From: Paraspadella gotoi | Taxonomy: Eukaryota; Animalia; Chaetognatha | Length of the DNA stretch: 64,000 bases | Direction: 5' to 3' | Assembly (NCBI GenBank): GCA_051294375.1 | Contig: CM119264.1 | Location: 9,871,275-9,935,274 of the forward strand | Part shown: piece by piece, positions 1 through 64,000 of the stretch | Numbering within the stretch: the first letter of the stretch is position 1 | How the letters are laid out: the number at the start of each line of letters is the position of its first letter | Translations under genes and position numbers: made by a program | The notes under the pieces: model-generated | Database searches by the model: none | Seen by the model: the letters and a program-made list of their open reading frames with translations, nothing else | What the model was told of the DNA's origin: nothing

Positions 1-190
1 TTTTTGGTTTGGAAGGTTTTGGTGTTAAAGGGTGGGTCCTCGCCTGGGAACCAGGCTTGGGGGCTTTCAACCCCCCTAAGGGGGTTTACGGCCGTGCTCA
101 CACTTCACGAAGGGTGGTCCCCGGGTTGGGATTGAGCCCGGTACCCAGTGGTCATGAGCTGATTGCTTTACTAGATGAGAGCCAAAGGGA
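1..190 (-). mobile_element. Possible tRNA-derived SINE remnant (degenerate tRNA-like head, structured body, short A/C-rich tail)
   Basis: The minus strand reads TCCCTTTGGCTCTCATCTAGTAAAGC...ACCGGGCTCAATCCCAACC, with weak A-box and B-box-like motifs at tRNA spacing. A GC-rich body with a GCCTGG-TTC-CCAGGC hairpin follows, then an AAACC-rich end. The boxes are degenerate. Confidence 0.3.
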
Positions 191-628
191 CACAACTGAG
201 TGATTGATATTTCTATGCGGGGTGAACCTGGGCAAATCTACCACTGATAGTTAAAAAGTTTTGACAGAAAAATTATTGTACTACATAATGCATTATAAAC
301 TTTATGGATGTCGTACGTATAAGCTGATCTAGATATCTGTTTTACTGATTCTGCTTTAGGAGAATACATAGAAAATACAAAAAATTGCGTTTTTTTTTTA
401 AAAACAACTTTAATTAATATTATTAATTCGATTAAAATTCTTTTTCTTTATTAGGACGAATCAATAAGAATCGATAGAAATCAATCGGTTGACTGTTGAC
501 GGTTAATTGGTTATCTAGTGCCCTCACCAACTGGATCTCCTATTTGCAATCAAAAACCGAATATTAAAGGACTATCCTGATATATAGTAAGCGTCATCCC
601 AAATCACGTTTTTTTTTCATCCTTTCCT

Positions 629-1126
629 TCAAATTCCGCGCCTGCGCATCATCTCGTCCAACATGTTTTCAAATTTTCTCTCGGCTCTCTTCTTCCAAAT
701 TCCATCGGATTCGATTCCAAACTGACTTTTCGTCGCCTCGATCATCTCTTTAATGCTTTCTCGCACAAGCCGCAATTCTTCCACGAGGTGGCCGACGGCT
801 TCGCAATCCGCTTCCTTCCATTTGCCTTTTCCACGACCTTTTCCTTTGCCCTTGTCTTCGTCCTCGTCTTTGTCCTCGTCTTTGTCTTTGTCATCGTCGT
901 CGGTAAAGAAGGACCAGAGTGAGGTCCAGTCGAATCCTTCCGTTGTCGTTTGCGACGGAGCGAAGGTCAACCCAGCTGTCGATTCGTCCGGTGCTGCGGT
1001 TGCGGCTTCGGTAGACGCTGCTGTTGACGCTGCGGTTGCGGCTGCTGTTGTGACTTGAAATCCATCAGTGGCTTCCGTCGCGGCTTCGGTAACTCCGGCT
1101 TCGGTCAGATTCGACGCTGATGTCAA
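629..1126 (-). CDS. Probable terminal coding exon of an uncharacterised protein (Thr/Ala-rich mucin-like segment, D/K/E low-complexity linker, C-terminal amphipathic/coiled-coil helix)
   Basis: 165-codon GC-rich ORF in AT-rich surroundings, not built from a microsatellite. It has no ATG (starts at TTG, with an in-frame TAA just upstream), so it is probably spliced. Candidate acceptor is ...ttccttgacatcAG at 1118-1117. AATAAA lies on the minus strand at 452-447. No family recognised. Confidence 0.55.
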   Translation of the reverse strand: MTSASNLTEAGVTEAATEATDGFQVTTAAATAASTAASTEAATAAPDESTAGLTFAPSQTTTEGFDWTSLWSFFTDDDDKDKDEDKDEDEDKGKGKGRGKGKWKEADCEAVGHLVEELRLVRESIKEMIEATKSQFGIESDGIWKKRAERKFENMLDEMMRRRGI

Positions 1127-1493
1127 GGAATTTCTTTTTTAATTTTTAACAATGTCGTTATATCTTAATTAAGTAAATCAAGTAAAAAAAACAAGAACCG
1201 GCTCGTTGAAGGAAGGACGTTCCGATTCATGGACGCATTACACGAGATCAGGTGACTATACAAGTATGAAACATATGAACGGACGGACTGATCGCCCGCG
1301 AAAACTAACGCGAGTTCTCGCGGTTAAACTAAATATATTGTTGATAATATTAACTCACTGACGGATTCGTTGACGACCCTCTTCAACAGATGGATGAGTC
1401 TTAGGCGCGACAACGGAACGTATTTTGATCTTCGGAATCGTTTTCCCGAAATTCCTGCGGAGAAAATTGAATAATTTACGAATGTGTTGCTAT

Positions 1494-2083
1494 ATATGTT
1501 TCGTCGAGACAAAATTCCGTATTGCCGTACTATACATAATGCCATAACTAAAAAAAATACTCAACAACATTACAGCCGCCATAATATTCAACTGATTTAA
1601 AAATGTTTTAAACCAAGACATGAATGACATTTGGTAAACTTACCGAGAATCGCCGTCGCGAATAAAATGGCGACCAAGTAGAGTTTCATTCTTCCTCTTT
1701 TGTTTTTCGTGTTAAACTAAAATGAGAAAAGAATTAAGAGTAAATGAAAGAGAAAATTTCTGTGTTTAAAATTATCAAAAAAGTGATTGAATTCAAAAAG
1801 GTAGTTGAGAAATTTGTAATGATTTTAGAAGNNNNNNNNNNATATGTTTCGTCGAGACAAAATTCCGTATTGCCGTACTATACATAATGCCATAACTAAA
1901 AAAAATACTCAACAACATTACAGCCGCCATAATATTCAACTGATTTAAAAATGTTTTAAACCAAGACATGAATGACATTTGGTAAACTTACCGAGAATCG
2001 CCGTCGCGAATAAAATGGCGACCAAGTAGAGTTTCATTCTTCCTCTTTTGTTTTTCGTGTTAAACTAAAATGAGAAAAGAATT
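1494..2083 (+). repeat. Direct duplication (~240 bp; 1494-1737 = 1842-2083) across a 10-N gap
   Basis: Identical ATATGTTTCGTCGAGACAAAATTCC...GAGAAAAGAATTA on both sides of the N run at 1832-1841. The two copies then continue into different sequences. Confidence 0.9.
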
Positions 2084-2255
2084 AGCCTCACGATAATAAT
2101 AATGTAATGAATAATTAATGAATATAAATTAAATTTAATAATTAATTAATTTTATATTCAGCTTGTCATCATCGATGTCCTTAAAATTGAGTCAGGACAG
2201 TTATTAAATGTTTTGTTTACATTTTATCAAAACAAACAAATATCCTCTATTATCG

Positions 2256-2285
2256 AGCCAGGCGGGCAAAGCCCGTCCTGGCTAG
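2256..2285. other. GC-rich hairpin ending in CTAG; possible Helitron/Helentron terminus
   Basis: AGCCAGG-CGGGC-AAA-GCCCG-T-CCTGGCT, with CTAG at 2282-2285, isolated in AT-rich DNA. Confidence 0.35.
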
Positions 2286-2682
2286 ATTTTGATTCGGTTA
2301 GCTTTTGGTCACGCTTTTTTGCAATCATGGCTTCTGAAAGTGTGATATCATAGGGAGTTGAAATTTCATATATGGCTTCTAATCATCAAGATCTTTAAAA
2401 ATTCTCATGTTTCATATCAAATTCGTATTTGTTTATTTTTATTTACAAAACAAAAACGTTTTAATTATATGTCGCTCCTCTCTCTCTTTCTTTTAAATAT
2501 ATGTCGCTCTCTCTCTCTCTCTTTTCTCCGTCACTGCTTCTTCTGATTTGTCTAAAAACGAGTTCCGGCTCTGCAGCGTCCGTCCAGCTTGTTTCTCTCT
2601 CTTCTCTCTCTCTCTCTTTTTTTTTTTTTTTTTTACAAAAAAAATTTTAGAATTAATGTGGGCTCATTAATGTAAAAAACGA

Positions 2683-2757
2683 TGCCGCGAACAGGGTGCG
2701 AACCCGGGTCCTTTGGTAGAGAAGAGCTCACGCTATGTCCGGCGCCATAGGAACTGC
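2683..2757 (-). mobile_element. tRNA-like SINE head / tRNA pseudogene
   Basis: The minus strand reads GCAGTTCCTATGGCGCCGGACATAGCGTGAGCTCTTCTCTACCAAAGGACCCGGGTTCGCACCCTGTTCGCGGCA. It has an A-box-like TGGCGCCGG and a B-box GGTTCGCACCC at tRNA spacing, but no clean cloverleaf. Confidence 0.45.
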
Positions 2758-2874
2758 TGTTCTTTAACGAGTAAAGGGCTGTAGAGCTTTCTCTCTCTCT
2801 CTTTTTAATTATATATATCGCCTCTTTCTCTCTCTCTTTTTCTCTGCAGCGGGCTGTCTCTCTGTCTCTCTTTT

Positions 2875-2912
<38 letters not shown>

Positions 2913-3101
2913 TCTGTCTCTCTGTGTGTGTGTGTCCCTCTCTGTCGATCTCTTGCGTAATTGTTTGTTTTTTGAAAAATTCTGATTATTTTTTTCCTTC
3001 TAAAAACTTTTATTATTACCATTTATTCCGCGTTTTTTTCATAACAAAATCCCATATTTCATCTCGAGATTTTTCGTGGATTTATTCTCTTCTTTCCTCT
3101 C

Positions 3102-3133
<32 letters not shown>

Positions 3134-3299
3134 CTCTCTCTCTCACTTTCTACTCTCTCTCTCTCTCTCGTCTCTTCTCTCTCTCTCTCTTCTCTTCTCT
3201 CCTCTTCTCTCTCTCTCTCTCTTTCACTTTCTCTCTCTCTCTCTCTTCTCTTCATATCTCTCTCTCTCTCTTTCACTCATACACGCATTTGTTTGTTTT

Positions 3300-3490
3300 A
3301 TTGACTATCATTCGCTATCAAAAGTGAATGACTATCATCACAGCAGTAAATGACTATCATCGCCATCAATAATTGATTATCATCGAATCAATAATCAATT
3401 CTCTATTACATCAATAAATTACTATTACATCAATCAATTAGTATTAGCTCAATCATTACTAATACATCAATAATTCGTTATCGCATGATT
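3300..3490 (+). repeat. Degenerate ~21-23 bp tandem repeat (TGACTATCATC...ATCAATAA)
   Basis: Recurrent TGACTATCAT / TTACATCAAT units. Confidence 0.65.
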
Positions 3491-3586
3491 CATTCGTTTT
3501 TTTCATGGGTTTTTTCATTAATTTTCTTTGATAGTGAGCTCTGGCTCGATCTTTAGTCTTTTAAGATTTTTTTATTATTATGTTCT

Positions 3587-3620
<34 letters not shown>

Positions 3621-3739
3621 TCTCTCTCTCTCTCTCTCACTCTCTCTCTTTCTCTCTCACTCTCTCTCTCTCTCTCACTCTCTCTTTCTCTCTCTCTCTC
3701 TCTCTTTTTATGCAATAACGACGATCCTTATGCTTTTAG

Positions 3740-4943
3740 ATTTTTTTAACTTGCAATCATTTTTTCAACTTGCATTCCGTCAAAACTTTATATCTAGCTT
3801 CTTCACTCACTTTCCTACTGGCTCACAAAATTTCATCTCAATCTATCATGGGTTAAAATAAAATAAAAAGATTCAAGTAAAAATTGTGACTCATATTTTT
3901 TCATTTAAACTCATTTCCACTGGTACGTTTTCCACTGAAACTTTATATCAAGCTTCGTCACACATTTTCCTACCCCACACACAACAATTTCTCACTCAAT
4001 CTATCCATCCAATTATGAATAATTAGAGTATTTATTGGTTAAATAAGTTGAAAAGATTTTAGTAAATTCGACTTATGTTTTTTCCATTTAAACTAATTTC
4101 CACTCACACGATTCCATCGAAAACTTTATATCCAGCTTATCACACATTTTCCTACTCACACACAAATTTAATTCCAATCCACCCAGCAATCACGAGTTAT
4201 TGGAGCTTTGCTAAGATGGGACGGATGGACGGATTGATTGACTAATTAATTAATTATTGATTAATTTATTACTAATTGATTTAATTAACTGATTAATTAT
4301 TTGATTTATTAATACATCCTGCATATACATTAATATAAAAGGAAAAAGAAGCATAATCAATTAGTAAAACAGGTTTTTTGTTTTTTTCCATTTAAACTCA
4401 TTTTCCACTCAAACTATTCCATCAAAAACTTGATTTCCTGTTCAATCACACACTTTCCTACCACATACAAAATTCCAGGTCAATCAGCCCATCCACTCAT
4501 GGCAATTGGTGTTCAAATAGTGAATATATTTTTTTTTGTTTTTTCCATTTAAACATCATTTCCACTCGGACGATTCCATCTAAACTTCATCCACGCTCAA
4601 TCACACACATTACCTATCCTCCACACAAAATTTCATTTAAAATCCATCCATCCAATCACGAGTAATTGGTGTTTTTTTGCTAAGGTGGACGGACGGACGG
4701 ACGGACGGACGGACGGACGGACGAGGACGGACGGACGGACGACGACGGAGACGGACGCGACGGACGGACGACGGACAGACAGACGGACGGACGGACATCA
4801 TTTTTTTTGGCATAATTTATCAATAATTCGATGTTCTGACATGATATAAGTGTGTGCCGACAATATGAGGGGGCGGACCGACGGACCGAAAAAAGTGAGT
4901 TATGAGAGTCGGGATCTGCTGATGCAGCAGATCCGACTAAAAA
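3740..4943 (-). mobile_element. Helentron-associated non-autonomous element (DINE-1/HINE/Pearl-like) with internal tandem repeats
   Basis: The minus-strand end has a T-run, then a hairpin AGTCGGATCTGCTG/CAGCAGATC(C)CGACT (4907-4938), then a (GTCC)n microsatellite (4687-4796). Diverged ~160-180 bp units start TTTTCCATTTAAACTCATTTCCACT at ~3896, ~4078, ~4382 and ~4540. A second family member starts at 63869. The distal boundary is uncertain. Confidence 0.65.
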
Positions 4944-5841
4944 GTGAGAATTGAACTGCTTGAAAAATGATACTTTTACTGCGTGAATTACAAAAAATTG
5001 GAATAAAATTTTACTACACGTCTATCTTCCCCAAATCGACCCTCTGCGCGAGAAGTCCTCACAGTAATTATTTTCCTGAAAATTTTAGTTTTTTCTTTAA
5101 GAATTCTAATATCTAATAACTAATATCTAATTAAGCTAAGGCTAAGTTAAAAATTAAGTTTTCTAGTTATAAGACTGATCTTTAATAAAAAAAAAATCCT
5201 TAAAAATTATCGATCCAGGGTCTATATTTCAAAACAATCTTTTTTACTGACAGAAAACGCGTTTCAGTTTAAGTTGAAATTTTATTCACCCACAACTTGA
5301 AAGCGGAATAATTTAAAGGTAGGAGTAGGGTAATTCAGGTCACGTTTCATGTCACTTTCCTTTTCATTTATGGAATGGAATCAGAAGAAAGCGGGTTTTT
5401 GTTGATGAACGATAATCATTTTTGCTTCTTTAAACTTTTTTCACCTTTTAACTATTCCAAGTCATAAAAACTCTCAATTTCAGGAATTTATTGAATTATT
5501 TAATACTTTGAAAATATCAGTTACTCGAGCGTTTTCTTATTTGATTGAATTATCCTTATTTACATAAAAAGATTACTTTTCCTTTTTATTCATAAATAAA
5601 CAGAGTTTTTCTTGCGATGTTGTTCCCTTTTTTCGACCTTGAGAAGTCACCGAAACCATATTTTCCAATTCCTAATCCACTGCATTAAGAAATATTTAGA
5701 ATATAATCTCCTGATCAATGAGACGACCTCCCAATTCAAATTTTTTTTTTCCAATTCAAATTTTTCTTTCGAGTTTTTCCTTGATATGATTTAGAACTTT
5801 GAAACGCGGTTTTTTCTACCACTGCATGCAAGAAAACAAGA

Positions 5842-6800
5842 CTTCTTAAAATCATTACAAATTTCTCAACCTACCTTTTTGAATTCAATCACTTTTTTGA
5901 TAATTTTAAACACAGAAATTTTCTCTTTCATTTACTCTTAATTCTTTTTCTCATTTTTAGTTTAACACGAAAAAGCAAAAGAGGAAGGAATGAAACTCAC
6001 TTGGTCGCCATTTTATTTCGCGACGGGCGCGATTTCCGTAAGTTTACCAAATGTCATTCATGTCTTGGTTTAAACATTTTTAAAATCAGTTGAATATTCT
6101 ATGGCGCTGTAAAATGTTGTTGAGTATTTTTTTTTAGTTATGCATATAGTATTGTGTATATTTTATATCGGCAATACGGAATTTTTGTCTCGACGAGAAA
6201 CAGAGAAATAATAAAGTCGATAGATTTTGAGAACAAACACAATTCCGCCGCGATAACATATTACAAATTATGATAGGCTCCCGCAGGAAATTTCGGGGCC
6301 CGGAAAAACGATTCCGAAGTAGATCATACAATACCGTTTCCGGTTTGGTTCGCGCGTCCTAAGTGGATCTCATCTATCTCGTCTTGAATTGAGGGTCCCT
6401 TCGTACAAACGACAAAACCTCCCGTCAAGTGAGTTACACTTATGTATCAACAATCTAATAATTTAGTTTTATTTTATTTTAAACCGCGAAGAACCATCGC
6501 GGTTAGGTTTTGTCGTTTAGAAGGTGCGCAAAGTTCACGTCGTCTGGCGTTCCATAGAATGTTTCTAACATGTCCTTGTATGTAAGGTGCTTATCTGTCT
6601 ACGTGGGTGTGTATTATTGCGTAGCCATGAAATTCCTCCTCTCCGAATCAGTTCCTCTCTTCTTCTCCTCATCTTTGACCGCGCCCACATGGGTCCCCTA
6701 GCTTGTCCCTTTTACTTGTCTTCGTATCCCAGCACATCTTCGCTTAAGTTTCTGACAGACCTCTTTTCAATTAATAATTTAATAACGACATGGTTTAAAA
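5842..6800 (-). repeat. Inverted, increasingly noisy copy of ~1140-1831
   Basis: 5842 onward is the reverse complement of 1831 backwards (e.g. TTGGTCGCCATTTT vs AAAATGGCGACCAA). Insertion-type errors increase towards the gap at 6934. Confidence 0.85.
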
Positions 6801-7141
6801 AATTAGATCCATATTAGCACCAAACACATCGTACGTTTTCCCCCTCTTCTCTAGACTATCTATTCCTCACTTGGGCGTTATCGAATCACATGACCGTCAA
6901 GCCTGCGGCATGATGCTCTTTTTTACCGAAGTCNNNNNNNNNNNNNNNNNNNNNNNNNGCAGATCCGACATTGTTTGCTCAAACTTGTTTTAAAAAAATG
7001 GTTCTGCAATGTGAATTGAAATACAGGCAATAAATATAACTTGTTACTCCCGCAAAGAATTTTCAAACACGTTTAAATTCAAATTATAAGAAATGAGGCA
7101 CTTTCTAAAAAAATCTTATATATATATATATAATATATATA

Positions 7142-7186
<45 letters not shown>

Positions 7187-7559
7187 TCTCTGACTCTTTT
7201 TCTTTTTGGGTCAAAAAACGTTCATCTTTTTTGTGCTTTTCCGATAACAAACACCGAATCACCGACCCGGGAAACTCGATCGATCGTGATTTTCGTCGTC
7301 GTCACCGATAATTGTAACAGAATATAAATAGAAAGGCGTTACCTTTTCCACTTTTCGAAGGTTCTTCTTTGTCGCGATCCACAAGCGGAAAACTCGAATG
7401 ACGCCAAAGGGGAATACAGAGGGAGGGAAAGGAAAAAGGAGGGAAGAGGCTGAACAGAGGAGGAGAGCGTCCGGAGGAAAAGGTTTCATCTAGGAACATA
7501 AGGCGAGCGTCGAGGGAACGCCTCGATGTCAAAACTGTTATGAGAGAAAAAGAAAGAGT

Positions 7560-7615
<56 letters not shown>

Positions 7616-8914
7616 TAAATGTGAGACAAGAGAAAATCGTTTTGCTTTACGATTTCTAAATAAAAAAGTTTTTATGAATTTTTTTTCTGAAATAAAAGAA
7701 ACAATATGACAGTTAAGACGAGAAAAAGATAAAACGATAAAACAATAAAAAAAACAATTTGACATTCAAACGATAAATGAGCATTGAGCAAGACTAATTT
7801 ATGAACATTAGAAGTTTGTCTATTTGTTGCAGAATTTACTGTCGATATCGACCTTGTGATCAGTGATGTACCTCATTGCGGTCCTTCGATGTAAAATTCA
7901 CAGATAGCGACAAAATTGCCGAGTGGAGAAAACAAAACCCAAGTGAGTTTTGTCCAAAGTTGTCGTAGTCAAATCTCTTTTTATTAAATACTTTTTTTAG
8001 TTTGGTAATCTTGATTTTGAAAGCCGTGTACCTAAAGATCGACATGGATCCTAAATTGTAAAAGGCCAAAAAGGGGGAAGAGTGGCCACAGAACGCGTAA
8101 TATTGGTCAACCATGAGCGAATGAAAGGCCGCGAAATTGGCTGATTTTGGTTCAATTCCGAAAAAGTCCAGTCGACTTCTCATTTTGCCCTTTTATCTCC
8201 TCACCCTTAGTTCCCCTCCTCACCGCTGTCGCTCACCGCCCCTTCCCCGCCGTTCTCCCCCGCTCCCGCCTTTCCCCCACCAGTTTTCAGCCTAAGTGGA
8301 ACATGTCCTAATTGGCTTCAATTTCTCCGGACGACGAAAACTGTCCCTCGTCTCCCGGAAGATTTCCGGTCGGGTCAACGCTCGACGGACGAGGAGGAAA
8401 ATTGCCCACCTCGCCTTCTCTCCCTCCCCCGATTCGACTCAACGCGATGCGCATTTATACTTATTTGTTTCATTCTCATATTTCTTACTTTCTTCATCAA
8501 TCTTAATATGTATGTTCAACTTTATCCGATTTCGTTTTATTTATTTTCTCAATTAATTTTATCCGAATTTGTTTTCCTTTATCCTCAACTCAGCTTTCCT
8601 CTCAGGGATGAAGACGTGATGCATTCAAAGCACAAACTCTGGCTTTTACCTCTAGAGGTTGATGCGGAGGCGATAATTGGACTCTCTCTCTCTCTCTGCA
8701 TCTCCTCTCCTCTCTCTCTCTCTCTCTCCTCTTCTCATTCTCTCTCTCTCTCTTCTCCTCACGATTTACGGACACCGTTCGCCTTGTAGGTAGGAAGAAC
8801 CTCTCGCCCCATTTGGCGCAAGAAGTAACTGGGTCTTTCCGGGTTCGCTTAAAATTCGGTCGTCCCGCATTTCTCCTCTCTCTCTCTCTCTCTCTCTCTC
8901 CTTCTCTCTTCTCT

Positions 8915-8948
<34 letters not shown>

Positions 8949-9114
8949 CTTCTCTCTAATTATCTTTTGAATATATTCATGTTCCTTCTTTACAGTCACG
9001 TCTGATCAGAGATTCATTTTTCTCAATCCTCTCTCTTATTCAATGAACGAAAAAAACAATTTTGGAGGACATGATTAATGTAGGATCCGAAGACCAGAGG
9101 AGAGAGAAGAGAGA

Positions 9115-9147
<33 letters not shown>

Positions 9148-9949
9148 CAGATGAAAGTGCACCGAAATCAGGAGCCACACTGGTCGATCCAGTTACTCAA
9201 CCCAGGCGCATCAACCGATCACCCGGATACCTGTTGGCTGTTGGGCGCGGCACTTGAGCGGCAATAGGACTGATCTCTTAATTCTGTTAGTGTTTCTTTC
9301 TTTTGTAGCCGCATCCCTCATTATTTTCTTTTTAAAATATCCAATTTCCCTTTCCCCTTATTCGCAACTTCCATTTCACTCATGCATCATAAACCGGCGG
9401 TGTCTCATTATTTCAAATAAGTGTTTATCACCTACCATCTCTTCCTTTTATATATCTGTTTTTATTCTCTCCCTATGATTCCACTAACACTATTTAATAT
9501 CTTATTTTTTATAAAAACCATTGTCTTTATTTCTATGTTCTCCCTTGTTTTCGATATCCTTTTATACTTTTTTCGGTTGTGGTTCACTCCTTTCTAGGCT
9601 TTCTCCGCTTGATACCGACCAATAACCGCCCTCTCAATCGCTCTTTTTTCTTCTCGCATTCGCACCGCTCGAGAAGCAATGAGGAAAGAAAAATGGAGGT
9701 TGAAGAGAAGAAAGAAGGGTAGGGGATGGCCCATAAGAAAACTTCGGCAAGGCAGGATCTTTCAAGCTCTGCCGGAAATTGACTCAGGTAGACGAGTGGC
9801 ACAGATTGAAAGATGATGGAGTACAGGCCGAAAAGAGTAGATGTAAGTCAGAATAAGGGGACGAAAGAGCCGAGAGAGAGGAGAAGAGAGAGATATATTT
9901 AATTCAAGAGAAGTATCAAGAAAAATGGAGTTAGAAATAGAACAATTTT

Positions 9950-12900
9950 AGGAAGTTGCGCACACCTGAGTGATGTGTCTTGGGCCCACGGAGGAATCCC
10001 GCTCTTGTAGGCGGGTAACCAATATGGTAAGAGTGTCGGATTTTTGAATGGATATCACGAATTCTAAAACTGAAGGTCAGGATCGTAGATCGTCAATCGT
10101 TTTTTCAGCAGAAGTTAACCACGATCTTCGACATTCTTTTGAAACGAAAAGCTCAAAGAACTTTTCCAGGCGGAGCCAAATCCAATTGGCTCAGAGGGGG
10201 AAATCACACCCATCCGTAAGGGCGTGTGTTAGCATCCAACAGGATCATAAAACGGACTTACCTCTGATATGGCGCAAAAACAGGACGAGACCGATTGGTC
10301 CTATAAGGGTTATATCCGCGCCCAGTGACTGGATTGCGTCACTGAGGGTCGGAGCCCCCCAAAGCAACACGTGAGATGCCCCATTGCCCAATGGGATCAC
10401 AGGGGGCAACCCGGCTGTTTGCCATATCTCGTCTCTTATCTTTTATTTGCTACAACTCGTAGGCAGCGTACGACCTGTTTGTCCTTCCCTTGATCTGGGC
10501 AATTAGACCACTTATTGTCTTAACTTCCGGCGTGTAAGGCAACTCAATTCTGTTTCGATTATTATGGATCACGAAAGGAGTAAGCATGTACTAGTGCAGT
10601 CACGTGGATAACATTACAAGACTTGTGTAATCGTGCGCGTTTTCACCAATTGCACAAGAATTTAATAACTGAAGAATTTCATGGACGATACTGAGAATTT
10701 GCCGAGTTCCATTTTATATTAAAAACTGGCAAGAGTAGTCCTGTAAATCGCCTTTATTTTGGTACTTGTGTTAATACAATATACGGTGAAGTCATTGACC
10801 ATATAGAAATACGGTCGGCGATCAGAAAAAAATGTGGTATTTATCTTCGGTAGTTATTACTTGATTAGTTCTCTAAGTCAATTTATTGTTTACCACAAAT
10901 ACTAAGTAATACTTAATAAGAGCCTTGTCTGTGCTCAAGTGTAGCTCAGGTTATCAGTCGGGAAATGGCATGCATGAAAAACTTGAATTCTTTAACTTGT
11001 ATTCCTGGTTTTCCTCTTTTTCTCTCTTTTCGTCATGTTCTTGGTTCTTTCTCAATCCTTATTAGTCGATCTGGTTATTTTTATTTTGTACGTCTTTAGG
11101 TAGTTTCGAGCGCTGTAACTGTACTTGAGACATAAGATTGGACGCTCTTCGCCTCGTTCTGATTTCATTCATGCATAATTCGACTCAAGAGATTTAGAGA
11201 TTTCAAGAAGATTCAATTTTTTTTTCGAACGTTTAATTTATAAGGGGAAGGGCCGGCCCGCCCTGGAAAACGCGATGACTAATCCGAGTATATTCTGGCT
11301 ACAGAAATCAGCGGTCAGTCATGCCCTGTTATGAATGTTTATGAATAGATTTCCCCCGCCCCCGAGATAGTAATTATAGGTATACTTATCCCAGCGTCGG
11401 AAACCCGTTTTTTTTTCACGAACAGATGACTCAATTCTACAATTAATAGACCAAATAAAAAATAACAAATATTAGTAAAAGATGAAAAATAAGTACAAAT
11501 AAGCTATAAGGGTCAAAGCTTTATCACGCATAAAGTTGCAAATTTAGAGCACTCACTTGAAATATATTGAGGGAGAAAAGATGTGGGGACTGTGGACAAT
11601 GACATGACATAACAGATGACTTTGAACATGAAATTACAGGAGAATCATTATTGAAATTGGTACAACCAATATATAATTGTATAGTTCTCATTGATCGTAA
11701 AAGTTTTAATAAAAATAAGCTATCTTGCCCGACCTTAGAATATAGACAGGGGCTTTGGTGGTTTAAAGGCCCGACTTCATACACTGCTTACATTGATAAT
11801 TGAACAGAATCATTAACAGCAGGAGAATGCCCTGACAAGGCTATTTCAGAAATCAAGCTCTCTGCACACGCTCTCAGCACAAACTGCTCATCAACTCCTT
11901 CACATCGCTCACAAACAGTCTCGTTGATATCACGTTGTTCCCCAGCATGTACTTGGGTTATATTATATCAGCATATGATCAAGTTTAATAATGATACGGC
12001 CATAATTTTTGATATAATATTTCAAAGAATGTTTAATTGGTATGAAATATATTATAATTCAACAAACAATTCACAGGGTTTGGGCAGACATGATGAAAAA
12101 AGGTTTATATAATGGAGGGCATGAATACAGAGAATAGAGGTTACTTGAGATGATAAAGATTGAGAGATGAGATTTCAGGTGGTAAGCGGTCTTGAATATA
12201 TATCATCGAGAGGAATTCACAATTCAAGAAAGAAAAGAGAAACGAAAGGGCTAAAGCAGGATAAATCAGACCAATCGGAGATAAGATGCCGACACGGAGA
12301 TACCAAACCGGGAATAAATCTCACCATCATCGCTCATTGGGATCGAATAACCAGTGGCGCACAGGGCCTATGGTAGGAATTATATGATACTGATCTAGCA
12401 AAACAATGGAACGTTGTCTGTCATGCTAGGCCGGAATGATAATCCTCGCTTTGGAGAATTGGGGGTAACATAATATGGCTCACGTGGTCAACAAAATGTT
12501 TATGATATCAGCTGGTGAGCGAGTCGTTAATTTTTCTATTCCTGGGGGATTGGATTTTTTCTCCTTTTTGATTATATTTGCATTTTCCGAGAGAATTTCA
12601 ATATCGTCGAAACGAAAGCGATCGGTTTAATAAATTTTTCATCCTGGTAAGAAAAAAAATACAAGAAAAAATACTTCTATAAAAATAAAAAACGCTCAAG
12701 ATAAAATTCTTTACTTTTTTTGGTAAGAGGACATTGTCTTGTATTACTCGTTAAGGCCGTCAGTTTCAAATTAGGAATAATGAATCTTTTTTTTTCCCAA
12801 ACCTACCTCATAGACCTTTGTACCTCGTTTCTCAGTGGTGGGAAATTCACTTGAAAAGACAATATTTAAGTAGAAATCCATCAATCGAATGCGAAGAATA

Positions 12901-15900
12901 TACAATTTTTTTTTTTGGATTTCTAACTATAAATATAATATGTAACAAACCATAATTGTTTAGACGCTTGCCGCGTTTAAGAGAACCATCAATTGCTTGA
13001 GAGAGCTTTCAAAGAGTAAATAATTCTGGTTTTGGAAAGATTGTATATAAAGTATGGGGGTTTCAGGAGGTTCGACCCCTTTGCAATATATTTTGCCTTT
13101 CATCAAAAGTGCACAGAAGTGATAAATCTACTGAATTCCATAATTAGATCTAATTATTTTTTATTTCTCCTTAATTACCATATTATTATATTCCTACTCC
13201 AGTAGTTCTTATCTCAATAATCTTATATTTCTTATACTTAAGATCATATACAAAAAATAAAACTCTTTTACCTAACATATTCCTAATAGGTAGGGGTAGC
13301 GCAACATCAAGGGGGAAAAGAGGCAGAAGCACCAAAAAAATATTATCACAGGGCGAGTACATGCTAACAAAAAATTTACTTAAGTGTATAAAAAAAATAA
13401 ATGTAGATATGAAAAAAAAGACTTTCTTTCGTTGTTGTTATTTGGCGTTTATTGAGACTAAAGACCGAAATCTCTTTATACAATTCAACTTTTTAAGGTG
13501 CATACAAGTTTCGGCTTTCATTCAAGCCTCTCATCAGTTGAATGAAACCAAAACACTTGTATGCACATGTTAAAATAAAAATCGTTGATGTTAAAAGATT
13601 TCGTCTTTAATCTCAAATTAAAAAATTTAAAATTTAAACCAGAAATATTTTTAATAATAACTATAATTGAGTGTCATATATAAATTTAAGCAAAACTTTA
13701 TTTTAATTGGTTTGTAAAAAATAAAAAAAATTCCTTGAAAATTTAATGTGCTTTTAAATTTTTTTACTAGTATCAGATTGACCATAATTTTCTAAATCGT
13801 ATTGACCTTCTCCCCTCCTAAAAGAGAGTTTATTCTGGGTCTGTAGCACCCACAAGAAATGGGTCCTTTTTGGGAGAAAAACGACCTAATTCCTGCTACT
13901 TTATTTTTCTAAACTAATTTAGTTTTAATATCTAATGATTAACTCATAATCTTTTATCAAATTACCCTTTACTGAATAATTCGCTTTTAAAAGCCTAATC
14001 TGACTGTGCATTAGAGATTTACGTTAATCTAAAAAACTAAAACACCATATTGATTATACATGTTAAACCCTCACGATTAAACGCTTTAATAAACTAATGA
14101 GCGAGAAACAACATTAATTGCCATAAACCAAGTTAGATTACGCAAGAAAGAAAGACTCCCATAGACTAAATCCCAGAATACACAAGATAAATGGGTTCGA
14201 CGAAGATAACAACCAATTTCTTGTAACTGTGATACCCTTTAATTTTATGGGTTTTGTTAATAGTTTATTATAACTAATTTAAACCTCTAATCGGGGAGGC
14301 AGGAAATGGAGGCGCTTTCGAAAAATAGTTAAAAAACTTAATCTCTGTATTTTTTTGGGTAACACAACCTCAGACCACCCTTAGTAATTTTTATTCCTTG
14401 GAATAAAATGGCAACAATCAAGCTATATTCTCAACATGCGTTCTTAATTGGCAATTAGGACTTAGTAAACGGATGTTTACACCACCGCTCAATTACTTAA
14501 CGCGGAATCTCTTTATTTAAGAAGGATAGGTTGGTTGGCTTTTATGCGTCCTTATTGGATGCACTTCGCCGTCTCCTCGGATCTACTCTGCTTGGAAGAT
14601 TCATTTTTCCAAATATAAAATCATGTTATCCTACCTAATTTCTTCGGAAATTGGGATGTTGCGATGGTCAAATGATCGCATTGCATCTAGTTGGGTTTGG
14701 GAAATGTTGCTTTTGATGATCAGCATTTATAACGATTGAAGGTACTGCCACTATGATTAATTGGTCAACTGGATTAGTCGTTTCATAGTCCATTAAAGTC
14801 AGCAAAACAAATGTGCTTGTTCATTTTTTGAATAATGAATGAATGAATGATGAATGATGATGTTAATGAATGAAATGAAAATTGTTTATGTATATTGTAA
14901 CAAATTTTTGAATTTTGCTCGTAGTAAAAAAATATTTCTTAAATGAGTAGTATATGGTTTATCATTAGCATTAATAGTGTATCTTCAAACTTTTTAGCGT
15001 CTAAAACAAATATTTTTCTAATCATAATCTTTTGTAACATTCAATAATAAAAATGGTCTTTTCCAAGTATGTATACTTTTCCGCACTTTTAAAAAAAAAT
15101 TATATTTCAAAAAACATTTTTCCCCCCCATTTTCCGCCCGCTTTCTTCCCAACGTCTTAATCTTTTCGTATACCGCACATTGACATTTTATGACATGATG
15201 CCCTCAATTATTATAAATATATGTATCCTCATTAATGAAATTTATGAACAAATGCATATCTCATTTTTTTAATTTTATGGCCTGGCATCCCTCAATCATT
15301 TAAATTGATGACATTGCATATTTGGATTTTAAAGTAATTCTAATAGAATTTCCACGGTGAATATTGCCCAACAGCAAATTTTCTTCTCAAAAATCTTAAA
15401 TTTGCTTCACGTTTTTTCTCGAGTCCATGGCCCGCAACTTTTGGCTACAAACGTCCCGTCATCAATTCTTACTTTTGGACGAACGATTTGGGGGACGAAA
15501 ACTCTGGTGTTTGCAACCGAAGATCCGTTATGGTTCTTTTGCCAAAAAAACCTGACTTCGAAAAAAATAATAATTGGGGTTGGATTTTGGCGGAATTAGC
15601 GGGGATATGGTTTTCATTCAATAATCACTGGTACTAAATTGCCAGTGCGCTCCTTTTTAATCAAAAAGCAACGAAGGAGAGGAGCTGCTAGATTGGTTCA
15701 ATCTTCTGCTCCTGAGTCAAGGAGGAACAATGAAAAATTTTTGTTTCGGGGGGCGGGCTAAAGGCGGGCGACCTTGTTGCTGGATTTAGAATATTTGGAA
15801 ACTAAAATTAAACTCTAGTGGACAATGATCCTCTAAAGTCCGATAAAAAAAGTTTTATTTCTCAGGGAAATCACATTATGTCATTATCTCAAATTCTTGT

Positions 15901-18487
15901 GCACAGGTGATGATAGGCGTCTTAACACCTCCGAGCATTGCTCTGTTGAGAGTACAATACTTCTAGCCCTGTCCCAAAGTCTGGGGCAAGAATATCGGCT
16001 ACTTTTAATTGAATGAATAATTAATGAATGATGATTTTTTATTTGTTTGCTGGTACTTCAATTAATATGATATAAGGGTCCCTTAATATGTCGAGGTCGC
16101 GAAATTCTATTTATTTAAATGATTAGCCAATCTGTTAAATTTAAAAAGCTGATACATCTCGTTCTTTGGTTTTACCCTCTTTTTAATTTATTTTCCCTTT
16201 TTACCATCACAATTTCTCTATACTTAATTGAATATTTTGTGTTACACCGCACCAATTATGGGAAGTTTATCATTCATTTAATTAAGAAGGCTATCTTTGG
16301 CCCCTGACTTTTTGACCAGCTTTGGTAGTTTAAGGTCTCCCATCAACTCCCCTTTACAACTTCCCACATCAAAGACTCTCCACGCTCTCTCACTCTGCAG
16401 TCCACTAACTCAATTCACTCGCCAGAGGATCTGGTCTTAACTATCAAATGACGGTTGTATTGGTGTGTGCTTGGGTCATAATTCAGCGAGTAATCAAACT
16501 TATAATTTTCTATTCTCATTTTCTACATTTGTTTGGCTAGATAGTGGCCATTTGGATGCCCCGGCAATTTCAAATGGAACATTAATTAAATCTTCACGGG
16601 GGTGGTATAATCTCTCACAATGTTTTTCTCCTTTCAAAAATGTTTTGCCAAACAATTATGGTAGGTTTACCCCTTGTGCAATGCAATGCGTCCGGCTTTG
16701 ACTGTTGTTCCGTTCTGATATCTTTCTTTTCTTATAAGATTATTTAATATAATATGCTAGCCTAAATAAAGTTTTGCTCCTATAGAGATTCCACTTATGG
16801 TGCCCTATTCTGTTTTATTCAACTTGTCTTCTTTTAAGGGTTTTTACAAAACATAAGTTGATAAATGAATATTTGTAATATTTTTTTCTCGGTGATACGC
16901 ATCGGCGAGTTATATACCTAAAAACAGCAATCAATCAATCACCGGGGGATTAATTACGTCGAGAAAAAATGACCTAAACTTTCTACAAACTAGATCTTAG
17001 CGCCGTGGTCACTTTATATTAGATTCCTATTTATCTTTCTTTTTTTTCTTTTGGTTGTCGCTATTTATTTCTGACTGTGTCGGAATCTTGTGTAGATATT
17101 GAATTCCTAATCTGTTCCACAAGTAGCACTGCCAAATCTTTCATTATTACCCGAATAACCGACGTTTTTTTTGGTGGTAAAAAAAATGTACGCGATTTAA
17201 TCTCCTTTGATCCTAGTTATTTTTGTTGTCGGATACGATTTTTTTAGCGTGTTCTTTACCCGAAATTCGAATTTTGTATTGGAGAAAATACTCCTCACAG
17301 ATTCCTTTAGCATAGCGAATGTAGGGATTAACAATTAAATATTCATCTGAAATCACTAAAATTGTTATAGGGGGGTGGAAATGATAAATTTTTTAAAAAT
17401 GATGTAAAAGGAATATATATGAGCAATAAATTCACTTAAAATCTCTTTTAGGACATTTTGGGATAAAAATACTTTATAATACAGAAATTACGTTGTGAGA
17501 AAATTAAACCCAGGCATCCAACCTCTTCGGGAAATTATCTCCTAATTCCCAAAGATAGCGATAACGGCGATCCAACATAGTCACGGGCGTTCTTCGGGTT
17601 TGTAACACGATTTTACTGGGGCTGATTAGATACATCTCTTAGTATTCTTGTTACTCTGCACTATTAATTTTTGATTGTAAAAAAAAGTTCAGTGAAGGAA
17701 TTCTTATTGGGGTTTAGATTTCTCTTCTTTAACCGATAATCTCTTAATGTTCCTTTATGACTTAATCATTATATTTGTTACGTTTCTCTTTTCATTTGCT
17801 TTCATTCAAAAATTTTATATATTTTCTACCGTTATTACTATCTCCGCGTCTCACATTGGTCATGAAAATTATCCTTAATTTCGCATCTAAATGTATATTC
17901 CAGTTTACTCCTTTTTTGGCTTAATTATGAACCTTTTTTTTACCGACTCCAAGTAAAGGCTATTAAAGACGAAATGGATGCTTTTATTTCTAAGTAAAAC
18001 TTCCAACTGTATGAATCTCATTGTTCTCTACCTTTTTTCAATTTTTTAAGCTTAATATCCAAGTATTCTTCTTTAGTGTAACGATGATAGTAATCTGGTT
18101 CTATTTAATACTGGGACAATTTATATTCGTGAAAGAACTGCACAGATCTCACAATGGGCATTTCCCTACGTTTTTTTAATTTTCGTATACTGGGGGCATA
18201 GGTTCTTTTCTTTCATCATTCCCATTACAGTATATATTTTTATAAATATATATTTTTTCTGGAACAAAATAATTACGGTACATCTCAAGTAGTTAGAAGC
18301 CAATTCAACTGCGTTAACACAATCGTTTTCAAGAGTGTGCCGAACCCTTTCATTATTTAATTTTTCTCTCACATTCTCCATCCAATCTTTCCCTTTTTGT
18401 TTTACGACACGAATGGCGACTTACTTCTCTTGTGTCCTTTCTATTCTTGTTTATCTCTCAAGCTCTCATAAAATAATCGGACATTCT
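9950..18487 (+). other. Insertion-riddled duplicate of ~21250-27750 (3' LTR, intergenic DNA, MITE and most of the XK gene); probably raw long-read gap-fill rather than a pseudogene
   Basis: Collinear landmarks: 9964 ACCTGAGTGATG = 21261; twister core ~10290-10370; ATGGCAACAATCAAG at 14408 = 24677; TCAAGAGTGTGCCGAACCC at ~18329 = ~27682. About 6.5 kb is expanded to about 8.5 kb, mainly by single-base insertions affecting exons and introns alike, and it ends at an N-gap. Confidence 0.85.
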
Positions 18488-18912
18488 NNNNNNNNNNNNN
18501 NNNNNNNNNNNNCCTCGTCGTTACAGTCCCGATCCAGACGAAATCTAATCTCTCTCTCCTCAATCAAGGAGAAAGAGTCAGAAGGGAACGCGTCCGCTCT
18601 CGGATTCTTGAAAGGGAGGTAGGAGGGAGTTGGGAGGGAGGAATGAGAAGAGAGAGATGGTAGGTGGGAGGGAGAAGAGGGAGGTAGGAGGGTGGACGGA
18701 GAAGAGGGAGGTGGGAGGGAGGAGGAAATAGAGAATTATGATGAGTTCTGTAGTTTAAATATTGCCAGTGAAAAGTCGCCTAGTTAATAATTTTACTAAA
18801 TGACCTAAATGACCTTATAGTTACTTATAAAATGCGAATTAAATTAGCTAAGATTGATAAGAAATTAAAAATGAGAAAGTAGCAGCGAAACCATAAAGAA
18901 TACATATATCTT

Positions 18913-18990
<78 letters not shown>

Positions 18991-19013
18991 CATCTATCTA
19001 TCTATCTATCTAT
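18913..19013 (+). repeat. (TATC)n tetranucleotide microsatellite
   Basis: Near-perfect TCTA run. Confidence 0.95.
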
Positions 19014-19286
19014 AAATCAATAGATATCGTCATCTAACTCTCTATCAATCTGTCTATCTGCATATCTCTTTTTATTTTTTGTAAAAATCAATTGATTTGT
19101 CCATTTTCTTATTAAACAATATTAAAAAATCTACAACTTTCTTTATTCTTTTCTAAGTTTCCTTCTTTTTCTCCTTCCCTCTGAAAAAAAAAATGAGTGT
19201 CCAGCCCAGATTGCGAAAGAAGTGTTGGAAAAAAAGAGAAAGAGAGAAAGAGTGAAAGAGAGATAGAGTTAGAGAAGAAAAAGATG

Positions 19287-19339
<53 letters not shown>

Positions 19340-20203
19340 TGAGAGAGAAAAAAGGACGAAAAAAAATAAGAAAGGCTCTAGGCAAAGAAAAAAAAGGAAA
19401 TGAGAGGAAAGAGAGAGAAAGTGAGAATGGTGGGAAAATTAGGAAAAGAAGCCTAAAAGATTTATTCATGGCTTTGCTTTGTGCAAAGAAAAAAATTAGA
19501 AAAAACTAGAGCAGAGAAAAGAAGAGAGAGAGAGAGAGAGACGAGAGAGAGAGAAGAGAGAGAGAGAGAAAGAGAGAAAGAGAGATAGAGAGAAAGAGAG
19601 AGAGAAGAGAGAAAGAGAGAGAGAGATAGACAGAGAGAGATCGCTAGACATAAAGAAATACAAAAATAGCATGAAAGAGAGAGAAAAAGGGAGAGATAGA
19701 CAGGCAGACAGACAGGGTGGCGCTCTTAATTAAAATGAGAGGGTGCAGAAATAGACGTCAATCTCCGATAGATACGCCGTGTTATTTCTAGATTATCCTG
19801 GTTCTTCTTTTCTTTTCTCCTCTCTTTCTTCTTCCTTTTCTCTCCCCCTCTATTTACCCTATCTCCTCTTCTCTAACTCATCCTCTCCCATCATCACCTT
19901 CGCCTTCAGATTTGCTTCAGGGTCCAACACTTTTTGCCTGAAACCCGACGGGGCCCGGCGCGAGCCTTGACGATGATTAATTAGCGGGGCCCCATCGACC
20001 GTGTCTCCTGTTTCCTTACAGAAGGGCCGGAAAATCTGCGAGAGAGAGAGAGAAATAGAGGGAGAGAGAGAGAGAGAGAGAGGGGGGGGAGGGTAAAAAA
20101 TAGACACTAATGAGAGGCGCGGAGGTTATTAAGAAGAAGATGAGAGAAAGGCGATAAAAAGATAAGGTGAGAAGTGATAGTGACAAAGTGAGAGAGAGTG
20201 AGA

Positions 20204-20243
<40 letters not shown>

Positions 20244-20839
20244 AAAAAGTTTTTTGAAGATATAATAATGGTCTTGAGCTGATGGTTTTACTCATTGAGC
20301 CACCGACTGAAGGTGACGTGCTCCTTAATGGGGTGAACTTATTGCAATGCCTACAACCATGAGATAAAAAAGAATTTTAAGCGGCACCTATTTTCTTAAT
20401 ATCTTAACATATTTTTAGTTAAATCACTAAATCGAGAAACGTAATCTAAACTGAATGTTTTCATTTTCTTCCTCTTCCACATCCCCTTCCTCGATTGTTT
20501 TCATCCTCGTCATTCTTCAAGTATTTTTTTTTTCCGCGTGAAAAGAGAAAAAAGTTGGTAAATGAAGATTTTCCTCATCCGCAAGCGACGATGAGAACGA
20601 CGACGACGACGCCACCTCGTGGGAAAAAAAAAGATAATTTGCGAGGAGCGTAAATCTCGCGTCTTCTTTCGGCGCGCCTTCGTGACGTCATAAAAACGCG
20701 TCATTGTTACGAGACTGGCGCTCGAGGGTTGGGCGAACTCTTGAGTTGGGCTGGCGACGTTACAAGAGCATTGGCGGGCGAGATTTTGCGAAAGCTCGAG
20801 AGATTAAAAGAGATGAAGATGTCCGAAATATTATGCTCG

Positions 20840-21095
20840 TGTGGCGGTATATTCACACCGCCTCACGTCCACCCACCTTTCAGCCAAATCTCATTGGCTC
20901 AGAGGGGGAACACACCATCCCAGGCGTAGTGTTCCATCCACAGTCCTAATGACTTCCCTCTGCGTTGGCAAAGCGAGACCGTCCTAGGGTAACCGCGCCA
21001 GTGACTGGAGGCGTCACTGAGGGTCGGAAGCCCCCAAAGCCAACAGTGAGATGCCCATCCCAATGGGCATCACAGGCAACCCGGCTGTTGCCATA
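20840..21095 (+). repeat. 5' LTR (256 bp), highly structured
   Basis: Matches 21289-21543 with roughly eight small differences by eye. Successive stems are GCGGT/ACCGC, GCCAA/TTGGC, CAGAGGG/CCCTCTG enclosing GGAACAC/GTGTTCC and AGTC/GACT, the twister domain, GATGCCC/GGGCATC and GGCAAC/GTTGCC. Confidence 0.9.
20964..21044 (+). ncRNA. Twister ribozyme candidate, type P5 (copy 1); predicted cleavage U20990|A20991
   Basis: Elements in order: P5 GUUGGC/GCCAAC; P2 GCG/CGC; L1 GACCG; short P1 UCCUAGGG; UAA cleavage motif; GC; P3 CAGUGAC/GUCACUG; A; P4 GGG/CCC; L4 UCGGAAGC. Pseudoknot T1 pairs L4 CGG with L1 CCG, and T2 pairs GC with the L4-terminal GC. Order and conserved nucleotides follow the twister consensus. 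Deviations are a very short P1 and a C-A mismatch at the top of P2. Confidence 0.8.
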
Positions 21096-21097
21096 AG

Positions 21098-21110
21098 TGG
21101 TGAGCCTACT
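21098..21110 (+). other. Primer-binding-site-like motif TGGTGAGCCTACT
   Basis: Begins with TGG (complement of tRNA 3' CCA) two nt after the 5' LTR. It resembles Arg-type (TGGCGAGCC) and Trp-type (TGGTGACCC) PBS; the primer tRNA was not determined. Confidence 0.55.
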
Positions 21111-21131
21111 ATCGAACACGCAACCTTCTCA

Positions 21132-21191
21132 GGGTACGCTACGACAAACGCCTATGCCCCTGGGGTACGCTACGACAAACGCCTATGCCCC
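21132..21191 (+). repeat. Internal 29-bp direct repeat x2 (period 31)
   Basis: GGGTACGCTACGACAAACGCCTATGCCCC at 21132-21160 and 21163-21191. Confidence 0.95.
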
Positions 21192-21288
21192 CACAACTCG
21201 CGCTCTCTCTCTCTCCCACTATGGTAACAGTCTTGTCAGACACCTCTCAGCGCTTGAGGAACCTGAGTGATGTCTTGGCCCGGGATCC

Positions 21289-21543
21289 TGTGGCGGTATA
21301 TTCACACCGCCTCACGTCCACCATCCTTCAGCCAAATCCATTGGCTCAGAGGGGGAACACACCATCCCAGGCGTAGTGTTCCATCCACAGTCTAACGACT
21401 TCCCTCTGCGTTGGCAAAGCGAGACCGTCCTAGGGTAACCGCGCCAGTGACTGGATGCGTCACTGAGGGTCGGAAGCCCCCAAAGCCAACACGTGAGATG
21501 CCCCATCCCAATGGGCATCACAGGCAACCCGGCTGTTGCCATA
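21289..21543 (+). repeat. 3' LTR (255 bp)
   Basis: Direct repeat of 20840-21095, followed by the TSD CTCG. Confidence 0.9.
21410..21490 (+). ncRNA. Twister ribozyme candidate, type P5 (copy 2); predicted cleavage U21436|A21437
   Basis: Identical to copy 1 except one substitution in the P3 loop (TGGATGC vs TGGAGGC). Confidence 0.8.
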
Positions 21544-22576
21544 CTCGTCTCTTATCTTTTTATTTGCACCGCGCGTACACCGTCTGTCTCTTGATCTGCC
21601 CCACTTATGTCTTAACCCGGGTGATAAGGCAATCAATTCTGTTCATATTTGGTAGAAAGGTAAGATGTACTAGTGCAGTCACGTGATCACTTGAAAACGC
21701 GTTCACATGACCAGAAATTTAATACTGAAGAATTCATGACATACTGAATCACTGATTGCCGAGTCATTTTATTTAAAACTGGCAAGGTATCTGTAAATGC
21801 CTTTTTGTACTTGTGTATAATAATCGTGAAGTCATATGACCATATAGAAATACGGTCGCGCGATCAGAAAAAAAATGTGGTATTATTCGGGTTATTCTTG
21901 ATTAGTTTAGTCAATATTTTACAAATACTAAGTAATACTAATAAGATGCTTGTTGTGCATAAGTGTAGTCAGGTTATCAGTCGGGAAATGCATCCATGAA
22001 AAAACTTGAATCCTTTAACTTGTATTCCTGGTTTTCCTCTTTTTCTCTCTTTCTCGCTCATGTTCTTGGTTCTTTCTCAATCCTTGATTAGTCGATCTGT
22101 TATTTTTACGTTTTAGTTTCGCTGTACTTGAGACTAGATTGAAACGTTTCGCTCGTTCTGATTACATTCATCATAATTCGACTCAAGAGATTTAGAGATT
22201 CAGAGATTCAAGTTTTCACGTTTAATTTATAAGGAACGGGCGCCGCCTGGAACGCGATACTCCGAGTATATTCTGGCACAAAATCAGCGGCAGATCATGC
22301 CCGTTATGATTTTATGAATAATTTCCCCCCCCCGAGATATATATAGTATATATACCATTTTTCACACAATGACTCAATTCTACAATTAATAAGACCCAAA
22401 TAAAAAAATAACAAATATTAAGTAAAATGAAAATAAGTACAAATAAGTAAAGTCAAAGCTTATCACGCATAAGTTGCAAATTTAGAGATATTGATATATT
22501 GAGGAGAAGTGTGGACTGTGGACATGACATGACATAACAGAGACTTGAACATGAATTTACAGGAGATCATTATATG

Positions 22577-22775
22577 AAATTGGTACAACCAATATAAAAT
22601 TTATTCATTAATTTAATAAATAAGCTATCTTGCCCCTGAATCTAGACAGGCTTTGGTGGTTTAAGGCCTTCATCACGCTTACATGATAATGACATAGCAG
22701 GTCCCTGCAAGCTTTCAATCAAGACTCTCTCACACTCTCACACTCTCTCACTCTCTCACTCGCTCACAACAGTCT
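22577..22775 (+). repeat. Short dispersed repeat, also at 26219-26380 (direct) and ~25975-26076 (inverted, with (TGAA)n tail)
   Basis: Shared GAAATTGGTACAACCAATAT...GCTATCTTGCCCCTGA...TTTAAGG...CAAGCTTTCAATCAAGACTCTCTCAC(ACTCTCTC)n. The reverse complement GGGGCAAGATAGC occurs at ~26029-26041. Confidence 0.75.
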
Positions 22776-24260
22776 CGTTTATTCACTCCCAGAGTACTTG
22801 GGATATATTATAATATGATAATTTAATAATATAATAATTTGATATAATATTTCAAAGAATGTTTCAATTGTATGAAATATATAATAATCAAACAAATTCA
22901 GGTTTGCAGACATGATAAAAAGTTATGGGCATGAATAAGAGAATAGAGTTACTTGAGATGATAAAGATTGAAGAGATGAGATCAGGTGGTAAGCGGTCTT
23001 GATATATATCATCGCAGAGGAATCAAAATCAAGAAAGCTAAATCAGATCAGCCAATCGAGATCCGACACGAATCCACCGGAAATAAAATCTAACTCTCTC
23101 ATTGGTCGATAAACCAGTGGCACGGGCCAATGGTGGAATTTCATCTGTCTGCAAAAACTTTGTCTGTCATCCGCTTGAATTGTATAAATTGCCACGGTCC
23201 ACAAATGTTATGTATCAGCGCGCAATTCTATTCTGGATTGATCCGAGAGAATTCAATATCGTCGAAACGAAGAGCGATCAGGTTATAAAATTTTTCATCC
23301 TGGTAAAAAAAAAAATAAAAAAATACTAAAAAAAAACGCAAAAAATTTTACTTGTAAAGAAGGCCTTACTGTTAAGCCGTCAGTTTCAATTAGAATAATG
23401 AATCTTTTTTTCAAACCTCACTTCCTCGTCTCATTGAAACTTGAAAGACTATATTAAGTAAATCTCAAGCCAGAATACAATTTTTTTGATTCTACTATAA
23501 ATAATAACCAACCATAATTGTTAGACCTTCCCTTTAGCGAACCATCAATCTGAGAGGCTTTCAAAGAAAGTAAAAATTCTGTTTGGAAGATTGGTATTGT
23601 TCAGGATCCCCTTTGCAATTTGCTTTCATCAAAAGTCAAAAGTGATAACTACTTCCTATTAATATTTTTATTCCTCTTCCTATTTTTATTCCTCTCAGTA
23701 GTCTTCTCATATCTTTTCTTTCTTAGTCTTAATCTCTTTTCCAACATATTCTAATAGTAGGGGTAGCCGCACTCAATGGGGAAAGCCAAAAATTTACAGC
23801 GAGTACATGCTCAAATTTCTTTTTAAAAAAATATGTGATTAAACTTTCTTTCGTTGTGTTTGGGTTATTTGAGATTAAAGACGAAATCTTTTACATCAAC
23901 TTTTTAAGGTGCATACAAGTTTCGGCTTTCATTCAAGCCTTCATCAGTTGAATGAAAGCCGAAACTTGTATGCACATTTAAAAATAAAAATCGTTGATGT
24001 AAAAGATTTCGTCTTTAATCTCAAATAAAAAAAATTTAAAATTTAAAACCAGAAAATATTAAAATAACTATAATGAGTGTCATATATAAATTTAAGCAAA
24101 CTTTATTTAATTGTAAAAATAAAAAAAAATTCCTTGAAAATTAATGTGCTTAAATTTTACTAGTACTGATTGACCATAATTTCAAATCAGTATTGACCCT
24201 TCTCCCTCCCTAAAGAGAGTTTATTCTGGTCTGTAGCACCCAAAAGAAAATTGGGTCCTT

Positions 24261-24600
24261 TTTTGGAAAACGACCTATTCCTGCTATTTATTTTTCTAAA
24301 CTAAATTTTAGTTTTAATATCTAATGATTAATCATAATCTTTTATCAAATACCTTACTTAATCCTTAACCCTAATCTGACTGCATTAAAGATTTCCTTAA
24401 TCTAAAACCCTAACCCTAACCGTTAACCCTTAACCTAAACTAATGCCTCACATTAATCCATAACCATTATCCAGCTCCCCATCCTAATCCCTAATACCAA
24501 AGTCCAACCACATTCTTTAAACTTAACCTTTAATTTAGTTTTTTAATCTAATAACTAATTTAATCCTCAATCGAGGCAGAAATGGGGCGCTTTTCGAAAA
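24261..24600. mobile_element. MITE-like element with ~24-bp imperfect TIRs and internal degenerate (CCCTAA)n
   Basis: TTTTGGAAAACGACCTATTCCTGC (24261-24284) pairs imperfectly with GCAGAAATGGGGCGCTTTTCGAAAA (24576-24600). The interior contains AACCCTAACCCTAACCGTTAACCCTTAACCTAA (~24405-24440). Confidence 0.55.
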
Positions 24601-24676
24601 TAGTTAAAAAAACTTAATCTCTGTATTTTTTGGTAACACAACCTCAGACACCTTAGTATTTATTCCTTGATAAAAA

Positions 24677-24985
24677 ATGGCAACAATCAAGCTATATCTC
24701 AACATCGTTCTTATTGCATTAGACTTAGTAACGGATGTTTACACCACCGCTCAATTACTTAACGCGGAATCTCTTTATTTAAGAAGGATAGGTTGGTGCC
24801 TTTTATGCGTCTTATTGATGCACATCGCCGTCTCCGCCATCTACTCGCTGAAGATCATTTTCAAATATAAAAATCATTATCCTAATTTCTTCGGAAATTG
24901 GATGTGCGAGTGGTCAATGATCGCATTGCATATAGTTGGTTTGGGAAATGTTGCTTTGATGATCAGCATTTATAACGATGAAAAG
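24677..24985 (+). CDS. XK-related protein (Xkr family), exon 1
   Basis: ATG in AAAAATGG context. MATIKLYLNIVLIALDLVTDVYTT carries the XK-type TM1 DxxTD motif, followed by two more hydrophobic helices. Donor AAG|GTACGT, phase 0. Confidence 0.85.
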
Positions 24986-25527
24986 GTACGTGCCACTAAT
25001 GATTAATGTCACTGATTAGTCGTTCATGTCATTAAAGTCAGCAACAAATGGCTTGTTCATTGAATGAATGAATGAATGAATGAATGAATGAATGAATGAA
25101 TGAATGAAAATTGTTTATGTATATTGTAACAATTTTGATTTTGCTAGTAGTAAAAAATATTTCTTAAAGAGTAGTAATGGTTAATGATAATAGTGTATCT
25201 TCAACTTTTAGCGTCTAAAACAATATTTTTCTAATCATAATCTTTTGTAACATTAATAATAAAATGGTTCTTTTCAGTATGTATACTTTCGCACTTTTAA
25301 AAAAAAATTATATTTCAAAAACATTTTTCCCCCCCATTTTCCGCTTTCTTCCAACGTCTTAATCTTTCGTATACCGCACATTGAAATTTATGACATGGAA
25401 TGCCTCATTATTAATAAATATATGTATCCCTCATTAATAAATTTATGACATGGCATCTCTCATTTTTTAATTTATGGCCTGGCATCCCTCATCATTAAAT
25501 TGATGACATTGCATATTGGATTTTAAG

Positions 25528-25820
25528 TTTAATTCTATAAATTTCCACGGTGATCATTCCAAGCAAATTCTTCTCAAAAATCTTAATTTGCTTCACGTTT
25601 TTCTCGAGTCATGGCCGCAACTTTTGCTACAAACGTCCGTCATCATTCTTACTTGGACGAACGATTTGACGAAACTGTGTTTGCACGAGACCATGTTCTT
25701 CAAAAAACCTCGACTGAAAAATTGGGGTTGGATTTTGGCGGAAATTAGCGGATATGGTTTCAATATCACTGGGACTAAATGCCAGTGCGCTCCTTTTAAT
25801 AAGCACGAAGGAGCTCTGAG
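25528..25820 (+). CDS. XK-related protein, exon 2
   Basis: Acceptor TTTTAAG| is phase 0 (an alternative in-frame AG lies at 25563). Encodes LLHVFLESWPQLLLQ, the XK-family ESxPQ signature. Donor GAG|GTCAAT, phase 2. Confidence 0.8.
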
Positions 25821-26382
25821 GTCAATTGCCAGAGAGACATTAAATTTTTTTGGGGGGGGAGGAGGGGAACTTGGTGCTAATTAGATTGAAATAATTAAAT
25901 TAAAATGTCAATGTTCTAATGTCGATAAAAAAATTTTATTCTCAGGGATCACATTATGTCATTATCTTGTGAGAGTGATGAAGGCCTTAAACCTCCACAC
26001 TGTTGAGTACACAGCCTGTCCAAAGTCTGGGGCAAGATAGCATATTTATTGAATGAATGAATTAATGAATGAATGATTTTTATTTTGGTGGTACTAATTT
26101 AATATATATATGTCGAGCGAAATTTTTTTTATGATAGCCATCTGTGAAATTTAAAAGCTGATAATCGATTCTTTGTTTACTTAATTAATTTTCCTTTTAC
26201 ATACATTTCTCATCTAATGAAATTGGTACAACCAATATGGAAGTTATCCATTCATTTAATTAAGAGGCTATCTTGCCCCTGACTTTGGACAGCCTTTGGT
26301 AGTTTAAGGTCTCCATCACTCTTACAAGCTTTCAATCAAGACTCTCTCACGCTCTCTCACTCTCTCACTCTCTCACTCCCAG

Positions 26383-28189
26383 AGGATCTGTCTTCACTAT
26401 CAATGACGTTTTTGTGTGTGCTTGGTCTATCAGCGAGTATCAAACTATAATTTCTATTTCATTTTCTACATTTTGTTTGGCTAAAGCGGCAATAGATAAC
26501 CGGCATTCGAATGAACCATTATTAATTTCAGGAAATTTAATTTTCCTTTCAAATGTTTGCCAAACAATAGGTTTACTGCAATGCATCGTCGGCTTGACTG
26601 TATTTCTCTATATCTTAAGTATAAGTAGCCTAAAAGTTTCTCCTTGGATCCTTATGGCCATTCTGTTTATGCCTTTAAGGGTTTTTACAACATCTGAACT
26701 GAATATGCTTTTTCGAGGATTATATAAAAACAGCAATCATCATCCGGGGATTAATTACGGAAAACCAAACTTTCTACAAATGATCTTAGCGCCGTGGGTC
26801 ACTATATCTCTTTTTTCTTTGGTTGTCGCTATTAATTTGATCGATCTTTTAGACTTCAGCGCAATTTACCAAAAAACGAGTTTTTGGAAAATCGTACGCG
26901 ATTATTCTCCTTTGATTAGATTTGCATATAGATTTACGTCTTTCCGAAATCCATTATTGAGAAAATACTCTCGTTTTTGCACGAGTGGGATTCAATTAAA
27001 TTCTCGATCACTAAAATTGTTGGGAAAGATTTTTAAATATGAAAAGGATTGCAATAATCTTAATCCTTTTAGATTTGGATATTTAATACAGAATTATAGA
27101 ACCGGAAATTATCTCCTAATGCGACCCGATTTTGGGTTGTACACGATTTTACTGCTGATAGATACATCTCTTAGTATTCTGTACTCCACTTTATTTTTGA
27201 TTGTAAAAAAGTCAGTGAAGGAATTCTTATTGGCGTTATTTTCTATTTTAAGTTCCTTTATTATCATTTACCTCAGTCTTTATCATTTTATATTTCACGT
27301 TAACATCGCGCACATTGGCAGAAATACCATTCGCTCAAGTATTTCCAGTTACCTTTTGCTAAAAACCCCAAGTAAAGCTATTAAAGACGATGATGCTTTT
27401 TTTCTAAGCCAACTGTATGAATCTCATTGTCACCTTTTTAAATTTTTAAGCTTAATATCCAAGTATTCTTCTTTAGTAACGATGATAGTATTGGTATTTA
27501 ACGTGGGAAATTTATATTCGAATCTCAACAAATGGGCATTACGTTTTTTATTTTCTATACTGGGGGGCATAGTTTCTTTCATCATTCCCATTACAGTATA
27601 TATTTTTATATATATTTTTCTGGAACAAAATACATTACGGTACAAAGTATTAGAAAAGCCATTCAACTGCGTTACATCGTTTCAAGAGTGTGCCGAACCC
27701 CTTCTCATTAAATTAATTTCTTTTTTCTACTTAAAATTCAACTTTTTTTATATATTTGGTTTATCATTACTGCCTTTTTTCAAATTTGTTTGTACGATGA
27801 TACCTTGCAATAAACGAAGCCGTAATATCGGCCTCAGAGTCCAAGCAATTCGAATTATTTTGGGTTGTCTCATATTTACTTTTGTTTATAAATTCACGAT
27901 GCATGTCCAACGGCCAAGCGAGCAAATTGATCACCTTATATACGCGAATCTGTCCCATCCTAGACGCGATCTCTTGGCTCGGAAGGCAAGAAATTCTTTC
28001 GAAAGCGAGTTCATTTCGCCCATTTACGATTTGTTGTACCCGTTGTTTATGGAGCAGAATGTCATTTCAAACGCAACGGCTTTTGTCGATGAAATAAACG
28101 AGGTTTTCAATAGATTTATCCAAAAAGGTCCCAACCTTCTAGTACTTTTATTTTTATTTATCCCTGCTGTAGTGATCTTGAGTTATTGA
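26383..28189 (+). CDS. XK-related protein, exon 3 (long multi-TM terminal exon); spliced CDS 2409 nt = 802 aa
   Basis: Acceptor ctctcactcccAG| is phase 2 and matches the exon 2 donor. Continuous with the 591-aa ORF, which has many hydrophobic segments. Stop TGA at 28187-28189; ATTAAA at 28241. Confidence 0.85.
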
Positions 28190-28290
28190 ATGAATAATTA
28201 TGAGAGATGAGACCAAAAGGGAATTTATCGTCATAATTCTATTAAAACAAGTAAATTTGTTAAAGAGTTTATAAAGATTTTTATCTGAAT

Positions 28291-28878
28291 TGAGCCCTGA
28301 CCTTTTATTTTTTAATGGTTCAAATATCTGAGTTTAAAGTTTAATTGAATGACTCCAATAGTTCTGTTTAATGTCTCTAATTGGTTGAATTTTATACCTT
28401 GAATTTGAATATCTGGTCTCTCATTGGTTAATAATAACTAGTAGATGTTTTGATCTTATTCTTAAAATGTGAATTCTCCTCTCATTGGTTGTAATAATTG
28501 TGTCCTTTGTATATAAAAGGAGAGTAAATTCTTAATTTTTGGGAGATTCCTCTGAGACCATCAGGTATTAAATGATATTTGTGAAATTATTTGAATATGG
28601 TAATTAATCTTAAGCTTTTATGTAGCTTTGAGCTGTTGCTGCGTCTCGGCTCTGCTGCTACTGATGCTGCGTCTCGGTTCTGTTGCTGCATCTCGGTTCT
28701 ACTGCTACTGTTGCTGCGTATCGGCTCTACTGCTGCTGCTGTATTTTGGTTCTCTGTCATTCTGATGCACGTTTTTCAATGATTATTGGATATTGAATAC
28801 TTAATAAAGTTATTATTCTATTTTTATCTTTTGATATAAGGATTGAGTTAATATTAAGTCGAGATTAAGCACTGCTCA
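28291..28878 (+). mobile_element. Possible solo LTR or promoter-bearing repeat
   Basis: TGAGC...GCTCA ends, repeated ATTGG (CCAAT) boxes, TATATAAAAGG at ~28510, CAG|GTATT donor-like site, GCTGCGTCTCGGTTCT tandem units at ~28635-28745, and AATAAA at 28803. No TSD found. Confidence 0.35.
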
Positions 28879-29274
28879 AACAATGTTCTCATCTGAAACT
28901 GAGAAACCCCCCAAGGAATCTTCTTTAAAATTGGTATAAATTATAAATGGTTCTTTTAATTTAGCAAATTGATGCAAATTACAATTTGAACCAATTTATC
29001 ATTACAATTTTTGAAATTTGTAATACTAACCTTTATTTAATTTTTTAATCTTTATCAGAATCCATTTTTAAAAATTTAATTTTTCTAAAATAATTTTAAG
29101 CATTTTTTCTATTATTAAATATTAAAATGCTTCCATGCATGAGGAAAAAGAATGTAATCAAAATCTGACATCATAAGTCAATTTGGTTGTAAAAAGATAA
29201 AATACTTTTATTGCAGACTGTTTCATCTCGTTAAAAATGTTAAATTCTGGCCCGCCTTAATGAATAGCTCAGAG

Positions 29275-29345
29275 AATATGTAGGATTCGATCCAGGACAT
29301 TGGGACGAAGGTCAACATGCGCGACACGATACAAATGGGCCCTCA
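29275..29345 (-). mobile_element. Degenerate tRNA-like SINE head
   Basis: Minus-strand B-box-like GGATCGAATCC with a tRNA-sized upstream segment. The A box is poor. Confidence 0.25.
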
Positions 29346-29645
29346 CCGATTAGATTTGGACCCGTTAACTTAAATTTACTATCGTTTCGAGATACAAATA
29401 AAAGAAAACATTAAAAGAAACATTAAAAATAAAATCGAACTTATTTTAAACTCCGAAAACGAAAATAAGGAAGTGAAGAGTAAGCTATGATAAACGAGCG
29501 TGACGTTTCACGAAGGGTAAGGCGACGAGACGAGACCGCGGAGTGAGGCGAGACTCGCGTTCGGGTGAGTAACGATCGTCGAGAGCGAAACGCGAGAGAA
29601 AATCGTTGGTGATGAAAGTTGGCGGGACGTGGGGCGGGAAAAGTA

Positions 29646-29715
29646 GGAGCCGATGGAGCCAAAGGAACCGGTGGAGCCGATGGAGCCAAAGGAACCGGTG
29701 GAGCCGATGGCGCCG
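29646..29715 (+). repeat. 27-bp tandem repeat x2.6
   Basis: GGAGCCGATGGAGCCAAAGGAACCGGT repeated. Confidence 0.9.
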
Positions 29716-32700
29716 ACGAAGCCGGTAAGGCCTTCTGGGTAGGAGCCTTGAAACACTAAGTCCATGGCTATCGATGGCGCCGACGTAGCGAGTTTGATAT
29801 GAACAAAGTCTATGTTGCAGTCGTTAAGCTTCTTGGAACGCATCGTCCACTGGAGCCAATGGTGCAAGTTTAGAGATAATGTTGTAGGCAGTGTATGATG
29901 TAGTGGTAGTGGAGGGTATATAGTAAAAGCGCTTTGATTAGAATGCAACATGGTTGATTCGGTACAATCATCAATAACATTGCTTATTTTTTAAATTTCT
30001 AAATTTTAAATTTCTTACAAAACACCGCTGATTAAAATATAATTTTAATTCTTTCATTATTATAGGGGAATAGATTTTATTATTTGAAACATTTGTTGAA
30101 AACGCGACTTCCTTCTGTAAAATCAGTGCCAAAAGTTTTGTTAAAGAATTCATTGTGTTTGAGCAGATATTGTTATATTCAAAGCATAGGCTGAGATTTT
30201 GTTGGAGCCGGCGGTGAAATTGAAGCAAACATCTCCTCGGAGACCGAGGTGCGGATGGAGCCCAACGCGTCGCGTCTCGAAGCTGAGCCTTCATACGTGT
30301 TCGGCTACGTCGCCAGGTGGGGAAGTGAGGAGCTAAAAGAGACCAAAGTGTGTAGGAAAGAAATTAGGGATGGTGTTTATATGCATAATACATATGTAAT
30401 AAATATGTAATTACAATGAAGAAAATTACATGAGACTCAAGAAGGAAATAGGTTGCAATGGAATGAACTTACTAAAAAATTCCTTATATTAATAACCAGC
30501 TTCAAAACTGATTAGTTTTGTCATTACTGACACTTTAGGAAATTATGGGTCAGTGGAACCAAGTCTCATGGAAAATAAAATATTGGGAAAAGATTTGTTG
30601 TGTTGTATTTGACTTGTTACTCATGGGAATTTAAACTGGGAACGCTGGTGAATTCGGTTTACCGTCGCGAGAGAACGGAGACGGTGAAAGCGGAGGCAGT
30701 AGTGAAAAGAGGGAATAGCGGAGGCGTGATAGCTATAGCGGGAGTGGCAGGGATTTCGGGCGCACGATTTCGCTAAAGTTGTGGACTGTGGGCGTGGAAT
30801 GTGGGGCAGCGATGTGAAAGAGGGTGGGAGTTGTGGCATGCAAGAAAAAAAAAGAATTTTACTCGACTTGGAAATTATGAGTCCCGGAAGAAAAGCGAAG
30901 GAAAGAAGACGAGGGAGGCGAGAGACGAACGCAGCGCCAACTTCTGGCGCGAAAAAAAAAAAGATGGGAAGGGAGGAAAGAGATTTCCGCGAGACGGAAA
31001 ACACCGGGAGGAAAGAAAACAGATGGGAGAAGGGGAAAGACGGGAGGAAATGAGAAGGGGGGAGGAAAGGAAAGTGGGAAGGAAAGGAAAGAGGGGAGGA
31101 AAGGAAAGAAGGGGGAAAATTGGAGGAGAGGAGAGGAAAGGAAAAAAGACGATAAGTGGATTGGGAGAAAAAAAAACTTAAGGGAGGAAAGGAAAGAGGG
31201 TGGAAAAGGAAAGAGAGGTTAACAGTGAAAAGAGAGATGGGGAAAAAAAAAGAAAGGTGAAGGAGCAGCGGTGGAAAAAAAATCTAAGGAGAGATTGGAA
31301 ATGGGTGGAGAAAAAAAGGGAGAAGAGAAAAGAGAAGAGGGAGATCAAGAGAAGAGAGAAAAGGAAAGAGTGGGAAATATAAACAGAGTGGAGAGGAGAA
31401 AGTATGGGAATTGAAAACAGAGCGGAAATGGGAAACTTGTTAAAAAAGTAAAATATTTGGATAGAAAAGAAAATAAAGGTTCGAGCCGAGGCGAGGTGGC
31501 TTAAGGGGATGGGAAGTGTTAAAGGATGTAAAGGTTGAAAGATTTGGGAAACAAAGTGGAGGCGCGATTGCAAAGATAAGAGAGGAGGTGATATCCTGGT
31601 GTGAAAGGGGAAGTTATAGGGGAAAATAGGAGATTGCTAAACTTGAAATATTCAAATTTGTAACATGGTTACAAATAAAATCTAAAGAAACAAAAAGAGA
31701 GAATATAAAAATTAGTTAAATAATTCAACCAAGTTCCTTGGACGACGGAGAAAAAAAAACCTCCGGCGGAGATCGAGTGAAATCTCGAGCGAAGAAAAGT
31801 AGGAATAGGGAAAGGAAGAGGGTAAGGCGGCGAACCGAATGAGAATCGGGTGGAATAAATCCGAATAAATTGGAATAAAAGTGGAATATGGTGGAATAAA
31901 AGAATAACTTATTCCCCGATAGAATAACCCGAGGATGAGTGAACTTTCTTCCAAGTGATACTCGAAAATAATTCTGACGCGGGTAAGAAAGACGGACGGA
32001 TAGACAAGACTTACTACTACTTACCGTTAACTAAAGTCAAAAAATGACTTAAAAAAAAAAGCGACCTTCACAATTCTATGTTTTTCTAAAAGGCTAAAAA
32101 ATGCTGCCCCAATCATTTTAGCCAGACGATTAAGTATAAAGTTAAAGAGATTCAAAGAGATGAATATTTTTTGTGTAAATCTGTTCTTTGGATAGAATTA
32201 TTGATAAAATATTAACTAGTTTCTGCGTGTACCATCTTCACCGTCGCAGCCTGATTGACAAAGGTTAACGTAGATACCTCACCCGAGAGCTAATATCATA
32301 TATATTTTTTAGAATATATTTTTTAATGCCGGTCCCTGGAGGATGATATCAATATTCACTTGCAAAAAACCGTTTTTAAATTCCTAACATGATTTCAGAG
32401 ATATAGTCATAAACGTCAGCCTTGAAAGGCAAAATTTGTCAGAATAAAATTTTCGAGTTCCTTCTTAGATTTCTGACGAGCAGTACAAACTATTTAAAAA
32501 AGAAGGAAACGTTTCACTGATGTTCTTCCATCATAATCCATAAATGAGTAAGACAATTGGGTACACTGATAGTCATAAGTCTCAAGAGGGCAGAAATTGT
32601 TCTTTAGGTTTTATTTTGAAATTTAGGTATTGTACCAATAGGATAAATTAATGAGATACTCCTGCTCTGCCGAAATTTTTATTTAACAAAGATTTGTACT

Positions 32701-34198
32701 GCGTAGTTCAAATCTTTAGTTCTCTAACGGTAAAAAAAGTTATTTTCTTGAATAACTTTTGAAAGAAAAGAGATAGGAACGTGGGCGAGGTATTAAATTT
32801 AAGCCCTAATCATGGGACACCTTTCTAAAAAGTTTTATTAAATTTTATCCATAAATCTTTACACAGCCTTTATTTAAATCGGAGTTAAAAGTATAAACAG
32901 TTTTTTGCATTAAAAATTTCATTGAAGCTATATGAAATTTGTTGTTTTCTTTCTTAAATTGAAAAAGGAAGGACTAAATTACATTTTGATTACCATTAAA
33001 TTTTCTCTACTGCATAAAATTGCTTGCATTTTTCAGTTAAAGTAAAAAACAAGCAAAAATTTATGTAGTAGCTTGATAAAATGTTTTTTTTGAATATAAA
33101 AAATGATAATACAAAAATGTTTTCAGCTTAATATAAACAGTTTGGACGTCTACCTTCTTGTCTGTGGAGAAAAATCGTCTTTTTCATTATCTTCAACTGC
33201 AAACAAAAAGCTTGACACACTGCTTGTTTATCATAATAAAATTTTAAAAAATTACATAGCTGGGAACATATTTGACTAAGCAAGACATCATTGTGTTAAA
33301 TTGTATTGAAATATTTTTTTAAATAGAAAAAAAGATAATTTATTTTAGCTTTCTTTTTATTTCTTTTTAAATAAAAATTTCAGTGAAGAAAAAAAAAAAT
33401 TAAAATCTATCATCTTGAATGTCATTGTTTACTGATTAAAAGGTAAAATTTTTTAATTCGCCCTTTTGCCCCCTAGCCCCAAGACATGGAAGTGCCCAAA
33501 ACTTTTAAAAACATTTTTACTTGATGTGCATACAGGCGGAACCCGCATTCTGATTTTTGTATTTTCCCTTTCAAACATATTAAAATAAAATAATTATTTT
33601 CGAGATGTTCGACGGTGACAATGCCACTGGTAAGGCTTCGTTACCTCACTTCCCGAATGAATTTTTAACGAGATTTTTTTCCGTCTATTCGAGACATAAC
33701 ACTAACTATTGATATTACTAGTTTTTTGATTCACACAATCTACTTCGCGTAATCAGAGAAACGTTTAGCGTGTCAAAAAATAGGGTAAAAATGAGTACGT
33801 TTCTGACAAAATTAAAAATCGATGGAGGAATCTAGTTAACGTTCCAATGCTACCAAACGTCGTTTTGGTTTTGGTTTTGGTCCCCTTTGCCGAATGTCAA
33901 ATGCCAAGCGAAACCGAAATTGGAAGGTCAAGTTTTTCATGTTTTGCCCCTTGCCAATGATAAGCACCAAAAAATAGTTTATTTATTTATTTTGTTTTTT
34001 TCCCCAAAGTTTTCCTGACCTCCGATTTTTTTTCTTTAACACAATTTTTTTTTCCTCCTGAATTTCCTTTTTTTACTTTTTATTTTCGATTTTTTTTTTA
34101 CGATTCCTTCCCTTATCCCATTTATTTTCTTGGCGGTAACCTAACCCAAGATAAACAGTAATTATCGATTTGGTCACAAAAACAATGAAAAAGGAGAG

Positions 34199-34246
<48 letters not shown>

Positions 34247-34821
34247 TTCGTGGATGTTCTTGAAATCGAGTTTTAAACTACACGAACGAAAGAGAGCGAG
34301 AGAAAGGTAGAGAGAGAAACCGAGAGCGAGTTAACAAGAGAGAAACAGAGCTCCATATTCAATGAGCACCAACCAGGTCCCAGGATACCAAGGGTAAAAA
34401 AAAAACTCTTTAAAAACACCGAAGGGGGGAGTCAGTTCGGTTTTTTTTTCTTTCTTTCTTTTTTTCCATTTTTTTTTGGTGAAAATAAGATTACACGCGC
34501 AAAAAATTTGATGAGTTGACGCGTTGGGGATCGAGAGGTTTTTCGCGAGTCGGAGGGGGGGGCAGAGGAACTTGGGTGGCACCCACCCTCTGGTAAGAAG
34601 GGTGGATAGGGTGAGTAAGCTTTGTTGAAAAGAATGGTCCACGCCTTCGAAGATTAAAAAAAAAGTCGTAAACCAATAAAAAGCCTGTTTCTTAGCAAAT
34701 TCCCATTTCAATGAATTTTAATCTCGTTTGAAGACCAAACAAGGTCGACTTTTTTCCGGAATTTTCTGGCTAAATCACAAGATTGGCGCCAACTAGCGTT
34801 CGGTTCACTCTTCTTTGCTTT

Positions 34822-34880
<59 letters not shown>

Positions 34881-35204
34881 TGGCAGATTTTATCATCTTT
34901 TTTGTCAATATCTTTGTAAAAAAGATACGCAAATGCTATAAATTTAAAAACGTTTTGGTTACTGAAATAAAGAAAAAGGATTCATGAAAAAAGTTTTTTT
35001 ATTCCTAAAGATTCGGCCTGATTTTTTTTTTCTTGATACAATCATTACTTTTTCGCAATCACAGAATACTTTAAATCTTTCATCTCTGATTTAATTAAAA
35101 ATTATTTCCGAAAATCCGAGAAAGAAAGAGAGAGACTGAGAGATCGTCCGACTTCCATTCATATCATTTTCCATCGTCAAACTTCTTTCCATTTCCAGCA
35201 CCAT

Positions 35205-35258
<54 letters not shown>

Positions 35259-36399
35259 ACATTAAAGTTTATGCCGCGATTTGGCCTCTCGGGGTCTGGA
35301 ATCCGATTGAACCCTTACCCCTTTTCCCGATCTCTCTCGTTCCGTGGATGCCGTTTGGAGCCTCGACCGACCCCGAGATTTTTTTTTTGGTGGGGGGGGG
35401 CGGCGCGAGGGGGCGTGCCGGAAGTTTAGAGATAGAGAGAGTGAGGGAAGTGAAATGGGACAAGAGCAAAACGTGATTCGTCGATATCGTGGGTCAAGAA
35501 AGTTAAGTTAATTAATATATAGTGGAAATCGATTTTTTTTATGATTAGAAAATTCAATTAGTTTTCTTCTCAAATTTAATTTGCACACAGCGCATGCGAC
35601 CTCTAGATTTAATAATTCGCCATTCTTTATTTTTTGTGGTCTAGATAATTAATTTTTAATATCACTTCTTCAGTTCAAAATATTTTTAGTTAAATCCTGT
35701 AGAAAGTGCTCCATCTCTTTTTTTTTATAAATCACAACTAATTACTAGTTTTAATGAGTTCACTTCCTTTCTTCGTCGCACAGTGCCCTTTTGTTTTTAT
35801 AATTTTCAAATTCGCACTCAAATTTTCGTCCAATGAAAAAGAACCGACTGCGAATTTCGTCCAATAAAAAAAAAAGCCGAGTGGACAGTTTTAGGCAAAA
35901 TGGCGGCCGCGACGGGAAAAATGACGGGGATGACGAAAAGGGAGAAGAGGTTGGTTATGGAGGGAGGGGAAAGTAGGCGGTTTATTTGGTTGGGGTTTAT
36001 TTGGATTTAGATGAGTGTTAAAATATTTAGATGACGAAAAGAGGTAATCAAATATGATAAAAAATAATAAAGAACTTGTTATTTTCAATTTATTTGGGCT
36101 AAGAAAGCAGAAAAAGAAAGAGAAAAGACGAAAAATTTGAGAAGTATATAAAAGAGAGAGAGGGAGAGAGAGAGAGTGAAAGAAAGAGAGAGAGAGACAG
36201 AGATAGAGAGAGAGACACCAAAAGACGTCGGGTTGATGAATGACTAAACAGAGAATTGAAGGAAGAACCAGACGCATGGAATTATTCCATGACGAATCAT
36301 TAATAAAGAGGAAAGGAAACATAAAAAGAGATAAGGAAAAGAGAATATAAAAGAAAAGACTGGAGGCACAAGAAATTGGGGCACATATAAGAAATAGCT

Positions 36400-36485
<86 letters not shown>

Positions 36486-37299
36486 GGGATGAAGAAGGCC
36501 TTACGACCGGAATATTGATGAGTTTTGGCGGAAAAACAAAAGGGGATCACCTCGAAACAAAAGAAAATTAATTAAACGCTATCTTTTCCTCAGAAAGATT
36601 ACCTGAGAAAGGTTGCGTCTCCGGTTTCACTTTTAAAAAAAATGGGAAGAAAAAAGTAAGCAACGCCTCTGAATTGTGTTTTTCGCTCACGTCTAGCCGA
36701 GGCTTGCTCGTACTATGGTTGCCTTGTCTCTTTTTTCTTTATCTATCTTTCTTTCTTTCTTTTTTCTCTCGCTTTTTCTTTTCTCTCTTTTTTTTTTCTC
36801 TCGCTCTCTCCCTAACCCACTTTTGATTAATGCCCTTATTCTATTTTTTTCAATTCTCCCTCCCTTTCCTCTCTCTCTCTCACTAACGCTTATTATATTT
36901 CGAATCTCTCCACGTATTCCCGCGTTATACCCGAACTCAGTCTTCATAGTAGTAGATCCTCCTCCTCCTCTTCTTCTTCCTCCTCCTCCTCCTCCTCCTC
37001 CTCCTCCTCCGCCGCCTTCCCCTAAATAACATCCCCGCTCTTTTATCTCGAGCGGTGAGCATCGCCGTCGGGGACGTGAGGCGACTCTACGACGGTCGGG
37101 AGAGGAGAGAGAGAGGAGAAAAAGTAAAAAGAAAGGGGAAAAAAGAAAAGAAAAGGCGATGGAAAAAAAAGGAAAGAAAGAAAAAGAGAGAGAAAAAAAT
37201 GGGATATAGGGAGAAAAAAAACTAGCATGAGGGAGTCGAAGAGAAAAAAAAAGGAACGGGTTATATCTTTCCTCTTTTCAGATGTAAATAGGAGATGCG

Positions 37300-37399
<100 letters not shown>

Positions 37400-38563
37400 C
37401 TCGTAACGTCGTGCCAAGACTCAGGCTTCATTGTACTAGTGTCACCTGTTAGCGCATCAGTATTCGTGTTTACTGCGCTTTTTTTCCCCTCTGACTTTCG
37501 CCTCACGACTTCGCGCATCTCGACAAGGTTTGACGCACCTCGACTAATCGTGATGCACCGTGAATCCTGATGAATCTTGATTCATCTTGACGCGTTTCTC
37601 CCCCCCCCCCAAGTCCTGAGACGGGGCGTGACGTATTTTGTCACCACGCGACAAGCTTGGATGGATCTTGACTCATGGGGATATATTTAAGGAGGACGAG
37701 ATTTCTTTTTATAACATCGATGAAATCAATAGTAATTCCTGAAAATCAGATAGCGATCAAAACAATTTTCAATTAAACATTTTGAGGTTTTTTTCAATTT
37801 TTTAATTAATTAGACAAAGCTTTGTACCTCGTATAATTATTTTTTCTTATTTCTTTATTTACTTTTTTGTTTCCCTTTTTCCTTATTTCTTTCTTTTCTT
37901 CCTTTCCTTCCTTCTCTCCATCCTCCAAATTCAGCGACGACTCATCCCTTGGCTCCAAGGGTCAGCAACCGCGCTCGTCCTTTCGACCGATTCTTGAAAG
38001 CGAGAACAAATGAGCGAAGCACCGCGACATTTGCTTAAAAGTTCACCAGTTTCTTTATCGCTTTATCTACTCTAAAGTCGGTTTATGCAAGGATATGCGT
38101 TGTGGACTACATTGAGTTGGTTTAGGGGTAAACAATGGGTCTTTCTGTCCGTTACAAATGGAGTCGGACAGAAAGATAGAAAAAAAAAGAACCGTACGTA
38201 AAAGAACTAAAAAATGCAGGGCTAAGAATGGAAAAAAGGGAAAATAAAAAGGAAAAGGTGGCCCCAAGAAGAAAAAAAAAACTACAAAGAAACGTTTGGC
38301 GAAAAACGAAATTTCCAACGGCGGCTGTCGGAGGGGGAGGAGACGAACGAGTCTTAGTGGAAAGGGGTGCAATGAAAAGTGTTAAGCGAGGAACTTGGGG
38401 TGGGCGGAGTGGTGGGGGGTTATTGGGGGCGTGGGGCTCTCTAGTCGCGTAAAGGACGAGGCGACAACTCTTGCCGACGTGAGACGAGAGTCGAAGAGAG
38501 AACGAGATGGCGAAACGAGAACAAAGGGCACCCGAGACGACGAAAACGCCTTCCACGCTCTCG

Positions 38564-38618
<55 letters not shown>

Positions 38619-40580
38619 CGCAGAACCGAAATTACGAGCCTTTAACTCGATGGCTCGGGCTTGTCCCACAAATTGCCCGTAATGTCGGCGCGGATCGGGT
38701 CGAAGGGGAGAAAGGAGAAAAAAGGAGAAAGGGAGGAAGAATAATGGAGGGGAAGGTAAAGAGAGAAATAACAAGAATTACTAGAAATTAAAGTGGAAGG
38801 GAAGATGGGGAATTGGAAATGAATAAAAAAAAAAGAAAGGAAATTAAGATGAAATCAAGAATAAAAGCGGGAAAACAATTAAAAACAAACAAGACGTGTG
38901 ACGATAAACAGAGATTATGATTACGTGAAAATCAAGATTCGATCTGCCTAAATCGATTCTAAGATTTTGTGTAAATTAAAAACAAAGGTAAATAAACTCG
39001 ATCTTCGCTCGTTACCCCCGACACATTCGTTGCCAAGGCGACTCTCTTTGCTGACTCAATCGCTATACTTACTGTCGCTCTTTCCCCCTCCTCATTACGA
39101 GTCTAAAATACCGGACAATTGTCGCCATGACGCGTTTCTGTCGCGAAATATCTAACGCCCAATGTAATCAATGATTCCGAAACCCATCTCACGCCACACA
39201 CACGTCAAATCTCACGCCACACGCAATCAGTGTTCCCGCGTCACATCTCAAGCCACACGCAATCAAGCCTCCCGCGCTATTTCTCCCGCCACGTTTCGCC
39301 ACGAAAAGCGAAGGAGGAAATCGAAGTCTCGTCTTCTCTGACAGATTATCTTTGATATCGATATAAATAACTCAAAGCTTCCTTCGCTTCGGTTCGGAGA
39401 GGCTTTTGACGCTTCTAAAGAGCCGAAGATATTTACCGCTTCCTCCTCCTCCTCCTCTTCATCCAAGTACTTCCTTTTTATCTTCGTCCTACTCCAGTTC
39501 ATCCACGTCGTCATCTTCTTCGTCCTTTACTTTTACAGCGATTGGGACAGTAATTTGAGAAATTATTAAAGATGTATAAACATTAATGAATTACATAAAC
39601 TAATGGGACAAGTATTTTGATGCGGCAAAATCGTTTTCTCTGTAAAAATTAGTAAATAATTCTAGTTAAAAAAGGCTCATTGGAGGCCTTAAGAATTTTT
39701 TTTTATGAAAACTAAAGGGTTTAGAACAAATTTATTGTATCTAAACGTAATGAATAAGAACTTTTTGAATTCCGCCTATGAATATCATCTTTTGAATTAT
39801 TCGATGAGGAGAGAAAATATCGTTAATGGATGAAAATGTTTAGAATTCGAAGAAAGCATTTTCGAAGAACATTTATAATAAATGATGTCGTTCACTAAAA
39901 TATATTTTACTAAGAATTTTCTTCACTTGCACTTTGCGTTCCTTTTTAGTTATATGCTGTTCTCGATGCCAAAGCCAAAGTATATAAATATAAAGCGATA
40001 TAAATAAACCAAGACACTACCGGCACCAAGACATAGACAAAGATAAAAAGCTAACCACGAAATCCAAGTTGACGAAGAATTTATATTTCTTTTATTGCAC
40101 AACGTTGAACGAACTATACACTTTATTTCTGGCATTGTGATTAACGTCGCCTGGATTTTCTCTTAGTAATCGTTTGATACTTTACATTCACCTACAAAAG
40201 GCGAAACGCCAGATGCGCGAGACGATACTTTATACTAAAAAAATATATTTTTTACGCGTTTTCTCGCTGCTAATGGTGAGTTTTCCATTTGCGAGAAAAA
40301 AGAATTTCTTTCCATTTTTATTTTCGTTTTCTCTTCCATTTGTCCCTCGCCATGTACAGATACTTTTTTATTTTTTTTCACTCCTTTTTCTTATTTCTGC
40401 GTTTCTCCTTTTCTCCTTTTCTCCCTCGTCACTTCCTTACCTTACTTCCTTTCCTTCCCTTCTTTCATTCCTTCCTTTCTCTCTTTTCTCCTTCTATCCT
40501 TTCCTCCGCTTCCTCCCACCGAGGGCAGAGAAACCGACCGTGATTTACCGCGAGTTCGAGCGCGATTATTCCTCCAAATC

Positions 40581-40672
40581 CCGTATGTAATATGCAAAAC
40601 GTTATCTTCCTCGCGAACCCCGTATGTAATATTCAGAGCGTTATCTCCCCCGCGACCCGCGTGTAATATGGA
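40581..40672 (+). repeat. ~38-40 bp diverged triple repeat containing TGTAATAT motifs
   Basis: CCGTATGTAATATGCAAAACGTTATC / CCGTATGTAATATTCAGAGCGTTATC / CGCGTGTAATATGGAAA. Confidence 0.75.
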
Positions 40673-40940
40673 AATCAGTGTCGTTTATAATGTGTGTATA
40701 CTCGCCCCACGGCGTTGGTTTGGGGCCGCGCCAATTTTCGCGTGATTAAAAGCTCTCGGATTTAAAGCCTCGTCAATAAGCCTCTCTGATTTTTGGGCCG
40801 TAACCTATTCAAGGCTACGCCAATATTTATTCGTTGAAATTTTCGTTTAACGAAAACAAACAAAACAAAAAGCGAACGGCAACAACCCCGAGAGAGGAAT
40901 AAATTTCTGGTTCGGCGATGGTGTTTGCTCTCTCTCTCTC

Positions 40941-41009
<69 letters not shown>

Positions 41010-42371
41010 TCTCTCTCTCTCTCACTCTCTCTCTCTCTCGTCGTCTGACAGATTTTACTATCGCCTTTATTTGTACGAGAGGTTTCCCCCGAGCGCTTGT
41101 CGATTCCAGTGCCACAACTCGAAACCGAAGCAAAAGTGAAACACGACGAACCACGTGAACCTCGATCCCTGTCACGTGATCACCGGGCCGTGATCCCCCA
41201 ACCGTTTGGACCGACCCAAACTCAATCTCTTATTCGGGATATTCAATGCTCGACGTCGATCCGCCATCTTTGATTCTTAATCTCTCATCGTTGGGTCATC
41301 AATCCACGACAGATTGTTAAGTCCGAGAGCGAAAAGAAAAGAGTTTAGCGAAGCAAGGAAAATTGCCTCATCCGTTCATTTCTTTTTCAAAGTCCTTGTC
41401 GCCATTTTTAAAATATTTTTTCCTACAATTATGTATTCAAGTTTGGCGTGACCATTTAATTTTTTTCTGGCTACGATCTTTCAGCCATAACATATTGTAA
41501 ATTTCTCTCGCGTCTCGACTAAAAAACAACATCGCAGAACTCAAGAAAAAAAAAGATAATTTGATTAGCACTTTTAAAAATCTTAGCCAGTAAAATAATT
41601 TTTTTTTTTTTTTTTGGAAAAAGAAAGTCGCCATGAAAAAAAAAAATCTTTAACCCGTGATGAATGGAACAGTGGGAAAACAACATAATAGTAGGCGTCG
41701 GAAAAGAAAGAGAAAAAAAATGAAGAAAATGGGAGAATATTTTTCACGCCATCTCGAGTTGAACCGGGAGCAAACGTTCTTCTAACGACGATTTGATGTG
41801 AGAAGATCAAGGAACCATCCGAGTGAAGAAAAAGGCGGAGACGAGAATCACAACTGCGTTCACGGGATCGGAGGGGGGGGGATGGAGGTGGGGTAGAATG
41901 TTCGGGGAATGGTGGAGGTACTTTAAATAATATCCGTGGTTGGAGGCGAACCAGGTGGCGTGGGATTGAAATTGGAAAAATAGTTGGAAAACAGGACATT
42001 GAAAAGTTGCACATTCTTAAATTTTGCAGAAACCGTTGCTGTTGGAAGGGGTGAATCTGGTTAGAGAGCAAATGGCGTCGTCCCGGCTTTAAGTATGTAA
42101 AAGAATGACGATATAAGAAAAACGAAACAGAACTGATAATCTTAAACGAACGAACGAAAGAACGAAACACGTTATTTTCTCCTCTGGCGAACAAGGCTTT
42201 GTTTCTAAATCTCTCGTCGGCCTTCGTGTTGGCGGCCGGCCAGTCGGCCCGTCGGCCCCATCGGCCGGCCAGTCTCTTCTCGTTTCGCCCGCCAAGCGTT
42301 CCCCTCTATTCATTGTCTCGCGTAGACGTCCTTGGATCGAGGACGCGGGACGTCTTATAGGTGAGTTGGAC

Positions 42372-42772
42372 GAATGGTTGGAAGGCAGATTGGATTTGAA
42401 ATGAGATCGATTGTTGGATGGCTCATTGGATTTGAAATGAGATCGATTGTTGGATGGCTGATTGGAATTAAAATGAGATCGATTGTTGGATGGCTGATTG
42501 GATTTAAAATGAGATTGATTGTTGGATGACTGATTGGATTTAAAATGAGATTGTTGGTTGGATGACTGATTGGATTTAAAATGAGATCGATTGTTGGATG
42601 GCTGATTTGATTTAAAAAGAGATCGATTGTTGGATGGCTGATTGAATTTGAAATGAGATCGATTGTTGGATGGCTGATTGGATTTGAAATGAGATCGATT
42701 GTTGGATGGCTGATTGGATTTAAAATGAAATCGATTGTTGGATGGCTGATTGAATTTGAAATGAGATCGATT
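42372..42772 (+). repeat. 36-bp minisatellite, ~11 copies
   Basis: Unit GATTGGATTT(G/A)AAATGAGATCGATTGTTGGATGGCT, in phase from 42388 to 42772, with no spacers. Confidence 0.95.
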
Positions 42773-43970
42773 TGAATTTCGCAGATTTATTTTGTTGATC
42801 GATTTCGAAATTGTCATCGCTATGGAAATTTAAGCCGATAAATTTAGTACATAATGTAACATAAACAGACTACATCAAATTAAGAAAACTCAACCAGGCG
42901 TTCCGTCAGCGTGAAGAAACGTGAGATCAATAGAGACGAACTAAAATCGTCTGGGAAAATGGGAAACCACGAATGAGCCTTGAAAGAGTGGAATTTGTTT
43001 CGAGTGAGAAAATCCTCAAACCGAGAGAAACACATCGTTTCGTATTGAGAATCCGACCAGAACTGGTTCATAACAATTTAGAATAAATCGAAAACAATAT
43101 TGTTTCGTACGTGCGTTTAAATAGCGTCTTGAACCGACGACGTGAAACTTATCAGCCGATTGGGAAAAGAAAATCGAGGACAGAAAATTCGAGACTAAAC
43201 TGAAGAAAAGCAAACATAAAGAGGATTCGAAGTGGCGCCCGTCGAAGGTTATTATCCGGAATAAACTCCTTCAACGATCAACGCTCTTTTTCCTCTGTCT
43301 TCTCTTCCTTTCTCATCTCTCTCTTTCTCTTTCCTTTTTCCTCCACCTTTTCTCGTCTTCCTCGGTTGGGTTTTCTTCTTTAGAATTTAAATTTAAATTC
43401 TTATTTATATAATAACAATATTAACGCAAAATTAAATATGTAATAAATAAGTAATTAATAAATTTAATAATAAATTTATATTTTGATAGAAAATCCATAA
43501 ATTTTATGGGAGTTTAAAAGAATATCTTAAAAATTCGGTAGGAAGATAAGAATAATATCTAACTATTTTTGATCATTTTAAAGCAAAAATAGCGACATGA
43601 CTGTATCATTTGTTAGCTTTAGTCAATATTATTCCGGATAACTTTTTAAGGTTTTAATGTTTCCCGCAGCTTCATCAGTCGTCAGTAATGTGCTTTTTAA
43701 ATTCTGGTATAATATACTCAAACTTCAAATTTCTAATAACATTCCGTATCATAAAATATCTTAAATCCCAGAAAACTTAAACAAAAATCAAAAAAACAAA
43801 AACTATACAATATCGACTTCATGAGCCCCAATATTTTTTATCTTCATCTTCCTCTCATTGAGATGCGAAAAATGATGGTTGCGTTGAGAGCGCGCGTTTT
43901 AGAGCTAAAAATTTGGAGATTAAAAATCCAAAGAATTTGAAAAGAGAGGGAGAGAGTATGAGCAGGGCTA

Positions 43971-44012
<42 letters not shown>

Positions 44013-44839
44013 GAGGTTGGGCTAAGAATCGACAGACCGGAAGTTTAGCGAGGCGCAGTTGCGATGACGCTTACGCTCAGCGCGGATTTCCATAAATTAA
44101 TAAGGAGGAAAGACGAAGGAAGATAAGGGGATGGTGGGCGAGGGTTGACGAGGAGTTGTTTTCGAAAAAATGGTTGGAGGGTGACAGGGTGACAGGGTGG
44201 CAGGGTGACAGGCGGGTTGTGATTTGTGGGTGGGAAAGGAGACGCAGGGCTCCAGTAGGTATCGCATTGATTTACGAAAGAAAAAATCGTTTGAATGTTT
44301 GTGAATTCCGAAATCATTCGAAAATTCGTAATAGTGCCATAAAATGTTAATTCAATTATTTAACAGATAGTTAAGGAAACGTCTTCGTGACAAAACTATT
44401 TAGATTTTCGCACCTATCGTTTACATTTTTAAAAGCACAAACAAAGAAATTGAAAGGAAAACCGCGAAAGATAAGATTTTTGGAGAAAATATTGAAATAT
44501 GATGAGAAAAAGACGGGAGGAAAAAGAAAGGAAAAAAAAAGGAAGTAAGAAGAGAAGAGGAATAAATAGTGAGAAAAAAAATTGGGTTGAGTTGTTGAAG
44601 TGATGGCAAATATTTTTCATTCGCAAATCTCGTTCGTCGTTTTGGAAGTGGAGACTTGAAACCAGGCAGAGTGACAAGGAGTGTCGCGGAGTGAAGTGGA
44701 TTGACGTCTAGGGACGTGGATTGACGTGAAAGAACGTTGAGTGCCGTGCAGTGACGTAGAATGAATCTTGGGAGATTTGATTTCATGCATAGCGGTGAAG
44801 AAGAGATGATAGGAGGTGAAAAGAAAAATTAATAGAAAA

Positions 44840-44950
44840 GAAGAGAAGGGAAGGGAAGGGAAGGGAAGGGAAGGGAAGAGAAGAGAAGAGAAGAGAAGAG
44901 AAGAGAAGAGAAGAGAAGAGAAGAGAAGAGAAGAGAGGAGAAGGGAAGAG
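44840..44950 (+). repeat. Compound (AAGGG)n(AAGAG)n pentanucleotide microsatellite
   Basis: Direct reading. Confidence 0.95.
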
Positions 44951-45442
44951 ATGATATATGAAAAGAAATGAAAAGAAAGAGTTGAATTTTGAAAAAGTTG
45001 AAAGTTAAAAAAAAAAGGTGATAAGAAGAGTTGAGATTAAGAGAATAAGAGAAAAAGGGAATAAGAGAATTGTGGGAAAGAGGGAAGTTGAAAAAGAGAC
45101 CGAGACTAAGACGCGATGGAAGGTAAATACATCTAAGAAGAAGAGAAAAAAAATTTGAAGAAACTGAATCGAAATGGAATCGAAAAAACTTTTTATATAT
45201 CGAAAAAAATAATAAGCTCGGAATTGTGGGACGCTTTTGGCCTCAATCCATTGTCATTTTATTATTTATCTCGATGATTGTAATACTGGGAATGCTGGAA
45301 ATACTGTTAATACTGGTCTTTTTCGTTTTCCCTAACGATTTATAACCTCGATGCGTTTGCGTCACAAACGAAAAAAAAAAAACTGTTTTCGAAGTTTTAA
45401 CTGGGAAACAGGAGCGAAGCCGCGGGAGAGAGAGAGAGTGAG

Positions 45443-45513
<71 letters not shown>

Positions 45514-45519
45514 GACAAA

Positions 45520-45605
<86 letters not shown>

Positions 45606-46793
45606 GGGGAGCAAAAACACTCCATTCGAACTTTCTGGCCTCGACAAAAAATTAGCGCCGTTTTCGCCCCAAAGGCAAAGCGCCCTTCTTTAGAGAAAAA
45701 AATTAAAAAGTCTCCTAAAAAATCTTTCGCCTAACAAAATATTCTCCGAGAAAAAAAAAAAGCAACAGACTAGAAAAATATTTTTCTTCCTGCAAAAATA
45801 ACATATTAATTTTTTGTACTTTTTGTACTTTTTTGTATTTTTTTTTTTTTGAAGAAATAATGAGGTCACGCGATTTCTCACTAGTCGTCGGCTAATCCAT
45901 AACTGCTCCAGATTTCACGGAAAAGTATATAAATATTAATAATTAATATTAATATTATAAATTTATAACCACAGTATTCGGTGTTAACTCCTTTCGCTCG
46001 GTAATCTCCGGAATTGCGGAAAAGTTAGATATACTTTCAGCCAAAAAATTTTAAGATCGTTAAGTGAAATAGTTAGATTGTTATATTCTAAAAAGTCAAC
46101 AGTATTTCATTTATGATTACGATCTTATCGTATAAGATCTCACAAAACTAGAAATATCAATCCCCCCGATGCCACGTTGCAAAAACAGAGTCGAAGAGAA
46201 ACCAACCCACTGCCACCCGAAATCTGTTTGTCGAGGAATTATGAGCTTCTTCCGTTCCCCCCCCCCTTCTCTTATTTTCTTTCTCTTCTTCTTCTACAAT
46301 TCATTCTCTCCATCTCGCTACTCTCCCTCTACTACTCTTTCTCTATATTTTTGTTTTTTCCCCCTTCCAGTCCCCATAACTTTGCATACTCCCCTCTTCC
46401 TCCCCGCCACCCTCTTTCCTTCCCGTCCCGGCGTGTCTCTATGTGAATCCCCTTGCCTTGCCAATGAATTTTGACAATGAGGTTAAGCGACGAAGAAATT
46501 ACCTCATCTCCGAGTTTTTTCATGGTGAGGTTTCTCTCGTTTCCGGGTCTCTCTCTCTCTCTCTCTCTCCTCTCCTGCTCGTCTCTCGTCGCTTCTCTTC
46601 TCTTCTCTCTCCTCCTCACTTTCTCACTATGCTTGCCCTGTGGCCCCCACGACACGCTCTTGTGATGGAAGCCGGAGGAAATAAGAGAAAAAGGAGAGAG
46701 TAAAACCGGGAATGAGACGAGCGTCGTTGAGATTGAAGACGACCTCCTAACTCATTCACCCATCCCCACCTCTCTCCTCTCTCTCTGCTCTCG

Positions 46794-46827
<34 letters not shown>

Positions 46828-48050
46828 TCTCTCACACAGTGTCTGGTTTGATTGGCGACGAGGTTCGCTGGACTAAACCAGCTAAAGAGGAATATGTTCT
46901 TTATCCCTCCCGGTCTCGCGTCAGCCTCCTCCTCGCGCTCATCCTCGTCCTCTTCTTCCTCCTCCTCCTCCTCCTCTTCCATCGCGTCTCGGCTTCATTC
47001 TTTTCTTTTTTCGAACTCATGAGCTTCGCCCGTTCTTCCATCCCCGCGAGCGCGGATTCTCCCGCGCTCTGCGTCCCTTGAAAAGAAAAGAGAAAGAAAC
47101 TGAACGAACAAAGAAACCTACGCAAATCTGTCGGAAAAAAAAATGTAAAAACTGAGAAAAATTTTACGAAAAGGAAAAAAGTAAAAATCATCAGGATATT
47201 GCGTGAACTTTTAAATTTTAGATACCACAAAGGGTCTTGTTTCAAAACAATTAACTTTAAAAAAAAAAGCGAATCAACAGCTCGTAATAGTGTTTTTTTC
47301 TGTTTTTGTTTTTGTTTCTTTTTTTTTTGGTTTTAAGTCTTTTTCCTCCGTTCAGACGTTAATATTTTCAAAAAATTCAATCATTCGTCTGACGAGAAAT
47401 CAACAAGGCGCCATTTTTTATCCTTTTCCGACGAATACAACTATTTGTTTGTGAAGAAAAAAAAACATTTCTTTCGGTCTTTCCGTGTGTTGCTCTGTTT
47501 TCATCCAGCAAATTCTTTTATAAAAATAAAACCAAAAAAATTTTTTCTCTTTTTTTATTAATTTTTTTTTACGCTTTGATGTTTTTTAATTTCTTTCTAC
47601 TTGGTATTTTTTTTCTTCTTTTGCAGATGTCAATCTAACCAAGTTTTTTTCCCCCGTCGGATTTGAGTCTGGAAATGTCGGCCTTTCTGGGCGTTTTTTT
47701 TTATTTCTGGCAAATTGCGATGATCCATTTCTGCCAGCGAGAAATATATTTCATCCATTCATCCTTCTCCCTCCTGTGTCCACGGAGCCAGTCCGGGTTC
47801 CAGAACCGATTATGCAATGAGCTTCCTTATTAGGCTGCGGATTATGATCCAATCTCGTCCGTAATGGACCATCTCGAGTTCATTAAACTTTAATGTGTAG
47901 TTTATCATTTACAATACTTTTTTTGTTTTGTTTTACCGTGTCTCGGCTCATAGGGCTTCTATTTTTAGATCAAAGCTGATCGCTTCCTCCTTTAAACTTC
48001 AATCTTGACGCCTCTTAAAAGATAAGTTCAGCTATGGAGCAAACTGCAAA

Positions 48051-48166
48051 GTCCCTAAGACCTTTTATTCCGTTGCTAAGGACCGTCTCGCAAGCCCTAA
48101 GGAGTTCTTCTTCAGTTGCTAAGGAATTTGTTTAGCCCCGAAGGAGTCGCGTGGTTGCGAAGGCCC
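48051..48166 (+). promoter_or_regulatory. Cluster of six related motifs resembling RFX X-boxes
   Basis: GTCCCTAAGACC (48051), GTTGCTAAGGACC (48072), GCCCTAAGGAG (48094), GTTGCTAAGGAAT (48115), GCCCCGAAGGAG (48135) and GTTGCGAAGGCC (48154), at ~20-22 bp spacing. Confidence 0.4.
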
Positions 48167-48249
48167 GGGAGGGCGTCCCTCCGTCGCGACTTTCTCGACT
48201 TTAACTGCGAATCGTAAAGTCCCGAAGTTGGCGCCGCCTGTATTCGCCA

Positions 48250-50010
<1,761 letters not shown>

Positions 50011-50294
50011 GATGCATTCCGTATATTTTCTTTTCTTTTTTGCCATTTTCCTCCCTAATAGCTCAAATCTATGTTTTTTCTCTAACTTTGTTGTCATATC
50101 ATCTTGATTTTGGCTTCTTACTTCTTTCCTTGTCTTACTTCTCTTTCCGCTTTTATCAAACATATCTCTTTGCTTTTCTTCTCTTATTTTCTCCTCTCTT
50201 CCTTTCTCCTTTCCACTTCGTCACCTAATCTTTTTCCATCTCACTCGAGTCTCGTTGTTTTACAACTAACGTTAATGACCTGAAAGTCTCTCTA

Positions 50295-50326
<32 letters not shown>

Positions 50327-50542
50327 CTCTCTCTCTCTCTCTCCTCTCTCTTCTCTCTCTCTCTCTCTCTCCCCCCGCCGCTTCTTAGGTGCGACCCTCT
50401 GTCGCGCCTATGAGGTCCATCGCTGTTTATTTTCACGACTCAGTAGGGGACTGAATTTATTTAGAAGGCACAGGCCAGGAGAAAGAGAAAAAAAATATTC
50501 TTTTATATTCCTCTCCCTTTCCCCTTTCTTCTTTCATTTTGC

Positions 50543-50581
<39 letters not shown>

Positions 50582-52974
50582 CTCTCCTCTTCTTCTCTCT
50601 CTCTCTCTTCTCTCTCTTCTCTCTCTCTGTTTGTTTATGTTTTGATTGAAATCGAGGGTCGAAGCTGCGTTTAAGGAGTCAGAAACGTCATCCTGTGATT
50701 TATGACGGGAACAATTTATATATATATATATATATATTTATATGAAGTGCAGAAAACACAATAAAACAGGGAAGGGAGGAGAGAGGTAAAGAGAGGGAGG
50801 GAAAGAAGAGAGAAAAGAGTGGAGATATAACGAGAGAAATGAAGGGATGATTGGATTGGCTACTGACGGGTTTGAACGACGAGGAGATGATCGCGTCTGA
50901 AGGTTGAGCGATGAAGCGCCGAAGGAGTGACTAATGTTTCAGTAATGGAGCGACGTCGGGGTAATTAACAGCTGAGCGATGAAAAAGCGTCGAATTTGTG
51001 AGTGATTAATTTGATGGAAGGAGTGAAGAAAATCTGGGGAAAAGGGAGAGTAGAGTTAAGAGAAAAGAAACATAAATCTAGCTATTTTGTTATTTTGTGT
51101 CGTTTTTTTTAATGGAACGACTGATTGAATTGAACAACGATTTGTACTAAGCTTTTAATCGAATGAGCTAAAGAAGAATGAACCTTCACTGATATTTATT
51201 TTTCGGCAAATCTCGGATCGCGTAGTTTAATGAAAAATCGACGAAATCTCGAATAGTGAGCGGCTCTGCCTTCCCCTCCGCCGCAGCGTCCACCTCCGCA
51301 TCCGCTTGGGCCTTTGCGGCTGAAGCGGGAAGGCCGCGCGTGGGCCGAAGTGGGACAGAGACTGTTTAGGCGGGTTCGGCTCGTGAATTTCGGGGAGGAG
51401 CTGAAGGAGTGCGGGAAAATAAATAGAGAAGTTTTTCTAAGATTCTTTTTAGCGGTCTGATATCCCCAAAACTGTCACATCCCGGATAATGTCTTCTGGG
51501 CGTTTCGAGAAAGTAACTTGCCATCGCGTTGTTGTAAATATCATGTTTTCCCGCAGTTTTCGTCGCAAAGCTTTCAGAGCGTGAGGTTCTTAGTTCGTCA
51601 GGGTTTCAGCGAGCGTTAATAAAGAAATAAAGGGCGGCCTTGCGTGAGACGCGTCGAAGCCCGTTGGCTGAACGCATCGTTGCGCATCGGCTGAATCGAG
51701 TCGAGTCGAACAATGATCCGGGCTCTAAAGTTACTGAACTCGCTGCGTAGCAATAACTCGGGCAAAAAACCTAGCTTGACACACAGGCAAAGGTTTTTTT
51801 CAGAACTGTATAACAATGATTTCTTACTTACTCTACCGATTTTCATGGCTGTTTGAATAGTTTTACAGCAAGTACGAAGATACTTTTCAATTGCCCATTC
51901 ATACAAAACAGAAAGTACAAGAAACTTAAAAGGGTCTTCAGTTCGTTACAGTCAGCCCTGAACGCCAGGCCCCGAGTTCGTCGAGGCAACATCATCAAGA
52001 CTAGAAGCCGCAATTCCCTAGATGAAAATCTCCCTCCTATTTTATAGCGAAAGCTTTCCTTTCTTTTCTCTACTCTTCATTCTTTCCTTTATCTTATTTC
52101 CATTCTCTTTTTTTTTCCCTCTTTTTTCTTTTTCGGTCTCATCCGCACTCGATAAATACAATACTCTACACTAGACAGAATAATACCATTGTCAATTTAC
52201 TAAAACTGTCTTTTTCAGCATTTTACATTTTTACTCTTATGAATTTAAATGCAAGTGTAAAATATTTTTTTCTTTTCTTAGCTTTTATTATTTTGCATGA
52301 TCCGATTCCATTTTTGGTTCTGATCCCATCTGCGATGATTCTCTTCCCCTTCCACATTTTTTACTTCTTCTAACTGATACACCAGGTTAAGCTGGACTCC
52401 TTTTTTCCTTTTTGTATCTTTCTTCTTCCCATCTCTTTCTTTCTCCCTTTCTTCTAATATCTCCTTTTAGTACTCTCCCCAATCTTTTTCTTTCTTTTCT
52501 TTCCTCTTTGCTCTTAGCCTTCTACCCTGTTTTTCTCTCTGAATTCTTCGAGACCTTCACGCCCATACTTTTTACTCTCTCGTTTCTCATTTATTCATTT
52601 ATGCAAATGAGATTTTAAGATTTTTCGCACCCGCCTTGGAAAGTTTTTTTTTCCTAAGTATTTTTGTTTAATACATTTTCGAACTGATTTCTGTTCTTTT
52701 TTTTTTTCTTTTTTTTTTTTTCTTTCTTTTCTCTTTTTTTTTTTTTGAAACAACTGTTTCGTCTCTGAGCAGAACCAGACACGGGCGACGGGGACGACGA
52801 CGACACGACGAACGACGATAGAGTGGGATTTAAATGGGTTTTAAACGCGATGTTGTTGTGCGCAAGGAATCCTTTCCATCCTACTTTTCCCTCCATTCGA
52901 CTCGAGTTGAAGGACGGAAAGAGAAAAAGAAGAGAGAGAGAGGAGACGAGGAGAGAGAGAGAGAGAGAGAAGAG

Positions 52975-53023
<49 letters not shown>

Positions 53024-53484
53024 AAGAGAGAGAGAGTGAAACAGGACTAAAATGTATAAGTCGAGGGTGACGACCCGGACGACGAGACGACGGCGCAGAT
53101 GAGACACGACGACGACGACAAACTGACAACCCTTGTCTCTTTCTTGTCAACAGCACCCAACGGGTTTCGGTTTCCGGTTTTTTTTTTTTTTCTTCGGAAT
53201 TTCTCTTCTCTCTCTCCCCACGGCTTCTCTCTCGCTCTCTATCTTCCTCTTCCTTCCCTTTAATAAATTCCTTCACGGCCTTTTAACTTAAATTTTCCCT
53301 ATATTCTATCACTCCCTTCGTCACCAGTTCCTATCGGTTAACTAATTTCTTTCCTCCCTTTCCCCTTTTCCTTCCTTTCTCCTCCCCGAATAACAATCGC
53401 GGCCTGCTTCCACTACACCCCCTACCCCCTCTCCCATTTCAGTCAGTCAACCGGCCTAAGTACGACTTCACTCTCAAATCATCT

Positions 53485-53487
<3 letters not shown>

Positions 53488-53580
<93 letters not shown>
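53488..53580 (+). repeat. Perfect (CT)n microsatellite, representative of dozens of AG/CT tracts in the window
   Basis: Direct reading. Confidence 0.95.
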
Positions 53581-53582
<2 letters not shown>

Positions 53583-55557
53583 TTTAGTAGATACACCTTT
53601 TTTTGTTGTAATGAAAAAAAAAAGGAAAAAAAAGTTACTTTTTTATTAGAAAACGGATATCAATGAATGAACGGACCATCGTTACCTTATAGGTCCTTCT
53701 TGCAGAGGGTACCTAGGTAAGGCTCCACGTACATTGATGTCTTTTAGACAACGAAATCTGACTTTCAATAATTACCATCTTTCTTGATCTCATTAGTTAG
53801 TATGAAGCTTACTTCATTTAAAAAACGGTTTTGTCTTCAAAGTTATCTCCTTCTTATCACTTAGAACTTCCCTGGTAAATTCTATGTAAAATATGGTAAG
53901 ACATGATTTTCTTCAATGATTGTTTATCATAATCTCATTAACTGGTAATTTTAGATATAAGTATGTGTCAAATTTTATGGTATAGATAATTTTTAAGAGA
54001 CTGAATCCTGCATAAGAATCTTCACGTTTTTATTACATAAAGTTTTTAGGTTAGACGCAACAACATTATCTGATTACATTATTTTTTTTCTTCATATGCT
54101 TTCCCCGATTCTTTTTCTTCACTTCTTTTCTCTCTTTTCTTTATATTTCCTCTCCTCTTTCCTCCCTTACTTCTCACTCTGTCACTTACCATTTTTTGGC
54201 CCCTACCTGTTTTCTGCCACTGCCTGCACTTTCCTCAACATTTTTTCTTCTCCTTCTCTCTTTCCCTTTCTTTTCCCCTCTTTTTCTTTCCATTTCTGCC
54301 TCATTTCCTACCTTTTATTTGTCTCACTATTTTTTCCCCCCATTTGCCTTCTTTTTTTTTGCCTTCGCCCTGTCTTTTATTCTCTCCTGTTTCTTTTTCT
54401 TTTTTCCATTTCGTCCTCTACTCTCACAGCGTTTACATTGAGCCATATCATAGAAAATCTTTAAAATGCATTATAAGAAAGGATATAACGGTAACGGGAG
54501 GTTTTTATTTCAATTTTGGTTCCTAGCAAGATTTAGTAAATCGACAGATTCTTCGGAAAAATGTTTCCGCAAAATCTGTCGATTCTCCAAAAAAAACATC
54601 CTGACGGTTTCCATTGGGTTAAAAAGGATGCGGCTTTCTTTTGTTTTAATCAAACGTCTCAGTAATACCACATCTTGTTAAACTAATAAATAGAGTTAAA
54701 AGATATTTCCTTTACGATAAATAAATGCAAGTCACAAAAGTCACAAATTAAAAGTGTGTTTTAAAAATTATTTGTGGCCTAAACGAAAGAGTTTTCTTTG
54801 ATAAATTTGTAGGTGTTAAACAGCTTATTCCTGTGGACAATATTTTTGTTTGTTTAAGTCAATTTAAACAATATTTTGTTTAATAATATTGTAATAAAAA
54901 CTAAAACTGCGACTTTTTGATGTCAACTTATAATTAAGTCATAAGTGAACTATGAATGATAATAAGGAAAATATTTTTACTCAAGGGTGAAGAAGATAAG
55001 GAAGAAAGGATATTCCACAATAAAAAAATTTTCTCAACTTTCCTTGGCAATTCAAATGTGAAGACAATGTAATATGGACAAAAATGGACATGTTTTTTTT
55101 TCCAAAAGTTGCAAAATGTTACTCTTATATGATTAGAAATAGCTGAATGGTTTTAAACCCAATCTGTATTTTGCCTAATTATATTATGGTGCAAATAAAT
55201 TATTTTGGTTATAGTAACGAACAACTACTGCGAAAAAGGTAGTTTTTTCTCTGAAGTGCGAGGATCGTAAGCAGAGGCGTACATTTACAACCGATCTATC
55301 TATCTATCTATCTCTCTCTCTCTCTCTCTCCCGCAATAGCGAAGCAGATTTTTTGACGGATTGTGAAAGTTTTTTTTCCATAGGCAGCAGAGAGACCGGC
55401 GACGACGACGACGACGACGACAGTGACGTGACAAAGACGATAACAGGGTGAAGGGAGAAGAGGATTTACAATGGAAAATGTCGAGCATGAATACGATAAA
55501 GTATTCGGTGATGTGAATGCGGGGGAAGTTGATGTTGATAACCATAGACTTTAAGAA

Positions 55558-55603
<46 letters not shown>

Positions 55604-58468
55604 GGAGAGGGAGAGCCAAAGTTCTTCAAGTTTTGTCCTGCTAATTTTCGTTTTTCTAGGTTTTTGACGCCCGACTTGAGGTAGGGTCGAGAGCCTTTCC
55701 CTTCCGTCTTTTCCTCCATTCCTTACCTCGTTAAAGCTGAGGTGTCTTGACGTGGCTGTGTTTTACGCCAGAGAGATTCAGAGATGGCGTTCACCTCAAA
55801 ATGAAAAACTATGACCCGATGTCGACTTCATTCTCAGTTTTGACAACGGAGCTTCCCTGGCGTGAGTATTTCCACTTGCCTCGGTTTCTGTCCCATCTCA
55901 TATTCTCTTGTACGTCACGAATCACGAACCACACTAAAAGACTTAAATCCAAGTGGATGAGCTTAAATGACGTAATAAATTCATCAATTGATATAGAACG
56001 ACGATTAAAATATACAGGTTATTTTTATTTCACAGATTGTAACGTTATAAAATGCAAAATCAATAATAAAAATCTTTTTCGTGTGACATAAAAAAATAAT
56101 CAGTTTCATCTTGTTTTTCGTTTCATTATTCAAGGTTTTTGTTTCTAACTCATTCTCAAGCTTGTCAAGGGGCGAAAAAAAGGAGCGGAAAAAAAAAGAA
56201 AAAACATTTTAAAAACCTTTTTTTTCCTCCAGTTTTTTCACCCGATCTCATAAAAAAAAAAAGATTATCTGCGAGATAACGTGGCCGTTTCAAAATCTTA
56301 AAATATAGAGAAATGTCCCAACATGTCATGACTTAATAATTATTTTATTCTTTCGCTCAGTGAAAAAGACCCTTGAACCCACTACATAGTAAAAGAGAAT
56401 GCGAGGGTAAGTTCGACAAAGCCTGATGGCGACGAGTGCCAAGGCGACGTTTTTACGCGCGACTTTGTTTTTTACGATTTTTACGGTTTTTCACGTTTTT
56501 TACGGTTTATTTTTCGATAAAGTTCGTCTCGGACAAAGACTTTGTTGGCGCTAACTAAAAATAAAATAAAAGTGAAAAAAAAAAAAGAGTTAACGCTCCT
56601 AGATTTTATCCGACATAAAATCTTAAGGGGAGAGAGGAAGGAAGCTCGCGTTTCTCAAGGAAAGAAAAAGGGGTGAAGACTTAAAAATATGATGAGGACA
56701 AAAAAAGAAAAAAGAGGTAATGAATACGAATAGAGAAAAAAGGACGATAAGAGAAAAACGAGGAAAGCAGATTCATAAAAAAAAATGAGAGAATGCATTA
56801 AAGGATGCAAAAAAATAATAATGAGTCAAAATGAAAGACAGGTTTGTTAAATCAATATTCCTTATAAGGAGGACATTAACTGTCTCAGGAGCCGAGTCTA
56901 AAAAATAAAAATGAGCCGAAGCGGCACAAAATTAGTAAACAAAAACGAAAGAAAGAAAACGCGAGTTTTTTTGGAAAAAAGAAGGAAAAAGAAAATAAAA
57001 AAGAAGAAAACGGAAAAGAAAGCGAAAAAAAAATGAAAGGGAAAAAGAAGTCGAGGAAGCGCAGGAGAAAAAAAGGGTCGAGACAAGAAAGGAATGAATA
57101 AGAAAGGAAAAAAAACTCCTGTATCATTCAGAGCGAAAGGAAACGATAGAAAAATGCAAAACAGAACATGAGTTTTTTCCCCCAACGTAACGCAGCGCGA
57201 CTCTGCCGTCATCCGTGAAAAAAAATCCTAATTTAGTATTAATCATAAATAATAAACAGTAAACAAAAGAACTTTTTTTTTTCATTTCGTTGCCAGTTAC
57301 ATATATGGTCTGTTTGAACAAAAAATAAATGAGAAAAAAAGAAGCTCTTAACCTTTACTAGAAAGAAATGTAAATAACCGGAAGCTTAGATAAAATTTTA
57401 ACTCTCCTCCTCTCTCCTTTCTCTTTTCTCTCCTCACACTTCGGAAGAAATGCCGACTTTGAACCAAATGAACCCTTAACTTTTTTCCTTCGAGATCCGA
57501 CGCTTTGAAGACGTCGTCGGCGCTCTCGTTGCTGTCGTCGTCGTCGTCGTCGTCGGTCGCTTACAAAACCTCCGGAGACCAAAAAAGATTCAAGGTCGTT
57601 AATTTCGCGCCTTCGTGGAAACAAAAGAATTGGAAAAGAAAAGAACTTTATAAAAAAAAAGAAAAGAAATCCATAAAAGACATGCCTTCAATTAAATATT
57701 AAAAAGTTAATCCGAAAGAGTGGAACCGGAAATAAAAAGAAAGAAAGAAGAAAAGTGGTGGAAATAATTCTTTAGAAAAGAAAGAAAAACAAAAAAGGAA
57801 GAAAAAATCTCGTCTACAGTTTAAAACTTTAAGAAAAGAAAACTTATTAAATAAATTAATGCATGGATGTTGTTGAAGGGAAGAACAGCGATACAATAGT
57901 AAATACAGAAGTACAATACGATAGAAATACTATCTAAGATCCTAAAAAAGATCACACTTAACCAAAGAACATTCTCAAAATCCGAATGTAAAAACGTCGG
58001 TCTGAATAAACGACGGAAAAACATCCCTGACAACCCAACGGTAAAACCAGACCATAAAAAGACATTTTCGCAGTGAAAGAAAGTAACGTCGCGCCTCTGG
58101 CACCGTCGCTTATTGCCTCAATTTTCTGCTCCTTTTCCTCCTCGGATTAGCCTCTTCTCTCTCTTTTCTTCTCTCCATTTTCTTGCTCCTTTCCTCTTTC
58201 CTAGTAAACTTAGTGTATTGAACTAAGTTCGTAGAGGTGGCTGTCTTTGACAACTAACTGTCTGAGCTGCTCCTGCGCTATCAAAACGAGAGGAATTCGA
58301 GTAAGATGGCGCGGACGAGACGATGGCGCCGGTCTGACGCTCAAGATGAGGTATCTGACGACAAAGTCGAAGCCCAGCACTTCTATCTGAAGTTGATGAG
58401 ATGAAGGTTAGAAGTCCTGGGCAAGGAATAACAAAACATTTAATACACACTCAGCAAATATATATATT

Positions 58469-60553
58469 AGACGAGAATCTCGCTTAAAAAAAAATTCAAC
58501 ATTTTTCTAATAGAGAATTCCGTTCAAATCTGACTACCCAAATTGCAAACGCGTTTGCCAGAAATTCGGTTAAAAAACACTTGTAAAAACGCATGATTCC
58601 GAGAGCGTTACATCTGAAGAGCTTGTCCTATGCATTTTATGGCATTTGATAAAGGATTTAATATCAAACAAGCCAGGGGAAATGCACTATTCATCTCCGG
58701 AGAATTTTCAAACCTCATTTTTACTATAGAAATGAAAGGGAAAGTTTACAAACTTAAAATTGCAAACGGGATTGCTATATGTTCCTGTTACATGAGCGAC
58801 TTCGAATTTCGCGATTTTGATAGCTTTGTGTCTGAAGAGCTTGTCCTATTTTTCTTTTTTCATTTTATAATGATTTTGACATAAAATGATCAGGTTTAAA
58901 TGAAATAGTCCGGTTTGAATCGCGAAATTTTTAATTAAAAAGAAATTAAAAGGAAGGTTGAGAAAAAAACTGATTTTTCATAATATCTTTTGAAGAAATA
59001 AGGATAAAGGGATGGTAATAGTACCAAAATGAAGCCNNNNNNNNNNNNNNNNNNNNNNNNNATAATCATAGGGCACATACCAATGATACAATTTTAAAAT
59101 TACTTAATGCTGAAACCCTCACTTACAGTAGGAAGCCTGCTACTAGGAAAAAGAAGCCAGCTGATTTTTTCTTATATTTTTATATCGATAGATGGGAAAT
59201 GACGGGAATATTGTAAATCTCAAGTTTCGCTTTAATCGGACCTCACATTGTGGAGAAATCTTTAGGAAAACCATCAAAAATTCCACACCCTTTTTTCAAC
59301 ATCTCGCCTTTTTAAGATTTTTGTGCCGATTCTGATCTTCCTCTTACCAAAAACTTATAATTCCGTCTGAGTAGTTAAATTTTTTTTCTTAAACGAGCGA
59401 AGGGAACTCATAACTTTCTGTTATTTTCATGATTTCCTGGTAAAAAATATAATGCAATAACATATAAGCATTGGGATATTATGAAAGTAAAATGTCTTGT
59501 GAAGCTGTGAGAGTTAAATAATTAAAAGAATTCGCCTATTTTATTATTGAAAAATGACGATTAAAGTGAATAGTTGAACGTCTTCAGGCTCAATTTCAGT
59601 AAACATCCCCTGTTCCTAACATAAAATAATGTTTACTTTTTGCTGGTGGAAAAGAAAGATAAATAGTTAGGCTGTGATGGGGTGAATAAATATTTTGTAG
59701 AATTTGTAAGCATGCTTGTAATAATCAGGAAGCAAATATTTAAGTGAAAAAAAAATATATTTTCTTTATCCAAAAAACTTTTAAAGTTTTACTATAGTAC
59801 AATTTAGCCTTTTTTCTTTCATTGAAGACCTAAAAAGATTTAATTTTCATTTATTTTTATGGGGTTCATTAGTTTTAAAATTCAATTAAAATTTGACTTA
59901 GTGACACTCACCCTGTAAAGAGGTTTCAGGCAAACAATAATTCTAATATTATGTAACTTGTATGTGCCTAATGATTATGGCTTCATTTTGGTACTATTGC
60001 CATCCCTGGTAATCTTTGTTCCTTCAAGAGATATCAGAAAAAATCAGTTTTTTCCTCAACCTTCCTTTAATTTCTTATTAAATAAAAATTTCACTGTTGT
60101 CAAACCAGACAATGGACTTTACAATGTTGGTTTACTATGGAAGAGTTTTGGTCCAAATAATGAAAAGAAAAATTTGGGCAAGCTCTTGAGAACAAGAGGC
60201 TTTTTCAAATCTTCAAAATTCGAAGTAATATTTATAATGTTTAACATCCAAGCCCGTTTAGAATTTTGAAAGCAAAATTTCCCTTTCATTTCTATAGTAA
60301 AAACAAGGTTTGAAAATTCTCGGAGATGACTAGTGCATTTCCCCTGGCTTGTTTGGATATTAAATCCCTTTATCAAATGCCATAAGACGAATTTGGCTAG
60401 CTCTAGATAATAACGCTATCGGAATCGTGTGTTTTTACAATTGTTTTTTAACCCGAATTTCTGGCAATATCGTTTGCAATTTGGGTAGTCAGATTTTAAC
60501 GGAAATCTCTATTAGAAAATGTTGAATTTTTTTTATAAGCAGAGATTCTCGTC
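58469..60553. repeat. Diverged inverted repeat pair A (58469-~59090) / A' (~59955-60553)
   Basis: AGACGAGAATCT...AAATCTGACTACCCAAATTGCAAACG matches CGTTTGCAATTTGGGTAGTCAGATTT...AGATTCTCGTCT in reverse complement. Central parts differ by substitutions. Confidence 0.8.
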
Positions 60554-61340
60554 TACTTAGCAGGGTGAGTGTCAACTAAGTCAAATTATAATGGAAACTT
60601 TTAAAACTATGACAACCCCATTAAGAAATAAATGAAAATTTAATATTCTTTTTAAGATTCTGAAAGAAAAAAGCATAAATTGTTACTCTAGTAAAACTTT
60701 AAAGTTTTTTGGAAAAGAAAATTGAATTTTTTGTGCACTTAAATATTTGCTTGTCATGATTTTAGCAAGCATGCTTACAAAATTATAACACAAATATTAA
60801 TTCACCCATCACAGCCTAAAGTATTTATCTTTCTTTTCCTACAGGCAAAAGTAAACATTATTTTATGCTAGAGAGAACAGGATGTTTACTGAAATGAGCC
60901 GGAAACATTTCAACTTCTTCTTCTACTTTAACTGTCATTTTTTCAATAATAAAATAGGCGAATTTTTAATTATTTAACTCTCAGCAGCGCTTCACAAGAC
61001 ATAACTCTCGATAATATCCGCAATGTTAATGTAAATTTATTATATTTTTTACGCAGAAATCCTAAAATAAGCAGAAAGTTGTGGATTCCCTTCGCTCGTT
61101 TAAGAAAAAAAAATTAACTAGGCGAATTATAAGTTTGTAAGAGGCAAGGTCAGAATCGGCGAAAAATCTTAAAAAGGCGAGAATGTTATTGAAAAAAAGG
61201 GGTGGAATTTTGATGGGTTCCTCAGATTCTCTCCAAATGTGAGGTCCGATTAAAGCGAAACTTAAGATTAACAATATTCCCGTCATCACACATCTATCGA
61301 GTGTAAAAAATATAAGAAAAAAGTCACTGGCTTCTTTTTC
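59150..61340. mobile_element. Inverted pair B (~59150-59915) / B' (60560-~61340) with Tc1/mariner-like CAGGGTG termini
   Basis: B ends ...GACTTAGTGACACTCACCCTG|TA and B' begins CAGGGTGAGTGTCAACTAAGTC. The similarity extends ~770 bp. CAGGGTG next to TA is typical of Tc1/mariner-superfamily ends. No transposase seen. Confidence 0.55.
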
Positions 61341-61394
61341 TATAAGCGGCCTTCCTTATATATAAAGTTTAAGAATCCCATCTTACTTGTTTAT

Positions 61395-62515
61395 GAAGCC
61401 AAATTTAGATTAGGAATGGTTGCCTTCTATCCACAAGGAAAATCCAGCCGAATGCCACCCACCATAAGTTTCTATTTATAAATCAAAAGAAGTTCGAAGA
61501 TATCTCAATAAGGCGAATTTATCTTTAAAAAGTATTGGAAAACGCATTGCAAAGACTGGAAGCAAGATCTGCAAGTTAACGTCGATAGAAATCATCAGGC
61601 TAATCATCGAAAATCGCTGTGGGAACCAATCAGAATCGGCATGCGTTTGCCCTCTCGGAGAACTGTACTTAAGTATCATATACTATATACAAAGAAATAT
61701 CGAAACTAGAGGAATGTTCGCTGTGATCGCGCGGAGAAACGGAGTTTTCTTTGCGTTTAGTAGAGAGAATAAAGGCATCGGGTGAGAAAGTATGAGAAGC
61801 TTTGGATTTCCTGAGGATAATATTGATTATCATTTCGTAACACTTAGGTTTCTACCTATTTTTGCTTCTCAATTCTATCCTTCTCTGTCCGTTCTTAAGC
61901 CAAATTTGTAGAATGGTTGCCTCTATCACAAGGAAAATCCAGCGATCACTAGTTTCTTTTATAAAAAAAAAGAAGTTTCCGAGATATCTCAATAGCGAAT
62001 TTATCTTTAAAAAGTATTGAAAACGCATTGCAAGACTGANNNNNNNNNNNNNNNNNNNNNNNNNNNNNNNNNNNNNNNNNNNNNNNNNNNNNNNNNNNNN
62101 NNNNNNNNNNNNNNNNNNNNNNNNNNNNNNNNNNNNNNNNNNNNNNNNNNNNNNNNNNNNNNNNNNNNNNNNNNNNNNNNNNNNNNNNNNNNNNNNNNNN
62201 NNNNNNNNNNNNNNNNNNNNNNNNNNNNNNNNNNNNNNNNNNNNNNNNNNNNNNNNNNNNNNNNNNNNNNNNNNNNNNNNNNNNNNNNNNNNNNNNNNNN
62301 NNNNNCTCGGAGAACTGTACTTAAGTATATATACTATAATACAAAATCGAAACTAGAGATGTCGCTGTGATCGCCGGAGAAACGGAGTTTCCTTGCGTTA
62401 GTAAGAGAGAAATAAAAGAGCATCGGGGAGAAAGTAGAGAAGCTTGGATTTCCTCGAGATATATTGATTATCATTTCGTAACACTTAGGTTTTCTACCTT
62501 ATTTTTGCTTCTCTT
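61395..62515 (+). other. Tandem duplication (~61395-61870 is a noisy copy of ~61897-62515) around an N-gap; likely gap-fill artefact
   Basis: AAGCCAAATTT...GAATGGTTGCC and CGGAGAACTGTACTTAAGTAT each occur twice. The first copy carries insertion noise. Confidence 0.75.
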
Positions 62516-62702
62516 CTTTCCTCTTTGTCGTTCTTTCTTTTTACTTTCTTTGTCTTTTCTTTGTCTTCCTCTCTTAACTTTTTCTTTTCTCTTTCTCTGG
62601 CATCAAATAGAAGTAAATAACCAGTGGCTGCGCCAATTCATGTAAATCGCTTTCAAGGGCTTAAATTGAACTGTTACTGTGGAATTAATATTTTTAATAA
62701 TA

Positions 62703-63040
62703 TTTTTTTTTAACTTTTATCATTTTTTAATTTGTATCCCTTTTTAAATTTGCATCATTTTCATTAACTTGTATCATTTTTTTCAATTTGCATCATTCAT
62801 TTTAATTTGCATCGTTCTTTTCACTTGCAAAATTTTTTTTAACTTACATCATGTTTTTAACTTGTATCATTTTTTTAACTTGCATTATTTTTTTAACTTG
62901 CATTATTTTTTTAACTAGCATCATTCTTTTCAACTGTCATCATCTTTTTAACTTGAATCATTTTTTCAACTTGTATCATTTTTTCAACTTGCATCATTTT
63001 TTGAATTTGCCTGATTTTTTTAACTTGCATCATTTTTTCA
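62703..63040 (+). repeat. ~21-bp tandem repeat (TTTTTTAACTTGCATCATTT)
   Basis: About 15 degenerate units; the same motif appears at ~3741-3777. Confidence 0.85.
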
Positions 63041-63868
63041 AAATATATGGGTAAGAAAAAAAAAGGATATAACATTTAATTATATAGAATGATGTTTAAA
63101 GAATGATGTTGTTTAGGAAATTTTTAAATTATTTAAAATTTAAACAGAAATTGCTATTTTGTGTAAAAGCAGATCAAAGGAAGATCTAGCAGGTGCAGAT
63201 CAAATTTATTATGCNNNNNNNNNNNNNNNNNNNNNNNNNNNNNNNNNNNNNNNNNNNNNNNNNNNNNNNNNNNNNNNNNNNNNNNNNNNNNNNNNNNNNN
63301 NNNNNNNNNNNNNNNNNNNNNNNNNNNNNNNNNNNNNNNNNNNNNNNNNNNNNNNNNNNNNNNNNNNNNNNNNNNNNNNTTGTTTGGGGAGCCCTTTAGT
63401 AAATAAAGCTTAAAATATAAAAAAACTTAATTTGAATATTATTTTGTTTCACAAAAAAGAACAGGACCTGTGGAGAAGTGTTATTTTGTCCTTAAAAAAA
63501 TTCCTCTGGAAAACTATGTTGAAATTTTGCAAATGTGCTATTTTGTGTAAAGCAATGCAAGTGAAGAATAGGTAGGGGCAGACAAAAGAGTAAATCTCTA
63601 TAGAGATCAACATGAATCTGAACAACAAAATGCTGTTAGTAAGAAATGAATGAAAAGGAGAGGGGAGAGGATGGGAAAAAAATGACGGACAAAAAGAAAA
63701 TGACCGAAATTCAAGGGTAAATTTACAACAAAAATAAAAAACTTTCAAAAATTTCACTTTAATTTTTAATTTAATTTTTTCATATTTGGCCCTTTTTTTT
63801 CCTTTTTTTTCGTCTGTCATTTTTTTTTGCTCAAAGTTGTTATTTTTCCATCCCATTTTTTAAAAAAA

Positions 63869-64000
63869 TTTTTAGTCGGATCTGCTTATCAGCAGATTCC
63901 GACTCAATAATCCACTTTGTCGGTCTGTCGGTCCCGATTTAAGGTTTAATCAAAATCCTGAAAGTATTTAGTGATGTTACAATTCACAACTATTCAGAAA
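63869..64000 (+). mobile_element. 5' end of a second Helentron/DINE-1-like element
   Basis: TTTTTAGTCGGATCTGCTTATCAGCAGATTCCGACTC...GTCGGTCTGTCGGTCC: same T-run, hairpin and GTCY motif as the element ending at 4943 on the minus strand. Confidence 0.65.

What the first reader, a model, noticed from the sequence alone, without database searches (positions are those of the whole stretch)
20840..21543. Candidate twister-ribozyme LTR retrozyme: a 704-bp non-coding LTR element with a self-cleaving ribozyme motif in each LTR
Seen: two ~255-bp LTRs with TG-type ends, a 4-bp CTCG TSD, a PBS-like TGG, no coding capacity, and a full type-P5 twister motif in each LTR. Known: plant LTR retrozymes have this architecture (4-bp TSD, Ty3/gypsy-dependent) but use hammerhead ribozymes. 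Described metazoan retrozymes are non-LTR tandem hammerhead repeats, and eukaryotic twisters are mainly linked to non-LTR retrotransposons. Inference: a read-through transcript would be cut at 20990|20991 and 21436|21437, releasing a 446-nt RNA. Its 5'-OH and 2',3'-cyclic-phosphate ends could be circularised by an RtcB-type ligase and reverse-transcribed by an autonomous LTR element. I do not know of a described animal LTR retrozyme based on twister, but cannot confirm novelty without a search.
Basis: partly seen in the sequence, partly recalled or inferred. Interest (0 to 1): 0.95.

Follow-up and report, generated by a model that had tools for sequence, protein, structure and literature searches.

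The report
Twister-ribozyme miniature LTR retrotransposon
A 704-base, protein-free jumping element, found at many sites in this probably animal genome, carries a predicted self-cutting twister RNA in each of its two terminal repeats and would likely copy itself through a small RNA circle, a design so far described only in plants and with a different ribozyme.

Summary
The element is real. It has two LTRs of 256 and 255 bp ending TGT...ATA, a 4-bp CTCG duplication and no coding capacity. Public contigs of the same organism show 113 (left end) and 169 (right end) contigs with unrelated flanks at exactly these ends in one run, and an inferred empty allele in that run. The primer site matches tRNA-Trp. 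Trp primer site, 4-bp duplication and TGT...ATA ends together are the published signature of CsRn1-clade Ty3/gypsy elements, the likely mobiliser. Each LTR holds every twister core nucleotide and both pseudoknots, one with two compensatory pair changes. Caveats: Rfam gives only a sub-threshold hit, P1 is a palindrome that pairs well only between two copies, nested folding prefers a blocked form, and the polypurine tract is weak. Cleavage, transcription, the 446-nt circle and an animal host are inferred, not shown. Seven literature searches found no animal LTR retrozyme and no twister in an LTR. The scan had not seen this element before; unchecked notes report similar palindromic P5 twisters in Naiad Penelope-like elements of other genomes. 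Verdict: a new variant of the LTR retrozyme/TRIM design, cheap to test.

The parts
20836..20839 (+). left target-site duplication CTCG
   Evidence: empty allele with one CTCG inferred from contig break points, table 8
20840..21095 (+). 5' LTR, 256 bp, TGT...ATA
   Evidence: ends fixed across many flanks, table 7
20964..21044 (+). twister ribozyme motif 1, type-P5 order: P5 20964-69/21039-44, P2 20973-76/20993-96, G45=20977, A46=20978, T1 20979-81/21025-27, T2 20997-98/21030-31, P3 20999-21005/21013-19, P4 21020-23/21032-35
20982..20989 (+). self-complementary 8-mer in the place of P1: 2-bp hairpin in one copy (+3.6 kcal/mol), 8-bp duplex between two copies (-11.0)
20990..20991 (+). predicted cut site 1 (U|A of UAA)
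   Evidence: position by analogy to characterised twisters (PMC8501958 sections 17, 19); untested
20991..21436 (+). predicted 446-nt monomer or circle
   Evidence: folds better than 100 of 100 shuffles, z -3.05 as a circle, -2.93 linear; existence not shown
21047..21092 (+). two hairpins at the LTR 3' end (also in LTR2)
21098..21106 (+). primer-binding site for tRNA-Trp, two bases after the LTR; 41-72% of depth carries one more C that extends the match
   Evidence: table 4
21112..21129 (+). second, 18-nt block complementary to the variable region and T arm of tRNA-Trp
21096..21288 (+). 193-bp non-coding internal region with a 31-bp tandem pair (21132-21191) and a short CT run
21282..21285 (+). 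4-purine run three bases before the 3' LTR (5 in some copies): at best a weak polypurine tract
   Evidence: table 4
21289..21543 (+). 3' LTR, 255 bp, TGT...ATA
21410..21490 (+). twister ribozyme motif 2, identical to motif 1 except one base in the P3 loop
21436..21437 (+). predicted cut site 2
   Evidence: as site 1; untested
21544..21547 (+). right target-site duplication CTCG
   Evidence: table 8

Best explanation
This is a non-coding miniature LTR retrotransposon (TRIM), dispersed at many sites of the genome, that likely borrows the proteins of a CsRn1-clade Ty3/gypsy element and carries a predicted twister ribozyme in each LTR, which would cut its transcript into a 446-nt unit likely to be closed into a circle. 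Shown: the LTRs, fixed ends, many flanks, the duplicated CTCG, the tRNA-Trp primer site and the twister core. Inferred: a transcript spanning both ribozymes is cut at 20990|20991 and 21436|21437. The product has no terminal repeat, so the usual first strand jump is impossible; ligation by a host tRNA ligase would let reverse transcriptase, primed by tRNA-Trp, run across the junction and rebuild a whole LTR. Integrase would then insert the DNA with a 4-bp duplication. More speculative: the two ribozymes share one 8-bp P1 made of their palindromes, so that a two-LTR transcript cuts well and the one-copy circle is spared.
For: Mobile family: loose ends with unrelated flanks pile up exactly at the LTR start (X3 80+33 contigs, X5 69+31, X9 24+6, X1 10) and end (X3 66+36+67, X5 36+52, X1 7), flank agreement 0.42-0.56; depth on the element is 10^3-10^4 times the flank (not a copy number). 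X5 contigs cross both junctions (filled); in X3 the left flank contig stops at 20840 and the right flank contig goes on for 25 letters past 21544 that are not the LTR, which fits an empty site with one CTCG (table 8; letters not shown, so inferred). Primer: a tRNA-Trp(CCA) gene (L018, ARAGORN) pairs with 21098-21129 at -41 kcal/mol; the next best of 6,318 windows is -32.6. CsRn1 signature: Trp primer site TGGTGA(G/C)CCCG, 4-bp duplication, ends TGT...ATA or TGT...AAA (PMC2582038 passages; PMC3630058 passages). Ten of 116 metagenome loci with AG plus this primer site carry the CsRn1 CHCC Gag motif; one checked has a gypsy-order Pol (L096). Twister: all core positions present. The four core departures from the rice twister that I looked up are each tolerated in the published mutant matrix: G44A 0.97, C20A+G35C 0.90, C26G+G48C 0.74, C27G+G47C 0.86 relative activity, against 0.17 for G47C alone (PMC5113685 supplement; values read off by column count). 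P1 is reported as not essential. Variants listed at 5% or more inside the ribozyme fall only in the P3 loop or remove the mismatched C of P4 (tables 3, 4). The monomer is unusually well folded.
Against: No cleavage, transcript or circle was observed. Rfam stays far below threshold and gives no P5 hit. Nested folding prefers a blocked form by 9-11 kcal/mol in one copy (P2 0.02, P4 0.01) and by 10 kcal/mol over the double twister in the two-copy fragment; pseudoknots are not counted on the twister side. The double-twister idea is weakly supported: it beats two single twisters by 15 kcal/mol and cross-copy P5 has probability 0.92 in 20964-21490, but only 0.14-0.53 when the RNA starts at the LTR start, and the shared P1 stays at 0.01 or less. 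The mutant values are single or double changes in another twister in a 2-h endpoint assay; combinations can be worse (G44A+G35C 0.25), and the further P2 and P4 pair swaps were not looked up. Low variation in the ribozyme (0 of 74 non-loop positions against 10 of 124 in the 5' LTR part, Fisher p 0.014) is not specific: the 3' LTR part is also quiet (1 of 51). No clear polypurine tract. A Trp primer site also occurs in BEL/Pao elements (L077). No autonomous partner could be read. The host group was not established.
Confidence: 0.55

Rival explanations
1. The twister is active but only trims the 5' end of a linear RNA, as twisters do at the head of RTE elements. The transcript ends inside the 3' LTR before the second ribozyme is complete, a short terminal repeat remains, and the element is copied like any TRIM, without a circle.
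For: Twisters define the 5' end of Perere-3 (PMC8501958 abstract and sections) and of RTE elements (PMC7761336 passage). Nothing here maps the transcript ends.
Against: The element has no AATAAA/ATTAAA and no TTTT to end a transcript inside the 3' LTR. The unit between the cut sites is unusually well folded, as reported for retrozyme RNAs.
Confidence: 0.2
2. The twister is a passenger. It came into the LTR from a longer element (an autonomous CsRn1-type family, or the tail of a Naiad Penelope-like element), is misfolded in this context, and the TRIM moves by the ordinary LTR route.
For: Nested folding favours a blocked form. Long contigs share only the twister and 3' half of the LTR at about 86-90% identity and have other sequence upstream (X3 record 13, 2,592 nt; X9 record 26, 1,998 nt, depth 214; table 8). 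Other sequences follow the same primer site (loose ends at 21106 and 21125). Unchecked scan notes place palindromic P5 twisters in Naiad tails.
Against: The core is intact in both LTRs and no listed variant touches it across the family; a cut site in the middle of each LTR is unlikely to be neutral (inference). None of 119 other AG + Trp primer sites had a twister upstream, so it is not a general CsRn1 feature.
Confidence: 0.17
3. It is a non-autonomous Penelope-like element whose partial tandem mimics LTRs (pseudo-LTRs).
For: Such a misfiling has happened (MRC1; PMC8557442 passage), and animal retrozymes are tied to Penelope-like elements (bioRxiv 10.64898/2026.07.22.740005 passages).
Against: Penelope-like insertions are variably 5'-truncated; here the 5' end is fixed to the base across 113 contigs in X3. 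A tRNA-Trp primer site follows the left repeat, and ends and duplication length match CsRn1.
Confidence: 0.04
4. The direct repeat is an assembly artefact.
For: The assembly is error-prone here: 10174-18367 is a 74-84% identical, insertion-rich second copy of 21330-27721.
Against: Independent short-read contigs of four runs from three studies hold the LTR, the internal region and the internal-to-LTR junction, and X5 crosses both flank junctions.
Confidence: 0.01

Closest known systems
Plant LTR retrozymes (Cervera, Urbina and de la Pena 2016, PMC4918200; passages read)
   Same: Non-coding, two LTRs each with a self-cleaving ribozyme, 4-bp duplication, primer site shared with a Ty3/gypsy family, well-folded unit between the cut sites.
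   Different: Twister instead of type III hammerhead; tRNA-Trp instead of tRNA-Met; CsRn1-type ends; no clear polypurine tract; 446-nt unit against 600-1000 nt; probably an animal host; circle not shown here.
CsRn1 clade of Ty3/gypsy (PMC2582038 and PMC3630058, passages; present in crustaceans, PMC3587641 passages)
   Same: tRNA-Trp primer site, 4-bp duplication, TGT...ATA ends.
   Different: No gag-pol; a ribozyme in the LTR, absent upstream of 119 other AG + Trp primer sites.
Animal TRIMs and Helenus/Ajax/Cassandra (Kojima 2024, PMC10886601; parts 1-3 of 6 read plus word search)
   Same: Under 1 kb, two LTRs, primer site, gypsy-dependent, 4-bp duplication in animal Helenus; a structured-RNA module sits in the LTR.
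   Different: The module is a ribozyme, not a tRNA- or 5S-derived promoter; no box B; the word twister does not occur in that paper.
Twister ribozymes, type-P5 order; T-variants of Schistosoma Perere-3 (PMC8501958 sections 3, 17, 19; PMC5113685 whole text)
   Same: UAA cut site, catalytic G, both pseudoknots, P2, P3, P4, P5; association with a retroelement.
   Different: Sits inside an LTR, twice per element, not at the 5' end of a non-LTR element; P1 is a palindrome; T1 is CGG/CCG instead of CCC/GGG.
Animal non-LTR retrozymes (PMC7229834 passages; bioRxiv 10.64898/2026.07.22.740005 passages)
   Same: Small non-coding unit bounded by ribozymes; some cut better as dimers.
   Different: Those are tandem type I hammerhead repeats without LTR, primer site or polypurine tract, tied to Penelope-like elements.

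Membership tests
Twister ribozyme | UAA in L1 with the U-A cut site; catalytic G45 and A46 | tested here: met
   20990-92, 20977, 20978 and +446
Twister ribozyme | Pseudoknot T1 (3 Watson-Crick pairs plus A28.A46) and T2 (GC/GC) | tested here: met
   two T1 pairs are compensatory swaps that are active in the published matrix
Twister ribozyme | Helices P2 and P4, loop L4 with U24 and A29 | tested here: met
   3 of 4 pairs each; the two mismatches are tolerated in the rice twister
Twister ribozyme | Helix P1 | tested here: inconclusive
   2 bp in one copy, 8 bp between copies; reported as dispensable or giving inefficient cleavage when absent
Twister ribozyme | Rfam model at gathering score | tested here: not met
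   24.1 and 15.2 bits on twister-P1 against 67.2; no P5 hit
Twister ribozyme | Self-cleavage at the U-A bond | not testable with these tools
   needs in vitro transcription
TRIM | Under 1 kb, two LTRs, non-coding, dispersed copies with fixed ends | tested here: met
TRIM | Primer-binding site | tested here: met
TRIM | Polypurine tract before the 3' LTR | tested here: inconclusive
   only 4-5 purines at 21282-21285; other Trp-primed elements show 7-16
CsRn1-clade gypsy (as mobiliser) | tRNA-Trp primer site, 4-bp duplication, TGT...ATA/AAA ends | tested here: met
   the duplication is seen at one site only
CsRn1-clade gypsy (as mobiliser) | Autonomous partner with CHCC Gag in the same genome | not testable with these tools
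   no genome held; no Pol match in the window
Plant LTR retrozyme | Ribozyme in each LTR, 4-bp duplication, non-coding, stable monomer fold | tested here: met
Plant LTR retrozyme | Type III hammerhead and tRNA-Met primer site | tested here: not met
   twister and tRNA-Trp; so it works like, but is not a member of, the described family
Plant LTR retrozyme | Circular RNA accumulates | not testable with these tools
   only contigs were available, and a circle junction lies inside the repeat
Helenus (tRNA-promoter TRIM) | Box A (TRGCY..YGG) and box B (GGTTC) in the LTR | tested here: not met
   a box-A-like 11-mer at 20895, no box B; no tRNA hit
Animal non-LTR retrozyme / Penelope pseudo-LTR | Tandem or 5'-truncated copies, no primer site, type I hammerhead | tested here: not met
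   fixed ends and a primer site

The most novel reading that the evidence does not exclude
The first animal LTR retrozyme and the first built on a twister: a CsRn1-dependent element whose two ribozymes swap strands and share one palindromic P1, so that only a full two-LTR transcript is cut and the resulting circle is protected. Longer family members seen in the contigs may be an autonomous gypsy with the same ribozyme in its LTR, or the Penelope-like donor of the module.
Probability: 0.3. Interest if true: 0.88.

Novelty: new variant of a known kind. Interest (0 to 1): 0.72.

Why it matters
The papers read here divide retrozymes into plant LTR elements with type III hammerheads and animal non-LTR tandem repeats with type I hammerheads. 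A gypsy-dependent LTR element with a twister would show that the ribozyme-and-circle route arose again, with another ribozyme, another primer tRNA and another gypsy clade. It would give twisters a second genomic role besides trimming non-LTR elements. It is a small, abundant and apparently polymorphic family, so one transcription gel and one northern blot can test it.

Tried and rejected
No whole genome is held, so copies and their duplications could not be counted. Expression: no RNA holder listed; X9 is RNA only by guess and was not used as evidence. A direct view of the empty allele was not obtained. The twister-core pattern found nothing in JGI metagenomes or IMG/VR. A 16-nt primer-region pattern in IMG/VR gave 16 matches with no tRNA; a longer one gave none; 69 IMG/VR primer-site matches were not examined. 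L021 and L022 (Trp primer sites in G001) show no ribozyme. Rfam at E 0.05 on 20 of the 116 metagenome loci found no ribozyme. Host placement failed: no homologue of the 628-aa ORF or the XK-like fragment; 1 of 140 ORFs scanned had a Pfam hit, below cut-off; the protein atlas did not answer. The P5 coordinates were off by one and were redone. Rejected: minus-strand reading (no primer site after either repeat); Tf1-type self-priming (the site matches a tRNA); Helenus membership; dating by LTR identity; reading 10174-18367 as an old paralogue. For the Fisher test I kept 10 well-covered variant positions and dropped low-depth rows (20873-20891, 21371-21391) and 20950, which look like errors of the window; 2 rows of that table were not shown. 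Roth et al. 2014 is not held. The CsRn1_Cv1 sequence supplement is an unreadable .doc; bioRxiv supplements were not seen.

Full report
1. Observation. The element spans 20840-21543: LTR1 20840-21095, a 193-bp interior, LTR2 21289-21543, with CTCG on both sides. The LTRs agree in 249 of 258 columns and end TGT...ATA. No frame on either strand is open for more than 90 codons. The assembly is noisy here: a 74-84% identical, insertion-rich copy of the right LTR and flank lies at 10174-18367, and several bases of the window's LTRs are contradicted by most short-read contigs (for example 20891, 20950, 21492). LTR identity therefore gives no age.

2. It is a dispersed family with fixed ends. No genome is held. 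Thirteen of 15 listed runs hold part of the element, nine of them from organism A in three studies. I laid four (X1, X3, X5, X9). Depth on the element is three to four orders above the flanks; the tool warns that this is no copy number. Loose ends with unrelated flanks collect exactly at the LTR start (113 contigs in X3, 100 in X5, 30 in X9, 10 in X1) and the LTR end (169 in X3, 88 in X5, 7 in X1); 797 further rows were not shown. X5 contigs run across both junctions of this locus. In X3 the left flank contig stops at 20840, and the right flank contig continues 25 letters beyond 21544 without matching the LTR. An empty site with a single CTCG predicts this: 25 flank letters plus CTCGT make the 30-letter overlap between contigs. 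The letters were not displayed and are fewer than the tool's 31-letter bridging rule, so the empty allele is inferred. It points to an insertion polymorphism and a true 4-bp duplication.

3. Primer site and partner. Two bases after LTR1 lies a site complementary to the 3' end of tRNA-Trp, followed by an 18-nt block complementary to its T arm. I found the tRNA with a pattern that held that block, so the block matches by construction; the Trp call and the last four bases of the 3'-end match are independent. The duplex is the best of 6,318 windows (-41 against -32.6 kcal/mol). The CsRn1 clade of Ty3/gypsy is described with this primer site, a 4-bp duplication and ends changed to TGT...ATA or TGT...AAA (PMC2582038; PMC3630058); all three fit. 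Among 116 metagenome loci with AG plus a 16-nt Trp site, ten carry the CsRn1 CHCC motif and one tested has a gypsy-order Pol. One other is BEL/Pao (L077), so the primer site alone does not decide; the ends and duplication length do. The polypurine tract is weak. No Pol match lies in the window. The animal host rests on this signature, a weak XK-related hit and the look of the DNA; direct placement failed.

4. The ribozyme. In the numbering of the rice twister (PMC5113685) each LTR has U6-A7-A8, G45, A46, U24, A28, A29, T2 as GC/GC, T1 as CGG/CCG, a 7-bp P3 and a 6-bp P5. P2 and P4 each have three pairs and one mismatch. The published matrix gives 0.97, 0.90, 0.74 and 0.86 for the two mismatches and two T1 swaps, read off by counting columns; it is a 2-h endpoint assay on another twister. 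A descriptor finds the motif in 1 of 10,000 shuffles. Rfam does not recognise it at threshold. Family variants at 5% or more spare the core, though the 3' LTR part is also conserved. P1 is a palindrome: +3.6 kcal/mol as a hairpin, -11.0 as a duplex of two copies. In a single copy nested folding uses its G run to block P2 and P4; taking the palindrome away raises P2 from 0.02 to 0.49. A strand-swapped double twister is 15 kcal/mol better than two single ones and 10 worse than the blocked fold, and is not favoured when the RNA starts at the LTR start. These models omit both pseudoknots. The dimer idea is a hypothesis, with precedent in dimeric hammerheads. I noted it before seeing that unchecked scan notes propose the same for Naiad tails.

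5. Is the twister a clade feature? None of 119 primer sites in the 116 loci had a twister within 700 nt upstream on the sense strand; 61 of the 119 had a eukaryote-like extended site and at least 250 nt upstream, and many of the rest are probably chance bacterial matches. The pattern required a longer primer site than this element has. The core pattern is absent from JGI metagenomes and IMG/VR. The ribozyme looks like a lineage-specific gain. Longer contigs sharing only the twister half of the LTR could be a partner or a donor.

6. Mechanism. Shown: architecture, many sites, primer site, twister core. Inferred in order of falling confidence: gypsy-driven integration (about 0.9); cleavage (about 0.75); release and ligation of a unit of about 446 nt and copying across the junction (about 0.55 overall); cross-copy folding (about 0.3). 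The unit folds better than all 100 shuffles as a circle (z -3.05) and as a line (z -2.93). The logic for a circle is that double cleavage removes the terminal repeat needed for the first strand jump (established LTR biology, summarised); the model itself is that of plant retrozymes.

7. Novelty. Searches on ribozymes and LTR elements returned plant hammerhead LTR retrozymes, animal non-LTR hammerhead retrozymes and twisters of non-LTR elements; none of the listings, and none of the passages read, describes an animal LTR retrozyme or a twister in an LTR. A 2026 preprint still keeps the plant/animal split. The library lacks most subscription papers, and Repbase and Dfam were not searchable, so the family may be catalogued without its ribozyme. 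The scan has no look-alike sequence and no note on this genome. It works like an LTR retrozyme but fails two defining features of the described family, so I file it as a new variant.

8. Papers seen: PMC5113685 whole text, supplement part 10 and two supplement searches; PMC8501958 abstract and sections 3, 17, 19; PMC10886601 parts 1-3 of 6 and a word search; passages only for PMC4918200, PMC7761336, PMC6765202, PMC3587641, PMC3630058, PMC2582038, PMC10085705, PMC11722881, PMC7229834, PMC13725137, PMC8557442 and bioRxiv 10.64898/2026.07.22.740005. Recalled, from no call: that XK-related proteins are animal; the position of P1, P2 and P4 pairs in the rice numbering, which the mutant matrix then bore out for T1.

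9. Verdict. Observation confirmed, interpretation partly supported and sharpened. Interest 0.72; best explanation 0.55; most novel reading 0.30.

Noticed in passing
window 10174-18367 against 21330-27721: A 74-84% identical, insertion-rich second copy that includes the 3' LTR and its right flank, with traces of the internal end near 9960-10010. It looks like an unpolished long read of the same locus, not a paralogue.
   Followed up: partly
window 26303-28189 and 25507-25884 (+): A 628-codon hydrophobic reading frame with no homologue in two searches, preceded by a fragment with a weak XK-related Pfam hit (E 4e-4, below cut-off).
   Followed up: partly
L071 1-1123: Tandem non-coding units of 380-436 bp, each with a tRNA-Trp primer site and what looks by eye like a tRNA-derived stretch in the repeat: possibly a tandem Helenus-type TRIM. 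Rfam found no tRNA there. L070 and L030 look similar.
   Followed up: partly
L017 / L021, L061, L092, L101: Trp primer sites whose complementarity to the tRNA runs well past 18 nt, up to 39 nt. The window's element has this long match with its middle replaced.
   Followed up: partly
table 8: X9 records 26 and 27, X3 record 13, X1 record 4: Contigs of 0.6-3.7 kb that share only the twister and 3' half of the LTR at about 86-90% identity: another LTR subfamily, an autonomous partner or a donor element.
   Followed up: no
L017, L018, L022 (genome contigs): Contigs filed under bacterial genomes that hold a eukaryote-type tRNA-Trp, a Pao peptidase frame and a viral fusion-glycoprotein frame: likely eukaryotic contamination.
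   Followed up: no
window 42089-42829 (-): A 246-codon frame made of a 12-residue repeat (36-bp tandem array), no Pfam hit.
   Followed up: no
window 58468-59915 against 59979-61356: An inverted duplication of about 1.4 kb at 80-83% identity.
   Followed up: no

What the first reader, a model, noticed from the sequence alone, without database searches (positions are those of the whole stretch)
20964..21044. Type-P5 twister with compensatory T1 pseudoknot (L4 CGG : L1 CCG)
Well-studied twisters have an L4 such as UCCCAAGC or UCCUAAGC pairing with a G-rich L1. Here both partners are changed together (L4 UCGGAAGC, L1 GACCG) and three Watson-Crick pairs are kept. UAA, GC, the A before P4 and AAGC are all preserved. 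Such covariation is unlikely by chance and supports a real twister fold. The C-A mismatch at the top of P2 could lower activity.
Basis: partly seen in the sequence, partly recalled or inferred. Interest (0 to 1): 0.8.

Follow-up and report, generated by a model that had tools for sequence, protein, structure and literature searches.

The report
Twister ribozyme in miniature LTR retroelement
A short, protein-free, many-copy repeat in what is likely an animal genome, built like a miniature LTR retrotransposon, carries a predicted self-cutting twister RNA in both terminal repeats, which would cut its transcript into a unit-length, possibly circular RNA, a life cycle known from plant elements that use a different ribozyme.

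Summary
The motif is real: every conserved twister base and both pseudoknots lie in type-P5 order. A descriptor with free T1 letters finds only it and a second copy, and nothing in 600 window shuffles. The same T1 letters occur in an unrelated type-P1 twister, so the T1 swap is a natural variant, not the novelty. This is the layout of plant LTR retrozymes, but with a twister and probably in an animal. As a monomer it folds poorly; its P1 is self-complementary, so the two repeats may act as a dimer. Against: Rfam thresholds are not met, there is no polypurine tract, and cleavage, expression and circles are untested. A Penelope/Naiad passenger is the main rival. The scan has no look-alike sequence; it has unchecked notes on P5 twisters in Naiad pseudo-LTRs.

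The parts
20840..21543 (+). Whole element, 704 bp, 57.5% G+C, no long ORF
   Evidence: edges confirmed by depth steps and loose ends
20836..20839 (+). Left copy of the 4-bp target-site duplication (CTCG)
   Evidence: exact for 4 bp only; chance about 0.005 from flank composition
21544..21547 (+). Right copy of the 4-bp target-site duplication (CTCG)
20840..21095 (+). Left terminal repeat (256 bp), begins TG, ends TA, imperfect terminal inverted repeat
   Evidence: 96% identical to the right repeat
21289..21543 (+). Right terminal repeat (255 bp)
21096..21288 (+). Non-coding middle (193 bp) with a 31-bp tandem pair at 21132-21191; no polypurine tract at its end
21098..21109 (+). Primer-binding-site-like motif starting TGG two bases after the left repeat; closest to a published tRNA-Trp site
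   Evidence: family variants compared by eye with the list (11 of 13 and 12 of 13 letters)
20964..21044 (+). Type-P5 twister-like ribozyme with P3, copy 1; predicted cut between 20990 and 20991
   Evidence: features as defined in PMC5408937
21410..21490 (+). Type-P5 twister-like ribozyme, copy 2; predicted cut between 21436 and 21437; differs from copy 1 at one P3-loop base
20982..20989 (+). Self-complementary P1 segment: a 2-bp hairpin alone, an 8-bp helix between two copies
   Evidence: sequence
20991..21436 (+). Predicted 446-nt unit released between the two cuts (candidate circular RNA)
   Evidence: inference from the two cut sites; circular fold -155.0 kcal/mol against -137.1 +/- 6.6 in 60 shuffles, z -2.7
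20895..20939 (+). Box A-like (20895) and box B-like (20931, one mismatch) motifs upstream of the ribozyme; possible RNA polymerase III promoter
   Evidence: pattern chosen after seeing the sequence; no tRNA match

Best explanation
The motif has the bases and pairings of a type-P5 twister and sits in both terminal repeats of a 704-bp, protein-free, many-copy element that is likely a miniature non-autonomous LTR retrotransposon in a probably animal host, where it is predicted to cut the transcript in each repeat and would release a 446-nt unit that likely circularises, as in plant retrozymes. Shown: the motif, the two repeats, the 4-bp duplication, fixed ends at many loci, and conservation of the core among copies. 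Inferred: a transcript runs through both repeats; the short self-complementary P1 segments of the two copies pair into one 8-bp helix so that the two twisters work as a swapped dimer; both U|A sites are cut; a host ligase closes the unit; a tRNA (likely Trp) primes copying by the reverse transcriptase of an autonomous Gypsy-type element, whose integrase leaves the 4-bp duplication. Odds by step: cleaves at some level 0.8; true LTR element 0.7; circular intermediate, given both, 0.6-0.7; dimer needed 0.4.
For: Twister: with the definition. Among copies, the only substitutions reaching 5% in the 81-nt span are at 21006 and 21010, both in the 7-nt P3 loop; the P1 'loop' shows none (chance 0.006 for that loop, 0.047 for any unpaired linker; variants are inherited, so weak). 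Element: exact 4-bp duplication; TG start and inverted termini. In 4 runs from 3 studies (one may be the window's own source) summed contig depth jumps at 20840 (X3 139 in the flank to over 1 million; X5 13.5 to 143,000; not a copy number), and contigs leave the repeat into unrelated flanks at fixed places: before 20840 in 18, 92, 77 and 25 contigs, after 21095/21096 in 8 (X1), 89+103 (X3) and 74 (X5), consensus agreement 0.42-0.54. Shorter middles still rejoin at 20840 (tables 5 and 5c). The left-flank contig of X3 stops at 20840, exactly where an allele without the element would branch off. An extra C after 21104 is read at 41-72% of depth, giving 11 of 13 letters of the tRNA-Trp site printed in the Helenus supplement; 2 contigs of X9 give 12 of 13. 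Precedent: plant retrozymes have ribozymes in both LTRs, 4-bp duplications, a primer site and circular RNAs. Dimer: the nested swapped-dimer fold is 8.8 kcal/mol better than two monomers; minimal hammerheads with palindromic stem III cleave as dimers.
Against: No Rfam threshold met; Rfam Twister-P5 has an 8-bp P1 and no P3. ViennaRNA gives P1, P2 and P4 probabilities below 0.06 in six contexts and prefers a rival pairing by 10 kcal/mol, whereas the natural twister in L065 folds correctly (0.65-0.99); even the dimer is 11.4 kcal/mol above the free minimum (pseudoknots are not scored). No compensatory change inside the family. No polypurine tract and a TA, not CA, 3' end. The primer match is imperfect and was not tested against the host's tRNAs. 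Only 1 target duplication was read; 588 loose-end rows were not shown, so variable 5' ends may be hidden. No autonomous partner seen. The host is placed only by gene-poor, microsatellite-rich DNA and a weak XK-related Pfam match (E 4e-4, below cut-off).
Confidence: 0.5

Rival explanations
1. The element is a non-autonomous passenger of a Penelope-like retroelement (Naiad type): the two repeats are pseudo-LTRs from a partial tandem insertion of a 449-bp unit, making this a non-LTR retrozyme that uses a twister instead of a hammerhead.
For: No polypurine tract and a TA end. [quoted passage not shown] Animal retrozymes derive from pseudo-LTRs. Two unchecked scan notes report P5 twisters with an abnormal P1 in Naiad pseudo-LTRs.
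Against: Both ends are fixed over many flanks, whereas these elements are usually 5'-truncated. Exact 4-bp duplication in non-microsatellite DNA, inverted termini, and a TGG motif two bases after the repeat that resembles a tRNA-Trp site. Animal non-LTR retrozymes are described as under 50% G+C, without primer site and with larger duplications; this element is 57.5% G+C.
Confidence: 0.2
2. It is a TRIM whose twister only makes the RNA's 3' end: transcription starts inside the left repeat, the right-hand twister cuts at 21436, and the linear RNA keeps a terminal redundancy for ordinary LTR strand transfer; no circle is needed.
For: The element has no AATAAA/ATTAAA signal and no TTTT on the + strand (lack of TTTT is also seen in 3681 of 5000 shuffles, so weak). 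Cassandra TRIMs start and stop inside their LTRs. The rival fold could keep one copy off.
Against: The two copies are identical in all paired parts, so nothing favours cutting only one; the dimer geometry activates both sites together.
Confidence: 0.13
3. The twister is an inactive or barely active relic, captured once (for example from another retroelement) and amplified passively with the repeat.
For: Weak P1, mismatches in P2 and at the base of P4, and a preferred rival fold; a young family keeps any sequence; no in-family compensation.
Against: All catalytic and pseudoknot bases are intact; frequent variants avoid the core; such stem defects were tolerated in tested twisters and P1 is dispensable.
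Confidence: 0.14
4. The twister likeness is chance in a G+C-rich, hairpin-rich repeat.
For: Rfam scores are low; the descriptor was written after seeing the motif.
Against: 0 matches in 600 window shuffles and 40,000 element shuffles; the same T1 in an independent twister.
Confidence: 0.03

Closest known systems
Plant LTR retrozymes (Cervera, Urbina and de la Pena 2016, PMC4918200; review PMC7761336)
   Same: Non-coding element with a self-cleaving ribozyme in each of two direct repeats, 4-bp target duplication, primer site after the left repeat, G+C above 55%, structured unit between the cuts.
   Different: Twister type P5 instead of type III hammerhead; smaller (256-bp repeats, 446-nt unit against 300-400 bp and about 700 nt); Trp-like instead of Met primer site; no polypurine tract; host probably an animal; circles not shown.
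Type-P5 twister ribozyme (Rfam RF02684, clan CL00120)
   Same: Order of strands, U|AA, GA + T1 strand, GC, L4 with AAGC, both pseudoknots.
   Different: P1 is 2 bp plus a self-complementary loop instead of about 8 bp; a 7-bp P3 is present; T1 reads CGG:CCG; mismatches in P2 and P4; does not score against the model.
Helenus TRIMs (tRNA-derived promoter in the LTR; Kojima 2024, PMC10886601)
   Same: Size, two LTRs, 4-bp duplication as in animal families, TGG primer site (tRNA-Trp is among those used), box A/B-like motifs in the repeat.
   Different: No recognisable tRNA body, box B has a mismatch, no polypurine tract; no ribozyme is described for Helenus, and four exact twister-loop words were absent from its supplement (line breaks could hide a match).
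Animal non-LTR retrozymes and Penelope-like hammerheads (PMC7229834; bioRxiv 10.64898/2026.07.22.740005; PMC6765202)
   Same: Short non-coding ribozyme repeats in animals; minimal ribozymes with a palindromic short stem that work as dimers.
   Different: They use type I hammerheads in tandem arrays and lack LTRs, primer site and 4-bp duplications.
Twister T-variants at the 5' end of the Schistosoma Perere-3 (RTE) non-LTR retrotransposon (PMC8501958)
   Same: A twister processing a retroelement RNA in an animal.
   Different: One ribozyme at the 5' end of a coding LINE, P1 partly supplied by the target site; no LTRs.

Membership tests
Twister ribozyme class | Conserved L1 bases (U|A-A and general-base G, A) and L4 bases (U...AAGC), invariant G-C closing P4 | tested here: met
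   against the definition in PMC5408937
Twister ribozyme class | Pseudoknots T1 (3 Watson-Crick pairs plus A.A) and T2 (2 G-C pairs) | tested here: met
   complementarity in the sequence; same T1 letters in L065; formation not probed
Twister ribozyme class | Stems P1, P2 and P4 form | tested here: inconclusive
   pairings possible but predicted probability below 0.06 as a monomer; better as a dimer; pseudoknots not scored
Twister ribozyme class | Site-specific self-cleavage | not testable with these tools
   needs an in vitro assay
Rfam Twister-P5 (RF02684) | Score of at least 37.6 bits; long P1 hairpin, no P3 | tested here: not met
   no match up to E 10; model anatomy seen
LTR retrozyme / TRIM | Two long direct repeats around a short non-coding middle, under 1 kb | tested here: met
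LTR retrozyme / TRIM | 4-bp target-site duplication and fixed ends | tested here: met
   one locus read directly; fixed ends in 4 runs; duplications at other loci not read
LTR retrozyme / TRIM | Primer-binding site complementary to a host tRNA | tested here: inconclusive
   11-12 of 13 letters of a published tRNA-Trp site; host tRNAs not available
LTR retrozyme / TRIM | Polypurine tract before the right repeat | tested here: not met
   the 20 bases before 21289 are not purine-rich
LTR retrozyme (as defined in plants) | Type III hammerhead in each LTR | tested here: not met
   no hammerhead match; a twister takes its place
LTR retrozyme (as defined in plants) | Accumulation of the unit as circular RNA | not testable with these tools
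   only assembled contigs were available
Helenus (TRIMp3) | tRNA-derived sequence with boxes A and B in the LTR | tested here: inconclusive
   box-like motifs at 20895 and 20931 (post hoc pattern, 1 of 20,000 shuffles); no tRNA call by ARAGORN or Rfam
Penelope-like (Naiad) passenger | Variable 5' truncation and pseudo-LTRs from partial tandems | tested here: not met
   the best-supported 5' loose end is the same base in all 4 runs; 588 rows not shown
Penelope-like (Naiad) passenger | 3' end shared with an autonomous GIY-YIG/RT element | not testable with these tools
   no genome held

The most novel reading that the evidence does not exclude
An animal LTR retrozyme built on a twister: a high-copy, recently mobile miniature LTR element whose two repeats each hold half of an obligate dimeric type-P5 twister, so that only a complete two-repeat transcript cuts itself into a 446-nt circle, while solo repeats stay silent in host RNAs; copying is primed by tRNA-Trp and needs no polypurine tract.
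Probability: 0.25. Interest if true: 0.88.

Novelty: new variant of a known kind. Interest (0 to 1): 0.72.

Why it matters
The papers I could see split retrozymes into plant LTR elements with type III hammerheads and animal non-LTR elements with type I hammerheads, and tie twisters to retroelements only through a non-LTR family. A twister in the LTRs of a probably animal TRIM would break both rules and show that the ribozyme-and-circle strategy arose again with another ribozyme class. It would give a eukaryotic type-P5 twister a testable job; the large activity survey covered type P1 only. A natural dimer-dependent twister would parallel dimeric hammerheads and explain how many solo repeats can be tolerated inside host transcripts. 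The element is small and easy to assay. Searches behind 'not found in print'; the library lacks most subscription journals, the original twister paper was not held, and repeat databases such as Repbase or Dfam could not be searched.

Tried and rejected
Rfam on the whole window: 0 matches at gathering score. No whole genome held. Third copy at 10174-10426 rejected as independent evidence: it continues into the same right flank and belongs to an indel-dominated duplicate of 21330-26483, likely an assembly artefact. An alternative type-P1 reading with the strand after P4 (Rfam, 24.1 bits) was rejected because it gives no T1. Sequencing runs: no RNA holder listed, which says nothing on expression; X9 is RNA only by a guess. 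Host placement: three protein searches empty, Atlas no usable hit, 148 ORFs against Pfam gave nothing above cut-off. The supplement of PMC11662667 could not be read, so whether a CGG:CCG twister has been assayed is unknown to me. A paper search for the primer-site word gave 2 unrelated papers. Scan look-ups by sequence and place were empty.

Full report
OBSERVATION. Against the twister definition in PMC5408937 (passages seen) they hold the L1 bases U|AA and GA, the GC of T2, the L4 loop with its closing G-C, T1 as three Watson-Crick pairs plus an A opposite A, and the strand order of type P5, with a 6-bp P5 and a 7-bp P3. A descriptor that leaves the T1 letters free but demands their pairing matched this motif and a twin at 21410-21490, and nothing in 600 shuffles of the window, 40,000 shuffles of the element or 35 viral loci carrying the bare words; it was written after seeing the motif. 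Rfam does not recognise it: nothing at gathering score, partial twister-P1 matches of 24.1 and 15.2 bits, no Twister-P5 match. Six true Twister-P5 matches among 19 viral loci show why: the model has an 8-bp P1 and no P3.

THE T1 SWAP AND THE MISMATCHES. The swap is a known kind of variation, not the news: 1 of 10 viral loci with these T1 letters in type-P1 order, L065, is a clean twister (48.3 bits, E 4.1e-9). The C.A at the top of P2 is the family's normal state: no other letter at 20976 reached 5% in 4 runs. The A before P4 faces a C, a second mismatch. In a test of about 2,600 natural type-P1 twisters, defects in P1, P2 and most of P4 were tolerated and pseudoknot defects were not (PMC11662667, sections 32 and 35 and passages seen; supplement unreadable). 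The real weakness is folding: in six contexts P5 and P3 form (0.54-0.99) but P1, P2 and P4 stay below 0.06, and a rival pairing of the P2 5' strand with the L4 CGG wins by 10 kcal/mol, while L065 folds correctly by the same method. Pseudoknots are not scored in these folds.

WHAT CARRIES IT. The two copies lie in direct repeats at 20840-21095 and 21289-21543 (96% identical) around a 193-bp middle. The 704-bp unit is flanked by CTCG on both sides, an exact match for 4 bases only (chance about 0.005), begins TG, ends TA, has imperfect inverted termini, 57.5% G+C and no long ORF. Contigs of 4 public runs from 3 studies of the same coded organism were laid on the left flank, left repeat and middle (one study may be the window's source). 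Summed depth rises by about four orders of magnitude at 20840 in X3 and X5 (not a copy number). Contigs leave the repeat into unrelated sequence at fixed places: before 20840 in 18, 92, 77 and 25 contigs, after 21095/21096 in 8, 89+103 and 74 (none listed for X9; 588 rows not shown). Depth over the middle is lower than over the repeat in all four runs, as two repeats per element and solo repeats would give. The left-flank contig of X3 ends at 20840, the last base that a filled and an empty allele would share, whereas that of X5 runs 27 bases into the repeat: a hint of insertion polymorphism, from one junction only. Two bases after the left repeat a TGG motif begins; an extra C is read there at 41-72% of depth, and that form matches 11 of 13 letters of the tRNA-Trp primer site printed in the Helenus supplement, while 2 contigs of X9 with a different middle match 12 of 13 (compared by eye). 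No polypurine tract precedes the right repeat. Inside the ribozyme span the only substitutions at 5% or more are at 21006 and 21010, both in the P3 loop, plus a one-C loss in a C run in X1. Upstream of the ribozyme lie box A-like and box B-like motifs (post hoc), but no tRNA is called and an inverted CCAAT-like pair overlaps them, so the promoter type is open. A third copy at 10174-10426 is part of a noisy duplicate and was set aside; single-base indels between the two repeats may also be assembly errors. The host is a eukaryote, probably an animal: gene-poor, microsatellite-rich DNA with a weak XK-related match (that this family is mainly animal is my own knowledge); protein searches did not place it.

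HOW IT MOST LIKELY WORKS. Inferred: a transcript through both repeats is cut after 20990 and 21436, releasing a 446-nt unit whose circular fold is more stable than shuffles (z -2.7, 60 shuffles). Such a unit has no terminal redundancy, so it can be copied back into a two-repeat element only after circularisation, which is the route described for plant retrozymes (PMC4918200 and PMC7761336, passages). The 8 bases forming P1 are self-complementary: alone they give 2 pairs and a strained loop (+2.7 kcal/mol), between two copies an 8-bp helix (-11.0), the length seen in the Rfam model. In the full transcript the swapped dimer is fully nested and scores -253.9 against -245.1 for two monomers and -265.3 for the free minimum. 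Minimal hammerheads of Penelope-like elements and amphibian retrozymes use this device (PMC6765202 and PMC7229834, passages). Given that P1 needs two pairs anyway, two more pairs arise by chance about 1 time in 16, so this is a hypothesis, helped a little by the lack of variants in that 'loop'. Priming by tRNA-Trp and integration by a Gypsy-type partner follow from the primer site, the 4-bp duplication and what is reported for animal TRIMs (PMC10886601, parts 1-4 of 6 and supplement parts 1 and 10 of 11 seen).

RIVALS. A Naiad-type Penelope passenger (0.2) is the serious one. I took it from two unchecked scan notes on P5 twisters in Naiad pseudo-LTRs and checked the Naiad paper (PMC8557442, abstract and passages): no hammerheads, high copy numbers, (TA)n bias, frequent 5' truncation. 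The missing polypurine tract and A/T-rich flanks fit it; the fixed 5' end, exact 4-bp duplication, inverted termini and primer-like site do not. If the notes are right, a Naiad could also be the donor of this twister. Other rivals: a twister that only makes the 3' end of a linear RNA (0.13), a dead relic (0.14), chance (0.03).

COMPARISON AND NOVELTY. It works like a plant LTR retrozyme but fails two of that family's features (hammerhead, polypurine tract) and its circles are untested. It is a twister by core features but not a member of RF02684 by score. It resembles Helenus TRIMs in build but a tRNA origin is unproven. A 2026 preprint still places LTR retrozymes mainly in plants and non-LTR ones in animals (part 1 of 5 seen); twisters are tied to a non-LTR family in Schistosoma (PMC8501958, passages) and occur in viroid-like circles, one of them type P5 (bioRxiv 2022.07.19.500677, passages). 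Eight searches found no twister in an LTR element, within a library that lacks most subscription papers. Verdict: new variant of a known kind; interest 0.72; boldest reading (obligate dimeric twister making a circular RNA from an animal TRIM) probability 0.25, interest 0.88.

Noticed in passing
window 10174-16539 against 21330-26483: A 5-6 kb duplicate at 74-82% identity in which gaps far outnumber mismatches; looks like an uncorrected long-read segment left in the assembly.
   Followed up: partly
window 24674-25884: Pieces of an intron-containing membrane-protein gene with a weak XK-related Pfam match (E 4e-4, below cut-off); no homologues found.
   Followed up: partly
window 26303-28189 (+): A 628-codon open frame, very hydrophobic, with no Pfam, homologue or Atlas match; a partial noisy copy lies at 17946-18367.
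   Followed up: partly
L065 297-365 (-): A well-formed type-P1 twister with the CGG:CCG T1 variant in a 53-kb viral contig; it scores below Rfam's gathering threshold.
   Followed up: yes
L193 130-229 and L197 110-209: Back-to-back twisters about 52 nt apart in phage contigs, with only 6 nt between the L1 strand of one and the cut site of the next.
   Followed up: no
run X9, loose ends after 21106 and record 32: Contigs with the same repeat end and a closer tRNA-Trp-like site but a different, A/T-rich middle, and a 1,998-nt contig holding the 3' part of the repeat; candidates for a sister family or an autonomous partner.
   Followed up: no
window 20881-20898: A hairpin made of two inverted CCAAT-like boxes overlapping the box A-like motif; could point to a polymerase II promoter instead.
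   Followed up: no
window 23865-24028: A 164-bp near-perfect fold-back, MITE-like.
   Followed up: no
window 58468-61356: A long inverted repeat pair of about 1.4 kb per arm at 80-83% identity.
   Followed up: no
window 42377-42772: An 11-copy, 36-bp tandem array at 92% matches.
   Followed up: no

What the first reader, a model, noticed from the sequence alone, without database searches (positions are those of the whole stretch)
20982..20990. Minimal P1 is a palindrome (CCTAGG): possible dimer-dependent twister
Seen: P1 is only UCCUAGGG, too short for a stable hairpin, but it contains self-complementary CCUAGG in both LTRs (20983-20988 and 21429-21434). Known: minimal hammerheads of animal tandem repeats use a short palindromic stem-loop to cleave as dimers. 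Inference: the two LTR twisters may domain-swap through a 6-bp CCUAGG duplex. Cleavage would then be efficient in the two-LTR precursor and weak in the one-ribozyme circle, protecting the circle.
Basis: inference. Interest (0 to 1): 0.7.

Follow-up and report, generated by a model that had tools for sequence, protein, structure and literature searches.

The report
Palindrome-switched twister in LTR mini-element
A 704-base jumping element, present in very many copies, carries in each end repeat a twister-type self-cutting RNA fold whose first stem is shrunk to a self-complementary 8-mer; folding models predict that a lone copy misfolds and that two copies pairing through this palindrome would help switch cutting on, but cutting, pairing and circles are all untested.

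Summary
In detail: UCCUAGGG (20982-89, 21428-35) with CCUAGG is the whole P1 of a P5-permuted twister fold in both LTRs of a high-copy 704-bp non-coding element with a 4-bp target duplication. This P1 is unusually small: 8 nt against 15-26 nt in 31 natural P5-type twisters fetched here. Its conclusion still gets modelling support. Without pseudoknots, the unpaired P1 strand is predicted to invade L4/P4 and lock a lone ribozyme or circle in an off-rod (9.1 kcal/mol gap; 1.5 if that strand is barred). A fully strand-swapped pair in the two-LTR RNA buries the strand in an 8-bp duplex, 3.6-8.6 kcal/mol better than two separate twisters. Against: CUAG is also a YNMG tetraloop, a palindromic loop arises by chance 1 time in 16, the pseudoknot stacks alone could pay the monomer gap, and family-wide conservation of the palindrome stayed uninformative. 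Dimer-assisted cleavage about 45%, monomer-sufficient 35%. It works like the dimer-cleaving hammerheads of amphibian retrozymes; I found no dimer-dependent twister or twister LTR retrozyme in print.

The parts
20836..20839 (+). left 4-bp target-site duplication (CTCG)
   Evidence: same 4 bases at 21544-21547
20840..21095 (+). 5' LTR, 256 bp, ends TG...TA
   Evidence: 96% identical to the 3' LTR; family copies end sharply here with unrelated flanks (table 7)
20964..21044 (+). P5-permuted twister fold, copy 1: P5 20964-69/21039-44, P2 20973-75/20994-96, P3 20999-21005/21013-19, P4 21021-23/21032-34, T1 20979-81/21025-27, T2 20997-98/21030-31
   Evidence: all pairs check in both LTRs; weak Rfam twister hit; one C.A mismatch at the base of P2 and one A.C at the base of P4
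20982..20989 (+). minimal P1 of copy 1: self-complementary 8-mer (6 Watson-Crick pairs plus 2 G.U as a duplex; 2 bp plus CUAG tetraloop as a hairpin)
20990..20991 (+). predicted cleavage site U/A, copy 1
   Evidence: by alignment to the twister consensus; cleavage untested
20987..21033 (+). predicted off-rod: 20987-90 pairs with 21030-33 and 20993-95 with 21025-27, blocking T1, T2, P4 and the cut site
   Evidence: probability 0.88-0.98 in the precursor and 0.93 in the circle, pseudoknot-free model
21096..21288 (+). 193-bp non-coding internal region; TGG two bases after the LTR (PBS-like, primer tRNA not identified); 29-bp direct repeat; no polypurine tract before the 3' LTR
21289..21543 (+). 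3' LTR, 255 bp
21410..21490 (+). twister fold, copy 2 (offset 446)
   Evidence: RF03160 hit 21432-21505, E 0.013
21428..21435 (+). minimal palindromic P1 of copy 2; predicted cut between 21436 and 21437
20991..21436 (+). predicted 446-nt unit released by two cuts (candidate circle)
   Evidence: inferred; folds better than 100 of 100 shuffles, z -2.93
21544..21547 (+). right 4-bp target-site duplication (CTCG)

Best explanation
Each LTR of this high-copy non-coding element holds a twister-type fold whose P1 is only a self-complementary 8-mer, and this 8-mer likely acts as a switch: in a lone copy it is predicted to mispair and hold the ribozyme off, while in a two-LTR transcript the two 8-mers would pair and help both ribozymes fold and cut. 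Steps. Shown in sequence: LTR pair, 4-bp target duplication, twister helices and conserved bases, palindromic P1, many dispersed copies. Computed (nearest-neighbour, no pseudoknots): the free P1 strand plus the U before the cut pairs with L4/P4 to form an off-rod; a swapped pair, with P2, P5 and T1 made between the two LTRs around an 8-bp P1 duplex, removes that competitor. Inferred: transcription through both LTRs; strand exchange between identical repeats; two coupled cuts releasing a 446-nt RNA; ligation by a host ligase, perhaps helped by the off-rod holding the ends together; the one-ribozyme circle and solo LTRs staying mostly uncut; copying by an autonomous LTR element. I expect enhancement by pairing, not strict dependence.
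For: P1 linker 8 nt against 15-26 nt (median 22) in 31 of 31 distinct natural P5-order twisters with perfect P2 and P4, out of 102 loci; 8 of 8 of those tested pass RF02684. Gap between best fold and twister-competent fold 9.1 kcal/mol against median 2.9, max 8.6 in the 31; it falls to 1.5 if the P1 strand and the U are barred from pairing. Swap energy -13.4; 1 of 31 comparators as strong (median -2.8); natural loop among the best 9 of 256. Swapped pair beats two separate twisters in 12 of 12 temperature and transcript-end settings by 3.6-8.6 kcal/mol, and in 20 of 20 shuffles of the internal region by 3.7-6.8. No easy window for a monomer during transcription: gap 9.1-12.4 in 18 of 18 growing transcripts. 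Circle: off-rod 0.93, gap 9.1. Precedent: the axolotl retrozyme hammerhead with one pair and a palindromic tetraloop cleaves 6% in an hour alone and much better in dimeric constructs (PMC7229834 passages); self-complementary tetraloops favour duplex over hairpin (PMC8675289 passages).
Against: Twisters lacking P1 cleave at almost wild-type rate (PMC5408937 passages), and P1 length, stability and defects had no effect in a pool of natural type-P1 twisters (PMC11662667 passages). CUAG fits the YNMG tetraloop class and CCUAGG is one of 16 special tetraloops in the energy set, though 58 of 256 loops score better there. The model omits pseudoknots: T1 and T2 stacks alone give -9.1 kcal/mol per core, equal to the monomer gap. 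The swapped pair is still 10.0-14.6 kcal/mol above the best fold at 37 C, more than the 9.1 for folding one twister alone; the palindrome duplex has probability 0.001 in the unconstrained precursor. Comparators were chosen for perfect P2 and P4; given the same two mismatches their median gap is 6.3 and 3 of 31 reach 9.1; they are prokaryotic or phage, untested for activity, and 12 of 31 share one P1 loop motif. The rank of 9 in 256 is largely built in for any palindromic loop. A plant LTR retrozyme cleaves 60% with one ribozyme (PMC4918200 passages); the hatchet palindrome drives dimers but is not needed for cleavage (PMC7357161 passages). No covariation for the palindrome is in hand.
Confidence: 0.45

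Rival explanations
1. Each twister cuts on its own. P1 has shrunk to a 2-bp stem capped by a YNMG tetraloop because P1 is dispensable, and the palindrome is a by-product. Tertiary folding in magnesium overcomes the off-rod; any protection of the circle comes from the off-rod or bound protein, as proposed for plant LTR retrozymes.
For: P1 dispensable; P2 and P4 mismatches tolerated, A.C in P4 costing about 0.14 in fraction cleaved; CUAG is YNMG with a C-G closing pair; chance of a palindromic loop 16 of 256; T1+T2 stacks -9.1 equal the gap; plant retrozyme ribozymes work singly and are blocked in the circle by alternative pairing.
Against: The mini-twister had a free end and no competing strand; here the P1 strand is predicted to mispair at 0.88-0.98. 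Hairpin P1 has probability 0.00. Gap above all 31 native comparators; no co-transcriptional window in the model. The large P1 study covered type-P1 permutations only.
Confidence: 0.35
2. The ribozyme is weak or dead in both states, or needs a protein chaperone; the element spreads as an ordinary TRIM-like LTR passenger and the twister fold is a relic.
For: Below Rfam gathering score; two helix mismatches; neither monomer nor swapped pair is the best fold in the model; 8 of 9 Xenopus retrozyme dimers tested did not cleave (10.64898/2026.07.22.740005 passages).
Against: Catalytic bases and both pseudoknots are intact, with a compensatory T1 (CGG/CCG in place of the consensus CCC/GGG); of the 40 variant rows listed, those inside the fold fall at a P5 end pair and in the P3 loop only.
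Confidence: 0.12
3. The palindrome is a genome-dimerisation signal for packaging into the particle of a helper LTR retrotransposon, like the palindromes used by Ty1 and retroviral RNAs, and is unrelated to cleavage.
For: LTR-type element; Ty1 RNA dimerisation through such motifs is in print (search listing only); isolated 8-mer duplex -10.0 kcal/mol at 37 C.
Against: In the circle and precursor the palindrome's 3' half is predicted buried in the off-rod; it sits exactly at P1; 4 other 6-mer palindromes lie in the element.
Confidence: 0.08

Closest known systems
Type-P5 twister ribozyme (Rfam RF02684, clan CL00120)
   Same: Strand order with ends in P5, closed P1, UAA cut site, GA before T1, GC T2, L4 GU-NNN-AAGC, two pseudoknots.
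   Different: P1 is 8 nt against an 8-bp hairpin in the Rfam consensus and 15-26 nt in 31 comparators; T1 is CGG/CCG; below gathering score; sits in an LTR of a eukaryote-like genome.
Dimer-cleaving hammerheads of amphibian retrozymes and Penelope-like elements (HHR_Amex1, PMC7229834; PLE hammerheads as reviewed in PMC6765202)
   Same: A 1-2 bp helix capped by a palindromic loop, with two copies available in one transcript; this is what it may work like.
   Different: Different ribozyme class; twister P1 is dispensable for chemistry, so any dimer effect here would come from removing a misfold; LTR element, not tandem repeat.
Plant LTR retrozymes (PMC4918200)
   Same: Non-coding, two LTRs each with a ribozyme, 4-bp target duplication, predicted unit-length RNA whose ribozyme is blocked in the circle.
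   Different: Twister instead of type III hammerhead; smaller (704 bp, 446-nt unit); no clear PPT; host looks non-plant (microsatellite-rich, inferred); plant ribozymes work singly; circles not shown here.
Hatchet ribozyme palindromic strand-swapped dimer (PMC7357161)
   Same: Short palindrome drives strand exchange between two ribozymes.
   Different: There the palindrome is not needed for cleavage; a cautionary precedent.
T-variant twisters of Perere-3 in Schistosoma (PMC8501958)
   Same: Twister with degenerate P1 serving a retroelement.
   Different: Type P1, at the 5' end of a non-LTR element, P1 made by the flanking target duplication; no palindrome or dimer mentioned in the text searched.

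Membership tests
Twister ribozyme, P5 permutation | Stems P2 and P4 with ends in P5 and closed P1 | tested here: met
   P2 and P4 each carry one mismatch at the base
Twister ribozyme, P5 permutation | Conserved core bases (UAA, GA, GC, GU...AAGC) | tested here: met
   read against the consensus printed
Twister ribozyme, P5 permutation | Two pseudoknots T1 and T2 | tested here: met
   T1 3 of 3 and T2 2 of 2 pairs in both LTRs, T1 compensatory against the consensus
Twister ribozyme, P5 permutation | Stable P1 hairpin as in the consensus | tested here: not met
   8 nt, +1.0 kcal/mol, probability 0.00; P1 is reported dispensable
Rfam twister families (RF02684, RF03160) | Score at or above gathering threshold | tested here: not met
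   best 24.1 bits against 67.2 for RF03160; RF02684 not listed
Twister ribozyme, P5 permutation | Site-specific self-cleavage | not testable with these tools
   only contigs available; they cannot show RNA ends
LTR retrozyme | Two LTRs, 4-bp target duplication, non-coding interior, dispersed copies | tested here: met
LTR retrozyme | Hammerhead ribozyme in each LTR | tested here: not met
   no CUGANGA on either strand; twister fold instead
LTR retrozyme | PBS and PPT | tested here: inconclusive
   TGG two bases after the 5' LTR, tRNA not identified; no purine tract before the 3' LTR
LTR retrozyme | Accumulates as circular RNA | not testable with these tools
   no listed holder on record as RNA; contigs only
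Dimer-cleaving ribozymes (amphibian and PLE hammerhead type) | 1-2 bp helix with palindromic loop | tested here: met
Dimer-cleaving ribozymes (amphibian and PLE hammerhead type) | Palindrome kept, with compensatory change, across diverged copies | tested here: inconclusive
   no variant row there among 40 shown, 124 hidden; chance of no row about 0.35
Dimer-cleaving ribozymes (amphibian and PLE hammerhead type) | Dimer cleaves much better than monomer | not testable with these tools
   energy model only

The most novel reading that the evidence does not exclude
A twister that is switched off as a single copy and cuts only as a strand-swapped pair joined by a palindromic P1, inside a non-plant LTR retrozyme. 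The two LTRs would act as a coincidence detector: only full-length transcripts are cut, at both ends together, while circles, solo LTRs and host RNAs that contain one LTR stay intact.
Probability: 0.25. Interest if true: 0.8.

Novelty: new variant of a known kind. Interest (0 to 1): 0.58.

Why it matters
Dimer cleavage through a palindromic stem is known for hammerheads; searches here listed no such case for twisters and no twister-bearing LTR retrozyme. If it holds, two unrelated ribozyme classes converged on the same trick for making and protecting retroelement circles, and a genome could carry very many ribozyme copies without cutting its own transcripts. It would also give a compact natural two-copy RNA switch. 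The test is one gel.

Tried and rejected
No whole genome is held. Family copies with P1 left free: 23 metagenome matches, none similar to the element; 5 viral matches with T1 CCG/CGG, none with good P2 and P4; 5 viral matches to a family pattern, none with L4 or similarity. No RNA holder listed; run X9 is only guessed to be RNA, so it shows nothing on expression. A base-by-base view of variation at P1 across copies was not obtained; one search shows 40 of 164 rows. One contig of run X10 (organism B) spans the palindrome with only 2 other letters, both outside it, but is nearly identical and shallow, so it is no evidence of conservation; the X13 contig (organism C) has 12 other letters of which 6 are shown. 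The third in-window copy (10174-10426) breaks the palindrome but is rejected as evidence: it lies in a 2.8-kb duplicate whose flank has 173 extra, 21 missing and 11 changed bases, the pattern of sequencing noise. A co-transcriptional monomer window was tested and not supported. A kiss without strand exchange was rejected by inference from helix order. Of 102 comparator loci I kept 31 distinct cores with perfect P2 and P4; 6 further parses with 3 of 4 P2 pairs had linkers of 3-26 nt, none an 8-nt palindrome, and were not scored in Rfam; patterns fixed T1 and TAA, so other twisters were not sampled. The mini-twister paper and the PLE dimer paper are not held and are cited through reviews. The supplement of PMC11662667, with per-ribozyme cleavage values, could not be read and may bear on short-P1 behaviour. 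Earlier-finding look-ups by place and sequence were empty.

Full report
Observation. CCTAGG stands at 20983-20988 and 21429-21434 within identical TCCTAGGG 8-mers, directly before TAA. They lie in two 96% identical repeats, 20840-21095 and 21289-21543, around a 193-bp non-coding interior, flanked by a 4-bp duplication CTCG. In run X4, 13,503 contigs lay on the element, with summed depth far above the flanks (about 99), and contigs leave the repeat ends at 21096, 21288-21289 and 21543-21544 into unrelated flanks (agreement 0.41-0.44). So this is a dispersed, very high-copy, LTR-type non-autonomous element. The host is not identified; the microsatellite-rich window looks like an animal genome (inference).

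The ribozyme frame. Read against the consensus printed by Rfam, each LTR holds a twister in P5 order: P5, P2, P3, P4, T1 and T2 all pair in both copies, the core bases are present, and T1 is CGG/CCG in place of CCC/GGG. P2 and P4 each have one mismatch. Rfam scores stay below threshold. The 8-mer is the entire P1. Predicted cuts at 20990/20991 and 21436/21437 would free a 446-nt RNA, which folds better than 100 of 100 shuffles.

Is the palindrome more than chance? Partly. The two copies are one event. With a 2-bp stem, 16 of 256 loops are palindromic. CUAG also fits the YNMG tetraloop class (PMC5633025 passages) and CCUAGG is among 16 special tetraloops in the energy set, although 58 of 256 loops score better. 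To see what natural closed-P1 twisters look like, I scanned viral and genome contigs with P1 left free at 3-28 nt. Of 102 loci, 31 distinct cores had perfect P2 and P4; 8 of 8 submitted pass RF02684. Their P1 linkers are 15-26 nt. An 8-nt P1 is therefore unusual, within the limits that these are prokaryotic or phage sequences, partly related and pattern-selected.

Energetics (ViennaRNA, no pseudoknots). The P1 hairpin costs +1.0 kcal/mol. A lone twister prefers an off-rod in which 20987-90 pairs with 21030-33 and 20993-95 with 21025-27, at 0.88-0.98 in the precursor and 0.93 in the circle. The gap to the twister-competent fold is 9.1 kcal/mol, above all 31 comparators (median 2.9, max 8.6). 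With the same two mismatches placed in the comparators, the median is 6.3 and 3 of 31 reach 9.1. Barring the P1 strand and the U from pairing drops the gap to 1.5, so the free P1 strand is the cause. A swapped pair with an 8-bp P1 duplex is 13.4 kcal/mol better than two competent monomers, matched by 1 of 31 comparators. Inside the two-LTR RNA it wins by 3.6-8.6 in 12 of 12 settings and by 3.7-6.8 in 20 of 20 interior shuffles. Growing transcripts give no low-gap window (9.1-12.4 in 18 of 18). Against: the swapped pair is still 10.0-14.6 above the best fold at 37 C, and T1 plus T2 stacks give -9.1 per core before loop penalties and magnesium. In the full precursor the pair would matter if tertiary folding returns between about 5.7 and 9.1 kcal/mol per core; above that the monomer works too. 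The model cannot place it.

Literature (passages unless stated). Twisters lacking P1 cleave at almost wild-type rate (PMC5408937). P1 defects had no effect across natural type-P1 twisters (PMC11662667; supplement not readable). PMC8501958 calls P1-less cleavage inefficient and finds degenerate-P1 twisters active (section 19). The axolotl hammerhead with one pair and a palindromic tetraloop is weak alone and efficient in dimers (PMC7229834; also PMC7761336, and PMC6765202). Plant LTR retrozymes cut with one ribozyme and block it in the circle by alternative pairing (PMC4918200). Self-complementary loops favour duplexes (PMC8675289). The hatchet palindrome makes dimers but is not needed to cut (PMC7357161). 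A 2026 preprint still places LTR retrozymes mainly in plants, with hammerheads, and does not mention twisters. Nine searches listed no dimer-dependent twister and no twister LTR retrozyme; subscription papers are largely outside this library.

Conservation. None of the 40 variant rows shown falls in either P1, but 124 rows were hidden and an empty result has a chance of about 0.35. The in-window third copy is a noisy duplicate and was set aside. Unchecked notes from other genomes describe P5 twisters with palindromic P1 in Naiad retroelements; if true this would be a recurring design, but I could not test it.

Verdict. Dimer-assisted cleavage 0.45, monomer-sufficient 0.35, weak or dead 0.12, packaging signal 0.08. 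It works like the dimer hammerheads; it is not a member of them, nor of hammerhead-defined LTR retrozymes, and it misses the Rfam twister thresholds while meeting the class features by hand. New variant of a known kind; interest 0.58.

Noticed in passing
window 20836-21547: The element as a whole is a TRIM- or retrozyme-like LTR unit with a twister instead of a hammerhead, with TG...TA ends and no clear polypurine tract; this may be the larger novelty.
   Followed up: partly
window 20991-21436: In the best fold of the predicted cut unit, the last four bases pair with 21030-21033, placing the 3' end next to the 5' end (probability 0.40); could splint ligation to a circle.
   Followed up: partly
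window 10174-12993: Insertion-rich duplicate of 21330-23549 (about 75% identity, mostly extra bases), likely an uncorrected long-read segment in the assembly.
   Followed up: yes
window 21104, 21251, 21281: Many family copies differ from this copy by one-base indels in the PBS-like stretch and near the 3' LTR (table 4), so this copy may not represent the family there.
   Followed up: no
window 21132-21191: Two exact 29-bp direct repeats, 31 bp apart, in the interior; some contigs show further repeat variants.
   Followed up: no
window 20840-20900: LTR starts with a strong hairpin and has an inverted repeat holding CCAAT boxes on both strands; no TATA or AATAAA match in the element, so the transcription start is unknown.
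   Followed up: partly
L045, L047: Two phage P5-order twisters whose GC-rich P1 hairpins also give strong predicted swap energies (-13.7, -12.8).
   Followed up: no
window 26303-28189: A 628-codon stop-free frame on the + strand, hydrophobic and without an obvious repeat origin.
   Followed up: no
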